Shown: positions 1 through 64,000 of the stretch, in pieces | How positions within the stretch are numbered: position 1 is the first letter of the stretch | Layout of the letters: every line of letters starts with the position of its first letter | Assembly: GCA_964537315.1 (NCBI GenBank) | Contig: CAZIAP010000001.1 | Coordinates: 314,888-378,887 of the forward strand | DNA from: an uncultured Gammaproteobacteria bacterium | GTDB taxonomy: Bacteria > Patescibacteriota > Microgenomatia > Levybacterales > GWA1-39-11 | Reading direction: 5' to 3' | DNA: 64,000 nt | Notes under the pieces: model-generated | What the model was told of the DNA's origin: nothing | The model's input: the letters and a program-made list of their open reading frames with translations, nothing else | The model's database searches: none | Position numbers and translations under genes: made by a program

Positions 1-716
1 ATTTGTGAGTAGAACGAATATATGTTTGGAAGTAATAACAATACATATAGTGTTATATAGAGAACGAATTTTTTAATACTCACTTTATTTTTCAAAATAA
101 AATAAATCATATACGGAAGAATAAGTATCGTGCCAATTTGAATAAAGCGGATATAGGAAACCCACAAGTACACACTAAAAATATTTACAAGAAGATAGAT
201 AACTTTTTCGTTTCTGGTACTGTAAAAAAACTTATAAAATGAAAAAAGGAAAAGTGGAATGATAGCATTATAAAATACAGTCGTCTGTTGAGAAACTGCT
301 AAAGGAGAAAATGTATAAATCATTGAGAGTATAAAACGCACTTTTGCATTTTTAAAAAACATTGTGGTAAAGAGATAAAACGATATGAAAGTAAGAACAT
401 ATCCTGAAAGAGAAAATATCACCTGTGAGAAATCTAAGCCAAAAATATAGTACAAAGCTGATATATAGCCTACCGGAAGTACTCTAGAAAAAGATAACAA
501 ACCTTGATCGTACCCAAGATAATAACCTAAATTTGTAAATGAATGCAGTTGTTGTAAGAACATCACTAATGCTTCACTAGAAGATTTAGGCCAAAAAGCA
601 GTATCAACATAAAACCAAAATCCATCTCTCAGTAAGTATAAATGAGCTAATGTGAGTACAGCTAAAAATATTATTGATTTTAAAATTTTATTTTTTTGAG
701 TTTTTATGTAATCCAT
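1..716 (-). CDS. polytopic membrane protein, 3'-truncated by the window edge (start ATG at 716; overlaps the stop of the neighbouring gene by 29 nt)
   Basis: Manual minus-strand translation is uninterrupted from 716 down to position 1 (MDYIKTQKNKILKSIIFLAVLTLAHLYLLRDGFWFYVD...). Several hydrophobic helices. Missing from the ORF track because the stop lies outside the window. Confidence 0.5.
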   Translation of the reverse strand, partial: MDYIKTQKNKILKSIIFLAVLTLAHLYLLRDGFWFYVDTAFWPKSSSEALVMFLQQLHSFTNLGYYLGYDQGLLSFSRVLPVGYISALYYIFGLDFSQVIFSLSGYVLTFISFYLFTTMFFKNAKVRFILSMIYTFSPLAVSQQTTVFYNAIIPLFLFSFYKFFYSTRNEKVIYLLVNIFSVYLWVSYIRFIQIGTILILPYMIYFILKNKVSIKKFVLYITLYVLLLLPNIYSFYSQ

Positions 717-2757
717 ATAGCATAAAAATTATAATGCTCAAAATAGTTAATGAAATAATAGCTGTTATATAAAATATTTTTTGTGGCCAAAAATACATCT
801 CAATATTAACTTCATCCTCATTATTTGAATTGATGCTTATGTTCCATTTATTTCCAAACCCATTATTTAGGCTATGTTCATGAATTGTAATATCCTCATT
901 TGATTTCAGCTTCCAATCTTTGTGAAAGCTACTATTAAAATAAATTGATATATTCCTGTCCGGAATATTCGATAATTGAATATTATACTTGGTTGGGTTT
1001 ATTTTTTTAACTTTTAAATTCTTGTACTCTTCACCGCTGTATTCTAACGTAATATAACCTTTTACATACTTATCTGGAACCTTGAAAAGCGTTCCCAATT
1101 CAGACTGATAAATGAGCTCCAACTGTTTACTTGTCAATATATTGATTTTTTGAGGGATAGTGTTAATTTTATTTACATCGTTTCTGATATAAACATATCT
1201 GATAGATGCGTCTCCTAAATTTATAGGATTAAACTCATTTGTTAACTTATGATACTGATCTTCAGATTGTTTCATAATGAATCCATCTGAGTATACTTTT
1301 GGTCTATCTATCATTTTCCCTAAAATATCCTGACCAGTAATTCCATATCCATTCATGAAGTCATAATTTGTGTAACTTAGCCCCGGGTAAAACAGAATTC
1401 TCCCTTCTGCTTCATCGTTGTTTACAATTTTTGCTACTTCCTTATACTCGCTTGGGATTTTTACAATCCTTTGATAACTATCACCTATCTTAACTTCTAG
1501 AATTGGAACCATTGAAAAAAAAATCCACGTTTGAAGAATAACACAAGTAACAATTAGTATATTTATAATCTTATTTCTTTGAACTGTTATTGAATACGTT
1601 ATAAGAAATGAAAGTACTAATATTATAGGTAAACCAAATTTCGTATCGGGTGTACGAAAAATGCCAAACAAGGGAACGTAACTATAAAAAAAATCATTGA
1701 TTATCCCAAACGGTTGCTGATTAGCTTTCGCAATAAATATACTTATCAGTAACGATATAATAAGAAATATCTGAATATTTTTTTTATTTTTTTTAAATTT
1801 TATTAATGATATGAATGATATTATCCAAATAAGAAATATGGTTATTATTGCAATTGGTGATGCAAAATAAGGATAATATGAGTGAAAGTATCTTCCCCCC
1901 CATGATTCACTGATGGTCCACTCAAAGAATAGCCTAAACATTCCGATTATCCCATTCGAAGAAAATGCATAATTACTAAGCCCAGTAGATACAGCATAAA
2001 AATCATTACGTACAATTTGCATTCCAAGTGGGACGATAAAAACAAGTGATAGTAATAATGCAATTAAAGTTGCTCTTAATATTTGAGGCATCCTTTTGGG
2101 AAGTAAATCTTTCCTAAAGCTAATTAATAGCCAAGGAAGAAACAATGATAAATAAAGAGCAATTGCATATGGTCCAGTATTAATTGTAAAAAAAATGCAC
2201 AAAATAATTATTAATGTTTTCTGTAAATTTAGTTTTTCTATTAAACTTGAAATAATGATGTATAAAATTAACGGCGCTATACAAAACACAAAAAATGTTC
2301 CATCAATAACTCCTCCATGCCAGAAAGTTATAGTGTATAAGTTAAAAGAGTAAAAACATGCGCCGATTAATGAAGCGATTCCTGAGTTCGGAAATTTTAA
2401 TAAATTTATTGCTTTATAAAAGAAATACCAAGCAGAGTAAAATATTAACGATGAAATCAAAATATAAAATATTAATTGCATAATTTTAGTTGATATACCA
2501 AGAGATAAAAAAATGTAGCTAAATGTTATTGCATAAAATCCTGCTATAACATTTAAATATGAAGTAACACCAAAATTTAAATCGTTCCAAAAAAATAACA
2601 GACCGTTTTGCAATTCACTTTTCAGAAGCAGTAGTGAACTGTCATGCACTGACAAAAAATCACCGTTCGCTACATATACTAGGGTGGTAAAAAAAAATAT
2701 TAGAACTATGAAAGGTATAAAAAGTAAGATGTTTTTTTTGCCCATAACAATAAACAT
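688..2757 (-). CDS. large polytopic membrane protein with a C-terminal soluble domain; GT-C-like or YfhO-like putative glycosyltransferase (HDSS motif after TM1)
   Basis: 689 aa, about 12 or more predicted TM helices and a hydrophilic C-terminal third. N-terminal VHDSS motif shared with 15595..17124, 37934..39637 and 39624..41294. Confidence 0.55.
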   Translation of the reverse strand: MFIVMGKKNILLFIPFIVLIFFFTTLVYVANGDFLSVHDSSLLLLKSELQNGLLFFWNDLNFGVTSYLNVIAGFYAITFSYIFLSLGISTKIMQLIFYILISSLIFYSAWYFFYKAINLLKFPNSGIASLIGACFYSFNLYTITFWHGGVIDGTFFVFCIAPLILYIIISSLIEKLNLQKTLIIILCIFFTINTGPYAIALYLSLFLPWLLISFRKDLLPKRMPQILRATLIALLLSLVFIVPLGMQIVRNDFYAVSTGLSNYAFSSNGIIGMFRLFFEWTISESWGGRYFHSYYPYFASPIAIITIFLIWIISFISLIKFKKNKKNIQIFLIISLLISIFIAKANQQPFGIINDFFYSYVPLFGIFRTPDTKFGLPIILVLSFLITYSITVQRNKIINILIVTCVILQTWIFFSMVPILEVKIGDSYQRIVKIPSEYKEVAKIVNNDEAEGRILFYPGLSYTNYDFMNGYGITGQDILGKMIDRPKVYSDGFIMKQSEDQYHKLTNEFNPINLGDASIRYVYIRNDVNKINTIPQKINILTSKQLELIYQSELGTLFKVPDKYVKGYITLEYSGEEYKNLKVKKINPTKYNIQLSNIPDRNISIYFNSSFHKDWKLKSNEDITIHEHSLNNGFGNKWNISINSNNEDEVNIEMYFWPQKIFYITAIISLTILSIIIFMLYGLHKNSKK

Positions 2758-3800
2758 TACTTTTTGTTCAAGTAAAATTTCAAAACCATTCTATGTATTG
2801 CATTACGCATAGTTCGAGGAAGCAATATATTTCCTATGAACACGAAGTAAAATTTAGGATTAATTAATATTCTTTTATTCATCGAAATAACTTTTTGTGC
2901 AGTAAATATCATTGCTCTGACCTTATCTATATATGTGCCTTTAAATCTTAATGATATCCAGCTAAACGGGCCATTTATTGCAATCGCGTCATTAGAAAAC
3001 TTTTCATAAATTTTATTTTTATTTTTTATATACCTATATTTATTTTTACTTTCAGCAAATTTAATAAAATTATTAATTACGCCTAGCTCTGCAAAAAGTA
3101 CGTTACCTCTCTCTGATGATTTAGTCCTCCCTGATAAGCCATACCAAATTTTATTTATATAAAGAGGTCTATTAATAAAAAGAACCTTATTTGATACCAG
3201 TAATATTTTTAGCAAAAAATCAGTGTCACAATGAGTATCAACGTTGGCATCAAATCCACCTACTGCATCGAATATTTCTTTTCTAAAAACTAGCCCAGGT
3301 GTGTTAATATAAACTCTATAATTATTTATTTTTTTCCCTAGTACCATATAGTCTAATATATCTCGTGCATTATATATGAACGAAGTCTTATCACTATTTA
3401 TAACCTGTCTTGCAAGCTCTAGATTATTTTGATCCACCATTATTCTTCCTGTGTATGCTAAATCTATTTGTGGATTCTTATCCATATATTCAATTATTTG
3501 ATTGAAGTATTCCTTTTCAAATTTATCATCATCATGAAATAAACAAACATATTTAGTTTTTGCAAGAGAAATGCACTTATTCGTATTTAATATCTCACCA
3601 AGTGCAGGAGAATTTCTATAATATTTCGCAGTGGGGATTATTTTTTTTGAGATGGATTCAGAAACATTGTTATTACTATCATCCCCAATTATTACAGAAA
3701 ATTTAGGATATTGAAGACTTTTGATACTATTAATTGCATCCAGAAATTCGTTCGGACGATTAGCAGTAACTGTAGCTATTGTAAGAAGATTACTAATCAT
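2757..3800 (-). CDS. glycosyltransferase family 2 (GT-A fold)
   Basis: N-terminal Rossmann-like segment TVTANRPNEFLDAINSIKSLQYPKFSVIIGDDSNNN and acidic DXD-type motif FHDDDD. Confidence 0.8.
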   Translation of the reverse strand: MISNLLTIATVTANRPNEFLDAINSIKSLQYPKFSVIIGDDSNNNVSESISKKIIPTAKYYRNSPALGEILNTNKCISLAKTKYVCLFHDDDKFEKEYFNQIIEYMDKNPQIDLAYTGRIMVDQNNLELARQVINSDKTSFIYNARDILDYMVLGKKINNYRVYINTPGLVFRKEIFDAVGGFDANVDTHCDTDFLLKILLVSNKVLFINRPLYINKIWYGLSGRTKSSERGNVLFAELGVINNFIKFAESKNKYRYIKNKNKIYEKFSNDAIAINGPFSWISLRFKGTYIDKVRAMIFTAQKVISMNKRILINPKFYFVFIGNILLPRTMRNAIHRMVLKFYLNKK

Positions 3801-4378
3801 TTTTTAAGTGTTACAACAATCTCAGTGGCCCCACCTACCCAATAACACCAGATTCTTTCAAAAAATGTAGGTGACGCATTTATACATTTATCCATAAGTC
3901 TCACAAAAGGTCTAGCTACCAAGGGACATGAATTAGGATGGATATATTTTTCATATAAACCACTATTTGGATATAAGCCGAGATACTTAATCTCTTTCTT
4001 GAGGATAGAATAAGATTTTTTTGTATAAAAGTGTTGATAATGATTTTTTTCAAAGCAATCAAAGCTTGTTATGCCAAAAGGTCTTTTATGAGTAATATCA
4101 CTAAACGATCCCATTGATGAAAAATGTGGAACACGAATATTTATTATTCCTCCTGGTTTCAGAATTCTGTGAATCTCTTCAAGCACCTGTAATGGGTTAT
4201 CCAAGTGTTCAAGTACATGGTACATATGTACTTCCTTAATACTCGATGACTTAAATGGGTAAGGTAGAATGTTTAGATCATGAACAACATCAACAACCCC
4301 TTTTATATTCACTAAATCAACGCCGATAGAATTCGGTATTTTTGTTTTTCCACACCCTAAATGAAGAATATCTTTCAT
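3797..4378 (-). CDS. class I SAM-dependent methyltransferase
   Basis: Motif I ILHLGCGKTKIP, VLEHLDNP and LKPGGII resemble the Methyltransf_11/25 family. 4-nt overlap with neighbours. Confidence 0.75.
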   Translation of the reverse strand: MKDILHLGCGKTKIPNSIGVDLVNIKGVVDVVHDLNILPYPFKSSSIKEVHMYHVLEHLDNPLQVLEEIHRILKPGGIINIRVPHFSSMGSFSDITHKRPFGITSFDCFEKNHYQHFYTKKSYSILKKEIKYLGLYPNSGLYEKYIHPNSCPLVARPFVRLMDKCINASPTFFERIWCYWVGGATEIVVTLKK

Positions 4379-5037
4379 TAACTGTATTTTTTAATAAAAT
4401 TCTCGATAGAGATATTTTGTTTTATATCTTTAACCATTTCTACATTGTCCTGATTCCACCACTTTAACTTTAAAAGCTTTTTCACAATATCGTCAGAAAA
4501 TCGATATTTTATAATTCTCGCTGGATTTCCAACAACAATAGCATAAGGTGGTACGTCTTTAGTCACCACAGAACCAGCGCCTATAACAACACCATCACCA
4601 ATATTTACACCACCTAATATTATAACATTTGACCCTATATAGACATCATTGCCAATCTTAATCGGACGAGTAATACTATCGTCTCCTGATAGAGATAGAT
4701 TATTAAACGGATATGTCGAAACTGTACTGTACTTATGCGATTGAGGTAGAGTTATGAAATTTTGGGCGATAGACGTATATTTACCTATAGATGTGAAATT
4801 TATTTTTGTACAGCTTAGACCCAAATTATCTCCCGAAATGTAACTATAATCTCCTATTTTAGAATTTTCATCAACATATACTCCTCCCATAATTACAACA
4901 CCTTTTCCAATATCCTTTGTTAATATAAATGAATGAAAGGATATGTTTTTTCCAATATATCTTATACCATTTACAATAATATAGATTGGGTACAGACTAT
5001 ATATAATATAAGCAAATTTTATTATTTTAAATTTCAT
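4378..5037 (-). CDS. hexapeptide-repeat (left-handed beta-helix) sugar O-acetyltransferase
   Basis: Repeated [LIV]-G-x-x-x-x hexapeptides, e.g. IGSNVIILGGVNIGDGVVIGAGSVVTKDVPPYAIVVGNPARII. Confidence 0.8.
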   Translation of the reverse strand: MKFKIIKFAYIIYSLYPIYIIVNGIRYIGKNISFHSFILTKDIGKGVVIMGGVYVDENSKIGDYSYISGDNLGLSCTKINFTSIGKYTSIAQNFITLPQSHKYSTVSTYPFNNLSLSGDDSITRPIKIGNDVYIGSNVIILGGVNIGDGVVIGAGSVVTKDVPPYAIVVGNPARIIKYRFSDDIVKKLLKLKWWNQDNVEMVKDIKQNISIENFIKKYS

Positions 5038-6166
5038 TAGGTTTCATTTTATTAAAATATTCCTTATAAAAAAACGTAAAAGTCATGAGTAAAATGGACA
5101 ACCAAGTTAGTATACTAAATATTTGTATGTATAATGAAAAATCTGCTTTTGTAATCCAAGAAAAATAAGTGATTCCAATATATGACGTTGCAAGCAAAAT
5201 AAATATTCTACTAAAATTTACATGCATAAGAATCAGAAATGGTATTAACCATAAAAACCACTGGACACCAAACCCAAGTGTTAAAGCAAAAAACAAGAGG
5301 CATATTCCAATTACTTCTTTATTAATTGTAATTTTTTGCTTAACAAAAATAAATATTATCCCTAGCAACAACAATCCATATGAGAATCCTTTAATGTAAT
5401 ATCCAAACTCAGTAGGTATTTTTTGGATAATCAACCCCAACCCATAGTTTCCTGATATGCCTCGATATGAATAAATAGTCCACAATATTGATTGAATAGA
5501 TGATGCAAAAAACATATGGTATACCAATACAGACAAAATTGGAAACAGTAGAAGTAAAGGAACATAATAGATCTTGATTCTCTTAATTACAGGAATTGCA
5601 AACAAAATTGGCCAAGTCTTAGTGACTATTGCCAAAGAAGCAAAGATTGCACTATAAAAATTTTTTGAGTTTTCAGTTAAAAAATATGATAGTAAAATTA
5701 GAAATATTGGTATTGAATCAAACTGACCATGAAATGCAACGATAGATGCGCTTATAGGATTAATAGCGTATAAAAATGCTTTTTGTAGATTCTTATAACT
5801 CAATATATATAACATATAAACTACTCCCACATCGAAAATAATGAAAATAGTCTTTAAAAATAGTACATATGAAATATTCAGTTTTTGAATATACATAGCT
5901 ATCGCTTCTAGATATAGAAATACTGGAAAATACGGATGATGTAATGGTGCTACAGTTGGATAGATGTTATATTTCTGAAGTGTCAATTCACCTATTAAAT
6001 GATAAGAATCTAAATCAAAATTCGATATTCCATTTGACAAGAAAACAAATATAAGTCTAACAATAAATGCAAAAATAATTATTTCAATAATGGTTATTTT
6101 AACCTGATGTTTATAGTAATATAAAAACGCAACAAGCAAAAGTGATATAAAAATTATAAACATCAT
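5027..6166 (-). CDS. polytopic membrane protein, GT87/DUF2029-like putative mannosyltransferase
   Basis: 379 aa, about 10 TM helices. The loop motif DSYHLIGELTLQKYNIYP resembles the DUF2029 Y..G.nPY loop. Confidence 0.45.
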   Translation of the reverse strand: MMFIIFISLLLVAFLYYYKHQVKITIIEIIIFAFIVRLIFVFLSNGISNFDLDSYHLIGELTLQKYNIYPTVAPLHHPYFPVFLYLEAIAMYIQKLNISYVLFLKTIFIIFDVGVVYMLYILSYKNLQKAFLYAINPISASIVAFHGQFDSIPIFLILLSYFLTENSKNFYSAIFASLAIVTKTWPILFAIPVIKRIKIYYVPLLLLFPILSVLVYHMFFASSIQSILWTIYSYRGISGNYGLGLIIQKIPTEFGYYIKGFSYGLLLLGIIFIFVKQKITINKEVIGICLLFFALTLGFGVQWFLWLIPFLILMHVNFSRIFILLATSYIGITYFSWITKADFSLYIQIFSILTWLSILLMTFTFFYKEYFNKMKPNEI

Positions 6167-7215
6167 AATAACTCTTTATATATGGCAATTATCTGCTTAA
6201 CTCGATTGTGGTAAGTGTGTTCTTGCATTACCTTCCTTCTTCCTGCTTTTATAATTGGCTCTCTTTTTTCAGGATTTTTTATATAATAATCAATTTTGTC
6301 GAACCAATCCTGTTTATTTTTAGCTATTATAATCTCTTTTTCTGGAACGAAAAGATCCCTAATACAGGCAACATCATCAGTAATTTCAAATCCACCACAC
6401 AATGGTATTTTAAATGTCCGTTCATTACAATCCCCACCTAGTTTCTTTTGATATGCCTCATGAATATTAATTGATATTAGTGACGAATTGTATATCTTCC
6501 GTTCATCTTCTAATGCAAGTTTTGCTTTTTGGATTGAACGAAGAAAGGGTAAATTAAAATATTGCCCACCACGTTGTATCGTACCAAGTAAGCGTTGCCA
6601 GTATGTCCAATCTTGACCGTAGAGACAAAGGTTATATCTCTTCCGTAGAGGGTAAACATATTCTTCAATAAATTTTCTTTTTTCAGGTAAATACGTACCA
6701 ATGAACGAGACATCCGACCTGAACCGCTCATCGTATTCTGGAAAGTGCATCGTTTTGTCAGCAGCTAAACGAATGGTTGTATGTGGAAACCCTGTAGTCT
6801 TACTAAATCCTTCCATTCTAAAATCTCCCTGCTCATATGGGTTATGAAAAACATCACCAAGTTCATTTTTTTTTATCATTTTTACTAGATTAATTTGATT
6901 CTTAAGAGATTGTGGTTCGTTGATTCTAGTCCGAGAAAATGCTGAATTCCATGCGTGTGTGCTCATGAAAGCTTTCATGCCTTTTTTTCGTGATAAGTTA
7001 AATTGTTCAATGTTTAAAAATTTTAAATTATAATGTGAAAGAGATGACATAAATATGTGAGGTTTTATTCTCTGAAAAACTTCTTCCTGATCGTCATCTG
7101 CTGTTAGAACATAAAATTTGTGTCCCAGATCTTCAAAAGCATTCTTATATCCAAAAAATATGGTCCTACCCGCATAAATTGTGGCTAATGACGGAATGTG
7201 ATATAGAATTCTCAT
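6163..7215 (-). CDS. CgeB-like glycosyltransferase (Glyco_trans_1_2 C-terminal domain)
   Basis: C-terminal segment GGFEITDDVACIRDLFVPEKEIIIAKNKQDWFDKIDYYIKNPEKREPIIKAGRRKVMQEHTYHNR matches the CgeB-type domain pattern. Confidence 0.55.
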   Translation of the reverse strand: MRILYHIPSLATIYAGRTIFFGYKNAFEDLGHKFYVLTADDDQEEVFQRIKPHIFMSSLSHYNLKFLNIEQFNLSRKKGMKAFMSTHAWNSAFSRTRINEPQSLKNQINLVKMIKKNELGDVFHNPYEQGDFRMEGFSKTTGFPHTTIRLAADKTMHFPEYDERFRSDVSFIGTYLPEKRKFIEEYVYPLRKRYNLCLYGQDWTYWQRLLGTIQRGGQYFNLPFLRSIQKAKLALEDERKIYNSSLISINIHEAYQKKLGGDCNERTFKIPLCGGFEITDDVACIRDLFVPEKEIIIAKNKQDWFDKIDYYIKNPEKREPIIKAGRRKVMQEHTYHNRVKQIIAIYKELL

Positions 7216-7220
7216 GTCAG

Positions 7221-8372
7221 TTATATTTCTAGATTTTCAAAAATTACTGTGTAATTAAATTTTCTTGCATAATTAATCGCATTTTTACGAAACTCATTAT
7301 TAAACTTGGGTTTCATTGCATTAAGAATGTACTTTGCTATAATATTGGGATTTTCATTTATAATAACTCCACATTTATAGTTAACAATGTCTCGCGCATT
7401 CCATGGTAACTCTGTAAGTAGTACTGGTACACCACATGCAAGATAAGTTTTAACTTTTCCGGGATCTGCATAGTATGTCCATTTATCTAAACTTTTAATG
7501 TATGGAGCAACTGCGATAGACGATCTAGCAATTTCACTTTCTACTTCTCTATGATCTGATATTTTTCCTTTAAAATCACACCATTCATAAATTTTTAATT
7601 TCTTTGCATACTTTATTAGCTCATCCCTATAGGGACCAGTACCAATTACTTTAAATCGTAACTTTGGGTTTCTTTTTATTACTTCAGGCATAGCTTCTAG
7701 AATAAGTTGAACCCCCTGACTTTCTATAAGCCTACCCATAAATACAAGGGTATTCTTATCACAGTCTTTATAGTCATATTTCTTAATTCTATCCACCCAC
7801 ATTCCATACTGAACCACTCTTAAACTCTTATAGTCAGATTTCTTAATACCCAGAAACTTATCTCGAGCTTCTGCCATTCTTGGTGATAAATCCCACATTT
7901 CATCAGAATTTTTATAGCCATGAATATTAACCCTATGATAGAGTATATTTACAATATTTGATGTAAACCTGTTTGTTGGAACAAAGTCTATTGCCCAATA
8001 TATAGTTCTCCGTACACTACCTAAACTTTTTAAGATATTTCCCGCTAGGACGCATAAACCATCCATTCCTATAAAATTATCCCATCTAATCCTAGATGAA
8101 AACACCCACCAAATAGTAAAAAAGATCTCTTTTGCATATAATAACGGTGAAGGCAGGAAACTATAATCAAGTGTTCTTTTTTCTTTATACTTCAATCCAT
8201 TTTTGTACCAAACGTAATAGCTTCTACGATCTGGTGCTTCATAAAAACTATGCCCAATATGTAGTAAATTGCTAATTTTATTTTTATTTAAATAAGCTAC
8301 AAGCTCATCATCTGGGTGTGTTACAAATTTATGAGCTACAATAACTACATTATTACTCTTAATTTTTTTCAT
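7221..8372 (-). CDS. glycosyltransferase family 4 (GT-B fold, Glycos_transf_1)
   Basis: FMGRLIESQGVQLILEAM...KFKVIGTGPYRDELIKYAKKLKI is a typical GT4 C-terminal domain. Confidence 0.8.
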   Translation of the reverse strand: MKKIKSNNVVIVAHKFVTHPDDELVAYLNKNKISNLLHIGHSFYEAPDRRSYYVWYKNGLKYKEKRTLDYSFLPSPLLYAKEIFFTIWWVFSSRIRWDNFIGMDGLCVLAGNILKSLGSVRRTIYWAIDFVPTNRFTSNIVNILYHRVNIHGYKNSDEMWDLSPRMAEARDKFLGIKKSDYKSLRVVQYGMWVDRIKKYDYKDCDKNTLVFMGRLIESQGVQLILEAMPEVIKRNPKLRFKVIGTGPYRDELIKYAKKLKIYEWCDFKGKISDHREVESEIARSSIAVAPYIKSLDKWTYYADPGKVKTYLACGVPVLLTELPWNARDIVNYKCGVIINENPNIIAKYILNAMKPKFNNEFRKNAINYARKFNYTVIFENLEI

Positions 8373-9201
8373 TTCTTATTTTTTTAAATATCTGAATCTT
8401 AAGCTTAGTAGGAATTAAATATACTGAAAAAAATTGAAGGAGATTATATATTAAATCAAGAATTGTCCAAGAGTAAGCAGGGTGTAAAAAATATTTACTT
8501 CTTACTTCCAATGTGCTCAACTCCATTTTTCTTAACTTTTTATATGTTGCAGATGATTCAGATTCCCTATATTTCAATAAAACTTGCTGTAGATTTGCAA
8601 ACTTATATTTGGTTCCAATCCTAAAACTAATATCAATATCTTCTGCAGGAGGGTATTTAAGATTATATAATCCAATTTGATCAAAGCACTCTTTTCTTAT
8701 CATTGCAGTTGGTTGTGCGACAGGTGAAAACTTAAAAACATTTTTTCTTATTTTTCTATCTTCCTTCTCGTAAGTTCTAAGACTCTTATTCCCTTTTTCA
8801 TCAAAGAATTCAATATATCCACCTACTATTCCTACATCAGGATTATGTTCCATGTAGTCTACTTGTACTTTAAGACGATCAGGCATTGATATATCATCAG
8901 CATCTTGCCACGCAATATATTTTGTTTTAGCTGATAATATCAGGGTATTTCTACAAGCAGCAATATAACTATTTTTCTTATTTTGGATTACTCTTATCCG
9001 ATTATCTGCTTTTTCATATTTTTTAATTATATTTAACGTACCGTCTGTGCTTGCATCATCTAGAATGATAAATATAAATTCTTTATAACTTTGGTTAAGT
9101 ATGCTCTCTATTGATTGAGAAATATATCTTTCAGCATTATACGCGGGCATAAGCACTGAAACCAGAGGAGATTTCATTTTTAGCGATTTTGATAATACCA
9201 T
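8359..9201 (-). CDS. glycosyltransferase family 2
   Basis: [42 protein letters not shown]. Confidence 0.85.
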
Positions 9202-10115
9202 TCTACTGTTTTTGTAAGCCCTTCTTTGAAGTCAGTTTGGGATTTAAACCCAAAATTTTTATACGCTTTCTCTGTGTCTAACTTTCTTCTCGGCTGTCCA
9301 TCCGGCTTTGTGATATCCCAAATAATATTTCCATCAAACCCCACGATATCTTTTATTAAATTAGCAAGCTCTTTTATACTAATCTCAAAAGATGATCCTA
9401 AGTTAATCGGATCTCTGCCATCGTATTTTTCTGTTGCAAGCACTATTCCTTCTGCCGCATCCTCAACATACAGGAATTCTCTTGTTGCCTTTCCTGTTCC
9501 CCAAACTTCTACTTCTAAAACTCCTTTTTCTTTAGCTTCGATAAATTTCCTAATTAACGCAGGGATAACGTGAGAAGAGCGAGGATCAAAATTGTCTTTA
9601 GGGCCATATAGGTTAACAGGAAGCAAAAAAATAGAATTTAGATTATACTGATCTCTGTATGCCTGAGCTTGTACTAATAGCATTTTCTTTGCAATTCCGT
9701 ATGGCGCATTAGTCTCTTCTGGATAACCATTCCACAAATCTTCTTCTTTAAAAGGAACTGGTGTATGCTTTGGGTAAGCGCAAACTGTCCCTATAGCAAC
9801 AAATTTTTGTACATTGGCTTTTCTTGCCTCTTCCATCAAATTCACTCCCATCGTTAAGTTATCGTAGAACAAGGAGCCTGGGTATTGTTGGTTATATCCT
9901 ATTCCACCAACGTTCGCGGCCAAATGAATCACTATATCTACTCCCTTAACTACCTCTCTAGCATTTTCTTTTTCTCTTAAATCAACTTCACTTGACCTAG
10001 GAATAACAAGGGATGAGTCGTCACATCCTCTTTCACGTAATTTTTGTACAACGTGAGAACCAAGAAACCCTGAACCGCCCGTAACTAGAATTTTTTTATC
10101 TTGAAGATCAATCAT
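9180..10115 (-). CDS. fcl: GDP-L-fucose synthase (GDP-4-keto-6-deoxymannose 3,5-epimerase/4-reductase), SDR family
   Basis: [17 protein letters not shown]-binding motif. [15 protein letters not shown] (YxxxK) and [12 protein letters not shown] closely match the Fcl signature NSHVIPALLRRF. Confidence 0.8.
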
Positions 10116-10180
10116 ACTGTTTCAATAGTATAGTCATCAATTACAGAATCTGCAATGTTTTTATATGCTCTCAATTATAA

Positions 10181-10939
10181 CTATAATTTATTCTTAGTGT
10201 TATAATATTTTGTAAATTTTATTCTGTAAAATACCATAACGGTATCCATTAACATAGATAATATTATTTTCCAAAATTTCCTTGATGCAACACTACTTAC
10301 ACTACTAATCCCAGTAAAGTTAAGTTCTACTGGCGCTTCATATATACGGGTATAACCCAAGTTATGAGCTACTGCCAAAACTTCAATATCGAAAGCAAAG
10401 CTTTTAACTTGCAATCTAGGGAGAACATCTTGTAAAACTTTCCTCTTGTAAAACTTCAACCCTACCTGTGTGTCTCTTATTGAGAGTCCAAAAAGAATTT
10501 TAACTAAAATCCTATAGCAGAATGACATTACTCTCCTAACAAATGGATAGTGTATTTTAGAAACTGGATGTAGTTTACTACCTACAATAATATCAGCGTT
10601 GTACCATTCAAAATGTTCTAATAACATCGATAATCCATTAGGGTTGATATCCATTCCCGAGTCGATAAAAGCCAGAATATTTCCTTTTGCTTTTTTCATA
10701 CCATATTGAATTGCATATCCCTTACCCATGTTATCTTCATAACCTACTACTTTAATATTTGAATTCTTAACTTTTTTTGCGTTTTTACGAGTAGAATCTA
10801 ACTGGCCGTCCACAACTAGAATTATTTCATATTCATATCTCAACTGGTCCATTACTGATTTTATTCGTATCAAATCCTGCTCAATAGTTTTTTCTTGTTT
10901 GTACGCGGGTATTATTAATGAAATAAGTATTTTCTTCAT
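10181..10939 (-). CDS. glycosyltransferase family 2
   Basis: ISLIIPAYKQEKTIEQDL...EIILVVDGQLDSTRKNAK; TAG stop. Confidence 0.75.
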   Translation of the reverse strand: MKKILISLIIPAYKQEKTIEQDLIRIKSVMDQLRYEYEIILVVDGQLDSTRKNAKKVKNSNIKVVGYEDNMGKGYAIQYGMKKAKGNILAFIDSGMDINPNGLSMLLEHFEWYNADIIVGSKLHPVSKIHYPFVRRVMSFCYRILVKILFGLSIRDTQVGLKFYKRKVLQDVLPRLQVKSFAFDIEVLAVAHNLGYTRIYEAPVELNFTGISSVSSVASRKFWKIILSMLMDTVMVFYRIKFTKYYNTKNKL

Positions 10940-10949
10940 ATTTTTGGTG

Positions 10950-12227
10950 TTATTTATCTTGTGTTTTTAAATAATATAATATATAGCTAAAAAGTATAAA
11001 CATCGAGCTCACAAACAGAACCCCGATTACCTGATACAAACTATTATGAAAGAAGGAAAACAATAATATAAAAAGACCTGCTCCTAACAAATTTATTTTA
11101 TATATCCCAGTTTTTCCTATTGATAGGAAATAGTTATTAAACAGGTTAACTAGAGAAAATAAAATAATAAACAGAGAAAATGGACCTAAGTACTGTGCTA
11201 ACACTTGATACTCTGGTGAAGGAAAAAAAACGGATAACACCAAATGTGGAAAGAGGAAGTATCCAAATGATATTGCTAAGGAAATTGAAGTAACTAAAGC
11301 AAATGCTAGCATAAGAGTTTTTAATACATTTTCGTTTTTCTCACGTTTCTGCGCGATTAGTGGAAACAGAACAAACTGTAAGGGTGAAGTTAGATAAAAA
11401 ATAGCTTTTCCCATCAAGGATAAAGCTGCGTACTGACCTGAAATAATCGGCTCGAAGTAAAACCTCACAAGTAATATATCAGCATGTGAAATTATAATTA
11501 GACCTAATGTAGCAAAAAAAAATGGAATACTATAACTCTTCAATTCATTCAAGAATATCGGAGAATGCTTTGAAGTACTTTTCTCTATTCTGTGACGCTT
11601 CCGTATTATTACCATTCCAGCTACTAGCGGTAACAACGAAGATAAAAATATAGCAAATAATACACCAATTAATTTAAATCCAAGAATAATAAATACTACC
11701 GACAAGATCAATTTTAAAGTTGGTCCTAAAATAGAAAGTACGGAGAGAGTTTTAAATTGTAGTTCACCCTGTAGCATACCTGCAGGAAACGAGTAAAGAA
11801 CTGATAACCCAATTGAAAAGATAATTAAAATCAACAGAACGGGATCTTCTACCTTTAGTACAGTTGAGGTAAACGGGATGCTTACTAGTAATAAAAGAAC
11901 TAATATACCTGAGAAAATGAATACAAAACGAAACCCGGAATGAAACAATAGTGAAAATCCTTGGTTATCATTTGAAGCATGATAACGCGCGGAGAACTTT
12001 GCAAAAATCCCAAGTAGAGACATCTGAAATACTCCAAATAAAACACCTAGTGACGTTAATGCGGTTAAAAGTCCAAATTCAGAAACTTGGAGCAGTCTTC
12101 CCATAACAAGATTGAAAAGATAAGCAAACATGCTAGCACCAAATGATCCTAAAAATACAATACTACTTCCTGATATTAGTGGATGCTTTAAGACAACTTG
12201 TAAAGTTTTAAAGTTTATAAAGTTCAT
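10950..12227 (-). CDS. polysaccharide/oligosaccharide flippase (Wzx-like, MOP superfamily)
   Basis: 425 aa with about 12 TM helices evenly spaced, set among glycosyltransferases. Confidence 0.5.
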   Translation of the reverse strand: MNFINFKTLQVVLKHPLISGSSIVFLGSFGASMFAYLFNLVMGRLLQVSEFGLLTALTSLGVLFGVFQMSLLGIFAKFSARYHASNDNQGFSLLFHSGFRFVFIFSGILVLLLLVSIPFTSTVLKVEDPVLLILIIFSIGLSVLYSFPAGMLQGELQFKTLSVLSILGPTLKLILSVVFIILGFKLIGVLFAIFLSSLLPLVAGMVIIRKRHRIEKSTSKHSPIFLNELKSYSIPFFFATLGLIIISHADILLVRFYFEPIISGQYAALSLMGKAIFYLTSPLQFVLFPLIAQKREKNENVLKTLMLAFALVTSISLAISFGYFLFPHLVLSVFFPSPEYQVLAQYLGPFSLFIILFSLVNLFNNYFLSIGKTGIYKINLLGAGLFILLFSFFHNSLYQVIGVLFVSSMFILFSYILYYLKTQDK

Positions 12228-12239
12228 AAAGTTGGTTAG

Positions 12240-13298
12240 TTAAAATTTATAAACCTGCTGATATACTCGGGTTGTACCAGATATTGTTTTTTTCCAAGTA
12301 AATTTTTTTGCTTGTTGTAAACCTTTTTCTATTAAACCATCCCTGAGTTTTTTTGTAAAAAATACTTCGCCTACTCCATTCGCGATACTTGTTGTATCAT
12401 TTTCATCTACATAAAATGCCGCGTCACCGGCAATTTCAGATAGTGACCCACCTCTGGTAGTCACAACCGGACAACCTGATTGCATCGCTTCCAGTACTGG
12501 CAACCCAAAGCCTTCATATATGCTTGGCATTACAAATACATCAGCAATATTATAAAGCTTCACAAGGTCCTCCTGATCAACAAAACCTAGAGGTATAAAT
12601 CGTTTGTCTCCTTTCATCTTCTCCTGTACCAGAGCAAGATCACGGTTCCAAGGATTTGATTTATCATAGTCTGTAGATCCGATAGATTTACCAACAAGCA
12701 CTAAAGTAAGATTAATCTGTTTGATAGCATCAATCAGTCTAGGCAGATTCTTATTTGCTGTCACGTCTCCAACATAAAGTACGAAACGGTCTGGAAGACC
12801 GTATTTAGTTCTCAGTTCACGGTCCATAGTTCTTGGTATATTAAGCTGTTTAAATTCAGGACCTGCTGCTAGGTATACTGTATTTATTTTATTTTTTGAG
12901 ATTCCGGTGATTCGTGCTATGTCATTTGCAGAAGAGTTAGAATCGGTTATTATTGAGTCAGCTTGTGTAAGTAATTTCTTTTGTATTTGCCACTTTATAC
13001 TTCCTTTTACACCTGACGGAAACTGATGAGGAAACACGAGCGGAGTCAGATCATGGACTGTAACAACCAGCTTCGATTTTTTTATTAAAGGTAAGTGTAC
13101 AAAAAAAGGATCAAAGTATGGGATATGAAGTAAATCTACCTTATTATTACTATTAAGCTCGTTGATGTTATTAGAAAACACATACTCATTGTTTTTATCG
13201 TACTCAACAAGATGCTTTTTAAGGTTTTGAACATAAAAACCAACACCACGAATTTTGTGTCCAGATTGTAATGGGGATGTGTCAATTGCTATCTTCAT
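12240..13298 (-). CDS. glycosyltransferase family 4
   Basis: VFVMPSIYEGFGLPVLEAMQSGCPVVTTRGGSLSEIAGDAAFYVD contains the EX7E motif region of GT4. Confidence 0.85.
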   Translation of the reverse strand: MKIAIDTSPLQSGHKIRGVGFYVQNLKKHLVEYDKNNEYVFSNNINELNSNNKVDLLHIPYFDPFFVHLPLIKKSKLVVTVHDLTPLVFPHQFPSGVKGSIKWQIQKKLLTQADSIITDSNSSANDIARITGISKNKINTVYLAAGPEFKQLNIPRTMDRELRTKYGLPDRFVLYVGDVTANKNLPRLIDAIKQINLTLVLVGKSIGSTDYDKSNPWNRDLALVQEKMKGDKRFIPLGFVDQEDLVKLYNIADVFVMPSIYEGFGLPVLEAMQSGCPVVTTRGGSLSEIAGDAAFYVDENDTTSIANGVGEVFFTKKLRDGLIEKGLQQAKKFTWKKTISGTTRVYQQVYKF

Positions 13299-14455
13299 TG
13301 TTTAACTTTAACAGTTTTATATAAGGTCTGAATTGAATAAAACATAAGTATGTATAAGATGGGAATCAAAATCACAAAATATCGAGCTGCAACTTGTCCA
13401 AAACTGAAGAAAAGAATATAAATTATTGCCCAAAACAAAAGTGGCTCAAGTTGTCTATTATGAGACACTTTTCTAAAGAAGTGTAAAAGTACCAGTACTA
13501 CCATATTTACAGTAAGTATAGGCCAAGTAATTAACCATTGCGAATCAGATAAAATAGGTTTATTGCCCCACCACACATGCCAATGATTTAACAAAAGTAA
13601 TGGCCAAATGGTAAAAGGTTTTATTAGCTGACTTTTATGGTATTCCAAAATATATTTTTGCACACCAATAAATTCTCTTAAATCGTATCCATTAAATAAT
13701 AATTGAACATAGTTAAGAAGTAAAAATAAAACACTTATTGGTAATGTAAACGTTAAATACAGAGCCTTTTTATAATCTTTATTCCAAATTAACACACCAT
13801 ACCATGCTGCAACGATTGTTGCTCCAGTTGCATAAAATTTTGTTGATATAAACATACCAAGAAAGAGAGAGGCGAGTGAGAAAAATATTACGACTTGTTT
13901 TGTAGTGACTTTTTTTTCTAAACCTTTTATAAAAAAGAAAAAAGCCAGGAGTAAAAAAAACAACTGCATAATATCAAGCAATGGTACGTGTATTAGCTGA
14001 TTTCTAAAAATTGGCTCTAGGCTGAGTAGAAAGACTGGGATAATCGCAAATAGCCTTGACGCAAATACTTTCATTCCAATCATATACATCAAAATTAGTG
14101 AACCTACTGCAGAGATAAGAATAAACAAGTTTTCGTTTCCGGTTAATAGTGCAGAATATCCAATTAAATATCTTCCGAAAGGTGGAGTGTCTGCAGCTAT
14201 TATAATTGGTAAAACTCCCTCTTTAATATATGCTGCTCCGGCATATGAGTTAACTGTTACGTCTGGAATCCATTCTGTTGGATTTTTCACTACATATTGT
14301 GATGATCCATAGTCGTCTTTTAATAGTGGGTAACGATCCCAAAAATCGAATGATAAGTAGTTATTGCTATTCTCTAATAAAGTAAGAAATACTGTTGCAG
14401 CTATTAAACATACAATAGCAAAAAAAATAATTAACGAAAAAGATTTTCCTTTCAT
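13295..14455 (-). CDS. polytopic membrane protein, GT-C-like putative glycosyltransferase
   Basis: 386 aa, about 10 TM helices, N-terminal periplasmic loop. ATGA overlap with galE. Confidence 0.45.
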   Translation of the reverse strand: MKGKSFSLIIFFAIVCLIAATVFLTLLENSNNYLSFDFWDRYPLLKDDYGSSQYVVKNPTEWIPDVTVNSYAGAAYIKEGVLPIIIAADTPPFGRYLIGYSALLTGNENLFILISAVGSLILMYMIGMKVFASRLFAIIPVFLLSLEPIFRNQLIHVPLLDIMQLFFLLLAFFFFIKGLEKKVTTKQVVIFFSLASLFLGMFISTKFYATGATIVAAWYGVLIWNKDYKKALYLTFTLPISVLFLLLNYVQLLFNGYDLREFIGVQKYILEYHKSQLIKPFTIWPLLLLNHWHVWWGNKPILSDSQWLITWPILTVNMVVLVLLHFFRKVSHNRQLEPLLFWAIIYILFFSFGQVAARYFVILIPILYILMFYSIQTLYKTVKVKQ

Positions 14456-15423
14456 GCCTGTTTCTTATGCCAATTCCAGGCAGATCTGACAATCGTTTCC
14501 AAATCTGAGTGCTTTGGATCAAATCCCAGAACTGTTTTTGCCTTGGTGTTGTCTGCATAAATCATAGGCGGGTCTCCCGGTCTTTTTGGCTTTTCATCTA
14601 CCATGAAATCCACTCCACTTACTTTTTTGACCATATCAATGACCTCTCTGTTTGAATGTCCTTGTCCAGTTCCAAGATTGAATGAGTCGCTTTTGTTCTC
14701 CTTCATTACATAATCTAATGCCTGAATATGCCCTGTCGCCAAGTCTTCAATATGAATATAATCTCTAATACATGTCCCGTCTTCTGTCGGGTAATCATTT
14801 CCAAAAAGTGAGAAACTTTCTCTTTTTCCGAGAGCTGCTTCTATTGCTATTGGGATAATATGTGTTTCCGGATCATGCTGTTCACCCAGATCACCTTCTA
14901 AACCCGCCCCTGCCGCATTAAAATATCGAAGATTTATATGTTTGATGCCATGAATCTTGTCATACCAATCCAGGATAGTCTCAAACATCAGCTTGGATTC
15001 ACCATATGTGCTCTCCGGGTGTTTTGGTGACTCTTCAGTAACAGGTAACTGGTCAGGTGTTCCGAAAATTGCGCAAGTTGAAGAAAAGATAATGTATTTT
15101 ATCCCCTCTTTTTTCATTAGCTCCAATAGATTTAGCCCACCAGTAATATTGTTGTAAAAATACTTATATGGATCCTGCATTGACTCGCCTGCCTGAGCGT
15201 ATGCCGCAAAATGAATAACTGCGTCAAAATTTTTACCTGAGAGGGATTCAAAAAGAAAATCCTTATCTACTAAATCTCCCTGAATCAACTCGCACGACAC
15301 AGACTCTCTATGACCATAAACCAAATTATCGTAGATAGTTACTTCGTGTCCTTGTTCAAGCAACCTCTTAACCGTAGTACTACCAATATACCCCGCCCCA
15401 CCAGTGACCAAAATCTTACTCAT
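14452..15423 (-). CDS. galE: UDP-glucose 4-epimerase
   Basis: MSKILVTGGAGYIGS, YFNAAGAG and catalytic YGESK. Length and overall pattern match GalE. Confidence 0.9.
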   Translation of the reverse strand: MSKILVTGGAGYIGSTTVKRLLEQGHEVTIYDNLVYGHRESVSCELIQGDLVDKDFLFESLSGKNFDAVIHFAAYAQAGESMQDPYKYFYNNITGGLNLLELMKKEGIKYIIFSSTCAIFGTPDQLPVTEESPKHPESTYGESKLMFETILDWYDKIHGIKHINLRYFNAAGAGLEGDLGEQHDPETHIIPIAIEAALGKRESFSLFGNDYPTEDGTCIRDYIHIEDLATGHIQALDYVMKENKSDSFNLGTGQGHSNREVIDMVKKVSGVDFMVDEKPKRPGDPPMIYADNTKAKTVLGFDPKHSDLETIVRSAWNWHKKQA

Positions 15424-15465
15424 TTTAATACCTCCACATTACACCAGTATACCTTTTTTTTATCA

Positions 15466-15518
15466 GCTCGCCCGACACGCAAGACAACCTTGCATAGTCG
15501 TTGCGGGCGGGCCCCACC
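15466..15518. other. GC-rich imperfect stem-loop (CGCCCG...CGGGCG with inner GCAAG/CTTGC) preceded by a T9 run, in the galE upstream/intergenic region
   Basis: The segment gctcgcccgacacgcaagacaaccttgcatagtcgttgcgggcgggcccc stands out in a ~30% GC background. It is not a canonical terminator in either orientation. Confidence 0.35.
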
Positions 15519-15594
15519 TGTAACCAGAATATTAAGTTTATCCATAATAATATTTTACCAAAATGTACTGCTAAATATTAGATATTCATATATC

Positions 15595-17124
15595 TTATCT
15601 AAAATGTAGGTTACATATAAGATTTGGATCAGATTCAACCAATATTTCTTCAGGATCAAGAATATATTTTTCAACCAATACACCCTTTCCAAATGTTGTT
15701 ACTTTAATAGGATCCTTTTCTAAACCAACCCGTATTTTTTTCCAAAATACAGGATCAGTCTTAGCATATTCTTCAGGTGTTGGGTAGTAAATTAAATACG
15801 TAATTGGTAACTTTTTGCATAAATCTGCTCTAGAGATATAATCATCTTGCAGGTAATTCATCGCATATTTAACAGAATACCCAAATTCATCCGGAGAGTA
15901 TACATAGTAACCAATTTCTGCTTCTTCAGAATCTTGATAAATATATTCGGCAATGTTTTTATTTAAAATCCAAGATGAGCTGTCATAGTTTGATTCACTA
16001 CTCAGCCAACCTAATGCAACATTTTTGCTCTGAATAAATAATAAAGTAAAAACAATGAAATAAACTGCAAAAAAAACTTGTTTGGGAATTATTCGATAAA
16101 GTGATACAAAAACAATAATAACTAAAGGCAGAAATGCCCAGTGATAATAATCCCAAACTAATCCTTTGAACAATATGCTTAAAATCCAGAATCCAGTATA
16201 GAATCCAAAGAATATAAAATAGAAGTTCCTACTTTTAAGTCGTGTGTCAGTAATCGTTTTGAATATAATAAATACATTTAAACCTAGAAAAGCTAAACTA
16301 TTTAGAATACCTGATCCTATTAACTGAAGTCTGCTAACAAAGCCCTCCATTCTATTTAAGATTATTTCGACAATACTTAATTTCGTCCTGTCAGTAGGAG
16401 GATTTGTTAAAAAACCAATTATTGAATTAATGTGTAAGAAGTTATTTCTTATTTCAAAAACTATATAGTTTGATAAAGGTAATATCATAAGTAAGTAAAA
16501 TAAAATATATTTAAACTGCTGTCTTCTATACAGGATTATGGATGTATATACTATTGACATAAATATTGTCAGCATAGCAAAAGCAGGTTGTAGATGAAAA
16601 AGTACGCCTAAAATTAATATAAGCGCAATTAGATATTTTTTATCTGTAGACTCAGTAATTTTAAACAGCAAATACCAAATAATTGGCGATAAAATTAATG
16701 ACCCAAAACTTTGCGTAAATCCTTTCGCGGTAGGTATGACAGCAACAGAATACATGACAGCAGTAAGAATACCCGTATCGTTACCGAACAGCTTTCTTGA
16801 TACCCAATATACTGATATTATAGACAAACATACTGCCAGTAACCAAAATACCCCTATAAAAATAGGGTTTCCTTTTCCAATAACGAAAAACGGGGTTGCA
16901 GCATAATACCAAATAGGACCAAAGTATACTCCCGATATTCCTCCTGCTCTAGGTCCTATTAAGTCTGGACTACGTGTGTTTACCATATCTTCTATTAATA
17001 ACAAGTCCCTTGCTGTATCAGTGTGAAAAAGAACATCACCATGTATAAGGTGCAAACTTGAGTAATATAAACTACTTATTAACAGTGCGATTGATAAAAT
17101 GTATAACGCTATTCTTTTTTTCAT
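15595..17124 (-). CDS. polytopic membrane protein, GT-C-like (HTDTARD motif family)
   Basis: 509 aa with many TM helices. N-terminal loop FHTDTARDLLLIEDM is related to the loops of 37934..39637 and 39624..41294. Confidence 0.5.
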   Translation of the reverse strand: MKKRIALYILSIALLISSLYYSSLHLIHGDVLFHTDTARDLLLIEDMVNTRSPDLIGPRAGGISGVYFGPIWYYAATPFFVIGKGNPIFIGVFWLLAVCLSIISVYWVSRKLFGNDTGILTAVMYSVAVIPTAKGFTQSFGSLILSPIIWYLLFKITESTDKKYLIALILILGVLFHLQPAFAMLTIFMSIVYTSIILYRRQQFKYILFYLLMILPLSNYIVFEIRNNFLHINSIIGFLTNPPTDRTKLSIVEIILNRMEGFVSRLQLIGSGILNSLAFLGLNVFIIFKTITDTRLKSRNFYFIFFGFYTGFWILSILFKGLVWDYYHWAFLPLVIIVFVSLYRIIPKQVFFAVYFIVFTLLFIQSKNVALGWLSSESNYDSSSWILNKNIAEYIYQDSEEAEIGYYVYSPDEFGYSVKYAMNYLQDDYISRADLCKKLPITYLIYYPTPEEYAKTDPVFWKKIRVGLEKDPIKVTTFGKGVLVEKYILDPEEILVESDPNLICNLHFR

Positions 17125-17133
17125 CTATAAAAT

Positions 17134-17961
17134 TTATTTAAATGATTGAATATATGACACAGGGAATCTTAGTGCTGAGAACAGAGAGAATACAAAACCC
17201 GACCACCCATCCATGAATCCTTTGTGTCTACCGTACGTTGTCACAAACCAGTGTCCAGGGCGTGCGATAAGATATCCGATTGCCTGGGTAAATATCTGAA
17301 AAGAATTCATCTTTTTCCGCTCTGTTTTAATTTCGTTGGCAAATAATGCATTATATCTTTTCCATTTTTGCAGATAAGCAGAAAAATTTTTATATGGATA
17401 GTGCAAAAGAGCGTGATCTAAGTAACCTACCTTTCCTTCGATTACTGCTTGCTCGTGTACGTCCTTTTGTGGCAGTTTTCCCTTCCCTCTTTTATATAAT
17501 CTCACTGTATAGTCAGGATACTGTCCTCCTTTCATGAGGAATCTGCCAAGAAAATAATTTTTACGAGGCATCCAGTAGCCATTAGGCTCAGTTATTAGTT
17601 CATGGTTCAAAGTTTTTGGTTTTTGCTTCTTTGCTCGTGAATCTTGACTCTTGCTTCCACGTCCTAAGACTTGTTTAATTTCTTCTGCAAGTTCAGGAGA
17701 AATAACTTCATCTGCATCCATCTGAAGAATCCAATCACCTGTTGCTTTATCAATCGACTTCTGTTTGTTTATATGAAAGTTAGGAGGATTGTCAGTCACG
17801 GTAACTTTTGCACCATACTGCTTTGCAATCTCTACAGTTTTGTCTGTTGATGTTCCATCAACAATCACTATCTCATCTGCAATGTCTTTTACTGACTCAA
17901 GACATCGAGCTAAGTTTTCTTCTTCATTAAATGTGGCAAGAACTACTGATAACTTTCCCAT
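17134..17961 (-). CDS. glycosyltransferase family 2 (paralog of 34023..34772)
   Basis: LSVVLATFNEEENLARCLESVKDIADEIVIVDGTSTDKTVEIAKQYGAKV; high similarity to the 34023..34772 N-terminal domain. Confidence 0.8.
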   Translation of the reverse strand: MGKLSVVLATFNEEENLARCLESVKDIADEIVIVDGTSTDKTVEIAKQYGAKVTVTDNPPNFHINKQKSIDKATGDWILQMDADEVISPELAEEIKQVLGRGSKSQDSRAKKQKPKTLNHELITEPNGYWMPRKNYFLGRFLMKGGQYPDYTVRLYKRGKGKLPQKDVHEQAVIEGKVGYLDHALLHYPYKNFSAYLQKWKRYNALFANEIKTERKKMNSFQIFTQAIGYLIARPGHWFVTTYGRHKGFMDGWSGFVFSLFSALRFPVSYIQSFK

Positions 17962-18027
17962 TTCTTTATTATAACAATAGTATTAACTAGTTAACGAGTA
18001 ATTCTTAAATATTTAATACTAAATTGT

Positions 18028-19608
18028 TTATTCTATCGCAGACGGATCAAGACGATACCCGTACTGCTGAATTTCTTCAAGCTGCTGTTGATTTAACTGT
18101 CGTGCCCTGCTTTTTAAAATATACAGACAGCTTGATTGATCAGTAAATTGTATTGGCGCATACTCAAAACGAACTCTTTCAGGTAGGCTATTGAATAACG
18201 ACTTTGCCTCAAAACAATTGAAGTAATAAAAGGTTGGCGGATTATTCTCAAACATTGAAAGTCGCTGCTTCCTGTACTTGTCGATATCATGCATTACCGG
18301 ATAATATACCTGATACTCAAACGCAGGAGGCGTTTTTGACTGCCAGTATAAAAGGCTTTCTGAAAAATCTACATGTAGTGTGTCACCTGGAGACGCAAGC
18401 AAGTCTACAGTTTTTCCAGTTACGAGATATTTGTCATACTGAAATGCAAAAAGAGCGTTTCTATCAACAGACCTAGTAATATACGAATCAGACTGCACCG
18501 CAGTATAACCAACAAAACCAGTAATAACTAAGATTAATCCAACTGAAAGTTTTTTATTTAATTTGAATATCTCTCTGATCAATAAAAATATTGCTATTAG
18601 AAAGATTCCAATCCATTGAATCTGATAAAAAGCGCTATAGTACATCGTTCCCGGTTGAACCATTCGCACATTTGCTACACCTAAAATAATTAGAATATAA
18701 ATTATCAATTTCCAATTCTTTGTTCTGTAGAAAAAATAACTCAAAGATAGTAAAAATACTCCGCTTATCCCTATCAAAAATATCCTTAGAAAATTGCTTT
18801 CCCCTGAAAAAAATACAAATACTGGATAAAAAAACATAGAAAATAATCCTAGGTTTGACTGCGCGTTTGACTCAAGCTGATAACTAAATACAGTCTCGTA
18901 ATTTACATATACTACTTGGTATAGGTACTCCTGAATTGGCACAGTTATAAAAGTTATAAGAGAGAGAATTAAAAATACTCCAAAGGAGTACAACTGTTTT
19001 TTTGAAAGTTTTTTCTCTATCAGGAGAAATACAAACATTACAATTGCGAGCGGTACATATGGTTCTCGGCTCCAGACAACAAACCATGTGCCAAGCGAGG
19101 CAAGTATAAGATCAGTTGTTGAAATGGTCTTATGGAGAAGTTTTTTCCAACCTAAATAGAATAGAAATATATGTATATATACGATTATTCCTTCAGCTAA
19201 AAATAAGTACCCGAAAAAATAATATTTAATTAGCTCATACACAATTATCACCCCTACACCTACCCACCTTAATCGTAATATCAAAAAAACACCTGCAATA
19301 GCAGAAACTAAAAATACAAAGATACGATGGTACATAATTACCTGGTACAGAGAATCAGGCTGAGTAGCCAGCTGAATAAGAGAGCTTAGATATACCGGAA
19401 GCATCTGATGATTAAAGAACTGCTCAGAGTACAGCAATTTTCCTTGAATGAAAAAATGCCCCGCCACAATATTGGCTACCTCATCAAAAAAAATAAATGA
19501 AGTAAATTGAGAGTAGTAAAGTACGAACAGCGCCGAGTACAATCCAGCAACCGCCAAAGCAATAACTAAAGACTTTATGGTGAGATATTTTTTGATAATC
19601 TTATGCAT
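18028..19608 (-). CDS. polytopic membrane protein, GT-C fold glycosyltransferase-like (FFDE motif)
   Basis: 526 aa. First loop FIFFDEVANIVAGHF contains the DE motif typical of the ArnT/PMT superfamily. Confidence 0.55.
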   Translation of the reverse strand: MHKIIKKYLTIKSLVIALAVAGLYSALFVLYYSQFTSFIFFDEVANIVAGHFFIQGKLLYSEQFFNHQMLPVYLSSLIQLATQPDSLYQVIMYHRIFVFLVSAIAGVFLILRLRWVGVGVIIVYELIKYYFFGYLFLAEGIIVYIHIFLFYLGWKKLLHKTISTTDLILASLGTWFVVWSREPYVPLAIVMFVFLLIEKKLSKKQLYSFGVFLILSLITFITVPIQEYLYQVVYVNYETVFSYQLESNAQSNLGLFSMFFYPVFVFFSGESNFLRIFLIGISGVFLLSLSYFFYRTKNWKLIIYILIILGVANVRMVQPGTMYYSAFYQIQWIGIFLIAIFLLIREIFKLNKKLSVGLILVITGFVGYTAVQSDSYITRSVDRNALFAFQYDKYLVTGKTVDLLASPGDTLHVDFSESLLYWQSKTPPAFEYQVYYPVMHDIDKYRKQRLSMFENNPPTFYYFNCFEAKSLFNSLPERVRFEYAPIQFTDQSSCLYILKSRARQLNQQQLEEIQQYGYRLDPSAIE

Positions 19609-19610
19609 AA

Positions 19611-21086
19611 TTATGGTTTTTCCTCATACCACCACTTCAACTCACGTTTGTATACAGTTTCCGGAGAGATCGGTGTCCAACCTGCATCCGTGATTTCATC
19701 TTTTGAATACCCACCTAGATCGATAATGTTTTTATCTGAATATACACGATCATCACCATCAACCGTATAGCAGGAATCGTCGTATACACCTATCGGCACG
19801 CCGTTATCACTTAACAAATGCTCAGAATGTAGCAAGAATGCATAAGCTTGTGATCTATTCCTATCCTGCCTACCACAATCCAATATCGAGAACTCTTGAT
19901 CAGGATAGCTTGACTTTAAAAACTCAATATCAGCTTTGTAATTAACGTGCGATTCCATAGTATGTCCTACTGCAAAACTTTTCGGAATTACCACACCAAC
20001 CAGAGTAATCAGTGCTAATAATCCAAGTACTAAACCTTTTTTTAGCTGCAACACACGCCAAAAGGCATAACCAACAAACAAAAATATGAATGGATGAAGA
20101 TACAGCAAGTAATATGACTCACGTGATCCTGTATGATATCTCAGATATAAAAATTGAATAATAAAAGCAACAATGAGCAGTAACATCGACTTCTCAATTT
20201 TTTTTGTCACTATACTCCATACAATAATCCCAGCCGTCAAAACTCCAATGATGAGTCCGGGAATAACAGGAACTCCGATAACATATGCCCAAAACTCTGG
20301 CCAAAAATCTCTCAGGTAAATTGTCCAACTGTTTGGTATATATACTGAGTTTTTACCGTCTGTAAGATAAAAGAAAAATCCCCTTACTGTGTGCCAATGA
20401 TTGATAGCGTTGAAGAATATTAAAGGGATAAACGAAGTAATCAATCCTATTAAAGAAACATAAATAAATTTAAATCTCTGATGTTTTTGTGCGACAAACA
20501 AAAGTGGTAAGAATAATAAAAATGTAAGTGTTTGGAAGTGATAATTAATACCGATACCAAGTACGAGCCCAAAGAAAAATGCCCACCATAATGATATTTT
20601 CTCTTTTATAGCTTTTGCGAATACCCAGAGCACAAATGCACAACAAACAAACACCATATCAGGATTACTCAGTCCGGTTCCGGCAATAATCTGAGCAGGA
20701 GAAATCGCGGTAAGAAGTGCTAGTATTCCTCCCAGACGCCAATCACCGATAGTTTCACCAAGCTTATACATAAAAAATATTCCTAGTATAGAAAGTAGCG
20801 AAACAGAAACCCAAGGAGCATATTGATAAGGAACAAAAAATTGAAAACCGATAAGCTGATAATAATACCATGGTCCGAAGTTGAAATTTCCTAGCGCAGA
20901 TGCCGGACCATGCATCGGCAATTGAAAAACATTTGCGCCATATACAGCAATCAATGCGTCTCGTGTAGCGTCATAATCAAATCCATATCGTTGTGGAGTA
21001 TTATGAAATCTCAAAATTACCCCAACCAGCAAGATGGAAATTAATATAACCTTCGGTAATGTGAAATAGGTGCGCAGTACTTTCAA
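19611..21086 (-). CDS. polytopic membrane protein, GT-C-like
   Basis: 491 aa, about 11 TM helices. Loop YGFDYDATRDA has aromatic and acidic residues. Confidence 0.5.
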   Translation of the reverse strand: MKVLRTYFTLPKVILISILLVGVILRFHNTPQRYGFDYDATRDALIAVYGANVFQLPMHGPASALGNFNFGPWYYYQLIGFQFFVPYQYAPWVSVSLLSILGIFFMYKLGETIGDWRLGGILALLTAISPAQIIAGTGLSNPDMVFVCCAFVLWVFAKAIKEKISLWWAFFFGLVLGIGINYHFQTLTFLLFLPLLFVAQKHQRFKFIYVSLIGLITSFIPLIFFNAINHWHTVRGFFFYLTDGKNSVYIPNSWTIYLRDFWPEFWAYVIGVPVIPGLIIGVLTAGIIVWSIVTKKIEKSMLLLIVAFIIQFLYLRYHTGSRESYYLLYLHPFIFLFVGYAFWRVLQLKKGLVLGLLALITLVGVVIPKSFAVGHTMESHVNYKADIEFLKSSYPDQEFSILDCGRQDRNRSQAYAFLLHSEHLLSDNGVPIGVYDDSCYTVDGDDRVYSDKNIIDLGGYSKDEITDAGWTPISPETVYKRELKWWYEEKP

Positions 21087-21095
21087 AATATGAGA

Positions 21096-22823
21096 CTATA
21101 AATTGGTTAAGAAGCCATGTTCTGTCATTCTTTCTACAACTTCTTCAACCATATCATTTCTAATGTACAGATTTGTCTGTAAATCATAATTTTCGTGAAC
21201 AGAAATAGCTTGTAACTCTCTGTTTTCAATATCTGCGATGTTTGTATAATTTTCATCGACAAATTTATTAAACTCTGTGGCATAAGTTGCAGGACTTCGA
21301 CCATGAATAAAAAAGTTTCTATTGTAGTACATCACGACTGGCTTATTTTTATCAAAGTCTTGAATAATCTGTCTTTGAGTCTCGGAGTTAATCCCCAGAC
21401 CAGGAATTATAATTTGGAAACGTGATGGTACTTCTCGATTTGTGTAAAATAGTTCTTCAAACTCAAACGGTCCGATCCATACATACTCATCATCGTTCGT
21501 AATAGAATTTAGTATTGGAGCGGTTGTAGGTCGGTCATAAATAGCCGGTGCAAACCCCATAAATTTGTTGTATGTTTTCTCACCATATGCTCTTAAGAGG
21601 TACGCTGAGGTAAAGAAGCTATATATTCCCAACACTATAAATAGAGCTGCCACAATTATTTTCCTCACGTCAAATACTCTAGTTTTTAAGAACTGATACA
21701 TTTCGTAAAGCACAAAAACACCGTTAAAAAGTGAAAGCACAATATAGACTGCAGATTGATAATCCGTTTCTTTAGAGGTTAGAGGATTACTTCTCACATT
21801 TGAGTAAACCATGTAAAAAAAGAGGAATGCAGCCAAAACAAACTTTTTTCTTAGTATCAAATACACAATCATTACACTATTTGCCAGAGCTAAGGTTATA
21901 TTGAATGGGAATGAGAAATTGAAGCTAGATGCTTGATTGAGTAAAACAGTAAAGTTACTAAAGAAATTATAAAAAATTACAATTGCGTACCGTATCGGAT
22001 TTATGTTGTTTTGCCCTTCTTGATGTCCGGGATAGTTATACACGTAATACTTACCGTTAAACTCAATTGCTTGAAATAGATAATCAGTCAAGCTACCGGT
22101 TACAATGAAATAGAAAAATAATAAAAGATATGGAATAGCAAAAATGAGTATCGGTGACAACAAACTTTTAGAAAGTTTCCACTTAGTCTGTACAAGATAG
22201 TAATAAGCGGTATACAGATAAATGCCTGCCACTAGAAACGCGTATGTCAAAGAACTAAAGAGCGCTAAAAACGTAAAAACAGAGATGATGATTAGATCAA
22301 GACGAAGTAATGGTTTTTTGGTAACTGTTCTATAAAATAAAATCCCAAATACAGGGGTGAGTAGATAGGCAGCTATGTTGTCCGCAAGCAACATCTGTCC
22401 CCAAAAATATGTCGATGCTACTGACAGGACAACTAAAAATACCAGGTATACTCTTCCGATCTCATACCCAAAATAACGTTTAAAGTATAGATAAGTTCCG
22501 AGGAAAAAAGCAAAAAGCAAACCCGCGTAAATAAATCTAAACTTTACAAATGACTGTCCGCTAAATATTTCGATTGCAGCAGCGATCCAATAGGCTATCG
22601 GGTTATGATGAGTAAACCAATCCCGATATATTAGCTTGCCTTGTAAGGTATACCACCCACCAAGAATATTATCGAACTCGTCAGGATAACTTTCGTGCAG
22701 AGTATTGGTTAATAACAAAAAGAGAATAACACCAAAAAATATTAGTGTTACCAAAACGTTTCTTTCTTTTATGTATGAAAGAACCCTAGTAATACGCTTT
22801 CTCATATCAGAAAATAATTTCAA
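21096..22823 (-). CDS. polytopic membrane protein, GT-C-like
   Basis: 575 aa. Loop ESYPDEFDNILGGWY contains a DE motif; hydrophilic C-terminal domain. Confidence 0.5.
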   Translation of the reverse strand: MKLFSDMRKRITRVLSYIKERNVLVTLIFFGVILFLLLTNTLHESYPDEFDNILGGWYTLQGKLIYRDWFTHHNPIAYWIAAAIEIFSGQSFVKFRFIYAGLLFAFFLGTYLYFKRYFGYEIGRVYLVFLVVLSVASTYFWGQMLLADNIAAYLLTPVFGILFYRTVTKKPLLRLDLIIISVFTFLALFSSLTYAFLVAGIYLYTAYYYLVQTKWKLSKSLLSPILIFAIPYLLLFFYFIVTGSLTDYLFQAIEFNGKYYVYNYPGHQEGQNNINPIRYAIVIFYNFFSNFTVLLNQASSFNFSFPFNITLALANSVMIVYLILRKKFVLAAFLFFYMVYSNVRSNPLTSKETDYQSAVYIVLSLFNGVFVLYEMYQFLKTRVFDVRKIIVAALFIVLGIYSFFTSAYLLRAYGEKTYNKFMGFAPAIYDRPTTAPILNSITNDDEYVWIGPFEFEELFYTNREVPSRFQIIIPGLGINSETQRQIIQDFDKNKPVVMYYNRNFFIHGRSPATYATEFNKFVDENYTNIADIENRELQAISVHENYDLQTNLYIRNDMVEEVVERMTEHGFLTNL

Positions 22824-22840
22824 ATTTATTGTAACATACC

Positions 22841-24535
22841 TTACTCAACCATTTTAACTGCAACTTCACCATTTAAATACTCAACTATATATACAGGCAA
22901 AACAGATTCCAGAAAGTCCTGAGTGCGTCCGACATGCAACACATTTCCTTCGCTTCTTTCATACTCAATCGGCTTGAAAACATATGAATCAAATTCCCTA
23001 TACCCACCTTCAAGATATTTTTTGACATCTTCATGATATTTTTTAGGAGGATACTGCAAGTGATATAAAAAGAAAATATATGATTGATCAAGCGGTGACT
23101 GGTCTGCAACTACTATTTTGTCATACCTATGTTTATTTTTTTCTGTGTATTCCACTACTTGTTTATATCCATACTGCCATTCCTGTGATGAAAAGTGGTT
23201 GTACTGCGAAAAGTATTGATTGAGATAGTAAGCTCCGCTTACAGTAGTAAGAATAAAGAATAAAGTATAAAGTAACGGACTTAATACCTGATACTTCATA
23301 CCTGATACTTTATACCTTGATATAAAAAGGAATGTTTGCACCAAACCAACTGCTCCAAAGATTTGAAATAGTGGCAAAAAATTCAAGGTTCGAACACTAC
23401 TGGGAACATCCCAGGTAACTGCTGCAGGAACTGGAACCAATAAAAACCATCCGAAAATAAAAAGTTTAATGCTTCTTGATATACCGCTAAGTAATAGTGT
23501 ATAGATTCCGATAAGAATGAATGGTAGAGTCCATATGTAAAGGTTTCCCATTGAAGGCGCATGATGTCTTTCGATAGTATCCCCTGTTACGAAAAGCCAG
23601 TTCGGATTAAAGTGCGCAAGGTAATTACCAATTATTATTTTTGTGTGTACTACCCTCGCGTTATTAAATATTATTCCAAGATAGTCACCTTGCATACGGT
23701 TTTGTGCTGTACGTGCATATGCTTCTTGAACCTGAGGATACTCTCGTGCAAATACGCTTACCCCACGTGCTCTGCTCAACGAATCTGGATTGGTAAGTGT
23801 GCTTGAGACAAAAGGAAAAACAATGATAGCACCGATTACAACAGTTAAAATAAGTACTGGTCTGGAAACACTTGATAATATTTTTTTCCAAAATAAAGTG
23901 AGTAACAATATCACCATTAACGGTACAAATAGCTTCTCACTCTGGTATAGATAAAGCGCAGAACCTAGAAACACCACACTAAGTGGAAATAATTTATTTT
24001 TGCGAAGTCCTGCGAAAAAAAACAAAAAACCTAAAATATTAAATGTAACTGCCGCATTCGCTTCAAAGGCTACTCGAGAAAACTGAATATGCCAAGGAGA
24101 AATAGCCAAAAGTCCTGCAGCGACTATTGGGGTTATTGCTGCCCATTTGCCGACTAGTGGACTATCATCTGATTTGTTTTTAACCTTTAAAAATCTCAGA
24201 GACAGAAATTCTTTTACCAAGAAATAAGTAGCGATTACAGCTGTAATCCCAAGCAATGCTGATGGAAGTCTTACTGCAATGTCAGACAACCCAAATAATG
24301 CAATGAGTGGAATAATAAAATAGACATACAATGCAGGTTTAAAATCCCCAAATGACCGAATTGTTAGGGGTAAAAACTCTCCATATTCATCTCTACCTGT
24401 TTGCAAAATTGAGTATGCGTTATATCCTAGCGCTGCCTCATCCCAATCAAGAGATACAGGAATATTCCCGAGCTGCCACAATCTTAGAACCGCGGCAATC
24501 AAAATGACAAAAAATAAAATTAATTTATATTTCAT
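22841..24535 (-). CDS. GT39-family (PMT/ArnT-like) polyprenol-phosphate-sugar dependent glycosyltransferase, tandem paralog 1
   Basis: N-terminus MKYKLILFFVILIAAVLRLWQLGNIPVSLDWDEAALGYNAYSIL...GRDEYGEFLP is the canonical PMT_2 DE-motif loop. Confidence 0.75.
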   Translation of the reverse strand: MKYKLILFFVILIAAVLRLWQLGNIPVSLDWDEAALGYNAYSILQTGRDEYGEFLPLTIRSFGDFKPALYVYFIIPLIALFGLSDIAVRLPSALLGITAVIATYFLVKEFLSLRFLKVKNKSDDSPLVGKWAAITPIVAAGLLAISPWHIQFSRVAFEANAAVTFNILGFLFFFAGLRKNKLFPLSVVFLGSALYLYQSEKLFVPLMVILLLTLFWKKILSSVSRPVLILTVVIGAIIVFPFVSSTLTNPDSLSRARGVSVFAREYPQVQEAYARTAQNRMQGDYLGIIFNNARVVHTKIIIGNYLAHFNPNWLFVTGDTIERHHAPSMGNLYIWTLPFILIGIYTLLLSGISRSIKLFIFGWFLLVPVPAAVTWDVPSSVRTLNFLPLFQIFGAVGLVQTFLFISRYKVSGMKYQVLSPLLYTLFFILTTVSGAYYLNQYFSQYNHFSSQEWQYGYKQVVEYTEKNKHRYDKIVVADQSPLDQSYIFFLYHLQYPPKKYHEDVKKYLEGGYREFDSYVFKPIEYERSEGNVLHVGRTQDFLESVLPVYIVEYLNGEVAVKMVE

Positions 24536-24619
24536 ATAAATCAGTATCCAGTATAGTGTATACAGTATTTAGTTAGAAAAGAATTCCGTATCTTGAGACG
24601 GTTAAGTTTGCCCCGCTTA

Positions 24620-26248
24620 CTAAATGTCCACAGTGTATACAATAAAAACAGTTTTTCCATTCATTAATTTGATTTCTTTCTGAATATTTGCATCCTCTGG
24701 TACCAGCTCCGGGACATTGATATAAAGATTGCTGCCTTCTACTGTATGCGGTAAGTCTTTTCCAAAATGGAGATTTTCATAACGATTTACAGAGACAAAT
24801 CCAAATGAGTCTCTATGTATATCAGCATTAGTTCTAAAACTATTCGGATCTACCTGGTGATACAAGAGAAAGTAGATATATGGTCTTCCGAGCTGCGATG
24901 TTATATACACCGCGTCATAGTCATCCTTTTTTTGTTCAATATACTGGGCTGCTTCTTTATACCCATACTGCCATTCACCTGAGTATTTTTCAGCGTAGTT
25001 CTGTGAATATCCATACAAAAAGTACCAGAGATTTATTGCCAGCAATACAAGTAACATTGCTCCTATAACCCGCTGTCGCTTAAAAAACGCAAGTGCAGAT
25101 ACAAAACCATACGCTGCTATAATCTGTACTGTAGGAAGTACAGTCTCGATACGCAACGCATGAGGAGTTTCTCGAGCAGTCGCAGCCGGAATTATGCCAA
25201 CTGCAAACCAAACCGGAATCAACCACCAATGACCTTCCTTTCTACGAACCAAAAGAAATATTCCCAAACCCACAAACACAATATCCCAAAGATACAACTG
25301 CCCAACTTCTTGTGTTGAAAACCGCGGATTCACATCTCCTGAGATAAACAAAAACTGTGGATCAATATGGTCAAGATAATGTTTTATGTATTCGCGAGTA
25401 TACCCAACTCTACGGTTATTAATTATTTTTGACCACCACGCGTTGTCATCGTTTGCTATCTTTTGATTCGCCTCTTCTACGATTCTAATGTCACTAAATA
25501 TATTGACCTCCCGAAATCTTAAATTTGCTTGTGGTGAAAGAAGAAAGGGAATAAGCGGCAACACTAACAGTCCTCCTACAAGACCTGCAATAAGCGTTGA
25601 TTTTTTGTTCTCCCAAAGTTTACGCCAAAATACGATTACTAATACAAAAACTAGAAGTGGAGCAACAATGCGCGTGGTGTTAAATGTATAAAACGAGAGT
25701 GCAAATGAGATAGCTGATAAAGTTAAATACCAAGGTTTCGTGTTAACTGCTTTTATAAATGCGTAAACTCCAAATACTATGAAAAAACTCGCCACATTTG
25801 CTTCAAACGCAGCGCGTGATAGCATGATATGCCAAGGAGATACAGCTAAAAATAATGAGGAAAATAATGCAATCAACTCTATTCTCTTTGCATCTTTGTC
25901 ACGTTTAAAGTGAAAAATTTCTTTGACTAAAAAGTAAGTTGCCAGTACTGTTAGTACTCCGAACAATGCTGATGGAAGACGTACAGCAAACTCTGTAAGT
26001 CCTAAAATTTTTACCGGAACTACCGCCAAGTAAGCATATAACGGCGGCTTAAAATCACCATATGATTCAAGATATTTATATGGTAAAAACTCACCAAACT
26101 CATCTCGTCCATCAATTCCTAAAGTGTAAGCGTTATATCCCCATGCGGCTTCATCCCAATTAAGAGAAGGAGGATTTGTTCCAAGAGCATAGAATCTCAA
26201 AACTGCTGCTATGACTATTATTGCTAATAAAATTAACTTGTATTTCAT
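24620..26248 (-). CDS. GT39-family glycosyltransferase, tandem paralog 2
   Basis: MKYKLILLAIIVIAAVLRFYALGTNPPSLNWDEAAWGYNAYTLGIDGRDEFGEFLP. Confidence 0.75.
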   Translation of the reverse strand: MKYKLILLAIIVIAAVLRFYALGTNPPSLNWDEAAWGYNAYTLGIDGRDEFGEFLPYKYLESYGDFKPPLYAYLAVVPVKILGLTEFAVRLPSALFGVLTVLATYFLVKEIFHFKRDKDAKRIELIALFSSLFLAVSPWHIMLSRAAFEANVASFFIVFGVYAFIKAVNTKPWYLTLSAISFALSFYTFNTTRIVAPLLVFVLVIVFWRKLWENKKSTLIAGLVGGLLVLPLIPFLLSPQANLRFREVNIFSDIRIVEEANQKIANDDNAWWSKIINNRRVGYTREYIKHYLDHIDPQFLFISGDVNPRFSTQEVGQLYLWDIVFVGLGIFLLVRRKEGHWWLIPVWFAVGIIPAATARETPHALRIETVLPTVQIIAAYGFVSALAFFKRQRVIGAMLLVLLAINLWYFLYGYSQNYAEKYSGEWQYGYKEAAQYIEQKKDDYDAVYITSQLGRPYIYFLLYHQVDPNSFRTNADIHRDSFGFVSVNRYENLHFGKDLPHTVEGSNLYINVPELVPEDANIQKEIKLMNGKTVFIVYTVDI

Positions 26249-26287
26249 GTTTATATGTTACTTATTAACCTTCCAACTTTTTAACAT

Positions 26288-27955
26288 TTAATATTCCGTT
26301 TTTTGAACCTGTCCAACAAAGTATATGACATTATTGTTAATATCCTTAATTTCCGAAATAAGACCAGGTGGTTGCGTTTGTTCTTGGTATTCTTCCGGTG
26401 ATAGGATAACTAACGCATTTTTTGCACCCGAGTAATCAATTAAGTTTACTGATCCCAGTTCGCTCGGTCCTTCTTTTATCCACGAGGTGCCTCCAAATTT
26501 ATATTTACCAAATTGATACGGAGTGCCATTTTCTTGATACTCTTTTGGATCGTACTGAGTGTAAAATAATGTATAAATATACGGTTGCCAGTAGTGCCCT
26601 GAAATTATTACAGATTCATACTTCGAATGATTTTCTTGTACATACTCATTCAACTGTTTATACCCGTCTCCCCAATCCTTTGCGGTGAGAAAAGTACTGG
26701 TCGTAAAATAATTAAACAAATACGTACTAACCCAAAATAAGGCAATAGTCATACCTACCGCAGCAACCGGAATCCGAACGCGTGATTTTAAATGTTGAAA
26801 TAAAAATATAACTCCAATTGCGACTAAAATCTGTGGTACCGGAAGCAGATTCAGTGTACGAAGCGCGTGGGGAGCAAAAATCGAGAGAGCAGCTGGCAAC
26901 GGCGCCAATAACAACCAACCAAATATTACGTACTTAGCTTTTCCTCTTGACCTAGCAAGTATATATCCACCGTATATCAACAAAGGAAGTTCCCACAAAT
27001 ACATCACTCCCATATTCCGAGGGCTATGACGGGGATTAGGATCTCCGGAAGTAAAAAGAAAACTTGGACTGAAGTGAGATAGGTAGTTACTTACGATCTC
27101 ATTAAAATATACTACCCTCTCATTATAAAAAATATTCCCTAAATATCCATTTCCCGACTGAATTGCCCACATCTGAAATAGCGAAACTTTTTCATCAAGA
27201 TTATTAAATACGAGAACATCATTCGCTCGAGATGATCCATCAGATATATAGACTTGTTGGATGACAGGAATAGCTAATACTACAAACAGTATCGAAGCAA
27301 TTATTAACCAGGTTATATTTTTCTTGGCAAGTATTTGTTTCAAAAATACTACCCCAATTACTAGTAGTAAGAGTGGAAGAAACAAATGGATACTTCTATA
27401 AAAGTAAAGACTAACTCCCAAGAATGTAGCTGAGATTATATAGTTATACGATCCCATGCGTATAGCTCGCATCAAAAATGTAAGTCCCAGAACTACAAAA
27501 AACAATCCTCCATTTGCTTCGTATGCAGCACGCGAAAACTGAATGTGCCATGGAGAGATTGCTAAAAGCCCTGCAGATAGAAGTGAAATTGGTTCTTTTA
27601 TTTTTGAAAACTCAAAATGCCGTAGTAGTTCCCTAGTTAAAAAGAAAGTTGCTATAACTGTACCAATTCCAAATAGCGCTGAAGGGAGACGAGTGGTAAA
27701 CTCATTTAACCCAAGTAATTTTATAACTAATGCCGCCGAATATATGTAGCCGGGCATTTTGTAATCACCAAATGCCTCAAATAAAGTAGGGAGGAACACA
27801 CCATGTTCATCACGAAAAGTCTGGGCAATTGAAAAAGCATTGTATCCGATAGAAGCCTCATCCCAGTAAATCGATACCGGCACACTTCCAAGCTGCCAAA
27901 GCCTGAGAGCTGAAGCAATTATAATAATCAAGAATAAAGCCAGTTTAAGTTTCAC
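26288..27955 (-). CDS. GT39-family glycosyltransferase, tandem paralog 3 (GTG start)
   Basis: MKLKLALFLIIIIASALRLWQLGSVPVSIYWDEASIGYNAFSIAQTFRDEHGVFLP. The start is GTG at 27952-27954. Confidence 0.75.
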   Translation of the reverse strand: MKLKLALFLIIIIASALRLWQLGSVPVSIYWDEASIGYNAFSIAQTFRDEHGVFLPTLFEAFGDYKMPGYIYSAALVIKLLGLNEFTTRLPSALFGIGTVIATFFLTRELLRHFEFSKIKEPISLLSAGLLAISPWHIQFSRAAYEANGGLFFVVLGLTFLMRAIRMGSYNYIISATFLGVSLYFYRSIHLFLPLLLLVIGVVFLKQILAKKNITWLIIASILFVVLAIPVIQQVYISDGSSRANDVLVFNNLDEKVSLFQMWAIQSGNGYLGNIFYNERVVYFNEIVSNYLSHFSPSFLFTSGDPNPRHSPRNMGVMYLWELPLLIYGGYILARSRGKAKYVIFGWLLLAPLPAALSIFAPHALRTLNLLPVPQILVAIGVIFLFQHLKSRVRIPVAAVGMTIALFWVSTYLFNYFTTSTFLTAKDWGDGYKQLNEYVQENHSKYESVIISGHYWQPYIYTLFYTQYDPKEYQENGTPYQFGKYKFGGTSWIKEGPSELGSVNLIDYSGAKNALVILSPEEYQEQTQPPGLISEIKDINNNVIYFVGQVQKTEY

Positions 27956-27999
27956 AGTAATCTGTATTCAGTATTTATCTATAATCATAATTCATATAT

Positions 28000-28716
28000 C
28001 TAATCTCTAAACCGATACTTGATGAGTGTTTTTAGTGCTTCTATACCTTCAGGAATAGTCTGAAGTTTTTTTCCTTCCTCATATCCACGTGGCGTAGTAC
28101 GTATTGATATCTCGTGTATTTTATAGCCTGCTTTGATCAGTTTTGCGGTAACTTCCGGTTCAAAGTTAAATCCATTTCCCATTATCTTAGTTTTTTGAAT
28201 AAATTTTTTAGGAAAAATTTTATAACAAGTCTCCATATCTGTAACCCATTGCAAGTATAGAATACTGGTAATTAAACTCAAAAATCTGTTACCAAGATAA
28301 TGGATAAGAAATCTTGGACGTGACTCCTCTCCTCTAAGATGAGGCAAGCGCTTCAAACGTGTACCATAAACTACTTCTGCCTTTCCTTCCTGAATAGGAC
28401 GAAATAGTTTTTTCAAATCAGAAGGATTATACTCTAGATCCGCATCCTGAATTACGAAGTAGTCTCCGGTAGCTGCTCCCATACCGGTACGTACAGCAGC
28501 TCCTTTTCCTTTGTTTTTTTGATGTGTTAATACAGTCAGATTTGGGATCTTTTTTTCCAAGCTTGTTAAAATTTTTCCTGTATTGTCTGATGAGTAATCG
28601 TTTACTATTACAATTTCTTTGTCTGACGGTGAAATATCTACAGAGGAGACTTTTCTAATTACTTGCTCTACTGTTTTTTCTTCGTTAAAAACAGGAATAA
28701 TTATGGATAATTTCAT
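28000..28716 (-). CDS. GT2 polyprenol-phosphate glycosyltransferase-like (Dpm1/ArnC/GtrB-like)
   Basis: MKLSIIIPVFNEEKTVEQVI...IVIVNDYSSDNTGKIL; about 240 aa, as expected for a catalytic domain. Confidence 0.65.
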   Translation of the reverse strand: MKLSIIIPVFNEEKTVEQVIRKVSSVDISPSDKEIVIVNDYSSDNTGKILTSLEKKIPNLTVLTHQKNKGKGAAVRTGMGAATGDYFVIQDADLEYNPSDLKKLFRPIQEGKAEVVYGTRLKRLPHLRGEESRPRFLIHYLGNRFLSLITSILYLQWVTDMETCYKIFPKKFIQKTKIMGNGFNFEPEVTAKLIKAGYKIHEISIRTTPRGYEEGKKLQTIPEGIEALKTLIKYRFRD

Positions 28717-28747
28717 CTACTGATAAATTATATCAGTAAATTGCTTG

Positions 28748-29692
28748 CTATAACAGTACATTATGAAAGACTTCTTTATCTGATAAGACAAACAGCTGCT
28801 TACTTCTTTTACGTTTACTAAGAATTTCAGGTAAGCTGACTATTGCGAGAAAAAGTCCACTAAAAAACATCCAATCTCGGGAGAGTGTAAATCTTAAAAC
28901 ATAATATGGGAAGTACCATAGATGTGAAAGGAGATACATAACGTCGGTAATATTTTTCCAGACAAAAATTATTTGATTACGATACGCAATCTTTTTAACT
29001 TGATCTCTGGTAAAGTTTTGTTTAATAGCCCCCTCTTCGTGACGGTGCTCAACTACACTTTTTCTATCGAATTTTATCTTATAACCTGACTTTAAAGCTC
29101 GATAAGATAGATCGATATCCTCCCAATAAAATGGATTATATATCTCATCAAAACCCCCAAGTTTTTGAAAAATTGAAGCTCTAACTATACTACTTCCTCC
29201 GGATACCCATAATGTGTTTGTGTCGTCTACACTTCCCTTCCTGTGCATCAAAAATCCCTGTTCAAATTTACCTAGCCCTCTTCCACGCAAAACCTCTTTC
29301 CCTCCCTCTATGCTTCTATCCATACATCCGACTGCAAACAAACTTTCTTGCTCCTCAAATTGTGGAATTACTGAGTCTAAAAAGTTTTCTTCAGGAATTA
29401 CATCGCTATTTAATAAAACTAATAGATCAGCACTACTTTGCCCAGCACCAACATTAACAGTTTTAGAAAACCCGTAGTTTCTTTTATTTCTAATCAGGGA
29501 TATAGGAATTGAGTCAGTTTTTCTGAAGCGCGCAATAAATGATTCAAGAGCCTCATAATCCTCAATTTTTGAGTGATCATCAACAATGATAATTCCGGCA
29601 TCATGTTTTTTAACAGCACGGACTACCGAATTAAGATTTTTTTCGATTATTTTTGATCCGTTATAGTTAGGAATAATTACATCAATTTTCAT
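28748..29692 (-). CDS. glycosyltransferase family 2 with C-terminal membrane anchor
   Basis: MKIDVIIPNYNGSKIIEKNLNSVV...IIVDDHSKIED. Hydrophobic C-terminus. Confidence 0.75.
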   Translation of the reverse strand: MKIDVIIPNYNGSKIIEKNLNSVVRAVKKHDAGIIIVDDHSKIEDYEALESFIARFRKTDSIPISLIRNKRNYGFSKTVNVGAGQSSADLLVLLNSDVIPEENFLDSVIPQFEEQESLFAVGCMDRSIEGGKEVLRGRGLGKFEQGFLMHRKGSVDDTNTLWVSGGSSIVRASIFQKLGGFDEIYNPFYWEDIDLSYRALKSGYKIKFDRKSVVEHRHEEGAIKQNFTRDQVKKIAYRNQIIFVWKNITDVMYLLSHLWYFPYYVLRFTLSRDWMFFSGLFLAIVSLPEILSKRKRSKQLFVLSDKEVFHNVLL

Positions 29693-29738
29693 AAGTAATT
29701 AAGTTTCAGTTAAGCATTAATTCGTACGTGATTCAGTC

Positions 29739-32066
29739 TTAAAACTTAAATAGTTTATTCTCAAATATCACTGTATGTCTTCCTGCAGGAACAATTACAC
29801 CGCGGAAAGCATAGTTTGTACGATAAATTTCAGTTTCTTTTCCGTTAATACTAGCGCTCCATGTAGGATAGTATGCATCAGTAAAAACCAGGTATCCTTC
29901 ACTATCACTATTTGTTTGAATATCTACCCTATTAGTATCATACCGTATTATACGCGCTGAACCAGATGCAAATGTTTGTGTTTGTATATCTCTGCCTACT
30001 ACTGCTTCAGAAGTTAAGTCATGTGAGTATAAGGCAGACAACTCAGCTTCTTGTGTGGAATAGCTATGGATCTGGGATACAAAAAATACTCTCGGTAATG
30101 CACGACTATTTTGATAAACAATTGTTTGTCCTTCTTCTGCAACTTTTTCTAAATATTCAGGAACTGATTGGGAGGTGGCAAGAATAAATCTTGTATTCAA
30201 TAAATGCATCAGGTCGGTGTTCATACGACGAGGCGTAACGATTCGATTAAACTCAATTAATGTATTGGTCTCTCCCTCTCCTCTCTCTAGAGCTGAAACA
30301 TATTTTCCGTACCATGTAGTATATAAAGGATCGTATCCGTCAACTGATGCAAGTTTATAGGTTGTTAAAAAATTTGCAGGCATTACTTCAGAATTTAAAG
30401 ATGCAACTCTAAATGGATCATGCTGATTTTCTAAATATGAGATGGTCTGAGTATTTGGAAAAAGATATTCTGGACGTGTAAATGGCAAGAATTTATCTGA
30501 AAATCTTAGTAAGTCTAGCGCTGCAATACCAAAAAACAGGAGCGGAACCACAAGTTTTGACCGATTGCCTGAAAACACATGTGCAAAAAATGCTGAACAT
30601 ACTGCTGCTGCAAAAAGAGCTGTTGGAAGAATCAAGTTTTTTTGCGCTACAACCCAGTTCTCCAAACTCTGCGCACCAAGCCAGCCTACTTTAAAAAATA
30701 CTAATACCCAAAGAGCCAACAGAATAGCGCCCACTAAAAATAAAACAGTGTAAAACTGATAATATGTCTTTCTTCCTTTATTGAGACGTGCTGTAAAATA
30801 CTCTAAACCAAACGACGCCAATACGGAGAATGAAAATGTAGAAATAAATAATAGTCGAGTTGGCTGTGCTGTGGACAGTAGAGGAATTTCTAGCATGTAG
30901 GGAAGTCTTGCGATCATATTATCAGTCGCAAACAACAATGACATTAACAACGTTACAGTAAAAAATATAGTCCTTTTACTTTTATAGAAAATGACAGCAA
31001 TACCCGCAAACAATAATGGAACGATCCCAACATAACCAACTAACTCTCCATAATTCCACGTCCCCCAGTAATTTAGAGTTGTAGGATTTCCAAAAAAATC
31101 AGGCGCCACAAATTGTATCAAATGTTGGATGGGGATGAACCAACCCTCTTGCTGTGAATATAACTGATCTGTCTGTCGTGCTGAAAGTAAAATAAACTGT
31201 AATGTAGGAATCCATTGAATAGCAGTTAGTAATAAGTACAGTGTATAGGGTATGAAGAAAAAGAGTAATAGCTTTAAATTTTTAGCCTGAATTGCTCGAG
31301 CCAGCAAATATAACAAAGAAAATGCGACTACATAAAAGTGGGTTTGTAAGTGTCCAGCAAATAACGAAAAGGACAGAGAATAAGAAAGAATTAAACTCCA
31401 GAGAACAATTAGTTTGTAGTTTGTGACGGATGGTTTCTTACTATGTTTAGATTTTAGCCATGAACTATTAGCTAATAACCAACTACTACTTTTATCTATT
31501 GATAAAAGTATCAATGGTAGCCACAACACAGTGTGTATAATATTTCCCCACTCAAGCCAAGCAATAAAAAATCCGGAAAAAACAAAAGCTAATGCTCCAA
31601 ACGCAGATGCTGATCGAGAAAGATTTAAGTTACGGGTATATAGATAAAAGAAAACTGCCCCCAGTATCTGCTGTAGCATAATAAATGCAGTCCACCCTAA
31701 AATAAAATTCTTTCCTATCAATAAAATGTTTAATGGATAAAATGCTCCTGACTGAAAATTGGCAAGCAGTGGTTTTCCAGTCATTTCATAAGGATTCCAC
31801 AATGGAAGTTCTAGTGCACGCCAAGAATCCATAACTAGCATCTTCCAAGGAATTATCTGTCGAACAGGGTCAGTGATTAAAAAATTTTTAAATGGAATTC
31901 CGTTAGGATAATCGGCAGCATACAGATCACGGTATGGGTGATATAGACCGATAATTGTATCCGCAGGAACAGGGATAAGACCGTGTAGGATTGTTTGATG
32001 AAAGAGTGCAAGTACTGTGCAGACTAAAAGAAAAGGATAAAAATACTTGGTAATAACTTCTCTCAT
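29739..32066 (-). CDS. very large polytopic membrane protein (775 aa), YfhO-like putative glycosyltransferase
   Basis: About 14 TM helices followed by a ~200-aa beta-rich C-terminal domain, an architecture typical of the YfhO family. Confidence 0.45.
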   Translation of the reverse strand: MREVITKYFYPFLLVCTVLALFHQTILHGLIPVPADTIIGLYHPYRDLYAADYPNGIPFKNFLITDPVRQIIPWKMLVMDSWRALELPLWNPYEMTGKPLLANFQSGAFYPLNILLIGKNFILGWTAFIMLQQILGAVFFYLYTRNLNLSRSASAFGALAFVFSGFFIAWLEWGNIIHTVLWLPLILLSIDKSSSWLLANSSWLKSKHSKKPSVTNYKLIVLWSLILSYSLSFSLFAGHLQTHFYVVAFSLLYLLARAIQAKNLKLLLFFFIPYTLYLLLTAIQWIPTLQFILLSARQTDQLYSQQEGWFIPIQHLIQFVAPDFFGNPTTLNYWGTWNYGELVGYVGIVPLLFAGIAVIFYKSKRTIFFTVTLLMSLLFATDNMIARLPYMLEIPLLSTAQPTRLLFISTFSFSVLASFGLEYFTARLNKGRKTYYQFYTVLFLVGAILLALWVLVFFKVGWLGAQSLENWVVAQKNLILPTALFAAAVCSAFFAHVFSGNRSKLVVPLLFFGIAALDLLRFSDKFLPFTRPEYLFPNTQTISYLENQHDPFRVASLNSEVMPANFLTTYKLASVDGYDPLYTTWYGKYVSALERGEGETNTLIEFNRIVTPRRMNTDLMHLLNTRFILATSQSVPEYLEKVAEEGQTIVYQNSRALPRVFFVSQIHSYSTQEAELSALYSHDLTSEAVVGRDIQTQTFASGSARIIRYDTNRVDIQTNSDSEGYLVFTDAYYPTWSASINGKETEIYRTNYAFRGVIVPAGRHTVIFENKLFKF

Positions 32067-33130
32067 GATATCAATAGTTGGTTAATCCTTTTGCAAAATT
32101 CCTCTATACTAAATCTATCTGAGGACTTTATAGCCGAGGCAGAATAATCTTTCAGTTTCATTTCATTTTTTATCAGAAGATTTGTGTAACTCATCAGTTC
32201 TTCTTGAGTATTCCATAATAATCCATTTTTTTCATGTTCGACTATCTCAACCTGACCTCCTGCATTAATTACTACTGGCACTGCGCCTGCCCCCATTGCC
32301 TCAACAGTTGAGATACCGAAGTGCTCTGCTCGCTCAGGATGTTTCTCAAGATCCTCTCCAAACCCTGATGCATGCCAGTATATTTTTGCCTTATTGTACT
32401 CTTTCCACAAATCTTTATTTATTGCATTTATGATAAATGAGATCGGATAACCTGCTGCCGTTGCTTGCATTTTTTGAAAATCAGCTAGGTCATGAGTACG
32501 AACACTTGCTGCAATAACAAGTTTCCAGTCTTTTAATCCTGCATCCACAAGCTTTTTGAAAGTATCGATCATGAAGTACTGCTTTTTGTAATCTGATCCC
32601 TCAACACCTGATTTCATAAATCTTCCCACATGAAGAATCACATTTTCTTTTTGAGCACTTTCTTTTTGTATATTGACCGGAGGATATAATATCTGGCTGT
32701 TTATACTCAGCTTCTTGTCTATTAACTCTTTTGTAAATTGAGAATTACAGATAACACCTGATACTTTTCGTAATTTAATTTTTGTTTTTAGATCTACCCG
32801 TACCCATTCAACCGGAAATTGCATATGAAGATATAGTTTTTTAGAAAACACAACAGGTATGCTTCCATCACTTAAATAAAAAATTACATCATATTTTCGA
32901 CTTGCAGATATTCGTTGGGTAAATGAGACACCTGGGCCAAAAATGTTTTTTTCACAACGAACCTTGGATAAATCTAATCCAAAGCGTTCTTCATTTTTTT
33001 CAATATCCTTCTCATCATCCCACAACATTATTACCTCGTGGTTTTTTGACAGACACTCGGCAGCCGTTAGCATGTACTTTTCTCCCCCACCTAATGTATC
33101 TAAGTAAGGGTCATATATAGCTATTTTCAT
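32063..33130 (-). CDS. glycosyltransferase family 4
   Basis: MKIAIYDPYLDTLGGGEKYMLTAAECL...ISTVEAMGAGAVPVVINAGGQVEIVEHEKNGLLW. Confidence 0.85.
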   Translation of the reverse strand: MKIAIYDPYLDTLGGGEKYMLTAAECLSKNHEVIMLWDDEKDIEKNEERFGLDLSKVRCEKNIFGPGVSFTQRISASRKYDVIFYLSDGSIPVVFSKKLYLHMQFPVEWVRVDLKTKIKLRKVSGVICNSQFTKELIDKKLSINSQILYPPVNIQKESAQKENVILHVGRFMKSGVEGSDYKKQYFMIDTFKKLVDAGLKDWKLVIAASVRTHDLADFQKMQATAAGYPISFIINAINKDLWKEYNKAKIYWHASGFGEDLEKHPERAEHFGISTVEAMGAGAVPVVINAGGQVEIVEHEKNGLLWNTQEELMSYTNLLIKNEMKLKDYSASAIKSSDRFSIEEFCKRINQLLIS

Positions 33131-33132
33131 AT

Positions 33133-33225
33133 TTCAGTATGCAGTATTCTGTATTCGGTATTCAGATATTATTTCACATACTGTATACTCGATTCTCGAT
33201 ACTTTATACTGTCTTGATTCTATCA
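33133..33225. repeat. tandem period-7 repeats (plus CAGTATT-like, minus GAATACN) immediately 5' of the start codon of the GT4 gene at 33130
   Basis: ttcagtatgcagtattctgtattcggtattcagatatt... followed by actgtatactcgattctcgatactttatactgtc. The same heptad family recurs at 24542..24576, 27954..27985 and 47033..47083. Confidence 0.6.
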
Positions 33226-33229
33226 GAGC

Positions 33230-33511
33230 TTGCATATGAAAAAAAGCTGTGGGATAATGAGAGTAATGAGCCCACTTGTAAATTCGCCTATTTTTCTTGC
33301 GCTAGTGATTTGGACTACTCTATGGAGAGCTCTTGCTTCGTGGAGAGCTGCCAGAAGCGGTCAAAGAAATTGGTTCATCGCGTTCTTTATTCCGATTAAT
33401 ACAGCAGGTATTCTTGAAATAATTTATCTGGTAAAGTTTGCTAAAAACCCACTTACCCTCGATGAAATTCGCAGCTGGGTACAAAGCAAACCCACCTCGA
33501 AGAAAAAGTAA
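33230..33511 (+). CDS. small two-TM membrane protein, DUF5652-like
   Basis: LWRALASWRAARSGQRNWFIAFFIPINTAGILEIIYLV matches, from memory, the ALWKAAR...WFI...NT.GILEI.YL signature of this small-protein family. Confidence 0.45.
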   Translation: MHMKKSCGIMRVMSPLVNSPIFLALVIWTTLWRALASWRAARSGQRNWFIAFFIPINTAGILEIIYLVKFAKNPLTLDEIRSWVQSKPTSKKK

Positions 33512-33648
33512 GTTAGTTATTGGTTAATAGTTCGTGGTTCACAGTTCATGGTTATTGGTTCACAGTAAAGCTTCAATAAATTGTTCGCGGTTATTGGTTC
33601 ATGGTTCGTGGTACATGGTTAATTCAAAGAAAGCTTCAAAGCATTAAT
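33512..33648. repeat. degenerate tandem/inverted short repeats (GTTATTGGTTCA, GGTTCACAG, AAAGCTTCAA) between convergent gene ends
   Basis: gttattggtt occurs 3 times, gttcgtggt 2 times and ggttcacag 2 times. Related motifs recur in inverse orientation at 34789..34861. Confidence 0.55.
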
Positions 33649-33981
33649 CATTTTCGTAAGTGACAAACATTTCATATATATACGCTTATATTTCTCTTCT
33701 GATAAATACTTTTGATTATTAGCTATAGTAAGTATTGCCACACATTCAAAGCAAGATCCTTTTGCTATATCCAGGAAATGCCGAAAATCTTTCTTTGTTC
33801 TACTAGTTCCCTCTGCTATATTAAGTGTGATAGATACTGCAGCTCTCTGAAGTTGATTTGTTAACCCAAACTGTTCTTCTTTTGGAAATTTTTTTGTAAT
33901 CTGATATATTTCATTACAAATTTTTAATGCATCTTGATACACTCTTAGGTCTTCAAATTTAAATTTTTCTTTTGAGTCCAT
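33619..33981 (-). CDS. four-helix-bundle protein (TIGR02436, the family also found in 23S rRNA intervening sequences)
   Basis: FEDLRVYQDALKICNEIYQITKKFPKEEQFGLTNQLQRAAVSITLNIAEGTSRTKKDFRHFLDIAKGSCFECVAILTIA reproduces the conserved QLRRAAvSi.NIAEG...FL.iA.GS..E pattern. Confidence 0.8.
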   Translation of the reverse strand: MDSKEKFKFEDLRVYQDALKICNEIYQITKKFPKEEQFGLTNQLQRAAVSITLNIAEGTSRTKKDFRHFLDIAKGSCFECVAILTIANNQKYLSEEKYKRIYMKCLSLTKMINALKLSLN

Positions 33982-34022
33982 ACTATGAACAATGAACTAT
34001 TAACTATTAACAACAAAAAGAA

Positions 34023-34772
34023 CTAGTTCTTTTTGTTTTGTAATTCCCAAAGCTTCGCGTAGGTAATAAACATTGAGTAGGTTTGGTAAATTGCTTCTAT
34101 AAATCCTTCCGTTCCATTTCTATACCCGTGGTCTTTTATATACGAGCTGAAAAAACCTGTAATCATTACTCTGATAAAACGAAGCGGCGTCATCGGTGGA
34201 TGTTTTGCGTCATACCTCAACTGCGCTTCATAATCTGACCACTCTATAGTTTTGTATAGCATCTGTGACAGATTCTGATGGGTAAAGTGATGTACCGGAC
34301 TTTCGATATGTCCGTACATACCATTAATTTCAGGAGTCTCGTGAACTGTTCCGTACCACTTAATAAATCGCTTTCTAACAAACAATCGCTGCACCTGATC
34401 CGTCATTCCCCAGTCTTTACCGTAATAATATGTTTTTCTTTTTATGTAGTATCCGCCGATATCAGAACTTGGATCATATTCAGATATTATCTTTTTTACT
34501 TCTGCGCAAAATCGCTTAGTTGCGAACTCATCTGAATCCAAATACAGTACCCAATCTCCTTTTGCTTGTCTAAAAGCAAAGTCTCTTTGATCTGCAAAAT
34601 TTTTCAAGCCGCGTCTGATAACTTTTGCTCCTGCAATTTTTGCTACTTCAACTGTCCTGTCAGTAGACTCTGAATCAACAACAATAACCTCGTCTGCAAT
34701 AGGTTTTATATTTCCGATACAATCGGCTAAAGTAAATTCTGAGTTTTTGGTTAAGATGATTACAGATAACAT
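34023..34772 (-). CDS. glycosyltransferase family 2 (paralog of 17134..17961)
   Basis: LSVIILTKNSEFTLADCIGNIKPIADEVIVVDSESTDRTVEVAKIAGAKV. Confidence 0.8.
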   Translation of the reverse strand: MLSVIILTKNSEFTLADCIGNIKPIADEVIVVDSESTDRTVEVAKIAGAKVIRRGLKNFADQRDFAFRQAKGDWVLYLDSDEFATKRFCAEVKKIISEYDPSSDIGGYYIKRKTYYYGKDWGMTDQVQRLFVRKRFIKWYGTVHETPEINGMYGHIESPVHHFTHQNLSQMLYKTIEWSDYEAQLRYDAKHPPMTPLRFIRVMITGFFSSYIKDHGYRNGTEGFIEAIYQTYSMFITYAKLWELQNKKN

Positions 34773-34788
34773 AATTTTCGTTCACAGT

Positions 34789-34861
34789 TCACCGTTCTCT
34801 GTTCACAGACTTCTTTTTTTGCTTTTACTGCGAACCGTGAACCAATAACAGTGAACCAACC
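34789..34861. repeat. GTTCACAG and GTGAACCAATAAC repeats, inverted copies of motifs at 33512..33648
   Basis: cgttcacagttcaccgttctctgttcacag and cgaaccgtgaaccaataacagtgaaccaacc. The latter is the reverse complement of ggttggttcactgttattggttcacggttcg. Confidence 0.5.
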
Positions 34862-35781
34862 TAATCCGATACAGGATAGCTTCCTCTTCCAAATTTTCTG
34901 AGATAGAAATCTTTGACCCCAAGCTTTTGCCATTTACGTCCGTTTCGTAAAATTCTCAAACTTTCCCGTATAAGTGCAACTTTTGTTCTAACACTTGCAT
35001 ACCGCATACCAAATAGCATCCTATTACGAGAGATATAATAATCTTGTAGATCAGATCCTGATCCGCCGGTTGACCCAGCGTTATCGTGCCATAAAATCGC
35101 AGATGGAACAAAATAAATGTTCCCGTAGTCTTTAAGTTTCATACATAGATCATTGTCCTCATAATACAGAAAATAGTTCTCATCAAAGTTGCCGGATTTA
35201 CCCAGTATGTCGGTACGAATTAATAAGCATGCTCCGGTTCCAAACTCTGTTTTTTCAGTTTTGTCGTACTGACCCTTATCAACTTCGTCGACTCCTCTAT
35301 GATGACCGACAATATTTTTCCAATCCATTTTACCACCAGCGTACCAGATTACTTTTCCCTGCTCAGACTTTTTATATCTATCGCTATGGAACTCTTGCCC
35401 GGCAGTAAAATATATTTTTGGTGCGACAGCAACAGCATCTTCCAGTTTTTTAATTTCATTTACAAGATTAGTAACTAAGTTTTTATCAGCCGTCGTATCA
35501 TTGTTTAGTATCAGTACATAATCAGCATTTTGTTCTTTCGCAAAAACTATCCCACGATTATGACCACCTGAAAATCCGAGGTTCTTAGATGAATGATCAA
35601 TCGACAGATTAAGCTTTTCATATTTTTTAGTTGATACCTCAAAAGGTATTTTTGAATGATTATCAACTACTCTTACAATTAAATTAACCCCTTCTTGTTT
35701 CATCTCAAGCAGTGAATCCAGACAGCGAACTGTCTTTTCAGATGAGTTATAGTTAATAATTGAAATAGCTACTTTCTTCAT
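34861..35781 (-). CDS. glycosyltransferase family 2 (rhamnosyltransferase-like)
   Basis: MKKVAISIINYNSSEKTVRCLDSLL...VVDNHSKI. Confidence 0.8.
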   Translation of the reverse strand: MKKVAISIINYNSSEKTVRCLDSLLEMKQEGVNLIVRVVDNHSKIPFEVSTKKYEKLNLSIDHSSKNLGFSGGHNRGIVFAKEQNADYVLILNNDTTADKNLVTNLVNEIKKLEDAVAVAPKIYFTAGQEFHSDRYKKSEQGKVIWYAGGKMDWKNIVGHHRGVDEVDKGQYDKTEKTEFGTGACLLIRTDILGKSGNFDENYFLYYEDNDLCMKLKDYGNIYFVPSAILWHDNAGSTGGSGSDLQDYYISRNRMLFGMRYASVRTKVALIRESLRILRNGRKWQKLGVKDFYLRKFGRGSYPVSD

Positions 35782-37238
35782 GATCGTTCTCGTATTGACT
35801 GGTATACAAAACGTACTGTTTTAAGCAAATCATCTTTTGCCAACGCAAATACAAACAAAACATACACAACTCCTGATAATAAACCAATTAAAATAACCAT
35901 AGTAAGTGATGTCATGAAAGGAGAAGAAATCAAAATGAATGCACCCATCAAAATTGCTGCAATAAGCTGTTTATATACTTGTCGAATGAAAGAAAACTCA
36001 ATATATTTCTTTACAAAATATACTACTCCCAATCCGCTTGCTGCGACAAGAAATGACGCTGCTGCCACACCATTATACCCAAACGGATTAATTAACAAGA
36101 GTGTCAACATCCACGTGAGCGCAGTCATGTAAATCATTACGTATAAAGTAGTTTTTATTTTTCCTATAGCGTTCAAGAAATTAGTTAACGGCACACTTAC
36201 ACTAGCAACTAACGCGTTAAGACTGTAGAGAGTAAGAGCAAGAATCGCAGGCTCCCATTTTTGGTAACGCGGAATATACTCAACCAGTGGAGGCGCAAGC
36301 GTAATGATTCCGGCTACAACCGGAAAAATAAATAATGAAATTAGAAACAATGTTTTCTCTACTCCTCGCGCAAGTGCTTTCTTATCGTGTTGTAATCTGC
36401 TAAATGAAGGGAAAGTTACTTTTATAACATTATCCATCACAAGTCTCAGTGGTAAGAACGCCCATTTCTGTGCAAAACCTATGTATCCTACCGCGGTCAA
36501 AGGTAAAATCTTTGCAATAAACACAGCCAAAAGATCATCTTTAAGCAGCGCAAGAATACTATTCATCTGAAAAGGAACTCCAAACCGCATTAAAGATTTA
36601 ACTACCGGAAGCGAAAATGCAAAACCTACTTTCCAAGGATGTACATAGTAGGTTGCGATCAATCCAACGATTCCCCTAAGTAGGACAGCGACGGTAAAGC
36701 TATTTACTCCCCATCCTGATACTACCAGTACAATAAGCGCAACATTGTACACTACGTTTTCAATAATCTGAGGAATAACCAAACGCTCAAATTTTAGATG
36801 CCGTTCAAGCATCACAGTTGGAATTGTTTTTAAAGACGAAAGCAAAAAAGATATAAAAAATGCGTAAAGTAAATAAAGCCCAGGTGCATCAAGATTATAG
36901 AAATCGGCTATACGAGGAGCAAAAATCATTGCCGGAACAATTAGACACAAAACAAGTATTTGTTGTGTCGTAAATACATTGCGGTACTCCTCAAGGGTAG
37001 GTTCTTGTTTTTTCTGTATCAAAGAAGCTGCAAGACCAATATCAGAAAAATAATTAAAAAATACTATGATTGATGAAACAAGGAAAAAAATTCCAAAACT
37101 TTCTGGATCAAGGTAAACAGTTAGGATAAAACTGGCAATTATTCCCAGAACCTGCACTAAAAACGTACGTGAGATAAGTGCAGAGACTCCTTTGATTGAC
37201 CGCTTTGCGATCATTTGAATGTCAAGCTGTTCATCCAT
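35778..37238 (-). CDS. Wzx-type polysaccharide flippase (MOP/oligosaccharidyl-lipid flippase family)
   Basis: 486 aa, about 14 TM helices. Typical size and hydropathy profile. Sits between GT2 genes. Confidence 0.65.
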   Translation of the reverse strand: MDEQLDIQMIAKRSIKGVSALISRTFLVQVLGIIASFILTVYLDPESFGIFFLVSSIIVFFNYFSDIGLAASLIQKKQEPTLEEYRNVFTTQQILVLCLIVPAMIFAPRIADFYNLDAPGLYLLYAFFISFLLSSLKTIPTVMLERHLKFERLVIPQIIENVVYNVALIVLVVSGWGVNSFTVAVLLRGIVGLIATYYVHPWKVGFAFSLPVVKSLMRFGVPFQMNSILALLKDDLLAVFIAKILPLTAVGYIGFAQKWAFLPLRLVMDNVIKVTFPSFSRLQHDKKALARGVEKTLFLISLFIFPVVAGIITLAPPLVEYIPRYQKWEPAILALTLYSLNALVASVSVPLTNFLNAIGKIKTTLYVMIYMTALTWMLTLLLINPFGYNGVAAASFLVAASGLGVVYFVKKYIEFSFIRQVYKQLIAAILMGAFILISSPFMTSLTMVILIGLLSGVVYVLFVFALAKDDLLKTVRFVYQSIRERS

Positions 37239-37239
37239 A

Positions 37240-37956
37240 CTAAAATCTATTATTTCGAATATCCCACCACAAAATCAAACTCTCAAATATAGCTCTCACA
37301 ACTACCTGAACATTTGCTCCACTTTGTTTGCCAAATTTTCTTGGATAATGACTCACACCTACCTGTGCGATTTTTAAATTTTTTGCTTTTGCTTTGGCTA
37401 GAATCTCAGTTGTAATCATCGCTCCTTCTGAACGCAGCGGACTAATCTGTTCTATTGAGCTTTTCTTAAACATTTTGAACCCACAATCAATATCTTTATA
37501 ATAAAATCTGAAAAATAGATAATCCCAAACTTTTAGTAAATTCATCAGCACATGTCTCCCGAAATCGTCCTTACGTTGCTGACGAAACCCGATCACAACA
37601 TCATACTCACGTATATTTTCAATAAAAACAGGGAGTTCCTTCAGGTCAAACTGTCCGTCGCCATCTGTAAACACAATATACTTGTACTTTGAATTTTCGA
37701 ATCCTTCTTTCAATGCTGCGCCATACCCTCTATTTGGAGTATGTGAAATAACTCTTACATTGCGGTACTTCCTGGCAAGCTGCTTGGCTTTTTCCAGTGT
37801 TTTATCAGTCGAGCCATCGTCTATTAGCAAAATCTCCGATTTTTTTGCATGCTGTTTCACCACAGGCAAAGCGTTACTCACAACTTTTTCTATGTTTTTT
37901 TCTTCATTCCAGAACGGAAAAAATACCGATAGCTCAGGAAGCATGTTGTCTGTCAT
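37240..37956 (-). CDS. GT2 polyprenol-phosphate glycosyltransferase-like (Dpm1/ArnC-like)
   Basis: LSVFFPFWNEEKNIEKVV...ILLIDDGSTDKTLEKAKQLARKYRNVRVISHTPNRGYGAALKEGF. Confidence 0.7.
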   Translation of the reverse strand: MTDNMLPELSVFFPFWNEEKNIEKVVSNALPVVKQHAKKSEILLIDDGSTDKTLEKAKQLARKYRNVRVISHTPNRGYGAALKEGFENSKYKYIVFTDGDGQFDLKELPVFIENIREYDVVIGFRQQRKDDFGRHVLMNLLKVWDYLFFRFYYKDIDCGFKMFKKSSIEQISPLRSEGAMITTEILAKAKAKNLKIAQVGVSHYPRKFGKQSGANVQVVVRAIFESLILWWDIRNNRF

Positions 37957-39637
37957 ATGTTTGCTTTCGTATTATACCAGCAAATAACAAAATCAACCCT
38001 AATAATGAGATATAATTGCCTGCTCGTTGTACAGGCGTTTGTATAAATTCTGCACGAATTACATACGTGCCTTCCGGAACGCGTGCGGTAAAACCTTGCG
38101 ACGTGCGCGTAACGGATACTTCCTCATTGTTAATAAATACATGCCAGGCAGGATAATACGCTATATTAAAATGCAGTCGAGCAGCACTGCTTGCAACTAT
38201 CTCAGCTTCATATAGTCCTGTCTTACTTTGCCACTCGTTGACAGTGACATATTCGGGTACGCTTATTTTTTCTTCGGGAATCTCAGTTTTTGATTCTGGA
38301 ACATTAAAATCCGGCGGTAAATATTCATCTGATCTTTTCGTTACATCAAACGAAATATACTCTCTGTTAGTATAAAAATTATCATCCCTATCAAAAATTT
38401 CCTGTGGAGCAAAATATCGATGATTTATAAGTATAGTTACGACAATGATAGTCACCGTAACTACCAATACAGCTTTCTTCGACGATATTTTTGTAGTCAC
38501 CCAAACTAAAAATCCTCCAAGAACTGCAATATATAATCCTACAAAGTTTAAAAATCTCCATGGGAACTGTAGATACTCCATGCCAGGGATAACATCCCAA
38601 ATAGGTCTAGAGATTGGTGTAACTAGCAACAGACTTAATGCCAGAAGTCCTATTGACGATACAACAAAAAATCTGTATGCAATCTTGCGCTTAATTGTCG
38701 CAAAAATTATCACAATTGCTGATAGTATCAGGATAAATATATTGCTCTTTCCCAGCATAAAACTCATTCCGTCTGTGCAACCAGGAACGGACCCTCCAAA
38801 TCCCCAATTGCTTTGCCATAACTGGGCCACACACACAAAATGATCACGGAAATCTGAACCTCCTCCAATCTGAGAGTTCACATCGGTAAACCGCATTTCG
38901 AGTAATGCAGGTAGCCAGTAAAATGCTGATAACAATACTCCGCCAACTATTCCGACTACGATAGATAGAAAATAAATTTTCTTTTTTTTACGTATCAATA
39001 GCGAAGCCAATATTAAAAGACTGGAAAGAAGTAAAGTCATATACGCACTAAGGTTATGCGAAATAATAATTAAGGCAAGAGTTAGTGCAAGAAGTACTAT
39101 GTTCCAGAAATTATCGAAAAGTTTTTTTTCTTTGGCGTAGTAAAGCGAATAAACTGAGGATAAAAAAAGTGGAATAAAAATATATGCGTATAGTTCACTT
39201 AGATTACCTCTAACATACATATTGACTGCGTGGTACGGAAAATAGGCATATAAAACTCCAGCGGTTATTCCAGCAAAAACACCAAGAAATTTTCTGACAA
39301 AATAATACATGCTTAGTCCCGCCCCAACCATCGCTATACCAAATATTAATTTTGTTGCTGTCAGAGAATTGCCTAGAATTAAAGTAAAAATACCTCCAAG
39401 ATAGTATGGAAATGGAGCATAAAAGTTAAAGATAGGGTATCCATATCCATAACCAAGATCTTCTACCCAACGCACAGGAAACAGGCCGTCTGCAAGTGAC
39501 TTTGACATCAGATAAATACGAGATACCTGTGTATCGTCGTGCATGGCAAAAAAACCTGATTGAAAAAGAGACAATACAGTTCCGAGCAAAATAGCTATTA
39601 TGACTATATACGGAAGTAAAACTTTAAGTTTTTGCAT
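37934..39637 (-). CDS. polytopic membrane protein with C-terminal extracytoplasmic domain and terminal TM anchor; GT-C-like, HD[SDGT]-motif family
   Basis: FFAMHDDTQVSRIYLMSKSLADGLFPVRWVEDLGYGYGYPIFNFYAPFPYY. Tandem paralog of the next gene. Confidence 0.5.
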   Translation of the reverse strand: MQKLKVLLPYIVIIAILLGTVLSLFQSGFFAMHDDTQVSRIYLMSKSLADGLFPVRWVEDLGYGYGYPIFNFYAPFPYYLGGIFTLILGNSLTATKLIFGIAMVGAGLSMYYFVRKFLGVFAGITAGVLYAYFPYHAVNMYVRGNLSELYAYIFIPLFLSSVYSLYYAKEKKLFDNFWNIVLLALTLALIIISHNLSAYMTLLLSSLLILASLLIRKKKKIYFLSIVVGIVGGVLLSAFYWLPALLEMRFTDVNSQIGGGSDFRDHFVCVAQLWQSNWGFGGSVPGCTDGMSFMLGKSNIFILILSAIVIIFATIKRKIAYRFFVVSSIGLLALSLLLVTPISRPIWDVIPGMEYLQFPWRFLNFVGLYIAVLGGFLVWVTTKISSKKAVLVVTVTIIVVTILINHRYFAPQEIFDRDDNFYTNREYISFDVTKRSDEYLPPDFNVPESKTEIPEEKISVPEYVTVNEWQSKTGLYEAEIVASSAARLHFNIAYYPAWHVFINNEEVSVTRTSQGFTARVPEGTYVIRAEFIQTPVQRAGNYISLLGLILLFAGIIRKQTYDRQHAS

Positions 39638-41294
39638 ATTTTTTCCTTACAACCTGAGATACGATGATCAGTACGGACGCAATTATGCTTACTAGGGTAA
39701 CTCCATTTGCAACTGCCCGCAGAGGAGTCTCTGAAAACTGAGCAGTTACTGTATGATTTCCAGAGGGAACCAATACATCCATAACTCCCTGACTATTGTC
39801 ATAGGAAAACTCAGCGACTGACCCGTCTACTGTTACCTCCCAACCGGGATAATAGATTGTGTTCATGCGTATAACTGTATCTGTTTGCGCGTTTATTAAT
39901 ACCTCAATTTTGTTTGACTGAATTTTGGCAACTTCTATACCAGCTTCTCCTGAGGCAACCTCTATCTTCTGTTCCGGACTTTTGACAGGAAGGTCTGAAA
40001 CCCATAGAGGCGTGTATTCTTGAGAAGATGTAGTTGTCGCAGCATTTGTTACATAAAAGTTGTCATCCCGATCAAGATATTCACTTGGATGTGCATACTG
40101 CAGCACCATACCGACTGACAAGAAAGCAAGAATAAGAGTAAAGTTTCTCATACGATAATTCTGAGAAGCTGCAAAACCAATGACTAGTGAGATCAGAAAT
40201 CCAACTGGGGCAATCAATGTCCAGGGATAGTTTATTTCGGATAGCAATGGAACATGCTCCCAAACAAATGACGAAAACTCAAACATCAATAACAGTGAAA
40301 TCACAGCCATGCCAATAGATGTTAAAGCGATGTATGTCTTTATGTTTCTTTTTTTAGCGTGCATAAACGCATACACCAAGAAATATATACTTAACAGAAA
40401 TCCTATAACGTGTGCCACTCCAATATGATAGGTAAATGAGTCTTGAGAGTCTGTTGGAACCCCGAAACCCCAGGAAGGAAGTAATAGCTGGTTAAGTGAA
40501 ACGAAATAAAGTCCTCGATCAGCTATCGGAACCACAGATAGCAATATGAGACTTTTTTCTGCAATTGCAGGTAGCCAAAAAAACGCAGAAATTCCAACTC
40601 CTAAAATTAGGGATAACAGTACATATAATATACTTTTTTTATCAGTTTTTAACGCGATAACTGATGTAAAAACAAAGAATATCGGTACGAAAAGCAGAGA
40701 CATTATATTATGTGTAGGTATTAATAATCCGAGTAATATTCCTGACAGTGTGGAAAAAATTAATGATTTTTTCTGTACCGCACTATATCCAGTCAAAAAA
40801 AGTAATGGAATAATTGCCAGTGCCATTACTTCTCCCAGTGAGCCTCTGACATATAAATCAACCATTCTATATGGTAGAAACAAAAATAAGATTGCCGATA
40901 CAAATCCTGCTGATGTACTTTTCCAAACCCTGCTGGAAAGAAAATACATTCCAATTATAGAAACCACCGTACTGAGGACAAATAGAAGTTTTATGCTGTT
41001 CAAAAAACCAAACTTTAAAAATACTGGAACCATTCCGATGTAATAAGGCAAAGGATAGGCAAAATTGAATAACGGATATCCGTATTGATTATTTAGATAA
41101 CCACTATATCTGGCGGGAAACTGTCCATCTCTTAGAGTCCGAAACATATCAGCAAGTCTTACTACAGTCCATTCACCATCGTGTGTAGGAAAAAAACCAT
41201 CTTTGAAAAAAGGTAGTAGTACAAGAATGGACAAGATAGCCAGAGACACTACAGGAATAATATCTCGATGTTTTTTAAAAATTTCTTTGATCAT
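39624..41294 (-). CDS. paralog of 37934..39637 (polytopic membrane GT-C-like protein)
   Basis: FFPTHDGEWTVVRLADMFRTLRDGQFPARYSGYLNNQYGYPLFNFAYPLPYY aligns with the neighbouring gene product. Confidence 0.5.
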   Translation of the reverse strand: MIKEIFKKHRDIIPVVSLAILSILVLLPFFKDGFFPTHDGEWTVVRLADMFRTLRDGQFPARYSGYLNNQYGYPLFNFAYPLPYYIGMVPVFLKFGFLNSIKLLFVLSTVVSIIGMYFLSSRVWKSTSAGFVSAILFLFLPYRMVDLYVRGSLGEVMALAIIPLLFLTGYSAVQKKSLIFSTLSGILLGLLIPTHNIMSLLFVPIFFVFTSVIALKTDKKSILYVLLSLILGVGISAFFWLPAIAEKSLILLSVVPIADRGLYFVSLNQLLLPSWGFGVPTDSQDSFTYHIGVAHVIGFLLSIYFLVYAFMHAKKRNIKTYIALTSIGMAVISLLLMFEFSSFVWEHVPLLSEINYPWTLIAPVGFLISLVIGFAASQNYRMRNFTLILAFLSVGMVLQYAHPSEYLDRDDNFYVTNAATTTSSQEYTPLWVSDLPVKSPEQKIEVASGEAGIEVAKIQSNKIEVLINAQTDTVIRMNTIYYPGWEVTVDGSVAEFSYDNSQGVMDVLVPSGNHTVTAQFSETPLRAVANGVTLVSIIASVLIIVSQVVRKKYAKT

Positions 41295-42799
41295 TGCTGC
41301 AGTTCAGTTAGCAAGAGTGGGTACTCCCCACTCGGTTTTTCAATTTTTTTTATGAGATTAAGTGGTAATTTTTCAGGAATTTCACTGTGTTCTTTAAGAA
41401 TGATTATGACCCTGCTACTTTCTTGTGCAGCAAGTATCTCGTCGTCTATAGAATCTAATGGCCACTTCGGTAGTATAGTAATTCTCGGATCATCCCAATA
41501 CTCTAACTGGAACGCGTATGGATATAGCCCAAATGTTCCCTGGGTAACAAGGGTTACGTGCTGTCCTTGAGAGATCTGATCATTTATGAAATTGTATGCC
41601 TGGTCCAGTCCATATCCTGATGGGTGAGTTCCGACCAATTGATCATAATCTGTTTGCGGCAGTGAGGCTTTTTCAGGAGAGGTCAGAAGATAGTAATCCA
41701 TGCGCAATAACGGAAATATTAATACAAGCACAGCAATGCCCACAACCCAAAATTTTTTACCTGCGTAAGTAAATGCTTGAAATATAATGTACCCAAGCGC
41801 GATCAGGAAATACGGAACTGTAAAAAGCATGTAGCGGGGAAATATTTCTCTACCGACTGTAGCCAATGCTATTATGGGAACGATCCATAACGCTACTAAT
41901 AAAACACCGATCCTAAAATGCCTGTATACTAAAGCAATAAAACCAATCAACCCAATTAATAAAATAGGCAAAGTATAGTATCCGTGAATCCAACTAATGA
42001 AACCCTGCATATTGCCGATTGTCAAAGCAAACGGATTTCTCAGCAGCTCTTCTACGGGTTGTTGAAACTGAGCATTTTTTATTCCTGCCATAAAATACAC
42101 ACTAGATACCCGCTGTAAATTGTTAATTATTTCGGCAACCACAACAGCCAATAACCCTAAACCCACAACTTTTTTCCAGTGTTTTTTAATTTTTTCAAAA
42201 GAAAACATAAGGTAACCTAATGGCAGGAGTCCCATAAATAAAATAGCTGTTGGCTTCGAAAGAAATGCTAGTCCAAGTGAAAAACCCCAAAGTAGAGCGT
42301 ATTTTACAGACAAAGTTTTTGCAGTCTTAATTGCAAAATAAGCAGAAGATAGTAAAGTTGCTTGAAGTAATGGATCAAATAAGGCCATTCTATCGTACAA
42401 AAGCGCAAATGGGAAAATAATATACAGAAGTGTCGTTACTATAGCTACTTTAACGTCTTCAAAAAGTAACTCTGTGAGTTTGAAAATTGCAACCACACTC
42501 ACTGCACCGGCAATGACAGCAGAAAGACGTCCTGCAATCAAATACCATCCATCAGGAAGAACTGTTAAAAAAAATGCAGTCATCCAGACAAGTAAAGGCG
42601 GCTTTCCATCAGTGAGCGAAATAAACCATTGAGAGTGTGTTGACTCAATAATTTTTGCCCAATATATGTAAATTGATTCATCAGTAAATATAGGAAGTAC
42701 TGTTAAGTTGACTAGACGGGTAGTACCATAAAATAATAATAGAAGAATCAGTATGGAATGGGACTTTGCAAACTTTCGCATTAATGTATTATACCTCAC
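41291..42799 (-). CDS. GT39/GT83-family (ArnT/PMT-like) glycosyltransferase
   Basis: LVNLTVLPIFTDESIYIYWAK; DE motif in the first periplasmic loop. 502 aa polytopic. Confidence 0.7.
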   Translation of the reverse strand: MRYNTLMRKFAKSHSILILLLLFYGTTRLVNLTVLPIFTDESIYIYWAKIIESTHSQWFISLTDGKPPLLVWMTAFFLTVLPDGWYLIAGRLSAVIAGAVSVVAIFKLTELLFEDVKVAIVTTLLYIIFPFALLYDRMALFDPLLQATLLSSAYFAIKTAKTLSVKYALLWGFSLGLAFLSKPTAILFMGLLPLGYLMFSFEKIKKHWKKVVGLGLLAVVVAEIINNLQRVSSVYFMAGIKNAQFQQPVEELLRNPFALTIGNMQGFISWIHGYYTLPILLIGLIGFIALVYRHFRIGVLLVALWIVPIIALATVGREIFPRYMLFTVPYFLIALGYIIFQAFTYAGKKFWVVGIAVLVLIFPLLRMDYYLLTSPEKASLPQTDYDQLVGTHPSGYGLDQAYNFINDQISQGQHVTLVTQGTFGLYPYAFQLEYWDDPRITILPKWPLDSIDDEILAAQESSRVIIILKEHSEIPEKLPLNLIKKIEKPSGEYPLLLTELQQ

Positions 42800-43958
42800 T
42801 TCGCTTTATGATTGGTCTTAAAAGATAGTATAAAAATATAATGCCTGAAATCGCTACCGCAATTATTAGTCCTGTACGGAGAATGGTAGGAATCGGTGCG
42901 TCCCAGTTTCCTATGTATAAATAAGGAACGTAATGTAATAAGGCAAATAGCGAAAGGATACCAAGTGGGACTGATATATATTTTTTATATGAGATCAGCG
43001 CACCAATAATAAACATAAATGACAAATACCATGGTTGAAAGTTACCGCTGTTTATAGAGGCTGCTACAACTGCAGCTGCCATACTGACAACTCCAATCAT
43101 TACTCCAGTTTCCCACTGCTTTGGACGAGCTAGCAAAAATAATGCCATAGGAGCTAAAAAACCCGAAGCATACTTAACACCAACAGAAAGCACGGCTAAA
43201 GGAAAGGCAAGTATTTTTTTACCAGCCACGAATAAATACATCGCTAGTACTGCCAGAAACATCATAACAATATCGTTATGTCCTGATACCAAAAACTCAA
43301 TTATCATCAATGGATTTAGAGCAAAAAAAGCAGCTGAAAATAACGCGTATTCTTTTTTCTTCATATAAACAATTTTATAAATTCCCCATGCAGTACCTAA
43401 GTAAGCAAATACTGCCAGTAACTTAAATAAGTAAAACGTAGGAAGAAAGTACTGCATGCCTATGTAGGAAAACGGTACAGTTATAGCAAGCCAGACAGGT
43501 CCGTATGGATATGTTCTATGAGTCCATTGCATAAATGAAAGCATTGGATCTCCGGTGAAGTCCAGTGCGCGAAACATATAAGGGTTTTTCTGGTACGCAG
43601 TGAAAATTTTTGCATCAAAAATATAGTTAAAGATATCGTGAGAAAATGCGTTATAAGAAAAAAGTAAAATACCGCAAACCGCAACTAATATATATTTGAA
43701 GTTCCTTGCCGAAATTTTCTTTGCGCGTATATGCTTTAGCGTTAGAAGATACAGCAAAGACAATACTAGCATTAAAATAATATACAGAGATGTAGATAAA
43801 GGTCGATTAAAGTATCCGATGTACTGAAATAATTTCTGTATATCTTGCCAAACCGATGCCTGAGTAAGTGTGAGACTAAGGCTAACCTGAGTAAATGAGT
43901 ATAAGGTTAGAACACCAGCTGCCAAAATCCAAAGAGGGAGAAGGAGTCGCTTAATCAT
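42789..43958 (-). CDS. polytopic membrane protein, GT87/DUF2029-like
   Basis: NAFSHDIFNYIFDAKIFTAYQKNPY resembles the DUF2029 loop. 389 aa with about 10 TM helices. Confidence 0.45.
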   Translation of the reverse strand: MIKRLLLPLWILAAGVLTLYSFTQVSLSLTLTQASVWQDIQKLFQYIGYFNRPLSTSLYIILMLVLSLLYLLTLKHIRAKKISARNFKYILVAVCGILLFSYNAFSHDIFNYIFDAKIFTAYQKNPYMFRALDFTGDPMLSFMQWTHRTYPYGPVWLAITVPFSYIGMQYFLPTFYLFKLLAVFAYLGTAWGIYKIVYMKKKEYALFSAAFFALNPLMIIEFLVSGHNDIVMMFLAVLAMYLFVAGKKILAFPLAVLSVGVKYASGFLAPMALFLLARPKQWETGVMIGVVSMAAAVVAASINSGNFQPWYLSFMFIIGALISYKKYISVPLGILSLFALLHYVPYLYIGNWDAPIPTILRTGLIIAVAISGIIFLYYLLRPIIKRSEV

Positions 43959-44021
43959 AGTTATAATAAGTTCATAGATTACAGATATATTAATTACTTA
44001 TTAACGGGTTAAAGAATTAAA

Positions 44022-44774
44022 TTAATTATAAATGCCCTTACTAATATTGTATCTGATTTTCAGCAGGTCCTTAACTCCGTTTATTGAATCGTTTATTGGG
44101 TTTACCCTCCTAGTTTCAACGTAAAGCCAGCGAACAGGGACTTCTTTGATAGAGTAATTTGCTTTTTTTGAAAGGTACAAAAGCTCTACATCAAAACCTG
44201 AGGTAACTGCAGACCCTTTTATCTCTTTAAATCCATTGTGTACTTTCTTTATTTTTGTGAATATGTCTTTAGCAGCTTTCTTTTTAAAAACTTTGAAACC
44301 ACACTGAGTATCTTCAATTTCAGGCAACCCCACTAATATTTTTCGAAGAAGTATAGCACTACGAGACATGATTTTTCTGGAAAGAGGTGCTCCTTTTCTT
44401 TCACTTCGCGAACCTATTACAATATCACTTCCTTCTTTTAGGTGATCAATCATTTTTTTAATCTCTTCAATCGGAGTAGCCTGATCCATATCAGTGAACA
44501 AAATATAATCACCTGATGCAGCAAGCATTCCGGCAGTTACTGCACCTGCTTTTCCGGTGTGATTATTTTCAATCAATTTAAATGGCTTGTTTGCGCTAGT
44601 AAACTTTTTAACAAATTCACGACTTCCGTCATTGGATCCGTCATCAACTACAATAACCTCATAAACATAAGATTGTTCATCCAGATATCTTTTAACCTTA
44701 TCTAGTGTTCCTTTCTGAAGATTGGCCATTTCGTTGTATGATGGGATCACTACCGATAAAGATATTTTTTGCAT
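44022..44774 (-). CDS. GT2 polyprenol-phosphate glycosyltransferase-like (Dpm1-like)
   Basis: LSVVIPSYNEMANLQKGTLDKVKRYLDEQSYVYEVIVVDDGSNDGSREFV. Confidence 0.7.
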   Translation of the reverse strand: MQKISLSVVIPSYNEMANLQKGTLDKVKRYLDEQSYVYEVIVVDDGSNDGSREFVKKFTSANKPFKLIENNHTGKAGAVTAGMLAASGDYILFTDMDQATPIEEIKKMIDHLKEGSDIVIGSRSERKGAPLSRKIMSRSAILLRKILVGLPEIEDTQCGFKVFKKKAAKDIFTKIKKVHNGFKEIKGSAVTSGFDVELLYLSKKANYSIKEVPVRWLYVETRRVNPINDSINGVKDLLKIRYNISKGIYN

Positions 44775-44853
44775 ATGACTGCTTTATTATACAAAATTCA
44801 TTAGAGGATTGAATATACTTATTGTTAGTAGAAGCTGTTCATGATAATTAGCT

Positions 44854-45831
44854 TTACTCACTGAGCAGGTTTGCAGATGCGTAGTGATCATTGACCGGTT
44901 CATAAAGCACTTTATTTTCGAAAAGAACTTTTTCAGCGCAATTTGTTATAGCTGACTGATCGATCCGTTTTATTAAATTAGACAGAACCTCACCCGGACC
45001 TACTTCAATAAATAAATCCGCTCCTTTTTCTCTGATATACTTTATACTCTCTGTCCACCTAACGCTTCCTGTCATTTGATTTGCGAGTGATCTTCTAATT
45101 TCTTCTGCTGTAAATACAAGGTCCGCGCTAACATTTGCAACTACATCAATATCTGATTCCATAAAATCTGTTTTATCTAATTCAGGTATCATCTTTTCTT
45201 TTGCTGGTTCCATAAGCACGCAGTGTGACGCAATACTTATAGGAAGTACAACTGCCTTTCCTTGTTTTTCTTTAACCCTTGATACCGCAAACAAAACATT
45301 TTCTGATTCTCCTGATATCACATGCTGCTCGGGCGAATTATAGTTTGCGATGCTCACCAAAGTCTCTTCGCAAATTTCTTGCACTTGCTCAACACTAAGT
45401 TTGAGGATTGCAGCCATTTTACCTGGATTTATTTCGCCTGCTTCTTCCATGTACTCCCCCCTTGCTTTTACTAAACGTAAAGCTTGTTCAAAACTGAGCT
45501 TATTTGCAGCTACCAACGCTGAATATTCCCCCATACTATGCCCTGCCACTATATCAGGGTAAACATCTTGATGATTCAACATCCTTAAAGCAGATATACT
45601 TGTTATAAGAAGTGCTGGCTGAGTGATACGAGTAAAGTTTAGTAACTTGTTAGGATCTTTAAAGCAAATTTCTGAGTAATCTACTTGCAGTAAATCACTC
45701 GCTTCTTCAAATGTTCTTTTAGCGATCTTTGAGAGTTGAGGGTCGGGGTGATTTACGAGGTTTTCACCCATACCAATTTTTTGGCTACCCTGTCCAGGAA
45801 ATACAAATGCTCGCAATCTCTCTTTCGACAT
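44854..45831 (-). CDS. fabD: malonyl-CoA:ACP transacylase
   Basis: AFVFPGQGSQKIGMG and the active-site serine motif GHSMGEYSALVAA. Confidence 0.85.
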   Translation of the reverse strand: MSKERLRAFVFPGQGSQKIGMGENLVNHPDPQLSKIAKRTFEEASDLLQVDYSEICFKDPNKLLNFTRITQPALLITSISALRMLNHQDVYPDIVAGHSMGEYSALVAANKLSFEQALRLVKARGEYMEEAGEINPGKMAAILKLSVEQVQEICEETLVSIANYNSPEQHVISGESENVLFAVSRVKEKQGKAVVLPISIASHCVLMEPAKEKMIPELDKTDFMESDIDVVANVSADLVFTAEEIRRSLANQMTGSVRWTESIKYIREKGADLFIEVGPGEVLSNLIKRIDQSAITNCAEKVLFENKVLYEPVNDHYASANLLSE

Positions 45832-45895
45832 ACCGTGTAGTTATCTGAATAATGTCAAAAATATTATAAAATGTCAAAGTATATATTTATAAATA

Positions 45896-46465
45896 ATGAA
45901 ATTGATACTAGGTTCCCAATCTATCGGACGAAGACAAGTGCTTGAAAAGGCTGGCTATAAATTTACTGTGATTCCAGCAGACATAGACGAAAAGAAAATC
46001 CGATCTGATGATTATAGAGAACTTCCTTTACTATTAGCTCAAGCAAAGGCAAAAATTTTAGTAGATCAAATAAAAGAAGATGCTTTACTGATTACATCAG
46101 ATCAAGTAGCAGTGTGTAATGAAGAACTAAGAGAAAAACCTGAAAATATTCAGCAAGCAAGAGAATATTTAGAAACCTCCAGCAAATTCCCTATTCATAC
46201 ATATACTGCTGTAGTCGTTACAAATCTAAAAACTAAAAAACAAGCAGAAGGACTTGATATCGTTACAGTAAACTTTCATCCAATTCCAGATAGTGTAATA
46301 GATAAGCTTCTTGATGAGGGTAAAGTACTAAATGCTGCTGGTGGAATAATTGTGGAACATCCCCTGATTAAACCGTATATAAAAAGTATTTCAGGTGATA
46401 TAGACAGCGTAACCGGACTCCCTCTAAAATTAACAGAAAAACTAATTAATTCAGTTAAATCTTAG
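45896..46465 (+). CDS. maf: Maf-family nucleoside triphosphate pyrophosphatase
   Basis: MKLILGSQSIGRRQVLEKAGYKFTVIPADIDEK is the canonical Maf N-terminus. Confidence 0.85.
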   Translation: MKLILGSQSIGRRQVLEKAGYKFTVIPADIDEKKIRSDDYRELPLLLAQAKAKILVDQIKEDALLITSDQVAVCNEELREKPENIQQAREYLETSSKFPIHTYTAVVVTNLKTKKQAEGLDIVTVNFHPIPDSVIDKLLDEGKVLNAAGGIIVEHPLIKPYIKSISGDIDSVTGLPLKLTEKLINSVKS

Positions 46466-46814
46466 GAGTAACTTTGCGTTTTTTTATTTTCTCAATTGTA
46501 TACTGTATGCGCTTATCTAAATCAATCTCTTTAATATGCGCAAAACGGATAATGGTTACTAAAATATCCCCGAGCTCCTGTTCGTATGTTTCGTCATTTT
46601 GAGCTGCAAGATTTGAACTTTTTCGACCATGTTTTGCCAGATATGCTCTGGCCATCTCACCAACTTCTTCTACTAATGATAGAATAAGTATTGATCCAAA
46701 CTCTTTTGAGTTTTTTAGATCACTGTCTACCTTATCTAACTGTTTGAAGTACTTACCAAAAGGCGAATCAAATTTTTTCTTATTTTGTTTTTCCATAATA
46801 ATTTCTCGACGCAA
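46455..46814 (-). CDS. MazG-like nucleotide pyrophosphohydrolase domain protein
   Basis: LSLVEEVGEMARAY and ELGDILVTIIRFAH match the EExGE/ELGD motifs of the MazG/all-alpha NTP-PPase family. Its 3' end overlaps maf by 11 nt, convergently. Confidence 0.75.
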   Translation of the reverse strand: MRREIIMEKQNKKKFDSPFGKYFKQLDKVDSDLKNSKEFGSILILSLVEEVGEMARAYLAKHGRKSSNLAAQNDETYEQELGDILVTIIRFAHIKEIDLDKRIQYTIEKIKKRKVTPKI

Positions 46815-47032
46815 ATATGCGGATTGAAACCATAAAACTGCTTAAATTTTAACGTAGAATGTGAATCGAATCAAAGACACGTATAAATAGGCAGGTGTCT
46901 TTATCTTTAGAGTTCAAAAATTCTCGAATATAAGCAGATGTATGATCACAATCTGCCGCGGAATATATGTATTATATGCTAACTTACGCGATTTGTCAAT
47001 ACTAGAGGATAATCCTCCAATTGGCGGAAAAT

Positions 47033-47083
47033 ACCAAGTATTCAGTATGAAGTATCAAATATCAGGTATTAAGCATTAAGTAG
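47033..47083. repeat. period-7 NNNAGTA tandem repeats (same heptad family as at 33133)
   Basis: accaagtattcagtatgaagtatcaaatatcaggtattaagcattaagta. Confidence 0.5.
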
Positions 47084-47119
47084 AGAGTCTGCAGATATCA
47101 AGCTATACTGTGTACCAAT

Positions 47120-47195
47120 ATGTCAAGAACCGATCTTGACATATATATACATTTAGAAGCTAGAAATCAATATGTGTCAAGAACCGATCTAGACA
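47120..47195. promoter_or_regulatory. two copies, about 50 bp apart, of a ~21-bp palindromic site: TGTCAAGAACCGATCTTGACA, then TGTCAAGAACCGATCTAGACA
   Basis: The first copy has perfect 8-bp inverted arms (TGTCAAGA/TCTTGACA); the second has one mismatch. Both lie in the 432-bp intergenic region upstream of the mazG-like gene. Confidence 0.35.
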
Positions 47196-47246
47196 CTTTT
47201 ACTTCAAACCGTAAACTGTTAGCGAAGAGCTACCAACTATGAACTC

Positions 47247-47906
47247 TTAACTATTAACTAAATATCCAACGATATCTCTTATTTCCTGCTCGGTAACTCC
47301 GTGTCCTGAATCGTATTCTTTGATAGTGCACTCTACACCAAGCCTTTCAAGCGTATCAACTACTTTTTTACTTTCTGAAGGTGAAATCATATGATCCTGA
47401 AGTCCGATACTCACAAATGCACGAGTGTCACTATATTTCTGATTGAATTCAGGCTCAAACGGAAGCATAGGATGTAATAGAACTAGATTTTTCATTAATT
47501 GTGGGTAGTAAAATAGCATCGCACAAAGCATATTTGCGCCATTTGAGTATCCTAAAAAAGTCAAATCTTCTGATGAAACTTTATGTTTTTCCATCCAAGA
47601 ACGTATAAATGTTCCTAACTTTCCTGCCTCTTCTTTAATATTCTCCTGATCAAAAACTCCGAATGATATTCTTCTGAAAAACCGATTCATCCCTTTTTCT
47701 TGAACATTTCCCCTCAAGCCTACTAGATTATATTTTTTGTCTAAAAACTCATCTAAAAATAATAAGTCATGCTCATCTCCGCCAGTTCCATGAAGTAAAA
47801 ATAGCGTTTTTTTCGCTCCATTATCTATTTGTGAGTATTTAAAGGTTCCTAAACTTTCTTCCATAGTAAAATTAATCTGATGAAATCTTAGGCAAATTAG
47901 CCTCAA
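47247..47906 (-). CDS. alpha/beta hydrolase, phospholipase/carboxylesterase family (MhqD-like)
   Basis: LFLLHGTGGDEHDLL and GYSNGANM (nucleophile elbow G-x-S-x-G). 219 aa. Confidence 0.75.
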   Translation of the reverse strand: MRLICLRFHQINFTMEESLGTFKYSQIDNGAKKTLFLLHGTGGDEHDLLFLDEFLDKKYNLVGLRGNVQEKGMNRFFRRISFGVFDQENIKEEAGKLGTFIRSWMEKHKVSSEDLTFLGYSNGANMLCAMLFYYPQLMKNLVLLHPMLPFEPEFNQKYSDTRAFVSIGLQDHMISPSESKKVVDTLERLGVECTIKEYDSGHGVTEQEIRDIVGYLVNS

Positions 47907-48813
47907 TCATCTCCCGTTCCGGTTCAAGAAACGGAGGTAGTGCAAGCTTTTTACCAAGATCTCCTTCTTTTTCATCTGCTGTAAAGCCAGGTCCATCAGT
48001 CGCGATTTCAAACAGAATTCCAGCAGGAGTTCTAAAATACACTGATTTAAAATAGAAGCGATCTATTACTTCGGTTGGGTACAACCCGAGGCTAGCAACT
48101 TTATCTCGCATTTTTTGTTGTTCTTCTTCATCACGAGCCCGAAAAGCTATATGGTGTACAGTTCCAGCTGCGTTATATCCCACCTCTTCGGAAGGTAGCT
48201 CGTGCACTTCCAAAAAATTAGCTCGCTTTGAGCCCGGTACGGCAAAAAGATGAATGTGATCATCTACATCCACTTTTTCATAGTTAAAAACGTGGTTCAG
48301 AATTGGCTCGACTGTGGCAAAACTTATTACTGACAAAGAAGCAGAGTAAAAGCTGCGAACTGCATTTTCTTTTGTTACCTCATCAGTAACCCACACATCA
48401 GAATCTTTGTCTAATTCCATCTTGGGTACTCCTACCAGCTCTAATTGCTGATCATCATTATCGTAAAAGAGGATTCTTTTTCTACCGAATCTTTCGATAA
48501 TCTGTTCATGTTTTACAGACAAAGATTCAAATCTTGCTTTCCAAAACTCCAGTGAATCTTCTGGAACTGTCAATGAAATATTTGTAACTAATCCATTACC
48601 TCGCCTACCCTGAACTGATGGCTGAAAAATGAAAAATGTGAGATCCATGCCTGGATGTCCTAGCTTGTCTCCAAAAAAAAGATGATAAGTTTCTACGTCA
48701 TCTTGATTTACAGTTTTTTTCACAAGTCGTAAGCCAACAGTTTTAGTATAAAAATCTATATTTTCCTGTGCGTTTGAAGCAATTGCAGTAATATGATGGA
48801 TCCCACTAGTCAT
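47872..48813 (-). CDS. VOC/glyoxalase-family ring-cleaving dioxygenase (MhqA/E/O-like)
   Basis: GIHHITAIASNAQENIDFYTKTVGLRLVKKTVNQDDVETYHLFFGD matches the conserved N-terminus of the Bacillus Mhq dioxygenases. Two-domain 313-aa length. Confidence 0.7.
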   Translation of the reverse strand: MTSGIHHITAIASNAQENIDFYTKTVGLRLVKKTVNQDDVETYHLFFGDKLGHPGMDLTFFIFQPSVQGRRGNGLVTNISLTVPEDSLEFWKARFESLSVKHEQIIERFGRKRILFYDNDDQQLELVGVPKMELDKDSDVWVTDEVTKENAVRSFYSASLSVISFATVEPILNHVFNYEKVDVDDHIHLFAVPGSKRANFLEVHELPSEEVGYNAAGTVHHIAFRARDEEEQQKMRDKVASLGLYPTEVIDRFYFKSVYFRTPAGILFEIATDGPGFTADEKEGDLGKKLALPPFLEPEREMIEANLPKISSD

Positions 48814-48869
48814 GTAGACATTCTACCACGAAATTATCACTTCTCATGATATAAAGATGTAAGATTATT

Positions 48870-49007
48870 GTTCAAGTCATGTTGACCGAACAGAATATCG
48901 TTATCAAAGGTTGAACCTTTATTAGTAATTTTTCATGCCTAGTCAAGGTTGATCCTTTATAAGTGATTTCTCGTGCTTAACAGAGGTTCAACCTTTGATA
49001 TAAACCC
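48870..49007. repeat. 3-4 tandem ~37-38-bp units, each carrying a palindromic core (AAAGGTTGAACCTTT, AAGGTTGATCCTT, AGAGGTTCAACCTTTGA), upstream of the dioxygenase start
   Basis: atcaaaggttgaacctttattagtaatttttcatgcct / agtcaaggttgatcctttataagtgatttctcgtgctt / aacagaggttcaacctttgatataaaccc. The first core is a perfect 15-bp palindrome. Confidence 0.6.
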
Positions 49008-49010
49008 TTG

Positions 49011-49934
49011 TTATTTTTTTGTTATTTTATTGACTTCGTATCCAAATGTCCAAGTTGCTTCAGGTGAGTATTCCTGAAAAACACTTACCAACTCAAGCCA
49101 AGGATGCTTAGGGTAAAACTCGTGTTCTGGATCACTATGTTCAGGTCTCCAGGGAGTAGATCTTTTCTCAATTCGCAGCAATGAACCTGATGTATTAATT
49201 TTTTGATATTGAATCATCGGATTTTCCTCACTCCAAAAACGGACAAGTCCTGAAGACGGCGGATTATAGTGGTAAAAATCGCCGGTAATATAATTACCAT
49301 CCTGAGGTGTATCAAAATCATTTAAGATATCCATAACCTGACCATCACTTTCAAGATATCTCAGGTGAGTTTTTAGTCCAAAAAAATTACCTAAAGAAAC
49401 TGATTCTATACTAGATGAGTCTTCGTGTTGTTTAACTCTAAAAGAAATCTCAGGAGAGTCTTTTGCTATATTGGCAATCACAGAAAAATGAGAACCATTT
49501 CCTTCAAAGGGATAATCTCCTACTTGGACTGTACCGTTAAACCGATCATACTCGATTTCTATTTGTTGCTCACCCTGGCTGTTAGATGAAAATTTTATAT
49601 TAGTACCTAGACTAAACATTTCTGCATTATTCATCCGGCCATTTGCTACAACCTCAGGTACTATATTGTTATATAATTCCCACTCCCCATTATCTTCATT
49701 AAAATATTTTAAATCGATGATACCCGGTAGAAATTTTGACATCTCAATCCCGATATGTTCGTTATGGAAAAAATACTTTTCAGATACTTCTCTTTCCAGT
49801 AAGTTTGAAGGCAATGCGAGACCTGCCGCGGTAAGACCGGCATATTTTAGTAAATCTCTTCTTGAAATTCTTCGTTCTAATGACATAAAAACAAGCAATT
49901 TGACTACGTAGTATAGCGAGAATATGTTGAACAT
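49011..49934 (-). CDS. secreted protein of unknown function with twin-arginine (Tat) signal peptide
   Basis: MSLERRISRRDLLKYAGLTAAGLALP is a Tat signal (S-R-R-x-L-L-K followed by a hydrophobic stretch). The true start is probably the internal Met (ORF-track codon 17). Confidence 0.55.
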   Translation of the reverse strand: MFNIFSLYYVVKLLVFMSLERRISRRDLLKYAGLTAAGLALPSNLLEREVSEKYFFHNEHIGIEMSKFLPGIIDLKYFNEDNGEWELYNNIVPEVVANGRMNNAEMFSLGTNIKFSSNSQGEQQIEIEYDRFNGTVQVGDYPFEGNGSHFSVIANIAKDSPEISFRVKQHEDSSSIESVSLGNFFGLKTHLRYLESDGQVMDILNDFDTPQDGNYITGDFYHYNPPSSGLVRFWSEENPMIQYQKINTSGSLLRIEKRSTPWRPEHSDPEHEFYPKHPWLELVSVFQEYSPEATWTFGYEVNKITKK

Positions 49935-50097
49935 TCAAGGCAACTAGTCGTAAGTGGGGGATTAACCAATTAAAGTCTTTTTAAATAAGAGTAATTACAG
50001 GCAAGATGGGGTAATTGAAAAAATTATAATAGTTACAGAAATAGCAGTTCAATGCATAATAATATCAATAAATGCTAATACTGATGATTGAAAAAAA

Positions 50098-50208
50098 GAC
50101 GGTGACAAGAGGGAAATTACTCTGAACATTTAGTCAAATTGTTTGAATACTTTATTCAAAAATTGAACCAAACGCCAGAATTGTTGTAATTACCCTCACT
50201 TCACCGTC
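50098..50208. other. ~110-bp element bounded by 23-nt imperfect inverted repeats (GACGGTGACAAGAGGGAAATTAC ... GTAATTACCCTCACTTCACCGTC) with an internal 7-bp hairpin
   Basis: Arms match at about 18 of 23 positions. Internal TTGAATActtTATTCAA hairpin. Intergenic, with no ORF. Confidence 0.4.
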
Positions 50209-50260
50209 TATATCCTCCTTTAACCAAAAGTAAGGTAAGCAAAAATCAGGTAATTGTTAA

Positions 50261-50897
50261 TTACTTCTTTGGCAAGTCATCTCTTTTCCATAACATGTCC
50301 GTAGAGATTCTCCAATCTGGGACATCTCCCATCCATGCGTTTTCCGCGTTTAGTGAGTTAAAATAAATCACACCTTCAAGCAGCGGGTAGTTACCTAAGA
50401 CACCATAAGCGTCAGCAAGCCATGCTCTTTTATGCTCTGACTCTCCGGCAACTCCATTTCATGAGCAAAACGTACTGAATCATCTGTTCCTTATAACTTT
50501 TTATCACCCTAACATTTTCCCTAATAACCTCGTCGTTTAAGCCGTCCAAGGTATCTTGAATCAGGTTGTCCGGGTTATTGGAAAAAGTAGTAAAGGGCTC
50601 TACTGATACGACAGGAACTCTCTGCTTACTTAATGAGGTATCGATGAACTCATACATACCCTCTGAATCTTCCCAGTCAAAATAATTAATCTCTGCATCA
50701 AGATCAGTTAAATCCAATCCTTTTGTCCAAACATCATAAACACCCAAAAACTGCCTGTCCTCAGGTAAACCTATAATAGGAGCTACCTCTTCCTGGTATT
50801 CAGTTGCTGTATCTGTAGGCTGAACATTCGGTGTGACAGTTGCCTCCATTGTTGAGATAGACTCTGAAGTTTCAGTTATCTCCGGACTGGCAAGCAA
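50261..50897 (-). pseudogene. hypothetical acidic protein disrupted by a +1 frameshift near 50430-50460 (155-aa N-terminal ORF plus about 60 codons of C-terminal coding sequence in the next frame)
   Basis: After the 155-aa ORF stop, the adjacent frame encodes clean protein-like sequence to a TAA at 50261-50263 (AWLADAYGVLGNYPLLEGVIYFNSLNAENAWMGDVPDWRISTDMLWKRDDLPKK) but has no start of its own. The upstream ORF begins at TTG. Confidence 0.4.
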
Positions 50898-51000
50898 TTC
50901 TGTATTCCGACTACTTTATTATGGGCTTTTTATTGATTGGTTTTCTGAGTTAATTTTTTGATATGGAGTGTATAAATAATAGGAAAATAATTTGATTCGG

Positions 51001-52122
51001 TTACATCTTTTTACTCTTTCTGGTTTTAGTTTTATTTTTAGACTTCTGAGACTGCTCAGCTCTACCCCCGAGCACACCATACATAGCACGAGTTTCGTCT
51101 GTTGTACCTGATGGGAGTGTTTCTTCAACTGCCTCGATCACAACAGCTTCAAAGTCTGGTCTGCGCTCAGCTGAACCAGTTGCCTGTTCTTGTAACTCTT
51201 GATCGGAGAGTGGCTCATTGGTAGTGTTATTTAATACCTGTTCCAGCACATCATTTTTCTTTGCCTGTTCTATTAATTGATGTGTAATCATATCTCCCCG
51301 TTTGGCTAGAATTGTGTCATTTTGGGAAACAATATTTCTAGTCACGTACTGGCCTACCACCTCTGCTTCTTTTCTCTCCTGAGCCTCCTTCTGTTCTTGG
51401 GCTATCTTACGACGGCTTTTACTCTCAACTTCGCCTGCTCTGTCTTTCACCTGCTGAACCATGTCCTGCGTCTTTTGATCATCACGAGTTTCCTCAATTC
51501 TCTCTCGAGTTTTTTGTGTCAGTTCTTGAGTTTTTTTCTTAGCAGTTTCGAGAATCGAAGGAGCTTCAGTTCGGGCTCTATTCACAGATCCTGTAACCCC
51601 TTGACCTTGTGCTTGTTTTTCAAACTCTGCGTTAACATACTCACGTACTATGATGGCGTCATCACCTACAGTTATGATGTCTTTCGTATTAAAAGTCTTT
51701 TTTCCAGAACCGACGGTTTGTAATGCCCCTTGGCTTACTTCAAATGCTTCAACCTTTCCACTTTTAGCATCAAAGATGAGATCACTAATTCTCCCAAGTT
51801 CCTCACCTTGTTCTGTAATCACTTTATCAGAGGTTAGGTAATTATCCCCTTCAGCTATACTCGCAACTTTCGCTGTTACGTCAGACGCAGTGGAAATTTT
51901 ATCTTCATTTTCAATTAAAACAGCATCTTTTCCTATACTGTGAATATCCCGTGTTAATACAATTTTTGTGTCAGAAAACCATCCACCTTCGTCTAAGACA
52001 AACCCTTCCACTTTGTTTGTCTGCGGATCATATACGACGTCCTGAATTGTTTCATCCATCTTTGTTCCCTCTTTGAGGGTAAATACCGGAAGGCCGATAA
52101 CTGTTTTTGCTTTGACTGTCAT
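51001..52122 (-). CDS. PRC-barrel domain protein with long K/E/Q-rich charged C-terminal tail
   Basis: Two PRC-barrel-like segments (VIGLPVFTLKEGTKMD..., GEELGRISDLIFDAKSGKVEAFEVSQG) followed by low-complexity charged sequence. Confidence 0.65.
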   Translation of the reverse strand: MTVKAKTVIGLPVFTLKEGTKMDETIQDVVYDPQTNKVEGFVLDEGGWFSDTKIVLTRDIHSIGKDAVLIENEDKISTASDVTAKVASIAEGDNYLTSDKVITEQGEELGRISDLIFDAKSGKVEAFEVSQGALQTVGSGKKTFNTKDIITVGDDAIIVREYVNAEFEKQAQGQGVTGSVNRARTEAPSILETAKKKTQELTQKTRERIEETRDDQKTQDMVQQVKDRAGEVESKSRRKIAQEQKEAQERKEAEVVGQYVTRNIVSQNDTILAKRGDMITHQLIEQAKKNDVLEQVLNNTTNEPLSDQELQEQATGSAERRPDFEAVVIEAVEETLPSGTTDETRAMYGVLGGRAEQSQKSKNKTKTRKSKKM

Positions 52123-52128
52123 ATTGTG

Positions 52129-52437
52129 TTACATCTTAGTTGTTGTAGTTTTAATATTGCTTCGATCTTTAAAAAGCAGTCGATATAAATATGAAAGAAG
52201 AAGTCCACCTATAACAGCTATCACTATCCCCTCAAGACTAAATCCACGATCTGCGATACCTAAAAAAGTTCGGGCAAGATAACCACCTATTAGCGCACCG
52301 GCAATCCCAAGAAGCATGGTCCCCAAAAGTCCTCCCCTGACGTTTCCTTTATCTATCGCTTGGATAATAATTCCTGCAATAATGCCAAAAACTCCCCAAA
52401 GAAGTAAGTTCTCTACCGATACTCCAAATATTTCCAT
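52129..52437 (-). CDS. GlsB/YeaQ/YmgE-family stress-response membrane protein
   Basis: LLLWGVFGIIAGIIIQAIDKGNVRGGLLGTMLLGIAGALIGGYLARTFLG is the family signature. Confidence 0.85.
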   Translation of the reverse strand: MEIFGVSVENLLLWGVFGIIAGIIIQAIDKGNVRGGLLGTMLLGIAGALIGGYLARTFLGIADRGFSLEGIVIAVIGGLLLSYLYRLLFKDRSNIKTTTTKM

Positions 52438-52571
52438 AGAATACGGATAGTATATCGCCCAACTTATAATAAAATATGAGCTCAGTAAGATTCATGGAAG
52501 AGTAGAAACGATTTGGCAAATTACCAAGACTGTATTTTGATACAAAGAGATATAACTGCTACAATTTATAT

Positions 52572-53072
52572 ATGCTAGCTATCCCTAAATCTTACGCCCA
52601 TGTTCACGAAAGAAGTGGAGACATTAGCGCGTTAATTCATATCTCGCCTGATGACAAACCAATAGCCAATGAAGAGGCAGTAATACATTTAGGAATTCAG
52701 GATAATAATGAAAATATATATGTGCCAAATTGTAGCTGCATCGTCACCATAATAAAAGACGGAGAAGAAGTACTTAAGTATAAAATTGTTGAAAATTTCG
52801 GAGAAGACGCAACTCTGTATAATGCTTATGTCCCACTTAAATTTCCTAGTGAAGGCGCCTACGATATAATTCTTTCAGGAACAGTTCATGATAACGATGA
52901 GCATAAAGAATTCTCTTTAAACTTCGCTACGTATGTTGAAGAAAGGCAAAAACCTGTAGAAGAAGTACAAAAAACTCAAGATAGCTTTCCTATCATTTTA
53001 GCTGGTTGTATCTTGGCAGTAATTTTGATAATACTATTTTATATAGGGTTTATACGCAAAAAAAAGAGATGA
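52572..53072 (+). CDS. C-terminally membrane-anchored protein of unknown function with His-rich N-terminus (possible CopC-like or copper-associated protein; no signal peptide)
   Basis: MLAIPKSYAHVHERSGD... has a beta-rich body and the C-terminal TM segment ILAGCILAVILIILFYIGFIRKKKR. The TGA stop overlaps the ATG of the next gene (ATGA). Confidence 0.4.
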   Translation: MLAIPKSYAHVHERSGDISALIHISPDDKPIANEEAVIHLGIQDNNENIYVPNCSCIVTIIKDGEEVLKYKIVENFGEDATLYNAYVPLKFPSEGAYDIILSGTVHDNDEHKEFSLNFATYVEERQKPVEEVQKTQDSFPIILAGCILAVILIILFYIGFIRKKKR

Positions 53073-53662
53073 AAAAATTTATAAAAATCTTCACATTCAT
53101 CTTCGTACTCTTCATCTTTACTATAAATCATGCTTCTGCGCATGTAACTGTAAAACCAGAATCAGTTGTGACTGCAAAATTTCAAACATTTACTGTAAGC
53201 GTCCCTGTAGAAAAGGAAATCGGGACTGTAGAAATTAGACTGGAAATTCCTAATGGATTAAAACATGTAACTCCAAACATGAAAAATGGTTGGGAAGTCA
53301 TTAGAGAATTAGATGAAGAACAAAGTTCAGTTAAAGAACTAGTTTGGAAGGGTTACATCCCACCGGGATACCGTGAAGAGTTTAACTTCAGCGCTCAAGC
53401 TCCTGCACAAGAAGGTGAAGTCGCATGGAAAGCTTATCAAACTTATGAAGATGGTAGTGTCGTAGAATGGATTTTTGATCCGAAAACCAAGGAAGGAGAA
53501 CAAACTCCATATTCTATTACAAAAATTGTAAAAAATGCAGACCCATCAGAAATGGTCGAAGAAAGTTTACTACCTCAGGTTTCTGTTCACCATGTCTTAT
53601 TAGTAAGTTTAATAGCACTCGGACTATCCATCAGTGCACACTTTAGAAAAAGAAGAAAATAA
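53069..53662 (+). CDS. YcnI-like DUF1775 copper-binding protein with signal peptide and C-terminal TM anchor
   Basis: MKKFIKIFTFIFVLFIFTINHASA followed by HVTVKPESV..., so the mature N-terminal His sits in an H-V-x-V-x-P context as in YcnI. C-terminal LLVSLIALGLSISAHFRKRRK. Start chosen at ATG 53069, not the ORF-track position 53006. Confidence 0.6.
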   Translation: MKKFIKIFTFIFVLFIFTINHASAHVTVKPESVVTAKFQTFTVSVPVEKEIGTVEIRLEIPNGLKHVTPNMKNGWEVIRELDEEQSSVKELVWKGYIPPGYREEFNFSAQAPAQEGEVAWKAYQTYEDGSVVEWIFDPKTKEGEQTPYSITKIVKNADPSEMVEESLLPQVSVHHVLLVSLIALGLSISAHFRKRRK

Positions 53663-53863
53663 AACCTCAATTTCTCGTATTTTTGTAACCTCCAACCAAT
53701 TCGCTATAATTGATTTATGCTATCAATTATAAAAAAGATCCTACCGGTATTCCTTATTACTGGAGTTCTTCTAATATCATTCTTCCAGATTTAGACTTTA
53801 ACAAAAGAGAGCACAGAAGAAAAAAACAATGAAGAAATTTTAGAGGGACTAGTTTTAAGTGAG

Positions 53864-54856
53864 TTGAAAGCAGAAATAACTAATTTTGATAACAGAGAGT
53901 ATTTATCCCAAGATCTTCAGGTTGAGATTACATCAGGATCAATTAAGAATCGTATAGTAACGGTAGAAACTTCTTATACTCCAAAATTTAGCAATACTAA
54001 GTATAAACAAGGTGACAGACTTCTTATTGGATATATCAATGGAGGCGCTAACAACGAAAATTTTTATGTAATAAGCTATAACCGATCTACCCCCCTTTTA
54101 TTGCTTATAACGATATTTCTTGTTATTTCCGTGCTAGTTGCCAAGAAAAAAAGTATTTACTCACTTTTGGGCATGTCAATGTCAATTCTTATCCTGACAC
54201 TATTTATACTTCCAGCAATTGTTAATGGTTCAAATCCTTTAGTTGTTTCAATACTTGGAATGCTAGTTATGGTTCCTATCTTGTTTTATGTCTCTCATGG
54301 TGTAAATAAAAAAACTACCTCTGCTGTTCTAGGTACAGCAATTACGTTAACACTGACAGCGTTATTGGCTGTCATTTTTGTTAAGCTCATGCGACTTACG
54401 GGACTCACAAACGGTGAGGTAGAAACATTACTCTATCTGAAGGAAGGAAACTTTGATATGCAAGGAGTTTTGCTTGCTGGAATACTTATGGGAGCATTAG
54501 GCGTAATTGATGATGTATCTATGACTCAAGCTTCTGTAGTAGAAGAGTTTCATCGACACGAAAAGACACTATCCAGAAAAGAAATATTTCATAAAGCAAT
54601 GAATGTAGGACGCGATCATATTGCCTCTGTGATTAATACGTTAATTCTTGTATATGTGGGTGGATCACTAACCACACTACTTCTATTTACTGAGTTTCCA
54701 CGCCCAATCAAAGTACTTATGAACAGTGAAGTTGTCCTCATCCCGATTGTAATAGCATTAATTGGAAGTATTGGGTTAATACTTGCAATTCCTTCAACTA
54801 CGCTTTTAGCGATAATGATGACTAAAAGACCAAAAAGACATAAAACAGAGAATTAA
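53864..54856 (+). CDS. YibE/F-family membrane protein; the listed ORF starts at TTG, and the N-terminal TM segment is encoded upstream in the same frame (53717..53791) behind an in-frame TAG
   Basis: The C-terminal 7-TM region has a YibE/F-like hydropathy profile and glycine-rich helices. Upstream, MLSIIKKILPVFLITGVLLISFFQI is followed by TAG at 53792-53794 and the same frame then continues into the ORF. Confidence 0.7.
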   Translation: MKAEITNFDNREYLSQDLQVEITSGSIKNRIVTVETSYTPKFSNTKYKQGDRLLIGYINGGANNENFYVISYNRSTPLLLLITIFLVISVLVAKKKSIYSLLGMSMSILILTLFILPAIVNGSNPLVVSILGMLVMVPILFYVSHGVNKKTTSAVLGTAITLTLTALLAVIFVKLMRLTGLTNGEVETLLYLKEGNFDMQGVLLAGILMGALGVIDDVSMTQASVVEEFHRHEKTLSRKEIFHKAMNVGRDHIASVINTLILVYVGGSLTTLLLFTEFPRPIKVLMNSEVVLIPIVIALIGSIGLILAIPSTTLLAIMMTKRPKRHKTEN

Positions 54857-55077
54857 TTTTCAGAACTCTCCAACCTTCAGTAGAGGTTTCTTGATCTGTG
54901 TCCCTCAAGTGACCCAAGGTGTCCAGATACGGAAAAGTATCATTCCTGATCTTGTAAATTATTATAGACTCTTCTCTGTTGAGCTGTCAAAGCTAAATAT
55001 TTCTACTCAAACCTACTCCGTATAGGTATTTGAATTATCAATTTATTTATTGCATGCTATTTGATACAATCAGGTAA

Positions 55078-55836
55078 ATGAAACCTGATTATTCCAGACT
55101 TCTTACAAGAGAACAGATTTCAGAGATACTTAGTAAGGCATACGAAAAATCAATAGAAAATCATCAGTCAATTCCAACAATAAAAGAAATAAGAAAATTA
55201 CTTAAAGAAGAAGATTTCTTAATTGATAATGAACTAGTAACTGGTAACCAAGTAGAAAAAAGCATAACGCATCATTTTAAGCAATTAAGAGCAGACCCAA
55301 AGTATAAAAACATCAAATACGTATTCCATATAGCTTTAATTGACTTAGGAATTGCAACAGAAGATGAAATCAATAAAAAAGGACCTCGAAGAAATGAAAG
55401 AAATGGAACTGCAGCAGAATACTATGTAATGGCAGAATTATTATTTAAGGGTTATACACCATCTAAATTACTATACGATGAAGGATTAGATATTTTTGCT
55501 GTAAGGGATGGAAGAGGTTATTACATTCAAGTAAAGCATGTTTCCCTATCAAATGGTAAATTACATGTCGACTCAATTAACTTTATGGACAACTCCTCTT
55601 TCAACCCTGCATTTCTGTTTATGGTGCTTAAATACTTTAAAGGGAAGAAAGAAGTAAAAGAATTGTATATATTCACTAAAAATGATTTGTACAATTTTGT
55701 GGGAAGAACTAGAACCGCAAACTACCATTTCAAAATTTTCCAGCGTAATGGTGAAACATATCTAAAACACGATACACGTGTAGAAGAAAATATTGAAAAA
55801 TATAAAGACTCTTGGGAGGTACTAAATTTATCCTAG
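55078..55836 (+). CDS. hypothetical protein with C-terminal YraN/Hjc-like PD-(D/E)xK nuclease-fold domain
   Basis: GTAAEYYVMAELLFKGYTPSKLLYDEGLDIFAVRDGRGYYIQVKH fits the G.AAE...L...GY...D..A..G...hhQVK pattern of UPF0102/YraN and Hjc. Confidence 0.5.
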   Translation: MKPDYSRLLTREQISEILSKAYEKSIENHQSIPTIKEIRKLLKEEDFLIDNELVTGNQVEKSITHHFKQLRADPKYKNIKYVFHIALIDLGIATEDEINKKGPRRNERNGTAAEYYVMAELLFKGYTPSKLLYDEGLDIFAVRDGRGYYIQVKHVSLSNGKLHVDSINFMDNSSFNPAFLFMVLKYFKGKKEVKELYIFTKNDLYNFVGRTRTANYHFKIFQRNGETYLKHDTRVEENIEKYKDSWEVLNLS

Positions 55837-55946
55837 AAATGTGTTGAGCTAGCTAATCACTATTGACTCTCTTTCTATGTTTAACTATCCACTTAATACT
55901 TTTAATAAAGATTGCTAAGTGCGGGTATTTGCATTAATACTGAATA

Positions 55947-57140
55947 TTAATCTTTGTTTTCATCATCTTCAAAAGACATTTGATTCATTATAGATTCTTT
56001 TATATCATCAATTACAATTACACCCGCTTTACCTTTTGCTTTAAAAATATCGCCATGGACTTCAATAATATTTTGAGATTTCAAACTATCTGCTACAAAA
56101 TTAATTCTTGCTTTAGTTAATTGATGTGAGATAGCTACAAATGGCTTCTTAACTGGTTTTTTATTTATTGCTACAACAGAAAATTGTGCTTTACCGTTAG
56201 AAGAAACTAGGTCAACTATCACATCAACTGTTGCATTACTTGCTTCAATAGTTTCATCATTCGCTTCATCCTCTTTTTTTTCTAAATATGTGATGAAATT
56301 ATCTGGAATGGTCATAACTTCATTGAGTTCAATCTTCTTAAATTTTTTTTGATGGTCAGATAAATTAAAGTCCAAAAAGGGATTACCGTGGCTTGTAATT
56401 GATATCTCATCAATACTTGATTCATATTTTCTTATATATTTTGCTATTCCTATACTTTCTGACAAAAAGCTTTTAATGATTCTTGAGTCAATTTCTTGCT
56501 CCATAGCTTCTTTAGCAAAAGCTTCTTCATTTGTGATTTTAATAGTTAACATTCTTTCAACTGTATCTAGATACTCCCGAATAACCTTGTTTGTAGGCGA
56601 TGGTTCTTCCCATAACATATCCGCTTGCTGTTCTGCTTTTATTGATATTGGAATTATAAAACTACCATTTTGTGTATGATTAAATTCAAAATGTTCAATC
56701 GGTACAAATTTACTCCTCCTAGATGAATAAAAAATTCTGAAACTATTTATATTCTTTTGTGGCACATTATTTGCTACTTCAAATGGTATGGCACTACCTT
56801 TATAGTTACCATTATTTACAATCCTATTAATTAATTTATAGTTATATCCTGAAAGCTGGTTATAGATTTCAATGAAATTTTCATCATTTTCTGGTAATTT
56901 AAGAGTATATAACAAAAGTTTTATATTCTTCTGTTGGTAATATTTATAATTATTCGAATTTTCTCCTTTAGGAAGTATCGTCCATAGGTCACTTTGCTCG
57001 TTAAAGACCCACTTTTCATATTCATTTGTAGATTCGATCCTACTCCAATTTGTCCTTCTAAATGCGTCCTTAAAACTACTTATCTTAATTGGTTCAGTTG
57101 TATTCATATTGCTAAAATAATGTTGTAATTGTATTTTCAT
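55947..57140 (-). CDS. hypothetical protein (397 aa), no recognisable domain; second gene of a two-gene overlapping operon
   Basis: Clean ORF that overlaps the upstream 166-aa gene by 29 nt. Acidic C-terminal tail. Confidence 0.5.
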   Translation of the reverse strand: MKIQLQHYFSNMNTTEPIKISSFKDAFRRTNWSRIESTNEYEKWVFNEQSDLWTILPKGENSNNYKYYQQKNIKLLLYTLKLPENDENFIEIYNQLSGYNYKLINRIVNNGNYKGSAIPFEVANNVPQKNINSFRIFYSSRRSKFVPIEHFEFNHTQNGSFIIPISIKAEQQADMLWEEPSPTNKVIREYLDTVERMLTIKITNEEAFAKEAMEQEIDSRIIKSFLSESIGIAKYIRKYESSIDEISITSHGNPFLDFNLSDHQKKFKKIELNEVMTIPDNFITYLEKKEDEANDETIEASNATVDVIVDLVSSNGKAQFSVVAINKKPVKKPFVAISHQLTKARINFVADSLKSQNIIEVHGDIFKAKGKAGVIVIDDIKESIMNQMSFEDDENKD

Positions 57141-57612
57141 TTAATATGTTCGTTTTAGGTATTTTAATCAACCCAGCTTCAATCCTTTGATCAACCTTGT
57201 AGTAATAGGCACATTTTTTGATCAGGATATGATCATGATTAAGTTCCACCCAAGTTTCATAAGATTCACTTTCAGGCAAACATATCAGGAATATATAAAA
57301 ATTTCCAAAACCTATTGGTTCAATAGACGATGATAAGCGGTATTCTATGTAACTATCTGTTTCTTTAATCATTGTACTGCTTGATACAGACACACTTTTT
57401 AATTGGACTTTTATTTCATGAGCTTCTGACGCGACTGATCGACCTTCTCCAACCACTTTATTCATTATTGCGTAATCAACTCCCAATTCGTCAAGTTCTC
57501 TTACTGATGGATTTATTGTGTAGTTAACTTTTGCGACTAGTGCATATAGATATGCTGTGGATGTTTTTTCTTTTATTCTATTAAGAATATTTGTAACAGG
57601 AACATTATTCAT
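57112..57612 (-). CDS. hypothetical protein with PD-(D/E)xK-like motifs (YraN/DUF4365-like); paralogous to the C-terminal domain of 55078..55836
   Basis: STAYLYALVAKVNY...ELGVDYAIMNKVVGEGRSVASEAHEIKVQLKS has the D...E-x-K core and resembles GTAAEYYVMAELLFKGY...GLDIFAV...YIQVKH. Confidence 0.45.
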   Translation of the reverse strand: MNNVPVTNILNRIKEKTSTAYLYALVAKVNYTINPSVRELDELGVDYAIMNKVVGEGRSVASEAHEIKVQLKSVSVSSSTMIKETDSYIEYRLSSSIEPIGFGNFYIFLICLPESESYETWVELNHDHILIKKCAYYYKVDQRIEAGLIKIPKTNILNENTITTLF

Positions 57613-58224
57613 TGAGTAGCATTATAACAGAAGATTATCTTATTTATACCATATATACAAATAAATAATAAATGAAACTACTGATTATTATTTTCGTATC
57701 AAATTGCATATTAAAACTACTACAAAAATATTCAAATCGATCAGTAACTACTGAAGAAATGACAAATTAATCAAAGGAGGAATAATTGACGAATCTCTTG
57801 TAATCGACGATTTAATCCAAGAAAAACGAATTACTAAAATAGGAATTACCAAAAGTACTACAAGGAAATAACTACTTTATCGTTAATTCACGCTATGAAA
57901 TAATATCCTTATTTGTAGGAAAAACAGCCACACAAAACTTGACACTTTTTAACAAATTTTGAGGCTAATATTTAGAAAGACTGTTAATGTCCTATTCCCA
58001 TATAACCCCACAAAACACTACATTTTTGCTTTATTCATTTGTTATAATTCTTCAGATATCTAGAACACCAGGATTAGGGGTCTGGGGCTTAGAAGGTTAA
58101 TACCTGACGCCGATAGAGGGATTCCCCGTCCTCTCTAGATATCAAATTGTATATCTATTTTCTTCTATTTTTATGAAACCCACTCTTCGGTAAACCCAGG
58201 ATAAACGGGAATGGTTCGACAAGG

Positions 58225-58563
58225 TCATAGGTTTTTATACTGTAAATTTTCTAATGTTTTCTTTAATGCTTGTTTGATATGATCACGACCGAAGCCACTT
58301 TTCAAAAATTTTTCTCTAGCTTTTGCATCACGCTGGTCAGTAAATGACTCGTAGAAAATTAACTTTAACGGTCTGCGGTGCTTTGTAGCACTGACATACC
58401 CCTTTTCATGTTCAATTATTCTTTGATTTAAATTAGTGGTATAGCCTGTATATAACTTGTGATCACGCAGACTAAAGAGAATATATACGTAAAAATTAGA
58501 AGATAAAACGTCTGACGTTTTATTCATTAATAATATAAAATGGGAGAAGAGTAATCGAGTCAA
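58225..58563 (-). CDS. GIY-YIG nuclease family protein
   Basis: YVYILFSLRDHKLYTGYTTNLNQRIIEH contains GIY-YIG motif variants (VYIL...YTGYT). The ~110-aa size is typical of standalone GIY-YIG proteins. Confidence 0.8.
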   Translation of the reverse strand: MTRLLFSHFILLMNKTSDVLSSNFYVYILFSLRDHKLYTGYTTNLNQRIIEHEKGYVSATKHRRPLKLIFYESFTDQRDAKAREKFLKSGFGRDHIKQALKKTLENLQYKNL

Positions 58564-58616
58564 ACTCGATTCACCTTCATCAAACTCTACTCCGGGCGGA
58601 GCCGAGTTTGACTCGG

Positions 58617-58689
58617 TGACCCCACGGGAATTCGAATCCCGGTTTCTGGGATGAGAACCCAGTGTCCTAGGCCTCTAGACGATGGGGCC
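58617..58689 (-). tRNA. tRNA-Glu (anticodon CUC), 73 nt, CCA not encoded
   Basis: Manual fold: acceptor GGCCCCA/TGGGGTC, D-arm GTCT-AGAGGCCTA-GGAC, anticodon arm CTGGG-TTCTCAT-CCCAG (U33, CUC, A37), variable loop AAAC, T-arm CGGGA-TTCGAAT-TCCCG, discriminator A. Confidence 0.85.
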
Positions 58690-58761
58690 GTCAAAAAACT
58701 CTAATATACAAAAGGATTAGAACTTAGAGGTACGAGAATTATATCAAATTCAAATCTTAAA

Positions 58762-58796
58762 TCAAAAAAAGATCTGCGCCGGAGGAGCTGCAGATC
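58762..58796 (-). terminator. rho-independent terminator (GATCTGCAGCTCCTCCGGCGCAGATC hairpin followed by a T7 run on the minus strand)
   Basis: Perfect 7-bp GC-rich stem GATCTGC/GCAGATC, followed on the minus strand by TTTTTTT. Confidence 0.65.
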
Positions 58797-59046
58797 CCGA
58801 CCTGCCTTACGACAGATTTGAATAACAGTTGTTCACGCGATATCTCGCGTGCCTCCGACGCAGGTTCTACCTGGATTAGGACTTATCAGACTTTCGGATT
58901 ACCTTGCGCGTGCAAGGCGCTATGATTTCCCTTCTGCGGTTAAAATACCTCCGTCGTGGACCCAAGTAGAGTATTCGAGGTGTCCTTCGAAAGACCGCAA
59001 CAGGGGAACCGTACCGAAAAGCCACTAGCTATTCCTTCCATTAGAC
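58797..59046 (-). ncRNA. candidate structured non-coding RNA of unknown class (~250-285 nt, GC-rich, between two terminators)
   Basis: No ORF of 60 aa or more on either strand. GC content far above background. A terminator follows the preceding gene at 59047..59088 and a strong terminator sits at 58762..58796. No tmRNA, RNase P or SRP consensus could be recognised by eye. Confidence 0.3.
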
Positions 59047-59088
59047 GAAAAAAGTAGGGGTAAAGCGGTGTACACCGCACTATACCCT
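59047..59088 (-). terminator. terminator-like hairpin (GGGTA..GCGGTGTACACCGC..TACCC) followed by a T6 run on the minus strand, immediately after the stop of 59080..59412
   Basis: 14-bp perfect palindrome GCGGTGTACACCGC at 59065..59078. A minus-strand T-run occupies 59047..59052. Confidence 0.45.
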
Positions 59089-59412
59089 TCTGTTTTGCCG
59101 CAAAGCTCGCTCCTTACTAAAGTCAATAATCTGACTTTGATTACTACGATCACTCGTTTGTGTGTTGCTCAATGAATGTTGAACATACCACGCGCCTGAC
59201 AGAGCGCCAAGTGAAAAGAAAGCTATGCTAACTCCCGGATTATATGCTTTGAACTTCTTTTTGCTAGATCTTTTAGGTAATCTCCTAAAGATTCCCAATC
59301 TCCAACATGTGACCATAGCCAAAAGACATACTACTGCTATAAGCTCAAGAGAGAAATAAAGAGGGAGAGCTATCGTCAAACAAACAGCAAAAACTACTAG
59401 AAACTTCAGCAT
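59080..59412 (-). CDS. small membrane protein (two TM helices), unknown function
   Basis: MLKFLVVFAVCLTIALPLYFSLELIAVVCLLAMVTCW...VSIAFFSLGALSGAWYV. Confidence 0.45.
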   Translation of the reverse strand: MLKFLVVFAVCLTIALPLYFSLELIAVVCLLAMVTCWRLGIFRRLPKRSSKKKFKAYNPGVSIAFFSLGALSGAWYVQHSLSNTQTSDRSNQSQIIDFSKERALRQNRRV

Positions 59413-60010
59413 CGTTTCTTCCCTTCCAGATAGATGTTAAAGATCTGTTGTGCACTTCACAACAAATTACAGTTCACACTCGCTTCATATGCAAGATGTG
59501 AATTGGTTGCCATAAGTATAGTTTGTTAAAAAGTGAGAGTCAATAATAATTAAATTGAGAATAAATGAGGATATTTGTATAACCGGGCGGGGTGGACCCG
59601 CCCGGTGTAAGTGGTCAGAGTCGTCAGATGACGAAGTGTTCCGCATAGATCGCGGAGATTCGTACAAATGACAACCTGTCACTCATGCATCTGCTTTCCA
59701 AGCAGAAATTGCGAAATACCAGGCTAGGCGTTGAGAAGCATACGGAGCTGGTCTCGATCACACGTTAGACAACGACATTTTCGGCAAAAAATGCCGAAAG
59801 CAATCATGTCGTTCAAAACAGAGCTATCGATCTCCAACCCGAACGGACTCTCACGAGTAAGAGAGTCCAGAGTGGTTCGCAATATGCGCGGATTGCGTTC
59901 CCACTTCTTCTCAAGCTTAGCGAAAACATCCTGCAAATCGATCTCACTGTTAATGTGAGACTTCTTCTCGCTGCTTCGTACAACGACAGAGACCTGTGCC
60001 AGCGTCTGAA

Positions 60011-60241
60011 TCATTTTTTCCCCTCCCCCGAGGTTTCAAAAGAACCAAGGCCGATAATGATTTCCTGCATGTATCGAAGGAGTTTTTCAGGATCGTCTTC
60101 GATCCTTACGTTCTCATTGCCATCTTCGGCAAAAGAGATCGTCAACTGATCAGGCTTTACCAATTCAGGCAGCTTCTCATCAGTTGAATTGCCATTTCCT
60201 AAGAAATGGTCGTTCACCGCGCGTTTCCTTTCTGGCTTCAC
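60011..60241 (-). CDS. hypothetical small acidic protein (76 aa), low confidence; lies in a GC-shifted ORF-poor region
   Basis: Protein-like composition (VKPDQLTISFAEDGNENVRIEDDPEKLLRYMQEIIIGLG) but overlapped by ORFs on the opposite strand. Confidence 0.25.
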   Translation of the reverse strand: MKPERKRAVNDHFLGNGNSTDEKLPELVKPDQLTISFAEDGNENVRIEDDPEKLLRYMQEIIIGLGSFETSGEGKK

Positions 60242-60470
60242 TATTAAATATGGATGCCAGAAAGAACCCTTTGTTTCATTACGTCACCCTTCCAGGTAAA
60301 GATGTCAGTAGAGTAAGCGAATGACACTTATTCTACTGACAACGCATAACGGATTGTAAAGACATGCGCACAACTGAACAACAACAGTTGGCACGTTTCA
60401 ACGCTATCGGCTCACGGCATATCCTTTCTCTAAGATCAATGATCTCTGCCTCATCCTGTGATTTATATCA

Positions 60471-60563
60471 CAGACAAAGACCGCCGGAAGAAAAGAGTAA
60501 CTCTCTCCTCTTTCGGCAGTCTTTATAAAGCAGTTTATTGGATTTCGCAATTTTAATGTACTA
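60471..60563. repeat. direct repeat copy A (~95 nt; the homologous copy B is at 61041..61148)
   Basis: The copies share caaagaccgc..gaaaaga..ctcctcttt..cgcag..ttttaatgtacta at about 75% identity. Confidence 0.5.
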
Positions 60564-61040
60564 GATCTCACATTTTTTTACTTTTACAAAAAGTATATTG
60601 GTGTGGGAGCGCATAAGTCGCGCCCCCACTAAAGAAAACAGGAAGTACCTTCATTTGACGATACATTGACCGCCAAGATAATACCTCCTGTCAAGCTGGA
60701 ACCTAATCGGAATGTCCTTTCAATGCATATAGCATTCTGCGTTTTCGATCAATATCACGGTCGCGTGATCTGTGAGGAGCACCATGCTTTCTCTTTAATT
60801 GGTATCGCTTCGCTCGCGACCCCTTCTCTTTTAGTGTCTGAACAGCTTGCATTCGTAACACTTCGAAAAGTGGCTCCATCTCGACGGGCCTCACACCGGA
60901 AATGGAGGTGCCAACAATTGAGAAAGCATAAGATGCTTGCATCGTACTAATCCTCCTACGTTTCGTCGAACTTATTAGGATGTATCCTCAAAAGACTTAG
61001 TTATCCTTTCTACTAGGCCTTTATACATAATCGGGACTTC

Positions 61041-61148
61041 CGACAAACAAAGACCGCGAAAAGAAAAGACAAAAACCTCCTCTTTACGCAGCCCTTGCAA
61101 AAAAACTCCGATTTGAACGGAGTAAATTCCAGTTTTTTAATGTACTAC
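61041..61148. repeat. direct repeat copy B
   Basis: See copy A. Contains the internal hairpin CTCCGatttgaaCGGAG. Confidence 0.5.
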
Positions 61149-61154
61149 TTTTAA

Positions 61155-61220
61155 AAATAAAAAAAGCAACCGTTATTAAGATACAAATTGTCTAAGATCT
61201 TAATATGGTTGCTTTTTAGT
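61155..61220. terminator. bidirectional rho-independent terminator downstream of lon (11-bp stem AAAAAGCAACC/GGTTGCTTTTT with nested TTAAGAT/ATCTTAA)
   Basis: The stem is flanked by A-runs and T-runs on both strands, giving U-tracts in either orientation. Confidence 0.55.
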
Positions 61221-61368
61221 ATACGCTTAAAATAATATCCTGTCAATATACTATAAGGATAATTATTATATGAGTGCCTCTTACAAATTTTAATAAATTT
61301 CTGTAAGTTTAACCGAGATCAAGAAGAAAATTTCTTACGAAGCTGATAAAAACTTAATTTCTTATAGG

Positions 61369-63765
61369 TTATTCTGCAGGAGTAGGCTGCATGGAGACAA
61401 AATTCTGTTTTGGTTGTTTTTCGCCTTTAATCTCTTTAAAGCCCGGAAGAGGTTTAGTAAGTGCGATTTTTAATACATCATCCATGTGGCTTACGAATAC
61501 AAACCTAAGATCATTTAATACTTCTTTTGGCACATCTTCCAGATCTTTTCTGTTTTCTTTAGGCATAATAATAGTCTTTAATCCTGCACGGTGCGCAGCA
61601 ATTACTTTTTCTTTAACTCCACCAATTTCAAGAACTCTTCCTCGAAGTGTTACTTCACCGGTCATACCGACTAAGTGGTTAGTAGGAATTTTTGTCAGTG
61701 CTGACACAATAGCTGTAGTAATAGCAGTGCCTGCTGATGGTCCGTCTTTTGGTACAGCACCTTCAGGTACGTGAATATGTACATCTAGTTTGTCATAGAA
61801 ATCTTCTGAGATTCCAAGCTTCTTTGCTCTTGATCTAATATATGACATAGCAGCCTGTGCCGACTCTTTCATTACATCTCCGAGTTTTCCCGTTAATGTA
61901 AGTCTACCCTTTCCAGGCATGAGAGCGATTTCTATGAATAAGATATCTCCTCCAACTTCTGTGTATGCAAGTCCTGTTGCAATTCCGACTTCATCTTTTT
62001 TCTCAGCGATTGTTGATGCAAATTTTGCAGGTCCGAGATACTTGGTTACAGTTCTTTCAGTTACCTCAACTTTTTTCTTCTTTCCTTCAGCTACTCCTTT
62101 TGCTACTTTTCTCATTACTGCAGCTATCTCTCTCTCAAGACTCCTTACTCCTGCTTCACGAGTATAACGTCGGATGATAAACCGTAACGCACCATCTGTA
62201 ATTGATACATTCTCTTTCTTCAAACCATGTGCTTCGCGCTGTTTTTTGATTAGAAAGTCTTTTGCGATATGGAACTTCTCGTCTTCTGTGTAACCTGCAA
62301 ACCTAATTATTTCCAATCTGTCACGAAGTGCAGGTGGGATAGTATCAAGCATGTTTGCAGTTGTGATAAACATTACATCCGAGAGATCAAAATCTACGTC
62401 AAGATAATGATCGCCAAACTTGCTGTTCTGCTCTGGATCAAGTGCTTCAAGTAATGCTGCTGTTGGATCTCCGCGGAAATCTACCCCTACTTTATCAATC
62501 TCATCAAGCATGAAGACTGGGTTTTTGGTACCTGCGTCCTTAATTCCTTGTATCATACGACCTGGCAGAGCACCTACATAGGTTCGTCTATGTCCTCTTA
62601 TCTCTGCCTCATCACGAACTCCTCCAAGTGATAGTTTCACAAATTTTCTGTTAAGTGATTTGGCGATTGATTTACAAATAGATGTTTTACCAACTCCTGG
62701 TGGACCTACAAAACATATAATTGGTCCTTTCATTTTTCCTGACAATTTGTGTACTGCCAAGTACTCGATAATTCTTTCTTTTACTTTTTCAAGTCCATAG
62801 TGATCTTCATCAAGTACAGCAGCTGCTTTTTTCATATCAAGTGAAGTCTTTGATTTTTTATTCCATGGTAGGGATACGAGCCACTCTAAATAATTGCGGA
62901 TGTATCCTGCTTCTGGATTATATGGGGTTGTTTGCTGAAGTTTGCGTAACTCTTTGCGGGCTTTGTCCTCAACATCTTTTGGCATTCCTGCCTTACGTAT
63001 TTTATCGAGAAGCTCACGTACCTCTCCTCCCTCATCTGACTCACCGAGCTCTTTTTCTATTGTCTTTAGACGCTCTCTTAGAATTGCTTCTTTTGCATTT
63101 TTCTCAAATTGCTCTTGGGTTTTTGAAGCAATCTTTCGTTCAAGTTCGAGAACTTTTACTTCACGGGAAAGAAACTCTGATACTTTTTCAAGACGTTTTT
63201 TAACATCTATGGTTTCTAAAATCTCCTGTCGTTCGCTACCTTTTATATCAAGTGTAGATGCGATCTGATCTGCCAGTTCACCTGGTGTAATTTCAGACAT
63301 TATATTCATAAACACGAGAAAGTCTGCCTGCTTTCCATAATTAAGAGCTTTTTTGAATTCACTGATTAAGTGGTTGGTGAGTGCTTTAATTTCGGCGTTA
63401 CCAGTATCTCCCTCGTCAATTTCTTCAATTTCTGCGAGTAAGTAGTTACCCTTGTCTTCGTATGAAATTATTTTAGATCGATTAAGACCTCGGACAAGTG
63501 CATTTACTTCTCCGTCAGAACGAATCATACGTTCTATATGAGATACTGTTCCCATAGAATAAAGGTCTTCAGGGCTTGGATCATTTTGTCGTGGATTTTT
63601 CTGTAGAACAAAACAAACAACACGCTCTCCTGCAAATGCTGACTCAAGAGCTGCCAAACTTTTTGGTCTTCCGAAAGTCAAAATACTTTCAGTATGGGGA
63701 AATACAATACCGTCTCTAATTGGTATTACTGGAATCAATTTTCTGTTTGATGAAGTTAGATTCAT
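61369..63765 (-). CDS. lon: ATP-dependent Lon protease (LonA)
   Basis: N-terminal LON domain, Walker A GPPGVGKTS, Walker B MLDEIDK, and protease domain with PKDGPSAGTAITTAIVSALT (catalytic Ser) and K in GGVKEKV. Confidence 0.95.
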   Translation of the reverse strand: MNLTSSNRKLIPVIPIRDGIVFPHTESILTFGRPKSLAALESAFAGERVVCFVLQKNPRQNDPSPEDLYSMGTVSHIERMIRSDGEVNALVRGLNRSKIISYEDKGNYLLAEIEEIDEGDTGNAEIKALTNHLISEFKKALNYGKQADFLVFMNIMSEITPGELADQIASTLDIKGSERQEILETIDVKKRLEKVSEFLSREVKVLELERKIASKTQEQFEKNAKEAILRERLKTIEKELGESDEGGEVRELLDKIRKAGMPKDVEDKARKELRKLQQTTPYNPEAGYIRNYLEWLVSLPWNKKSKTSLDMKKAAAVLDEDHYGLEKVKERIIEYLAVHKLSGKMKGPIICFVGPPGVGKTSICKSIAKSLNRKFVKLSLGGVRDEAEIRGHRRTYVGALPGRMIQGIKDAGTKNPVFMLDEIDKVGVDFRGDPTAALLEALDPEQNSKFGDHYLDVDFDLSDVMFITTANMLDTIPPALRDRLEIIRFAGYTEDEKFHIAKDFLIKKQREAHGLKKENVSITDGALRFIIRRYTREAGVRSLEREIAAVMRKVAKGVAEGKKKKVEVTERTVTKYLGPAKFASTIAEKKDEVGIATGLAYTEVGGDILFIEIALMPGKGRLTLTGKLGDVMKESAQAAMSYIRSRAKKLGISEDFYDKLDVHIHVPEGAVPKDGPSAGTAITTAIVSALTKIPTNHLVGMTGEVTLRGRVLEIGGVKEKVIAAHRAGLKTIIMPKENRKDLEDVPKEVLNDLRFVFVSHMDDVLKIALTKPLPGFKEIKGEKQPKQNFVSMQPTPAE

Positions 63766-64000
63766 AATTTAACTTTAGCAGTGTAACAACTTCTTTGCTA
63801 ATTGTCAACCCCGACTCACAATCGGGATTAATAGATTATGGTGTAAGAAAATATAAATATAATGATTTCGGGTATAGAGTAATTATAATACGTTTCAAAT
63901 ATAAAATACACGTAAGAGAATGAGTTGTTGACACTATTCCATTTCAGGAGTACAATTGATCGTTGTCCCTCTCATAATAGTTTTACAAAAGCGCTGTACA

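Follow-up and report, generated by a model that had tools for sequence, protein, structure and literature searches.

Heptameric repeat arrays next to start codons and an IVS-like PF05635 cassette in a glycosylation gene cluster of a Candidate Phyla Radiation bacterium

The window, a 64,000-nucleotide stretch of DNA from an uncultured bacterium of the Candidate Phyla Radiation (CPR), holds a glycosylation operon in which tandem arrays of 7-nt units lie close to several start codons (Table 1). Pfam supports the GT39 (PMT_2) and GT4 (Glycos_transf_1/Glyco_transf_4) assignments of the glycosyltransferase genes that had been proposed in an earlier description made from the DNA letters only (below, the sequence-only reading). 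That reading had also placed heptads directly 5' of the start codons of two GT39 genes and of the GT4 gene, and this is correct, the gaps being 0–6 nt. The unit of these arrays is N-ATACT-G with a 7-nt period of conserved phase. All ATACT arrays listed read on the minus strand except the left arm of the GT4 hairpin. Variation is confined to positions 1 and 7 of the unit, and the 5-nt core ATACT is conserved; such a pattern could indicate a sequence-specific binder. The first array sits within an 84-nt junction. In the second, the final G doubles as the first base of the GTG start codon of the following GT39 gene (1-nt overlap), a start backed by alignment with paralogues. The related array reported at 47 kb is also present, with about seven ATACT-family units; a perfect TTGACA-17-TATAAT promoter follows about 35 nt downstream of it, and the next start codon is about 220 nt away.

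Table 1. Genes, repeat arrays and promoter boxes discussed in the text
Feature	Position	Strand	Units or remarks
GT39 gene downstream of the first ATACT array	22841..24535		ATG start
Array inside GT39 coding sequence	23239..23319	-	
ATACT array, site 1	24542..24569	-	4 units, AATACTG TATACAC TATACTG GATACTG; 6 nt before GT39 ATG
GT39 gene at the second ATACT array	26288..27955		GTG start
ATACT array, site 2	27955..27975	-	3 units, AATACTG AATACAG ATTACTG
GT4 gene	32063..33130	-	ATG start
ATACT array, site 3 (hairpin right arm)	33135..33163	-	4 units, GAATACC GAATACA GAATACT GCATACT; 5 nt before GT4 ATG
Hairpin left arm	33177..33211	+	5 units, CATACTG TATACTC GATTCTC GATACTT TATACTG
Candidate extended -10 box of GT4, conserved	33217..33225	-	TGATAGAAT
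Cassette 3' arm(s)	33512..33618	-	~12 units of TGAACCA/CGAACTA/TTAACCA type, two blocks
PF05635 (23S_rRNA_IVP / TIGR02436) four-helix-bundle gene, core of IVS-type cassette	33619..33981	-	Pfam E = 2.8e-38
Cassette 5' arm	33984..34011	-	GTTAATA GTTAATA GTTCATT GTTCATA, then GT, then four-helix-bundle ATG
GT2 gene	34023..34772		ATG start
Inverted pair without ORF	34780..34857	-	7 nt before GT2 ATG
Perfect TTGACA-17-TATAAT promoter	46999..46971		
ATACT array at 47 kb	47033..47083	-	~7 units, AATGCTT AATACCT GATATTT GATACTT CATACTG AATACTT GGTATTT
GTTAA/GTTCA-type array	47225..47264	-	TAGTTAA TAGTTAA GAGTTCA TAGTTGG
Hydrolase gene	47247..47906		

A self-match scan gave eight arrays at lag 7 as compared to about 0.1 in shuffled sequences, and about none at most other lags. 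The pattern ATAC-N3-ATAC-N3-ATAC has eight matches where 0.02 are expected. In related loci, 192 kb in total, 23 arrays were found at lag 7 and at most five at any other lag. Such a strict 7-nt period with conserved phase, beyond chance, is that of the STRR/TAACTGA class of repeats. Both the phase and the ATACT core are conserved, and lag 7 dominates all other lags. Our data cover 76 kb of this genome, within which the arrays concentrate at 23–35 kb and at 47 kb; the 12 kb reached beyond the window by contig walking contain no arrays. Among 32 loci, leaving aside L001, which is the window's own sequence, there was one chance-level match to an ATACT-type array, in L003. A search of the whole window against Rfam at the gathering threshold returned only tRNA-Glu, and therefore no known RNA family covers the arrays.

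A second unit family, TGAACnn/GTTCAnn, is present in the same cluster. The inverted pair in front of the GT2 gene consists of a first arm (GGTTCAC TGTTATT GGTTCAC GGTTCGC), a 19-nt loop and a second arm (CTGTGAA CAGAGAA CGGTGAA CTGTGAA C), with a predicted fold of dG -26.7 and z -3.9; the paired arrays fold with z of about -3.5 to -3.9. The GTTAA/GTTCA-type array overlaps the stop codon of the hydrolase gene, at its 3' end. By hand tally, the distance from the array end to a same-strand start codon is at most 24 nt for seven out of 11 arrays, and 0–7 nt for five of these. All four independent ATACT arrays are forward toward the downstream gene, and three of the four end 0–6 nt from its start codon. 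The arrays are mostly intergenic and often forward near a start codon lacking a Shine-Dalgarno (SD) sequence, in a small sample in which compact junctions force proximity. The position and orientation bias of the ATACT arrays hints at selection, n being small and orientation being confounded with strand. Location at gene starts describes part of the arrays: they do abut starts, and they are also found at 3' ends, at a convergent intergenic spot and inside coding sequence.

The leader of the GT4 gene is more complex than a single array. The region 33133..33225, previously described as one array of about 13 copies, contains two inverted arrays separated by 13 nt and a conserved -10 box. The left arm points toward the DUF5652 gene, the ATG of which is at 33236, 24 nt away. 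Folding of 33131..33229 gives a predicted dG of -22 kcal/mol (z -3.9). catatgcaagctcTGATAGAAT is also found in strain B and in L002, where it lies 13 nt from the GT4 ATG. In the window a 75-nt inverted heptad pair lies between TGATAGAAT and the ATG, which makes an 86-nt spacer. In strain B, a closer relative, an unrelated GTTAACG/CTCGTTAA heptad pair (again a hairpin) occupies the same spot, and L002 has no array at the orthologous junction. It is likely, judging from this conservation, that TGATAGAAT upstream of the array is the GT4 promoter. Because it lies upstream, at 13 nt from the ATG in L002, the GT4 array appears to sit in the leader.

Relatives of the locus came from two sources: a scan of a genome collection gave two at about 70% identity, and protein searches gave closer and more syntenic ones. 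The syntenic relatives are Levyibacteriota-type CPR genomes. In fully syntenic L035 the junctions are 14, 1 and 6 nt as compared to 44, 39 and 84 nt in the window; the 6-nt junction corresponds to site 1 and the 14-nt junction to site 2. At the position of site 2, L036 has overlapping genes. No lag-7 array at all was found in 26 kb of L035 and L036. Upstream of GT2, strain B and L003 carry inverted pairs of different length at the corresponding site, and L002 carries none. None of L002, L035 and L036 has arrays, those of strain B and L003 depart from the window in length and family, and presence is lineage-specific with length differences in unit multiples. As judged from synteny, the arrays are recent lineage-specific insertions into otherwise very tight operon junctions and into short leaders, and not conserved control elements; this is a caution against promoter and operator readings of such repeats. 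The comparison of copy number across strains that the sequence-only reading had proposed was made on consensus assemblies. Unit number differs between lineages, 4 vs 12 in one cassette arm. Other samples yielded three contigs with 100% identity to the window, of which L001 (sample SRR7082976; 11 kb, five arrays) is the one that overlaps arrays, and strain B arrays are identical across five samples.

Regarding the cassette, its ORF belongs to the 23S_rRNA_IVP / TIGR02436 family, with further matches in NCBIfam (E = 1.3e-34) and to a homologue of known structure (PDB 2GSC, E = 7.6e-17). Membership concerns this ORF only and not the ATACT arrays, and no more PF05635 genes of the same genome are among the 120 homologues listed. 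The four-helix-bundle and DUF5652 genes converge on the 3' arm. MFE and centroid structures alike pair the two cassette arms in four lineages (window, strain B, L003 and L004), so in these predicted folds the ORF is enclosed by inverted repeats forming a long stem, as in intervening sequences (IVS) of rRNA genes. It is important to note that the cassette is not located inside a 23S (or 16S) rRNA gene. It is placed between the GT2 and DUF5652 genes and has an IVS-like architecture without being an rRNA IVS. Between the window and strain B the cassette is 97.5% identical at the nucleotide level and its 5' arm 100%, as compared to 77%, 65% and 69% for the flanking genes; strain B has a 3' arm of four units where that of the window has 12. 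The PF05635 gene is absent from L002. The identities show recent movement of the cassette between lineages. No PF05635 gene was seen with an ATACT-type array beside it. The cassette arms are of GTTCA type, and what would connect the ATACT family with the cassette is proximity, the shared period and the shared architecture only.

Heptamer repeats of this kind are known from other bacteria. Intergenic direct TAACTGA repeats of marine Beggiatoaceae, Cyanobacteria and Bacteroidetes (MacGregor 2015) are mostly forward and lie a few nucleotides before SD-less start codons, and Cyanothece strains differ by 7-nt indels in them (PMC4679880). The arrays described here are similar in being 7-nt direct repeats of 2–7 units, mostly directed toward and near an SD-less start codon, inside operons, at strain-specific positions and with indels by 7 nt; even the units are alike, xxACTGA (ATACTGA here). 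They differ from the repeats in PMC4679880 in unit sequence, in that many are inverted pairs, in the link to a PF05635 cassette (such genes go unmentioned there) and in phylum, CPR/Patescibacteria not being among those reported. Heptamer SSRs including inverted pairs have been described in Xanthomonas and Nostoc (GGGAATC / GGGGAYT), and STRR heptamers occur in heterocystous cyanobacteria, Calothrix STRR being cited in the same paper (PMC4692102). These repeats resemble ours in period, in having several unit families per genome, in intergenic location, in sometimes forming inverted pairs able to make stem-loops, and in length variation among relatives; they are longer, often perfect and in some cases G-rich and quadruplex-forming, whereas the present arrays are short, A/T-rich and degenerate. 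In the 23S rRNA IVS of Leptospira, Coxiella and Xanthomonas a four-helix-bundle ORF lies within an inverted-repeat stem, and tandem heptamers extend to its ATG, as in the cassette. More specifically, GACAGAT heptamers of the Coxiella IVS reach the S23p ATG and vary in copy number among strains, and the stem is cleaved by RNase III, at the first repeat; the element is regarded as selfish (PMC4990558). Unlike these, the cassette lies between protein-coding genes of a glycosylation operon, and the start-codon ATACT arrays carry no ORF. We found no paper that links CPR bacteria with heptamer repeats; the kind of repeat is known, and start-codon-proximal heptamers are now extended to this radiation.

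Our preferred reading, to which we give a probability of roughly 0.6, is that the arrays are heptamers of the STRR/TAACTGA class, to which those of 23S rRNA IVS also belong, recently inserted next to an IVS-type cassette and transcribed, and are neither stacked promoters nor conserved regulator sites. Arrays would arise and change length via slippage, recombination or a cassette-linked process and would persist only where genes stay unbroken. In a compact genome, this would bring them up against start codons. They would be transcribed with the operon. Inverted pairs are predicted to fold into imperfect stems of 20–30 bp that RNase III, to judge from rRNA IVS stems, would probably cut, so that mRNA segments would be separated or destabilised. 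Single forward arrays would form an A/U-rich, unstructured, SD-less leader tolerated by an organism with SD-independent initiation. Any regulatory effect would be secondary and post-transcriptional.

It is possible, but in our opinion unlikely, that the forward heptads are bound, in mRNA or DNA, by a post-transcriptional regulator able to recognise repeats (candidates being S1, the four-helix-bundle protein itself or a protein of Csp type), which would tune translation of surface-glycosylation genes without Shine-Dalgarno pairing. The conserved core and phase with two variable unit positions, and the orientation of the four ATACT arrays with three of them ending next to a start codon, are consistent with this, as is the lack of SD use in the genome. 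TAACTGA repeats show the same position and orientation bias, and the same hypothesis has been made for them (PMC4679880); heptamers of Nostoc that lie near start codons have an effect on the expression of a reporter (10.1101/2022.06.06.494920). A conserved regulator site, as had been suggested, is nevertheless not what the relatives show: L035, L036 and L002 lack arrays at the orthologous junctions, the GT4 leader of strain B holds a different heptad family, and arrays also occupy 3' ends, a convergent intergenic region and part of a coding sequence.

The overlapping N-ATACT hexamers had been proposed to be stacked -10 elements giving leaderless transcripts of the glycosylation genes, and we consider this very unlikely. 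The spacings GATACT-7 nt-ATG at site 1 and CATACT-5 nt-ATG at site 3 would fit a transcription start at the A of the ATG. Candidate promoter boxes before other genes have the form TGnTAnAAT and end 4–14 nt before the start codon; at least nine genes of this genome have a -10-like box at that distance, and leaderless mRNAs look common here, which concerns the genome at large, not the arrays as such. The remark that the arrays leave no room for an SD sequence is true but not special: GGAG/GAGG at -20..-4 precedes 3/55 genes, which equals the 5% background and means no Shine-Dalgarno use. Against stacked promoters, the heptads misfit TGnTAnAAT, with no T at -12, no A at -8 and the TG misplaced by one base, and a sigma-70 -10 stack or leaderless promoter is not supported. 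At the GT4 gene the likely promoter, TGATAGAAT, lies upstream of the array. A scan of 22–36 kb found 37 sigma-70-type sites vs 49.5 in shuffles, neither promoters nor terminators being enriched over shuffles in that interval. Moreover, TGAAC-type arrays occupy the same positions and have no -10 resemblance, and sites 1 and 2 are inside an operon which in relatives has no internal promoters, because its junctions are only 1–14 nt.

The least probable reading is that the arrays are contingency loci, in which slipped-strand changes of heptad number switch or tune the surface-glycosylation genes as at H. influenzae hmw1A/hmw2A: a unit length that is not a multiple of 3, the location before glycosyltransferase genes, the 4 vs 12 units between lineages, heptamer number differences among Coxiella strains (PMC4990558), Cyanothece 7-nt indels (PMC4679880) and phase variation driven by heptameric SSRs in H. 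influenzae (PMC12721329, PMC8262952) speak for it. Against it, three of the four ATACT sites have no two identical adjacent units, L001, which alone of the three overlapping contigs covers arrays (five of them), matches the window at 100%, and five samples of strain B agree in their arrays. Because adjacent units differ at these three sites, slippage rates there would be greatly lowered. The hmw1A/hmw2A genes have 7-bp repeats upstream that drive phase variation, with 5'-UTR structure and RNase III involved (PMC8262952, PMC12721329). Those repeats, like the arrays here, are heptameric SSRs between promoter and start codon of surface-structure genes; they are perfect, long and hypervariable, whereas the present arrays are imperfect and identical in one independent assembly. 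Near-perfect units and length heterogeneity, typical of phase-variable SSRs, were not found in the consensus assemblies compared. A phase-variable element was nonetheless, of the ideas offered by the sequence-only reading, the nearest to the known relatives of the repeat; it is active variation that lacks support, L001 being identical and the units imperfect.

The association of PF05635 genes with heptamers extends beyond this locus, and this general link is in our view a more interesting lead than the start-codon arrays. Arrays at lag 7 were found upstream of 11/24 PF05635 genes vs 2/138 other genes, and downstream of 12/24 vs 6/138. An enrichment of arrays near PF05635 genes over the whole sequence (p = 3e-8) was discounted because it ignored the intergenic fraction, and the gene-by-gene comparison was used instead. 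Among ten plasmid-borne PF05635 examples (cyanobacteria, Riemerella, an Azospirillum 23S IVS), seven pass the lag-7 threshold upstream as well as downstream, and two have period-8 arrays. By eye, eight of the ten have inverted pairs, Pseudanabaena has direct arrays and N. punctiforme a short downstream run only. Genes bracketed by inverted heptamer arrays occur within 23S rRNA and cas operons and between metH domains, and the present one lies in a glycosylation operon. Over the 24 loci, from CPR, cyanobacteria, Bacteroidota and one proteobacterial rRNA IVS, PF05635 genes are very often bracketed by period-7 arrays, and together with one moved cassette this makes a testable lead on heptameric repeats and the IVS protein, both long-unexplained. 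In our literature search, no paper was found that connects PF05635 genes as a group with heptamer arrays.

REP/REPIN sequences of proteobacteria are short palindromic repeats scattered in operon junctions, as are the arrays here, and RAYT genes are flanked by REP repeats in inverted orientation, as is the PF05635 gene by heptads. RAYT is a Y1 transposase with known chemistry; we know of no catalytic activity of PF05635. REPs are single conserved palindromes, not tandem heptads. Tentatively, heptamer arrays and PF05635 genes may form one widespread system, in which the bracketed gene would be autonomous, its pentameric, Avd-like product would bind 7-nt repeats or propagate them, and the ORF-less arrays and hairpins scattered through the same genomes (cyanobacterial STRRs, TAACTGA repeats and the ATACT arrays here) would be non-autonomous derivatives or targets. 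If this is true, the nature of STRR heptamers and the role of the rRNA-IVS protein would have a joint explanation.

The array inside the GT39 coding sequence contains AGGTATnAAGTATC three times (period 14, 90% matches), encoding a variable loop, and a second half of T-rich TTATACT-like units encoding the last transmembrane helix. An in-frame insertion was considered and rejected: in an alignment with ten orthologues the length is constant, and the motif LYTLF-IL-T of the transmembrane helix is conserved, as in P0007. The orthologous locus of L035 has no array at this place. Because of the constant length and the conserved motif, the T-rich half may be codon-driven, and only the 14-nt repeat with its three copies is retained as a real DNA repeat.

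The heptad arrays of the window are real and represent a CPR example of a known, unexplained repeat class. In a self-match scan of the window, lag 7 yielded 8 arrays as compared to about 0.1 in shuffled sequences, and most other lags yielded about 0. ATAC repeated three times at 7-nt spacing was matched 8 times, the expectation being 0.02. The ATACT core is kept in constant phase, while the first and seventh bases of the unit are variable. Thus phased heptads do abut the start codons of two GT39 genes and of a GT4 gene, as the sequence-only reading had it, and the related array at 47033..47083 is also confirmed (see the Table). That description was nevertheless incomplete: it missed a second heptad family (TGAACnn/GTTCAnn) as well as arrays at a stop codon and within a coding sequence. 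Specifically, the stretch 33133..33225, described as one array before GT4, is in fact two inverted arrays. These separate the GT4 gene from the divergently oriented DUF5652 gene, either arm reading ATACT toward its own gene, and as RNA the pair folds with dG −22 kcal/mol (z = −3.9). ATACT arrays that stand alone show no such folding (z about 0).

Table. Repeat arrays, promoter-like boxes and genes in the window
Feature	Units	Position	Strand	Remark
Array before GT39 start	AATACTG TATACAC TATACTG GATACTG		minus	last base 6 nt before ATG at 24535
Array before GT39 start	AATACTG AATACAG ATTACTG		minus	continues into GTG at 27955 (0 nt)
Array before GT4 start	GAATACC GAATACA GAATACT GCATACT		minus	last base 5 nt before ATG at 33130
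Inverted ATACT arrays	ATACT family	arms 33211..33177 and 33163..33135		13-nt loop
Related array	about 7 ATACT units	47083..47033	minus	
Inverted pair	TGAACnn/GTTCAnn	34857..34780		7 nt before GT2 ATG; dG −26.7, z = −3.9
Further array		47225..47264		overlaps stop codon of hydrolase gene
Coding-sequence array		23239..23319		within first GT39 gene
PF05635 / TIGR02436 four-helix-bundle gene		33619..33981		120 aa; clear family match; homologue of PDB 2GSC
Cassette 5' arm	GTTAATA GTTAATA GTTCATT GTTCATA			up to 2 nt before ATG of four-helix-bundle gene
Cassette 3' arm	about 12 units			behind stop codon of four-helix-bundle gene
Genes with TGnTAnAAT box (examples)		starts 17961, 22823, 28716, 37956, 48813, 52572, 55078, 57612		
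Three tandem GT39/PMT_2 genes		22841..27955		further PMT-like membrane proteins downstream
GT2 genes (several)		28000..29692, 34023..35781		others at 17 and 44 kb
YfhO gene		29739..32066		
GT4 gene		32063..33130		
Flippase-type gene		35778..37238		

The window has a G+C content of 35% and carries almost all its genes on the minus strand, the glycosylation cluster spanning 15-45 kb. Its sequence is also present in the Logan assemblies of SRR7082966, SRR7082968 and SRR7082976. Searching with the GT4 protein gave two relatives, each about 70% identical: L002, a MAG assigned to Candidatus Levyibacteriota, and L003, a MAG bearing a wrong label. The labels of GT39 homologues are Levybacteria, Woesebacteria or Patescibacteria. 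On this evidence the window comes from a CPR bacterium of the Microgenomates group.

It is comparison with such relatives that settles how the arrays should be read. L002 has catatgcaagctcTGATAGAAT followed by 13 nt and the GT4 ATG. The window shares these 22 nt but then has the inverted heptad pair of 75 nt, so that the spacer between box and ATG is 86 nt; the GT4 array has thus been inserted behind a conserved extended −10 box and ahead of the start codon. In the GT4 leader of the closer relative, strain B, a different inverted pair (GTTAACG/GTTAATG ... CTCGTTAA) stands behind an identical TGATAGAAT. The site upstream of GT2 holds GTTCA/TGAAC pairs whose length differs among the window, strain B and L003, and L002 lacks both this pair and the four-helix-bundle gene. 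Locus L035 is fully syntenic (GT4-YfhO-GT2-GT2-GT39-GT39-GT39...; GT39 orthologue 62% identical), and its junctions measure 14, 1 and 6 nt as compared to 44, 39 and 84 nt in the window. In another related locus, L036, genes overlap at the places of the array-bearing junctions, and no lag-7 arrays were found in 26 kb of L035 and L036. Heptad arrays recur at the same places and their content is not conserved, which is the opposite of what is expected for a regulator site or a promoter. The window arrays are recent insertions, most likely carried as transcribed passengers. Paired arrays would probably serve as hairpins for processing or stability, and single arrays as tolerated leaders lacking a Shine-Dalgarno sequence.

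The overlapping hexamers had also been read as stacked −10 boxes giving leaderless transcripts, with no room left for a Shine-Dalgarno sequence. Array-preceded genes indeed lack the latter, but GGAG or GAGG occurs at −20..−4 in only 3 of the 55 genes of the whole window, i.e. at the 5% background; as Shine-Dalgarno sequences are not used genome-wide, this absence is uninformative. A TGnTAnAAT box ends 4-14 nt before the start codon in at least nine genes, so that a short leader or none at all is probably usual here, and leaderless or very-short-leader mRNAs are probably the rule. Before the GT39 start at 24535, the order GATACT, 7 nt, ATG would suit such a promoter. The promoter idea is nevertheless unlikely, though least so at this start: the heptads fall outside the TGnTAnAAT consensus, a box of this type precedes the GT4 array, and equivalent positions are held by TGAAC-type arrays. 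Moreover, the arrays before 24535 and 27955 are operon-internal, and the operon of the relatives has no space for promoters. A perfect TTGACA-17-TATAAT promoter is found elsewhere: it occupies 46999..46971 of the minus strand and precedes a MazG-domain gene by about 155 nt. In the 432-nt spacer around it (46815..47246) there are also two copies of a 'agatcggttcttgaca(c)atattg' motif and the palindrome 'ccaattggaggattatcctc'.

Active phase variation finds no support in the available data. Array length does differ between lineages, the 3' arm of the PF05635 cassette having 12 units in the window and 4 in strain B. Array units are, however, imperfect, and L001, an 11-kb contig with 5 arrays (Logan contig SRR7082976_2959) and the sole independent contig overlapping them, is identical to the window (two other overlapping contigs span no arrays); strain B arrays are identical across five samples, although all of these are consensus assemblies in which low-level variation could escape. 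The orthologue alignment of the array within the GT39 gene shows no length change. Its first half, AGGTATnAAGTATC three times at period 14 in a variable loop, is inexplicable at the protein level and is thus a real DNA repeat, while the second, T-rich half codes for a transmembrane motif common to a 51%-identical orthologue and may therefore be coincidental. In strain B (L018, 7652..7738) an ORF of 527 aa opens with codons formed by the heptads AAATCGA AAATCGA AAATTGA, with a second array, CAAACAT CAAACTT CAAACGT, behind them; a change in copy number there would shift the reading frame. Binding sites for a repeat-recognising regulator are a less likely reading, and a conserved regulator site is not supported: L035, L036 and L002 lack the arrays and their content differs in strain B.

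The four-helix-bundle gene is bracketed by arrays of the TGAACnn/GTTCAnn family, and the two arms pair with each other in MFE and centroid folds alike. Strain B (L018-L022, five samples) has this cassette at the same place. The gene shows 97.5% nucleotide identity between the two and the 5' arm matches at 44/44 positions (window 33619..34022, L019 903..1309), as compared to 77% for the neighbouring GT2, 65% for DUF5652 and 69% for GT4. That so similar a cassette lies amid 65-77% identical neighbours implies its recent arrival at the same GT2/DUF5652 junction, whether by horizontal transfer or by homing. The L003 gene has 67% nucleotide identity (70% protein), comparable to its neighbours, and is inverted relative to the window between arms of the same kind. 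By these comparisons the cassette is mobile. The GT4-bearing contig L001 stops about 116 nt upstream of GT4, and many PF05635 homologues lie on very short contigs, which suggests that contigs are prone to end close to such cassettes.

PF05635 genes in general are very often bracketed by period-7 (sometimes 8), usually inverted arrays, in CPR, cyanobacteria, Bacteroidota and the Azospirillum 23S IVS (window 33512..34022; L003-L012, L018, L023-L032). We compared 24 non-redundant loci, 14 from metagenomes (window and relatives included) and 10 from plasmids (the plasmid set: Nostoc, Anabaena, Calothrix, Pseudanabaena, Geminocystis, Leptolyngbya, Picosynechococcus, Riemerella and the Azospirillum 23S rRNA IVS). 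Lag-7 arrays (at least 16/21 matches within 130 nt upstream or 150 nt downstream) occur upstream in 11/24 and downstream in 12/24, and in 2/138 and 6/138 of other genes in comparable loci (Fisher p = 5e-9 and 7e-8, the controls not being taxon-matched to the plasmid loci). Period 8 is seen in three or four of the 24 loci and other lags in 0-1. Among the plasmid loci, 7/10 pass the lag-7 threshold upstream as well as downstream, and 2/10 (Leptolyngbya, Picosynechococcus) have period-8 arrays. By eye, 8/10 have inverted pairs, the Pseudanabaena locus has direct arrays on either side, and the N. punctiforme locus has a clear array upstream and merely a short run downstream. The units are taxon-specific, e.g. 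AGGTGAC, AGGGTGT, AAGGGAA, CAGGAGT, AAGGTTC and CAGAGGA. Cassettes also sit inside operons or genes (L006-L009 and L015 from metagenomes; L024, L025 and L031 from plasmids): in Bacteroidota-like contigs they separate the homocysteine-binding part of MetH from the pterin-binding part, and on cyanobacterial plasmids they stand between cas6 and cas4 or cmr2 and cmr3.

In several bacteria intergenic DNA is enriched in heptameric SSRs, a pattern that is still unexplained (PMC4692102). The closest description to the window arrays is that of TAACTGA repeats, forward-oriented within a few nt of start codons lacking a Shine-Dalgarno sequence, at strain-specific positions in Beggiatoaceae, Cyanobacteria and Bacteroidetes (PMC4679880); the unit is similar, ATACTGA in the window. 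Neither paper mentions PF05635-type genes. In Nostoc, heptamers near start codons affect reporter expression (10.1101/2022.06.06.494920). In the Coxiella 23S IVS, GACAGAT heptamers of strain-variable number reach the S23p start codon, and RNase III cleavage takes place at the first of them (PMC4990558). Both for CPR rRNA insertions (PMC11270868) and for cas loci (PMC3936711), PF05635 has been termed functionally uncharacterised, and a general association with heptamer arrays is not stated in the searchable literature. This link, together with the evidence of cassette movement, is a more valuable lead than the window arrays themselves.

Repeats of other kinds are also present. At 48901..48996, in the spacer between 47872..48813 and 49011..49934, a 38-nt unit holding the palindrome GGTTGAACC / AGGTTCAACCTT is repeated 2.5 times (TRF score 109). 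A region of about 2 kb at 59413..61368 (and 58225..58689) has no ORF of at least 100 aa and G+C raised to about 0.40-0.42. It adjoins a GIY-YIG domain gene and tRNA-Glu, and may represent small genes, non-coding RNAs or a mobile remnant. Two similar segments within it start with 'gtacattaaaa' and continue with a stem of the type 'ctgccgaaagaggag...cttttcttccggcgg'.

Follow-up and report, generated by a model that had tools for sequence, protein, structure and literature searches.

Where a gene for a small protein of the rRNA intervening-sequence (IVS) family lies between inverted short repeats in a glycosylation gene cluster, as at 33512-34861 of the window (the whole 64-kb stretch of DNA analysed), the question arises as to which segment the repeats delimit, and what that segment does. 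The first-pass annotation had proposed a 1.25-kb cassette in which this four-helix-bundle (4HB) gene and an adjacent GT2 glycosyltransferase gene, described as a duplicated paralog, were bracketed by repeats at 33512..33648 and 34831..34861 and moved or duplicated together. As judged from the sequence, the element is a smaller one of ~0.5 kb (33512-34013, minus strand), the arms of which enclose the 4HB gene alone. The relevant features are as follows.

33512..33618, minus strand: 3' arm of the element, two NNNNAAC-type heptamer arrays
33619..33981, minus strand: 4HB gene, 120 aa, PF05635 (23S_rRNA_IVP)/TIGR02436, cargo of the element
33982..34013, minus strand: 5' arm, ~4.5 imperfect heptamers in a period-7 array that abuts the ATG
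34012..34037, minus strand: perfect palindrome of 26 nt, 11-bp stem and 4-nt loop CUAG
34023..34772, minus strand: GT2 glycosyltransferase gene GT2-249, 249 aa, PF00535, resident in the glycosylation cluster and outside the element

The 4HB gene and its protein family

The assignment of the ORF to the rRNA-IVS four-helix-bundle family was upheld, both curated HMM cut-offs being exceeded over the full length: PF05635 (Pfam) scored 130.8 bits (cut-off 33.8; E 2.8e-38; residues 10-114 on profile positions 1-106), and TIGR02436 118.7 bits (cut-off 24). The protein has the family's core motif LNIAEG..R and its length of ~115-125 aa, and an alignment of 30 homologs contained 20 invariant columns, including N54, A56, E57, G58 and R61. 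A profile of these homologs matched PDB entries 2GSC (X. campestris XCC0516; E = 8e-23) and 2RLD (E = 4e-06; a sequence relation only), each of which contains five chains as deposited; in its crystal structure, S23p of Xanthomonas campestris is a toroidal homopentamer of four-helix bundles (PMC4990558).

The gene at 33619-33981 was the sole 4HB gene in the 64-kb window. PF05635 and TIGR02436 were its only matches, no nuclease, transposase or recombinase domain being recognised; defence-system models (PADLOC) gave 0 matches, and no phage-carried relative was found in IMG/VR. The accessory protein Avd of diversity-generating retroelements (PF22296, NF033474) is likewise a four-helix-bundle protein, remotely related and comparable in length, but the 4HB protein scored below both of its cut-offs (PF22296, 32.7 versus 40 bits; NF033474, 25.6 versus 80 bits), and the 10 kb on either side of the gene held glycosyltransferases, a flippase and DUF5652, with neither a reverse transcriptase nor template/variable repeats.

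Arms and predicted stem of the element

The 5' arm reads GTTGTTA, ATAGTTA, ATAGTTC, ATTGTTC and ATAGT, while the 3' arm comprises a distal array (33512-33566) and a proximal array (33583-33620) that overlaps the 4HB stop codon, with a 16-nt spacer between them. Positions 33982-34011 are complementary to 33516-33545 (83% over 30 nt). Since the array at 33512-33618 is as complementary to this segment directly upstream of the 4HB start as it is to the outer repeat, it is the 4HB gene alone that is bracketed. Folding of the whole element paired 33978-34014 with 33512-33556 in both the minimum free energy (MFE) and the centroid structure, the distal array supplying the closing stem. To the earlier question of whether the flanks can form a long stem, these models thus return a predicted closing stem of ~30 bp. 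The predicted fold encloses the ORF in a terminal inverted-repeat stem of at least two turns of dsRNA, and tandem heptamers (33982-34013) precede the ORF start, both of which are features of IVS-type elements, the heptamers of those of the Coxiella type.

The element occupies a convergent junction between GT2-249 of the glycosylation cluster and a small DUF5652 gene. The palindrome at 34012-34037 is centred on the GT2-249 stop codon and directly adjoins the 5' arm; equivalent hairpins of other sequence were present in the filled alleles of the relatives L097 and L007, and none in the empty alleles of L092 and L096.

Alleles in related genomes

At the spacer between GT2-249 and DUF5652, the 4HB element was filled in the same orientation in the window, L002 and L097, inverted in L007, and absent from L092 and L096. 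The empty L092 spacer contained neither heptamer arrays nor a 4HB gene, while L096 had no repeats at all, its spacers being 5 nt and 4 nt. GT2-249 retained the same synteny in 7/7 relatives examined (including L002, L007, L092, L094, L096 and L097), and was kept with or without the element and with or without repeats; varying presence, orientation and ancestry were restricted to the 4HB gene with its own arms. A metagenome scan with GT2 yielded one distant locus (L011, 47%), which was left out of further use.

Comparison with L002 revealed an island of identity. The 5' arm and 4HB ORF were 97-100% identical (spacer plus 5' arm, 33982-34022, 41/41; ORF, 354/363 nt, the nine differences being six synonymous and three non-synonymous), as against 67-74% for the flanking genes (GT2 74%, its last 100 nt 87%; DUF5652 67%), and protein identities followed suit (4HB 98%, GT2 80%, GT4 66%). 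The contrast between element and flanks indicates that the element was moved or exchanged recently. The 3' arm of L002 is a single 33-nt array, a 74-nt indel relative to the window. Four independent assemblies carried the L002 allele and the window was reproduced by an independent assembly, so the island is no assembly artefact; a chimera was also ruled out by an identity of 97.5% rather than 100% and by a left edge at which the identity changes gradually over the final 100 nt of GT2. No direct target-site duplication was visible at the junctions of filled versus empty alleles. On these sequence comparisons, the 4HB element appears as a unit that related bacteria acquire, lose, invert and exchange independently of its neighbours. 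The earlier supposition of an inserted mobile cassette was thus correct in that something is mobile, but the unit is the 4HB gene with its arms and not the GT2 plus 4HB pair.

Heptamer arrays elsewhere in the window

The motif GTTCAYRGTTNDY, with at most one mismatch, matched the window 22 times against 6.7 ± 2.5 expected, and 14/22 matches fell in 33523-34856. Among short periods in the window, only 7 stood out strongly. Copies of the GGTTCAC-type motif are part of imperfect tandem arrays of 7-nt repeats, which make up three distinct structures, namely the element and two hairpins that contain no ORF:

34779..34859, minus strand: ORF-less heptamer hairpin between GT2-306 and GT2-249
33132..33212, strand not assigned: second ORF-less heptamer hairpin in the divergent spacer between DUF5652 and GT4, words CAGTATT and ATACTGN

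The first hairpin has arms at 34779-34808 and 34826-34859, a loop of ~17 nt and the same GTTCAC words as the element, and folded at -26.7 kcal/mol (z = -3.84) on the operon sense strand and -19.2 kcal/mol (z = -3.38) on the other. It accounts for the right-hand repeat of the first-pass annotation: gttattggttcacag is located at 33551-33565 and 34826-34859 is indeed its near reverse complement, but the latter is part of this independent structure. The inverted repeats are genuine, being complementary, above chance and flanking to the 4HB gene, but with an internal arm at 33982-34011 they do not bracket GT2 plus 4HB. The same spacer contained a hairpin of different sequence in each of L002, L097, L007 and L092, and none in L096.

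The second hairpin (z = -4.85 and -3.59 on the two strands) is without GTTCAC words. Its spacer held (GAAGTAT)x8 in L092, (GATTAGT)x13 in L097 and a GTTAACG hairpin in L002. The ORF-less heptamer hairpins may be read either as cargo-less relatives of the element or as products of one repeat-forming process. An Rfam scan of the region returned no known RNA family, and the window contained a single tRNA (58617-58689).

Survey of 4HB loci in several phyla

The comparison was extended to 80 4HB loci from several phyla, 78 of which were scanned for rRNA and for pairing of their flanks. Period-7 arrays numbered 61 within the ~24 kb beside 4HB genes and 86 in 494 kb farther away (~1.7 per 10 kb), a ~15-fold greater density adjoining the genes; other periods were near zero, and shuffled sequences gave zero. 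Flank complementarity was assessed with an ungapped score, used in place of duplex energies on ~100-nt flanks, which discriminate poorly, shuffled controls likewise reaching about -33 kcal/mol. A locus's own flanks were inverted-complementary in 32/78 cases and direct repeats in 3/78, as compared with 28/390 for pairings with flanks of other loci. At least 20 flank-to-flank pairs were predicted in the MFE structure of 45/78 loci versus 20/78 controls. None of the 78 loci matched rRNA, whereas seven had the order tRNA, 4HB, SRP RNA and others adjoined tRNA or tmRNA genes. The architecture of a 4HB gene between inverted period-7 arrays thus recurs in several phyla, outside rRNA.

A G-U strand bias was considered as proof of an RNA-level stem and dropped: of the two duplexes, sense and antisense were each the stabler in 39 loci, and G-U pairs numbered 401 versus 419. 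With arm pairing free of strand bias, the data do not show selection for an RNA stem rather than symmetry at the DNA level. A vocabulary of heptamers shared between 4HB arms and distant arrays of their own locus was also sought, with weak results, since distant arrays shared a word with the local arms in 24% of cases and with the arms of other loci in 17% (21 loci).

Proposed mechanism

The reading preferred, at a probability of about 60%, is that the locus carries an rRNA-IVS-type stem-loop element set in an mRNA spacer, with the 4HB gene in the loop of a stem of inverted 7-nt arrays that would be cut by RNase III. The 4HB gene would have no promoter of its own and would be transcribed by read-through from the upstream gene, which is the GT2 operon here and DUF5652 in L007. 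In the read-through transcript the arms would pair and sequester the AUG; RNase III would then cut the arm duplex, as in 23S-rRNA intervening sequences, which would separate the host RNA on both sides and free the 4HB message. The element is in this reading a probable target of RNase III, its cleavage being inferred. Candidate routes for movement of the DNA are flank recombination, inversion between the arms, or a hairpin-directed process.

Several observations bear on individual steps. No sigma-70-like promoter was found on the minus strand from GT2 to the 4HB ATG, in a sigma-70-based scan that may miss promoters of the Candidate Phyla Radiation (CPR), and the upstream neighbour was co-directional with 4HB in 56/73 loci. 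The consensus-based promoter/terminator scan found no canonical terminator.

The small hairpin on the GT2 stop codon could terminate read-through, which would count against the proposed mechanism, as does the antisense orientation of 4HB to both neighbours in 9/68 loci. The frequent pairing of flanks in the fold control (20/78 loci) likewise counts against an RNA stem. Heptamer arrays were also encountered as one-sided direct arrays, in the divergent spacer and inside ORFs, forms for which an RNase III stem offers no explanation.

Comparison with known systems

The closest counterparts are the 23S rRNA IVS that carry an S23p ORF of the same protein family as 4HB (Coxiella burnetii, Leptospira, Brucella). 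In Coxiella, the IVS is 428-444 nt long with a 28-bp terminal stem and the S23p ORF in its loop, and has three tandem GACAGAT heptamers plus a degenerate fourth before the ATG, the first heptamer being where RNase III cleaves (PMC4990558). The likeness therefore extends to size (~0.43-0.5 kb), an ORF in the loop of a ~28-30-bp terminal-repeat stem, and tandem heptamers, of strain-variable number, immediately before the ATG. The window element differs in lying in an mRNA spacer of a glycosyltransferase cluster rather than in rRNA (0/78 loci being in rRNA), in having arms that are both heptamer arrays throughout, in encoding a protein under purifying selection rather than one in decay, and in that its RNase III cleavage is putative. 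The excised Coxiella IVS RNA is degraded and S23p probably not made, which counts against the preferred reading, and S23p IVS have been described as selfish, horizontally acquired elements (PMC4990558).

Heptamers of the cyanobacterial STRR/Nostoc, Beggiatoaceae TAACTGA and Geobacter types are intergenic, sometimes intragenic, near start codons and of variable copy number, and no protein partner is known for them (PMC4679880, PMC2700814, bioRxiv 10.1101/2022.06.06.494920); they were reported as direct arrays unconnected to PF05635, whereas the window arrays form inverted pairs around 4HB. Miniature inverted-repeat (MITE) and other small non-autonomous transposons are similarly short, with terminal inverted repeats, presence/absence polymorphism and ORF-less copies, but the window element has no transposase ORF and no visible target-site duplication, and its arms are tandem repeats of variable length. 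In the full texts searched, outside subscription journals, nothing linked PF05635 genes to heptamer arms generally, the Coxiella IVS paper alone mentioning heptamers.

Alternative explanations

An unlikely competitor is a DNA-level selfish system resembling REP/BIME repeats and their RAYT proteins (REPtrons), in which the arrays would be DNA or ssDNA hairpin sites for a putative pentameric 4HB protein, the arm-flanked gene an autonomous copy, and the ORF-less hairpins and arrays non-autonomous copies spread or maintained by 4HB. Its appeal lies in a gene set between inverted copies of a type of repeat that also occurs dispersed, without cargo, in spacers, and it would accommodate strand-symmetric arm pairing, arrays that are hypervariable and differ between relatives at one spacer, their invasion of coding sequence, the inverted L007 element and the palindromic junctions confined to filled sites. 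Relatives in the Avd family are described as nucleic-acid-binding, which also favours it. Set against this, the cargo matches only PF05635/TIGR02436 and is no HUH tyrosine (Y1) transposase, and no domain of a nuclease, transposase or recombinase was recognised in it; instead of a single fixed palindrome, the repeats are periodic 7-mers whose word varies; the link in sequence between arms and dispersed arrays is weak, both in word sharing (24% local versus 17%) and in the different words (CAGTATT) of the hairpin at 33132-33212; and a target-site duplication was not found.

An improbable alternative, already disfavoured, takes 4HB as an ordinary small gene among generic hairpins, whether slippage-born microsatellites or the terminator and mRNA-stabiliser structures of AT-rich CPR genomes. 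The background of ~1.7 heptamer arrays per 10 kb, the occupation of several spacers of the cluster by arrays in all relatives and the small terminator-like hairpins that flank many elements would suit it, but it does not readily account for the ~15-fold density beside 4HB genes at 80 loci in several phyla, for arms complementary to their own partner and not to those of other loci, for a 5' arm that moves together with the gene (41/41 identities within the island), for empty alleles (L092 and L096) that lack arms and gene alike, or for the same heptamer-plus-ORF layout in the Coxiella rRNA IVS (PMC4990558).

The composite GT2 plus 4HB cassette retains next to no probability: although the outer arrays (33535-33569 and 34824-34858) are 80% complementary over 35 nt, the internal arm at 33982-34013 and a hairpin at 34779-34859 that is complete by itself rule them out as its ends, the identity island shared with L002 covers 4HB and its 5' arm without the GT2 body, and GT2-249 is syntenic in all relatives regardless of repeats or 4HB, including repeat-free L096, so that the presence/absence pattern refutes it on the very comparison with relatives that the annotation had suggested. 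There is a GT2 gene at 34023..34772, but a recent duplication was also ruled out, its 29% identity to 17134..17961 marking an old paralog.

Implications

Until now, IVS elements and their S23p ORFs have been regarded as an oddity of rRNA genes, and the heptamer repeats of bacteria as an unrelated problem. The window locus and the 80 loci compared with it indicate that the module of an ORF in a heptamer stem lives mostly outside rRNA and acts as a discrete mobile unit, subject to gain, loss and inversion and found as a near-identical copy in diverged flanks. For annotation, inverted heptamer arrays around a TIGR02436 gene are to be taken as the element's own ends, and not as those of a larger cassette.

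If the RNase III step of the preferred stem-loop reading holds, such elements would sever polycistronic mRNAs and the precursors of stable RNAs at set positions in the CPR, Bacteroidota, Zixibacteria and other taxa. A wider and distinctly speculative proposal is that PF05635/TIGR02436 proteins and period-7 repeats constitute one selfish multi-phylum system, in which the 4HB pentamer would be the putative partner that binds or propagates heptamers (STRR, TAACTGA, Geobacter, Coxiella), the 23S IVS would be one niche among many (mRNA spacers, tRNA/SRP-RNA operons), and the palindromic junctions at filled sites would be footprints of a previously undescribed, hairpin-based way of insertion. Recognition of the repeats by the 4HB protein, if it occurs, would give a very large and so far uncharacterised protein family a function.

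Anatomy of the four-helix-bundle locus

The locus forms part of a long minus-strand glycosylation cluster in an AT-rich bacterium from the Microgenomates group within the Candidate Phyla Radiation (CPR).

Features of the segment in order along the operon sense strand
34861..35781 (-): GT2-306, a glycosyltransferase of 306 aa
88 nt: GT2-306/GT2-249 spacer
34023..34772 (-): GT2-249, a glycosyltransferase of 249 aa
41 nt: GT2-249/120-aa ORF spacer
33619..33981 (-): 120-aa ORF, the four-helix-bundle (4HB) gene
107 nt: 120-aa ORF/DUF5652 spacer
33230..33511 (strand opposite to the operon): DUF5652 gene
99 nt: DUF5652/GT4 spacer
32063..33130: GT4

HMM matches clearly assigned the predicted product of the 120-aa ORF, the sole 4HB gene within the 64-kb window, to the PF05635/TIGR02436 family, as the first-pass annotation had proposed; its homologs bear the names Levy-, Roizman- and Woesebacteria. 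The GGTTCAC-type repeat reported there is likewise real (gttattggttcacag at 33551-33565, near complement at 34826-34859), with 22 matches in the window where 6.7 would be expected; 14 of the matches fall within 33523-34856. Imperfect tandem 7-mers make up all four spacers of the GT2-306-to-GT4 segment, seven being the only short period to stand out in the window, and the arrays form three separate structures.

Structures formed by the heptamer arrays
34779-34859: self-contained hairpin, -26.7 kcal/mol, z = -3.84
33982-34013 (-): 5' arm of the 4HB gene, GTTNNNN-type words, ending at the ATG
33512-33618 (-): 3' arm of the 4HB gene, NNNNAAC-type words in two arrays, beginning at the stop codon
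33132-33212: hairpin with different words (CAGTATT), z = -4.85

The left and right repeats once thought to bracket GT2-249 and the 4HB gene are therefore parts of different structures with a common vocabulary, and the 4HB gene has arms of its own. The two arms are 83% complementary. When the complete 521-nt segment is folded, both the MFE and the centroid structure join 33978-34014 to 33512-33556 in a predicted closing stem, with a loop of ~450 nt that would contain the ORF and sequester its AUG.

Variation among relatives and recent exchange

GT2 and 4HB homolog look-ups located seven syntenic relatives (GT2 66-80% identical to that of the window). All retain GT2-249, even beside empty spacers, while the 4HB element (the gene plus both arms, 33512-34013) may be present, inverted or absent.

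State of the GT2-249/DUF5652 spacer in relatives
L002-L005: element present, same orientation; 4HB 98% identical to window
L097: element present, same orientation; 4HB 66% identical
L007 (= L012): element present, inverted, co-directional with DUF5652; 4HB 70% identical
L092: element absent; spacer 54 nt, without heptamers
L096: element absent; spacer 4 nt
L094: element replaced by an unrelated 915-nt insert

By GT2 sequence the empty L092 is the nearest relative of the filled L097 (80%).

Comparison of the window with L002 revealed an island of identity, which rose from 74% over the GT2 body to 87% in its last 100 nt, was complete across the spacer plus 5' arm (41/41), remained at 354/363 in the 4HB ORF (6 synonymous and 3 non-synonymous changes), and was followed by a 74-nt indel in the 3' arm and 67% identity in DUF5652. 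At the protein level the 4HB is 98% identical, as against 66-80% for host proteins. An assembly chimera was ruled out, the island being less than 100% identical with a graded left edge and four independent assemblies being concordant; the window arrangement was itself recovered in an independent assembly. What moves or was exchanged is therefore the 4HB gene together with its arms, a unit whose anatomy and mobility are both well supported. The first-pass annotation was partly right, in observation and in interpretation alike, in that a cassette exists, and wrong about its boundaries (~1.25 kb, 33512-34861): GT2-249 lies outside, and although a paralog of 17134..17961 as claimed, its 29% identity marks the pair as old.

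The GT2-249 stop codon occupies the 4-nt loop of an 11-bp perfect hairpin (34012-34037), with counterparts in L097 (about 4736-4761) and L007 (about 5296-5323), i.e., three different sequences in three independent filled alleles, whereas neither empty allele has one (L092, z = -0.56; L096, z = +1.28). Such a hairpin could be the footprint of an insertion, or else a terminator tied to the element. Small GC-rich hairpins just outside the arms also occur in L027, L040, L044, L045 and L058. The L094 insert (877-1791) is apparently more GC-rich than its surroundings and contains no 4HB gene; its ORFs encode 87 aa with CPLC...CPIC motifs (zinc-ribbon-like) and an acidic 54 aa. The GT2-249/DUF5652 spacer thus looks like a hot spot for insertions.

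The orthologous DUF5652/GT4 spacer holds a different heptamer array in each of four loci: a CAGTATT hairpin (window, 33131-33229), (GAAGTAT)x8 (L092, 5060-5268), (GATTAGT)x13 (L097, 5460-5608) and a GTTAACG hairpin (L002, 1589-1734, z = -5.5). These repeats are hypervariable and lie within a divergent promoter region. A ~40-nt dispersed repeat (TATACCCCAAGGGTACTAGCTACTTCGTAGCGG..GT.AAGTAT) in two L092 spacers (3901-3947 and 5170-5210), each copy beside heptamer arrays, is reminiscent of small dispersed repeats known from the heptamer tracts of cyanobacteria.

Arrays elsewhere in the window

An NNNNAAC-type run (coding strand CAAAAAC CAAAAAC TTTGAAC CATGAAC TAATAAC, translated as QKPKTLNHELITE) occurs at 17598-17617 within the GT2 paralog 17134..17961 (-), where it coincides with an insertion in pairwise alignment with GT2-249, which suggests that coding sequence can be invaded by heptamer arrays. 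Two inverted period-7 arrays in the PMT_2-like ORF 22841..24535 (-) form a hairpin (23240-23318, -21.4 kcal/mol, z = -3.48) translated as SRYKVSGMKYQVLSPLLYTLFF within a stretch differing in length among paralogs, and ORF 12240..13298 (-) contains four consecutive GTTCNCR-type heptamers (GTTCTCA GTTCACG GTCCATA GTTCTT, 12808-12834). Two more heptamer arrays, with unrelated words (AAGTATN and AACTATT/GAAC), sit at 47036-47080 and 47230-47262, one at either end of a long 432-nt non-coding spacer (46815-47246), near a 38-nt tandem repeat of 2.5 copies (48901-48996).

Generality across 80 loci

A profile scan, with one genome per species, yielded 80 loci from CPR lineages, Zixibacteria, Ignavibacteria, Omnitrophota, Planctomycetia, Armatimonadota, Terriglobales and several Bacteroidota. 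When flanks were read by eye, the layout of a 4HB gene within arrays recurred almost everywhere, with words varying by taxon (GTTCATA, GTTAATG, GATAGAC, CTTAGAA and others). Period-7 arrays were ~15-fold denser beside 4HB genes (61 in ~24 kb) than farther off (86 in 494 kb); periods 5, 6 and 9-11 were close to zero, shuffles gave zero, and period 8 was minor (11 near, 20 far), replacing period 7 beside a minority of 4HB genes (L043 and several others, e.g., GCTTAGAA-type words). A locus's own flanks were inverted-complementary in 32/78 cases and direct repeats in 3/78, against 28/390 for flanks of other loci, and MFE folds contained at least 20 flank-to-flank pairs in 45/78 (20/78 with the 3' flank reversed). 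The upstream neighbour was co-directional in 56/73.

Seven loci of Zixibacteria, Ignavibacteria and Terriglobales bins (L027, L038, L040, L045, L052, L053, L058) share the co-directional order tRNA, 4HB element, SRP RNA, a conserved stable-RNA operon context in which the tRNA ends ~50-85 nt ahead of the 4HB gene and the large SRP RNA starts ~90-105 nt beyond it.

Elsewhere, an element lies within a tRNA cluster (L069) and another ~250 nt after tmRNA (L087). From flank reading only, four elements with different arms (L016, L018, L019, L030) apparently occupy one common site, between an ORF ending ..MYHGKLIV* and a heavy-metal-associated-like gene start (..GMHC..).

Relation to known systems and proposed mechanism

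Among elements already described, the Coxiella 23S-rRNA intervening sequence (IVS) of 428-444 nt comes closest. In it a 28-bp terminal stem closes a loop carrying an S23p ORF, whose product belongs to the family of the 4HB protein, three tandem heptamers of strain-variable copy number precede the ATG, and the first heptamer is the site of RNase III cleavage (PMC4990558). The 4HB element shares every testable structural feature of this class, but strictly speaking falls outside it, since it does not lie in rRNA; no rRNA match occurred within +/-4 kb of the 4HB gene in any of 78 loci.

By analogy with this IVS, the element would be transcribed by read-through from the upstream gene (a consensus-based promoter scan found no promoter-like site for the 4HB gene on the minus strand), fold within the transcript and be cut by RNase III, which would separate the host RNA on both sides and free the 4HB message. 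We regard such processing with moderate confidence: arm pairing is without strand bias, and the stop-codon hairpin might terminate read-through, both of which counsel caution. So do arrays that are one-sided and direct, in a divergent spacer or inside ORFs, which fit a DNA-level system resembling REP/RAYT with repeats recognised by the 4HB protein; against this, the vocabulary test of arms versus arrays was weak, and the domain matches of the protein include no nuclease or transposase signature. Diversity-generating retroelement (DGR) Avd was ruled out, 4HB scores being under cut-offs with no reverse transcriptase nearby.

For Nostoc, Beggiatoaceae and Geobacter the literature describes orphan heptamer repeats, and heptamers are also on record for the Coxiella IVS; full-text literature searches, whose coverage excluded subscription journals, found no general link between PF05635 and inverted heptamer arms. 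RNase III processing of an IVS-like element remains the preferred reading, with a minority chance that the 4HB element indicates a novel kind of selfish system made up of repeats and a protein.

Follow-up and report, generated by a model that had tools for sequence, protein, structure and literature searches.

Two genes coding for a ring-cleaving dioxygenase and a carboxylesterase are preceded, in the 64-kb stretch of DNA analysed here (the window), by a tandem array of short palindromes. The question raised by this locus is whether these palindromes serve as operators for the adjacent gene pair, as proposed in an earlier note on this DNA, or represent a repeat of a different origin.

The dioxygenase-esterase gene pair and its probable promoter

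The first gene of the pair (47872-48813, minus strand) codes for a 313-aa two-domain VOC ring-cleaving dioxygenase of the MhqO/PcpA type, an assignment borne out by HMM search, with the Pfam Glyoxalase/VOC model matched twice in the ORF. Full-length alignments were obtained with the PDB entries 1zsw (7.6e-66), 3oaj (B. subtilis MhqO; 2.4e-61) and 4huz (PcpA; 4e-39). The last of these is a hydroquinone dioxygenase. An MhqD-like carboxylesterase (Pfam Abhydrolase_2; 205 aa) is encoded on the same strand at 47247-47864, with its ATG at 47864, 7 bases past the dioxygenase stop codon, and the orthologous esterases likewise start 3-8 nt past this stop. The best solved relative of the esterase in the PDB is the carboxylesterase 2h1i (4e-34). 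The pair is kept in the Patescibacteria relatives L001-L005 and L070-L072, and the dioxygenase homologues with organism names are derived from Patescibacteria. Judged by family-level membership only, the two genes are a hydroquinone-type ring-cleaving dioxygenase and an MhqD-like carboxylesterase, and it is at this level that their earlier description as an mhqED-like pair holds, on the basis of the Pfam, NCBIfam and PDB matches.

The gene content is alike, at the family level, to that of the mhqED and mhqNOP operons of Bacillus subtilis, which are controlled by the MarR-type repressor MhqR. The window differs from these operons in several respects, however. The dioxygenase gene precedes the esterase gene, and MhqD, although the top NCBIfam model for the esterase, is matched at 133 bits, below its equivalog cut-off of 325 bits. 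The repeats in the window are neither conserved with the operon nor placed like a repressor operator, and the MhqR box, a 9-9 inverted repeat, is probably different from the palindrome of the window. Furthermore, the scanned window ORFs did not include a MarR gene. The observation in the earlier note that no regulator is in sight agrees with the Pfam scan, in which no transcription-factor domain was detected in 25 of the approximately 50 window ORFs. These 25 include the ORFs of at least 100 aa at 44.9-64 kb, except a 250-aa ORF at 44022-44774.

An extended -10 element, TGgTAGAAT, is located 6 nt before the dioxygenase ATG (48820-48828, minus strand), as indicated by the prediction of a TG-extended site and by conservation. 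The arrangement TGnTAnAAT, followed by 6-7 nt and an ATG or GTG, is common to the window, L002, L005, L068 and L072, with the conserved -10 at -12 to -7 from the ATG. Because this arrangement is conserved, the operon probably makes use of the extended -10 promoter to produce a leaderless mRNA that begins at the A of the ATG. A Shine-Dalgarno-like motif is missing in 46 of the 49 window genes, many of which have a -10-like hexamer just before their start. Further upstream, a conserved block, CTTACATCTTTATATCA (48847-48863, minus strand; -50 to -34), constitutes a candidate regulatory or UP-like site. Among the window, L002, L005 and L068, this block (48863-48847, CTTACATCTTTATRTCA) varies by a single purine transition only, and its flanks diverge.

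Structure of the palindromic array

The 197-bp spacer upstream of the dioxygenase (48814-49010) contains three clear palindromes (AAGGTTSAWCCTT) and one degenerate partial unit. The REP-like palindromes 1 (AAAGGTTGAACCTTT; 48906-48920), 2 (CAAGGTTGATCCTTT; 48944-48958) and 3 (AGAGGTTCAACCTTT; 48982-48996) are centred on 48913, 48951 and 48989, which correspond to -100, -138 and -176 from the ATG, and their cores of 13-15 nt confirm the near-perfect palindromes noted previously at this site. Their start-to-start spacing is exactly 38 bp in both cases, and TRF reports a period of 38 with 2.5 copies. The centre base of palindrome 3 is inverted relative to units 1 and 2, and units 1 and 3 have 23-nt arms that are 91% complementary. 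Units 1 and 2, which share 76% identity across 38 nt, are direct and not inverted repeats. A degenerate, shortened and weak fourth unit was recognised by eye at approximately 48878-48905, where a GTTGACC core (48881-48887) is followed by GAATATCGT; here the unit HMM matched on the minus strand only, over 48893-48925. The GAATATCGT stretch resembles the spacer of an array in a related locus, L005, discussed below. No full fourth unit is present at the 38-bp phase on either side of the array, and only the partial unit occurs, 27 bp from unit 1. The palindromic array described in the earlier note thus stands, with its four units revised to three and a partial one and its period of ~37 bp to 38 bp. 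Across the 64-kb window, the 11-mer core with up to one mismatch is found in the array and at a single site at 58862, and the unit HMM detected no further copies of the 38-nt unit. The repeats in the window are real and not a product of chance.

The array starts 16 nt beyond the upstream ORF's stop codon, and its transcribed strand folds with a predicted energy of -40.6 kcal/mol (z = -5.76), with unit 1 pairing with unit 3. These two features would favour a domesticated structural element of whatever origin, in which the hairpins are kept because they stabilise the 3' end of the upstream transcript, terminate it or insulate the leaderless promoter against read-through, and REPs in other bacteria are reported to affect mRNA stability and termination (PMC3733652). 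No U-tract follows the hairpins in the window, however, the array of L005 folds less distinctly (z = -2.89), and the relatives described below manage without an array. A kept structural element is consequently considered unlikely as an account of the array, although the predicted hairpins may help to stabilise the 3' end of the upstream mRNA or to limit read-through from it.

Several other classes of element were considered. An intrinsic terminator was rejected as the hairpins have no following U-tract. Only a tRNA-Glu exceeded the gathering threshold in Rfam, and when 46700-49100 was scanned permissively, the only matches were to miRNA precursors; these stayed below threshold and reflect nothing more than a hairpin shape. 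A CRISPR array was dropped, given a core of 13-15 nt rather than at least 23 nt, 'spacers' that are 76% alike and the lack of a cas-like domain in the scanned ORFs. Iterons of a replication origin and parS sites were likewise dropped, with no rep or par genes in the scanned ORFs, a short core, related spacers and dispersed chromosomal copies.

The array in related loci

The dioxygenases of the close relatives L001-L005 are 86% identical to that of the window, and the gene order is the same: an ORF with a TAT-type signal, the dioxygenase, the esterase and MazG. Alignment of the window with L002-L005 reveals an insertion of approximately 159 bp at 48875-49033 (alignment columns 90-248; boundaries ambiguous by ~5 nt) that is present in the window only. 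The insertion contains the whole array with its A-rich flanks, and the sequence on both sides of it is conserved between the window and L002-L005. It also replaces the C-terminal tail of the upstream ORF (49011-49934, minus strand), in which Pfam identifies no domain other than the TAT-type signal, and provides its stop codon. In L002-L004 this upstream ORF overlaps the dioxygenase start, and in L005 it ends 23 nt before it. The conserved block and the extended -10 stand immediately 3' of the insertion point and are highly conserved. More distant orthologous pairs (L068-L072; 78-70% identity) have other upstream genes and spacers of 7-69 nt. The palindrome motif is absent upstream of the operon in both L002-L005 and L068-L072, and no orthologous operon with an array upstream was found.

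A second array is present in L005, where four units with a spacing of 38 bp (3590-3714) occupy the gap between MazG and a convergent gene for a 367-aa protein; L001 and L002 have just a 9-nt spacer at this position. The units of L005 and of the window obtain alike scores with one unit HMM. By these alignments, a single repeat family has inserted independently in two sister lineages. A conserved operator array is incompatible with this pattern, because there are two independent insertions, one of which, in L005, lies where no promoter is expected.

The earlier note had likened the repeats to an array of dimeric-repressor operators. On such a reading, the operon would be controlled by a repressor or activator encoded in trans, of the MarR/TetR type or another, with its dimers bound to the palindromes. 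The palindromes are indeed nearly perfect, evenly spaced and 5' of the operon, the motif is unique in the window, and an upstream activator could conceivably act from sites at -100 to -176. They are nonetheless clear of the conserved -10 and -35 region and lie well upstream of the core promoter, which the closest relatives keep, together with the operon, in the lack of any array, and no transcription factor was detected among the scanned ORFs. With a spacing of 38 bp, or 3.6 helical turns against the ~3.5 given in the earlier note, adjacent sites would not share a face of the DNA. In other genomes, furthermore, doublets of the palindrome flank RAYT-like transposase genes. An operator function is therefore regarded as highly improbable, and the array amounts essentially to what the earlier note had set against its own proposal, a common intergenic repeat unrelated to the operon.

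The palindrome in other genomes and its association with RAYT-like genes

When species-representative genomes were scanned for pairs of such palindromes with a spacing of 37-39 bp, 45 loci were recovered, compared to approximately three expected by chance according to our own rough estimate. About half of these loci belong to MAGs that bear the names of Patescibacteria lineages (Lipton-, Jorgensen-, Harrison-, Wolfe-, Kaiser-, Azam-, Portnoy- and Saccharibacteria, and Paceibacterota), with the remainder divided among cyanobacteria, proteobacteria and a range of further MAGs. The search for other sites of the motif thus yielded one site within the window and, beyond it, many Patescibacteria genomes. 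Some MAGs contain more than one locus, with several in Liptonbacteria, three in SRP144015_co1_62 and two in NPID01000369.1, and a stricter pattern gave 17 loci in metagenomes. The tabulated arrays are mostly intergenic and are situated between convergent genes in L005, L034, L051, L053, L056, L058 and L063. No homologue of the dioxygenase or esterase occurs at the array-bearing loci other than L005, and no array elsewhere adjoins a dioxygenase.

In four of the metagenome loci found with the stricter pattern (L052, L054, L055 and L067), palindrome doublets with the 37-39-bp spacing bracket an ORF of ~230 aa that matches Pfam Y1_Tnp above the cut-off and carries the motifs NHFH (HUH) and YIHLNP. 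The top NCBIfam model for this ORF is 'REP-associated tyrosine transposase', at 41-45 bits, which is below the cut-off of 80 bits. Three further RAYT loci (L073, L075 and L076) were fetched with their flanks, one of which is flanked by the palindrome of the window, and in the other two the core differs or flanks the 3' end only. The RAYT-like gene in L076 is flanked by AAGGTTSAACCTT, L073 has AAGGTCSGACCTT at both ends and in-frame internally, and in L075 CGAGGTTSAACCTCG occurs within the gene and at its 3' end but was not found in the 5' flank. The palindrome is also embedded in frame within many RAYT-like genes of this clade, where it would occupy a fixed loop and encode the pentapeptides QGSTL, EGSTF, RGSTS, EGRTF and similar. 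The flanking and internal copies co-vary within a locus (L073, L075 and L076), and the RAYT gene may thereby recognise or regulate itself. The clade comprises more than 7,700 matches at E <= 1e-10, and the named organisms are mostly Patescibacteria, Parcubacteria and Paceibacterota.

No RAYT gene is present in the 64-kb window, and the RAYT-flanked copies are found on contigs of higher G+C content (0.44-0.52), hence in other organisms. The link between the window and the RAYT genes is drawn from the identical 13-nt core and the same spacing on the contigs of these other organisms, and by this measure the palindrome core of the window is most likely of the kind that brackets IS200-like transposase genes in Patescibacteria. 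Slippage could have generated a minisatellite from a chance palindrome with no link to a transposase, and the 76% identity of units 1 and 2 over 38 nt indicates that local duplication probably contributed. Slippage alone, however, leaves unexplained both the unit at another locus in L005 and the recurrence of an identical core beside transposase genes and across dozens of other genomes. Alternatively, the array may be the scar of a deleted RAYT gene, as such genes carry doublets on both sides and their deletion would leave three to four palindromes; tblastn, however, detected no Y1_Tnp coding remnants within 48875-49033. Taken together, slippage or a scar is very unlikely to account for the array.

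Canonical REPs are 20-40 nt in length, and the foot of their hairpin is marked by a guide tetranucleotide or a 5' tag, GTAG or CGTC. The perfect palindromes of the window, at 13-15 nt, fall short of this length, and position counts over 180 oriented palindromes revealed no conserved tetranucleotide outside the core, including a GTAG or CGTC tag. GTAG was seen only as a stem extension in one copy in L052. The short core and the lack of a tag or common guide tetranucleotide count against a REP identity. The 64-kb window contains a single array, where a REP family would be expected in many dispersed copies per genome, as in the MAGs with several loci. The palindromes also differ from REP/REPIN elements in that the invariant part is the hairpin apex, with a stem base that varies between genomes, and in the direct tandem arrangement of the 37-39-bp units. 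Further differences from known REP/REPIN-RAYT systems are the in-frame palindrome copy within many RAYT-like genes of the clade and the Patescibacteria host. In other features the elements are similar to the REP/REPIN-RAYT and BIME elements of Enterobacteria and Pseudomonas, which are described (PMC3733652, PMC3337134) as short extragenic palindromes in doublets or clusters, with a Y1 gene bracketed by the same palindromes. Both comprise short extragenic palindromes in doublets or clusters, from which longer hairpins are possible, and both are associated with a single HUH/Y1 gene bracketed by the same palindromes, which is here found in other organisms only (L052, L054, L055, L067 and L076, with variants in L073 and L075). 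The palindromes are located mainly after genes and between convergent or unidirectional genes, which parallels the mostly intergenic location of REPs, often between convergent genes, given in PMC3733652. Presence and absence between close relatives is a further shared feature, as observed for the window versus L002-L005 and for L005 versus L001 and L002. The Y1_Tnp domain, the HUH and Tyr motifs and the hairpins at both gene ends are also reminiscent of IS200/IS605 elements, in which the Y1 transposase TnpA recognises subterminal hairpins. Unlike in IS200/IS605, non-autonomous copies of the palindromes are also scattered at sites that lack the gene, and the best NCBIfam model is of the REP-associated type and not the IS200 TnpA.

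Given the match of the core to the RAYT-flanking palindromes and its presence within an insertion, the array in the window is probably a recently inserted REP/BIME-like mobile repeat cluster rather than a dedicated set of operators. According to this interpretation, REP-type elements of 38 bp, with the core AAGGTTSAACCTT that brackets IS200-like HUH/Y1 (RAYT-like) genes in Patescibacteria, would have been inserted just past the stop codon of the upstream gene in this Patescibacteria lineage, probably with local duplication of the inserted units. By analogy with IS200/IS605 and REP-RAYT systems, the transposase would recognise the hairpins in single-stranded form and then copy or move them. The operon would keep its own promoter, TGgTAGAAT, and any effect of the array on it is likely to be incidental. 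Co-transcription of the array with the upstream gene would produce a long hairpin that could protect the 3' end or dampen read-through.

A broader and more tentative proposal, which we consider somewhat less probable than its converse, is that a REP-RAYT system of distinct architecture, so far undescribed, exists in Patescibacteria (CPR), of which the array in the window would be a young insertion. Such a system would be characterised by an invariant hairpin apex, AAGGTYSRACCTT, a stem base that varies between genomes and the lack of a GTAG or CGTC tag, and its copies would spread as doublets or tandem arrays of 37-39 bp. No description of REP or RAYT elements in Patescibacteria or CPR was found in the literature, and a phylogenomics paper on HUH proteins makes no mention of Patescibacteria or CPR phyla, such that the system may be a new one.

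For the dioxygenase-esterase operon the outcome is a deflationary one, in that the repeats are unfit for inferring a regulon or for seeking a quinone-responsive repressor; the TGnTAGAAT leaderless promoter and the CTTACATCTTTATATCA block are better regulatory candidates. If confirmed, the repeats could be useful as strain markers and could provide a tractable case of REP-RAYT persistence in minimal genomes. A Patescibacteria REP-RAYT system with an in-frame palindrome in the transposase gene merits separate study. The repeats appear to be tied to a very large 'transposase' clade (>7,700 matches) in these organisms. The presence of such arrays in some lineages and not in their sisters indicates that REP-type repeats continue to be acquired and lost in the small, streamlined genomes of Patescibacteria, even among very close relatives.

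Palindromes within and around transposase genes

In many of the RAYT-like (REP-associated tyrosine transposase, Y1 type) genes of the Patescibacteria, the palindrome that flanks the gene recurs in frame within the coding sequence. This internal copy occupies a constant site, about 40-47 residues C-terminal to the YHxYNRG motif, and yields the peptides QGSTL, QGRTL, EGSTF, EGRTF, RGSTS and KGRTF, each of which is a translated perfect 15-nt palindrome. Such a pentapeptide is present in 36 of the 119 RAYT-like homologues among proteins P0121-P0240. In the RAYT-like loci the internal palindrome co-varies with the flanking ones; it is located at 4216-4234 in L052, 4262-4278 in L067, 1664-1682 in L073, 1662-1678 in L075 and 1676-1706 in L076. 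No description of an in-frame palindrome within RAYT-like transposase genes was found in the literature.

A G+C-richer doublet, CGAGGTTCAACCTCC...AATATTTGGGAGGTTGAACCTCG, occurs inside long ORFs, as delimited by a simple ORF caller, in several Patescibacteria metagenome-assembled genomes. Doublets of this type are found in six loci recovered by the palindrome-doublet scans, namely L007 (6173-6221), L012 (2715-2763), L018 (4337-4385), L035 (1115-1163), L047 (558-606) and L009 (6043-6090). They could represent intragenic REP insertions, or else the ORFs containing them could be spurious.

Repeats and leader between the esterase and MazG genes

The spacer between the esterase and MazG genes contains two copies of a further palindromic repeat, TGTCAAGAACCGATCTTGACA, 54 bp apart (window 47121-47141 and 47175-47195), where 0.2 matches would be expected by chance. 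The approximately 240 bp holding both copies are missing from L001 and shared only in part by L005, both of which are contigs of relatives with the same gene order. The outer stem of TGTCAAGAACCGATCTTGACA is identical to that of the RAYT-flanking REP TGTCAAGGTTCAACCTTGACA in the transposase locus L054, while a similar palindrome lies next to the AAGGTTGAACCTT array in L050, another locus from the scans. TGTCAAGAACCGATCTTGACA may constitute a second REP-like family. Short tandem heptamer-like repeats (GAATACT/GCATACT/GGATACT, GTGAACN and TAGTTCA/TTGTTCA) are also found in this spacer, at 47020-47075 and 47218-47246, as well as immediately before several start codons in the window, upstream of the gene starts at 24535, 27955, 33130, 33981 and 34772.

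A perfect sigma-70 promoter, TTGACA-17-TATAAT, is located on the minus strand at 46999-46971, and a leader some 170 nt long separates it from the MazG gene downstream (promoter and leader, 46797-46999, minus strand). When the window, L001 and L005 are compared, the leader appears better conserved than the adjacent coding DNA, and it is predicted to adopt an elongated, rod-like fold of -40.4 kcal/mol (z = -3.05). The leader has no Rfam match. It may be a structured RNA; its identity as a 6S-like RNA or a riboswitch is speculation.

Other window features and translation initiation

The 23S rRNA-intervening-sequence proteins (four-helix bundle, PF05635) are common in candidate-phyla genomes, and one is encoded at 33619-33981, within a long gene cluster rich in glycosyltransferases. 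Approximately 2 kb at 59413-61368 lack any ORF of at least 100 aa, and even with relaxed cut-offs a search against Rfam gave no hit there. The G+C content of this region (0.40-0.42) exceeds that of the neighbouring 54-58 kb stretch, and a small membrane-like ORF separates it from the tRNA-Glu (58617-58689) and GIY-YIG (58225-58563) genes.

Across all 49 gene starts in the window, a Shine-Dalgarno-like motif is found upstream of just three, while many genes, including those ending at 17961, 22823, 57612 and 55078(+), carry a -10-like hexamer 6-9 nt ahead of the start codon. Together, these sequence patterns suggest that leaderless or Shine-Dalgarno-independent initiation is widespread in the source organism.

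Follow-up and report, generated by a model that had tools for sequence, protein, structure and literature searches.

Layout and composition of the locus

The DNA analysed here is a single 64-kb stretch, which we refer to throughout as the window. Between a YibE/F gene and a tRNA-Glu gene it carries a short islet of small genes, and the features of interest are as follows.

53864-54856: YibE/F gene (Pfam E = 4e-69)
55078-55836, plus strand: 252-aa gene, an open reading frame convergent with gene B
55947-57140, minus strand: gene B, a 397-aa open reading frame, putative sensor/regulator
57112-57612, minus strand: gene A, 166 aa, stand-alone DUF4365 (DREN-type PD-(D/E)xK) nuclease, putative effector
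57613-58224, no strand: spacer of 612 bp, AT-rich and non-coding, upstream of gene A
58225-58563, minus strand: GIY-YIG gene, encoding a small stand-alone protein (Pfam PF01541)
58615-58689, minus strand: tRNA-Glu with anticodon CUC (ARAGORN; Rfam RF00005, 55.8 bits)

The open reading frames, spacer, tRNA-Glu and YibE/F gene that an initial annotation of this DNA had described were all found in their places. Genes A and B overlap by 29 nt and probably form a translationally coupled two-gene operon. The true start of gene B is probably M12, at position 57107, giving a protein of 386 aa; similarly, the ATG at 58527 is the probable start of the GIY-YIG gene, which would then encode 100 aa. The GC content of the islet is 0.27-0.32, versus 0.35-0.47 in the flanks, with the low-GC segment spanning 55.0-58.2 kb, and the genes around the A-B pair in this genome are of the housekeeping type and include no defence island. 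A highly structured 2.7-kb stretch free of open reading frames adjoins the islet, and an alternative genetic code found no support as an account of it.

The islet is not a single module

Do the genes of the islet belong together? The initial annotation treated them as one module beside an integration hotspot, and in its strongest form this reading holds that all 3.5 kb, from the 252-aa gene through B, A and the spacer to the GIY-YIG gene, belong to one mobile island that integrated at the tRNA-Glu and whose nucleases cooperate. The low GC across 55.0-58.2 kb, the position against the 3' end of a tRNA gene and the absence of all three of its genes from the relative locus L010 are consistent with such an island, but the signatures of integration were not found: no open reading frame in 52-61.5 kb encodes an integrase or recombinase, the 3' 20-mer of the tRNA-Glu is single-copy in the window even when three mismatches are allowed, and there is no att-type or direct repeat of the tRNA 3' end in 54.7-59.2 kb. 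Furthermore, the components occur independently of one another, the homologue of the 252-aa gene being found without the pair, the pair some 17 times without the 252-aa gene, and a tRNA next to a GIY-YIG gene in L010, where the pair is missing. The mobile-island reading is already largely refuted, and we consider it very improbable. The other two genes of the islet (252-aa and GIY-YIG) and the tRNA are mere neighbours of the A-B pair.

The GIY-YIG protein is a predicted standalone nuclease, as annotated initially, and matches PF01541 with 58.3 bits (E = 9.3e-16, residues 24-92; gathering cut-off 22.6 bits). In L010, a 39%-identical homologue lies ~110 nt downstream of a tRNA-Gln. Because a small GIY-YIG gene thus sits just downstream of a tRNA there too, the gene looks resident and tRNA-linked, neither imported nor part of the pair. 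The roughly 600 bp of non-coding DNA next to it proved to be just that. A search of the 612-bp spacer for a structured RNA or small gene was negative: its open reading frames do not exceed 37 aa, Rfam returned nothing, and the folding z-scores (+1.0 and +1.5) show no sign of structure. The spacer presumably holds the putative promoter of the operon, and promoter-like sites occur in it at chance frequency.

The 252-aa gene is a near-orphan that is independent of the pair. A search of 5.8 billion clusters returned one homologue, at 75% identity, which sits in a different genome context lacking the A-B pair. The C-terminal half of the protein contains the exact DxGxD...QxK string (D134, G136, D138, Q151, K153), and residues 108-170 resemble phrog_5018 (E = 1.8e-4); the protein has no Pfam or PADLOC match, sequence comparison of the protein and its profile with solved structures gave nothing meaningful, and its AlphaFold2 model, at pLDDT 48, is too poor to use. 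The 252-aa and 166-aa proteins had been proposed to carry two paralogous domains. Their likeness is confined to the motif, with a BLASTP E-value of 0.51, an hhalign probability of 0.5% and a score of 4-5 bits for the gene A family profile on the 252-aa protein (single-comparison E about 0.002), all of them non-significant or marginal. Likewise, the label YraN/Hjc-like could not be upheld for either protein, neither of which matches the UPF0102 or Hjc Pfam families at E <= 1.

Gene A encodes a predicted DUF4365 nuclease

The gene A protein matches Pfam DUF4365 (PF14280) with 25.7 bits (E = 1.3e-5; gathering cut-off 24.3 bits) over profile positions 1-135 of 139. It also matches 16 PADLOC models of the family PDC-M02A, the best at E = 8e-18 over residues 12-165. 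Its catalytic motif reads D41-x2-G44-x-D46 ... Q70-x-K72 and is one residue longer than the DxGxD...QxK consensus; in an alignment of 11 gene A homologues, D41, D46, Q70 and K72 never vary, and G44 is conserved in at least 90%. The roles of these residues are taken from the literature on SPARDA (PMC10810196, PMC12205087) and EAT16 (PMC11297309): in SPARDA, mutating the Q and K of the motif abolishes activity (PMC10810196), and in the toxin EAT16, mutation of three of the four DxGxD...QxK residues does the same (PMC11297309). Judged from its sequence, the gene A product is a PD-(D/E)xK-type nuclease domain with an intact metal-binding/catalytic motif. It consists of the DUF4365 domain alone and has no sensor domain of its own. 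Comparison by sequence of the protein and of the gene A profile with solved structures gave no meaningful match. Other nuclease families were considered and rejected: YraN (UPF0102, PF02021) and Hjc (PF01870) gave no Pfam match at E <= 1, NCBIfam returned nothing, and an assignment to NucS had no profile support.

Gene B and its relation to PDC-M02B

The 397-aa protein had been described as having no recognisable domain. It does, however, resemble a PADLOC family, PDC-M02B, which is the sole PADLOC family that it matches at E <= 1: three models match at E = 0.0018-0.033 over short stretches (about 25 residues at E = 0.002), similarities that we judged by E-value alone. The relatives of gene B match PDC-M02B far better and collinearly, with E-values of 7.7e-9 to 5.6e-6 for P0039, P0036, P0032 and P0029. 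In a distant pair (locus L031), the A protein matches PDC-M02A at 2.3e-19 and its partner aligns with the gene B profile over 341 columns (hhalign probability 98.3%, E = 1.8e-14). Given the collinear matches of the relatives and the alignment of the L031 partner, homology is very likely, and the gene B family would be a divergent branch of PDC-M02B.

The AlphaFold2 model of gene B (pLDDT 81) shows a HicA/dsRBD-like N-terminal domain (about residues 20-79), a helical middle (86-295) and a C-terminal OB fold (298-382). Fold searches with this model matched OB folds and HicA-like folds only, and no solved structure covers the whole of it. Pfam searches with the gene B protein and all 11 homologues gave no consistent family, and the gene B protein contains neither a recognisable DNA-binding repressor domain nor a known modification-reader domain. 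The most conserved motif, NHTxxGSFIIPIS (residues 154-167), falls in a part of the model that is of low confidence. The likeness to HicA (YcfA-like, dsRBD-like) toxins is limited to the fold of the N-terminal domain; HicA homology of this domain by sequence was rejected (hhalign probability 0.2%), and the family alignment, read here in place of a residue-level superposition, suggests that S-G-x-Y takes the place of HicA's G-S-H loop, in which case the domain would lack the catalytic His. We regard gene B as encoding a putative sensor and regulator of A.

Conservation and genomic company of the pair

The suggestion that the 166-aa and 397-aa genes form a real two-gene nuclease module has held up well. 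In every one of the ~17 distinct loci with upstream sequence, A precedes B on the same strand, and the two genes overlap or lie less than 60 nt apart; L010, the closest relative locus available, lacks the pair. What company does the pair keep? Restriction, DISARM/BREX-like, Mokosh-like and retron genes are frequent neighbours, as are recombinases. For example, its neighbours are type III restriction-modification genes, a retron-type RT and a GajB-like helicase in L002, a DrmD/BrxH-like helicase and an MmeI-type methyltransferase in L006, an MkoC/MkoA-like helicase in L023 and a mad8/HerA-like ATPase in L029. Similarly, a PycTM gene and a serine recombinase adjoin the pair in L004, a tyrosine integrase in L022, and a phage terminase gene lies nearby in L031. 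These observations support a patchy distribution associated with defence and mobile genes; horizontal transfer probably brought the pair, with its low GC, into a variable part of a small, low-GC genome. Counting against a defence role, searches of phage records, plasmids and viral contigs gave no homologue, the neighbours in the window itself are of the housekeeping type, and in L027 and L032 the pair adjoins the EF-G and EF-Tu genes.

The same observations bear on the proposal that the pair serves housekeeping DNA repair or recombination, A being a Hjc/YraN-like resolvase and B an SSB-like OB-fold partner. The DUF4365 fold does resemble Holliday-junction resolvases, the OB fold of B is SSB-like, and two pairs stand among core genes, adjoining EF-G and EF-Tu genes (L027 and L032). 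Against this, the family is patchy and very rare, with 33 representatives of gene B among 1.84 billion and a gene B subfamily known almost only from metagenome assemblies; the pair is missing from the closest relative and embedded among defence genes elsewhere, and no YraN or Hjc profile matches. We give a housekeeping role hardly any credence.

The pair as a probable divergent member of PDC-M02

The initial annotation could match the pair to no named system. The PADLOC candidate PDC-M02, the source of the models matched by A and B, fits it. PDC-M02 is the cassette FAM_01850>>FAM_00842 (Payne et al., bioRxiv 10.1101/2024.01.29.577857), which occurs 894 times, was picked by 'guilt-by-embedding' and has the gene order A>>B in supplementary table 8 of that work (bioRxiv 10.1101/2024.01.29.577857). 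PDCs are explicitly candidate systems, without experimental validation (bioRxiv 10.1101/2024.01.29.577857); in our literature search no paper named PDC-M02 in its main text or proposed a mechanism for it there. The window genes share with the cassette an adjacent, same-strand A>>B order and a ~170-aa protein followed by a ~380-aa protein, and the gene B family matches PDC-M02B collinearly at similar length. In addition, some pair loci adjoin restriction-modification, DISARM-like or BREX-like genes, as guilt-by-embedding expects. One difference is the divergence of the window gene B. Because its match to PDC-M02B is so weak, a standard PADLOC run would probably miss the locus. On balance, we lean towards the view that the A-B pair is a divergent member of PDC-M02 and a candidate anti-phage system composed of a nuclease, A, and a sensor, B.

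Among the closest characterised systems is SPARDA, which comprises a short prokaryotic Argonaute and DREN-APAZ. The effectors belong to the same Pfam family (DUF4365 = DREN) and have the same catalytic D...QxK, and both systems are two-gene operons in which the nuclease gene comes first. The isolated DREN/DUF4365 domain is monomeric and inactive, and it becomes a collateral nuclease only after partner-driven tetramerisation (PMC12205087); by analogy, an inactive monomeric nuclease that is switched on by its partner is likely common to both. In contrast to SPARDA, the window pair lacks both an Argonaute (MID-PIWI) protein and an APAZ domain, A being DUF4365 only, and B, which has no Pfam match, is predicted to comprise a HicA-like domain, a helical region and an OB fold. 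Since Argonaute and APAZ are lacking, guide-dependent target recognition is not expected. Two further DUF4365 proteins are relevant: the eCIS toxin EAT16, which has the domain and the DxGxD...QxK motif and requires that motif for toxicity, and the integron-cassette protein 'Divona', a validated single-gene defence protein with the same domain and motif. Both are single polypeptides with fused extra domains, whereas here a stand-alone nuclease is accompanied by a separate partner gene.

Might the pair instead be a restriction-like enzyme, in which B recognises invading DNA (for example, modified or single-stranded DNA) and A cleaves it without cell suicide? DUF4365 has a restriction-endonuclease fold, the OB fold of B suits DNA recognition and the pair repeatedly adjoins restriction-modification, DISARM-like or BREX-like genes. 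Yet neither in the window nor in most loci does the pair come with a coupled methyltransferase, B lacks a known modification-reader domain, and every DUF4365 nuclease characterised so far is of the non-specific, collateral type. We think such an enzyme unlikely.

The pair could also be a toxin-antitoxin or addiction module, with A as nuclease toxin and B as proteinaceous antitoxin, that stabilises its carrier DNA rather than sensing phage. The two genes are strictly coupled, with overlapping reading frames; the DUF4365 domain of EAT16 is toxic in E. coli (PMC11297309); recombinases and a phage terminase gene occur near the pair; and B includes a fold related to the HicA toxin family. However, the nuclease-first order and a partner as large as the ~390-aa B would be unusual for a type II antitoxin, no DNA-binding repressor domain can be recognised in B, and the isolated DREN domain of SPARDA is inactive rather than constitutively toxic. 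Many toxin-antitoxin-like pairs are abortive-infection systems, so this explanation overlaps with the anti-phage reading; as a distinct account it seems improbable to us.

Proposed mechanism and implications

How might an anti-phage system of this kind work? We propose that B keeps A inactive and that it would detect an infection cue, most plausibly a nucleic acid (ssDNA or RNA), via its OB and dsRBD-like domains. B would then assemble or release A to give an active oligomer, and A would cut DNA non-specifically, stopping phage replication, possibly at a cost to the cell. B may be a sensor or scaffold that switches A on; in SPARDA, the same domain is turned on by the assembly of filaments. The ligand of B, the A-B contact and the oligomerisation are purely conjectural. 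More tentatively, we raise the possibility that PDC-M02-type pairs are a true abortive-infection system with a new mechanism, analogous to SPARDA but independent of Argonaute, in which a stand-alone DREN nuclease is licensed by an undescribed sensor that recognises a nucleic-acid intermediate of the phage and seeds the formation of nuclease oligomers. If so, this system would be at work in a tiny, probably episymbiotic (CPR-like) genome, whose CPR affinity we infer solely from the taxa of its YibE/F relatives.

If PDC-M02 is a true defence system, the DUF4365/DREN collateral nuclease would be a reusable effector that non-Argonaute sensors can drive, and B would represent a sensor architecture that is new and matched by no solved structure. 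The subfamily described here is largely invisible to current PADLOC profiles; consequently, inventories of defence systems in metagenome-derived lineages probably fall short of the true number. For now, the practical value is modest: the compact 1.7-kb operon, with its clear catalytic-site mutants, makes a catalogued candidate directly testable.

The A-B pair and the candidate defence system PDC-M02

What is encoded in the GC-poor islet between the YibE/F gene and tRNA-Glu? Its GC content is 0.27-0.32, against 0.35-0.47 in both flanks, and every feature that the initial annotation had listed was found where it had been placed.

Features of the islet and its borders, in window coordinates
53864-54856, plus strand: YibE/F gene (E = 4e-69)
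55078-55836, plus strand: 252-aa ORF (ORF call)
55947-57140, minus strand: 397-aa ORF, gene B (ORF call)
57112-57612, minus strand: 166-aa ORF, gene A, overlapping B by 29 nt (ORF call)
58225-58563, minus strand: GIY-YIG ORF (Pfam E = 9e-16)
58615-58689, minus strand: tRNA-Glu (CUC) (tRNA detection)

The homologues start where B has M12, and the AlphaFold2 model shows disorder over residues 1-13; the true length of B is therefore probably 386 aa, with a start at 57107, four bases past the A stop codon. For the GIY-YIG gene, the ATG at 58527 is the probable start. The 612-bp non-coding gap at 57613-58224 holds no ORF longer than 37 aa and no Rfam match at E <= 1, and it folds no better than shuffled sequence.

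The product of gene A matches Pfam DUF4365 with 25.7 bits (gathering score 24.3) over nearly the full profile, and it matches 16 PADLOC models called PDC-M02A (best E = 8e-18). A YraN/Hjc-like assignment, made from the sequence alone, has no profile support: A gave no match to YraN/UPF0102 or Hjc in Pfam or NCBIfam. Across an alignment of 11 homologues, D41, D46, Q70 and K72 never vary and at least 90% of the sequences retain G44; read against the family, this motif is the DUF4365 DxGxD...QxK signature, longer by one residue in the subfamily of A. The eCIS toxin EAT16 depends on residues of this signature for its toxicity (PMC11297309), and they are likewise needed for the nuclease activity of SPARDA, a short prokaryotic Argonaute system with a DREN-APAZ partner, DREN being the DUF4365 nuclease domain (PMC10810196; PMC12205087).

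The initial annotation could match the pair to no named system; by profile comparison it is a divergent member of the already catalogued candidate system PDC-M02. The PDCs are 145 candidate systems proposed on the basis of 'guilt-by-embedding' in known defence systems, among which PDC-M02 is the cassette FAM_01850>>FAM_00842, counted 894 times, a number exceeded by only one other of the listed multi-gene candidates (bioRxiv 10.1101/2024.01.29.577857). Later papers still call the PDCs unvalidated, and PDC-M02 is not mentioned in the main text of any paper found.

The assignment of B requires more argument. B belongs to no Pfam, NCBIfam or PHROG family, and Pfam searches with 11 close homologues gave no consistent match. 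Its family is rare, with 11 clusters among 5.8 billion and, by profile search, 33 representatives among 1.84 billion proteins; no match was found on plasmids, phage records or viral contigs. Within PADLOC, PDC-M02B is the one family with any match to B: three of its models reach E = 0.002-0.03, and the two strongest of these matches fall on the motif NHTxxGSFIIPIS. Two members of its family, P0039 (7.7e-9) and P0036 (2.6e-7), give stronger, collinear matches to PDC-M02B. In addition, a distant pair in a Fusobacteriaceae MAG (locus L031) ties the A and B families of PDC-M02 together at the level of profiles: its A protein matches PDC-M02A at 2.3e-19, and its 386-aa partner aligns with the B profile over 341 columns with an hhalign probability of 98.3% (E = 1.8e-14). 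Because B touches PDC-M02B only, its relatives match that family collinearly and the L031 pair joins the two families, we conclude from these comparisons that B is a divergent PDC-M02B, one that probably lies below the PADLOC calling thresholds.

Conservation and neighbourhoods of the pair

The initial annotation was right to single out A and B as an uncharacterised nuclease-effector pair, and the pair is conserved. Starting from B homologues, a metagenome scan with the B profile and A homologues, we found one arrangement in all of the roughly 17 distinct loci that have upstream sequence: A directly before B on the same strand, the two genes overlapping or lying less than 60 nt apart. Several of these loci have neighbours of the kind seen in defence islands or mobile DNA; in the window, the neighbours of the pair are housekeeping-type genes.

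Neighbours of the pair in other loci
L002: type III restriction-modification genes, retron-type reverse transcriptase (1e-54), GajB-like helicase
L006: DrmD/BrxH-like SNF2 helicase, MmeI-type methyltransferase
L023: Mokosh MkoC/MkoA-like helicase
L029: mad8/HerA-like ATPase, HTH protein, Fic
L004: PycTM protein, serine recombinase
L022: tyrosine integrase
L031: phage terminase gene (Terminase_3) nearby
L027, L032: EF-G and EF-Tu genes (housekeeping)

Loci L027 (176-8065) and L032 (7001-14492) come from related genomes and carry the pair at the same place, upstream of APH, EF-G and EF-Tu; in this lineage the pair is stably inherited beside core genes and not in a defence island. In the metagenome locus L023 (1781-2292), a frameshift breaks A into overlapping ORFs of 87 and 95 aa next to an intact B, which reflects either gene decay or a faulty assembly.

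Structure of B and a proposed mechanism

AlphaFold2 models B with confidence (pLDDT 80.8, pTM 0.76) in three parts, an alpha-beta-beta-beta-alpha domain (residues 20-79), a helical region (residues 86-295) and a five-stranded barrel with an inserted helix (residues 298-382). Foldseek searches with the model returned OB-fold pieces only, none at E <= 1e-3, and therefore B as a whole resembles no solved structure. The OB barrel contains a conserved basic KKPF at 331-334 and conserved G363, D364, K367, K369 and G370 within a GD-x-x-K-x-KG loop (363-370), basic and glycine residues that fit putative nucleic-acid binding. The N-terminal domain has a predicted HicA/dsRBD-like fold, the reference structure 1whz being TTHA1913, a dsRBD-like protein of the HicA family (PMC3969222). 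By sequence, the comparison with HicA was negative. The position of the catalytic His of HicA seems to be Tyr in B, as judged from the family alignment only and not from a residue-level superposition. The NHTxxGSFIIPIS motif, residues 154-167, is the most conserved motif of the family and the segment seen by the PDC-M02B profiles; it is also the sole internal stretch of the model with pLDDT below 50, as might be expected of a segment that folds only once a partner or ligand is bound.

How might the two proteins act together? With only 166 residues, A is too short to include a sensor domain. On its own, the DREN domain of SPARDA is monomeric and inactive, and it turns into a collateral nuclease only once the filament of its partner forces it into a D2 tetramer (PMC12205087). 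We propose, by analogy, that B would sense a nucleic-acid cue and would then license A by assembly or release, whereupon A would degrade DNA non-specifically with an abortive outcome. The effector would be the same as in SPARDA, whereas the sensor would differ, and B has no structural precedent. The identities of the domains, the catalytic motif and the linkage of the two genes rest on direct evidence; the ligand of B, its contact with A, the oligomerisation and the abortive outcome are inferred.

The remaining genes of the islet

The 252-aa protein is a near-orphan: its single homologue, 75% identical, lies in another genome among the RecG, NusB, RNase III and PurH genes, without the A-B pair. 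It carries an exact DxGxD...QxK string (D134, G136, D138, Q151, K153), the region of which has a weak match to the phage family phrog_5018 (E = 1.8e-4). To call it a paralogue of A, as had been suggested, is too strong, given that BLASTP and hhalign were negative and the A-family HMM places the QxK motifs in register with only 4-5 bits. Its structure model was unusable; the protein may plausibly have a fold remotely like that of DUF4365.

The GIY-YIG gene is of the typical small stand-alone type. The closest relative locus found is L010, in which YibE/F is 69% and Lon 80% identical. It has neither A nor B nor the 252-aa gene; beside its Lon gene is a 39%-identical GIY-YIG copy, with a tRNA gene about 110 nt upstream of that copy. 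Because L010 again has GIY-YIG downstream of a tRNA, the tRNA and GIY-YIG genes look resident, not part of an imported islet, and may form a conserved unit. L010 is rearranged, so that exact insertion borders cannot be drawn from the comparison. Neither an integrase nor a repeat of the tRNA 3' end was found, which speaks against the suggested integration at tRNA-Glu. With the 252-aa homologue occurring without the pair and the tRNA/GIY-YIG arrangement recurring in L010 also without it, the islet does not hold together as one module, and the 'nuclease-rich islet' is a coincidence of neighbours.

The tRNA in question is tRNA-Glu in the window and tRNA-Gln in L010 (5415-5836); in each case the small GIY-YIG gene follows on the same strand after 50-110 nt. 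In the window, the 3' end of the tRNA and the beginning of the GIY-YIG ORF are spanned by an inverted repeat of 18 nt, whose arms (58551-58568 and 58603-58620) are 89% complementary.

An ORF-free structured stretch near Lon

The 2.7 kb from tRNA-Glu to Lon (58690-61368) contain no ORF longer than 126 codons in any frame or stop-codon reassignment tried, have a raised GC content (0.41-0.50 against about 0.36 in the genome region) and gave no match in Rfam 15. In 300-nt windows, the core at 59440-60640 folds 5-7 SD better than dinucleotide shuffles on both strands (z-scores -5 to -7, the minus strand slightly stronger), compared with a mean of -0.1 (SD 1.4) for 30 control windows elsewhere in the window. 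The stretch contains about ten near-perfect hairpins of distinct sequence, for example ACCGGGCGGGGTGGACCCGCCCGGT at 59582-59606. Nothing comparable exists in L010, with only about 400 nt between Lon and its tRNA. One possibility is a large structured non-coding RNA, another a cluster of palindromic DNA elements.

The same 2.7 kb also contain a direct repeat of about 60 nt (60470-60529 and 61043-61101, 573 nt apart), each copy folding into a long hairpin (AAAGACCGCCGGAAG...CTTTCGGCAGTCTTT); in the second, where both arms of the stem carry changes, the hairpin is a prediction. Within this otherwise ORF-free DNA, a 110-aa ORF on the minus strand (59080-59412) encodes hydrophobic transmembrane-like segments and has no Pfam match; the folding z-score returns to about 0 exactly there, and the ORF may encode a real small membrane protein. 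Finally, the sole outlier among the 30 controls, 50000-50299 on the minus strand (z-score -4.9), overlaps the intergenic gap 49935-50429 and may contain another structured RNA or a terminator cluster.
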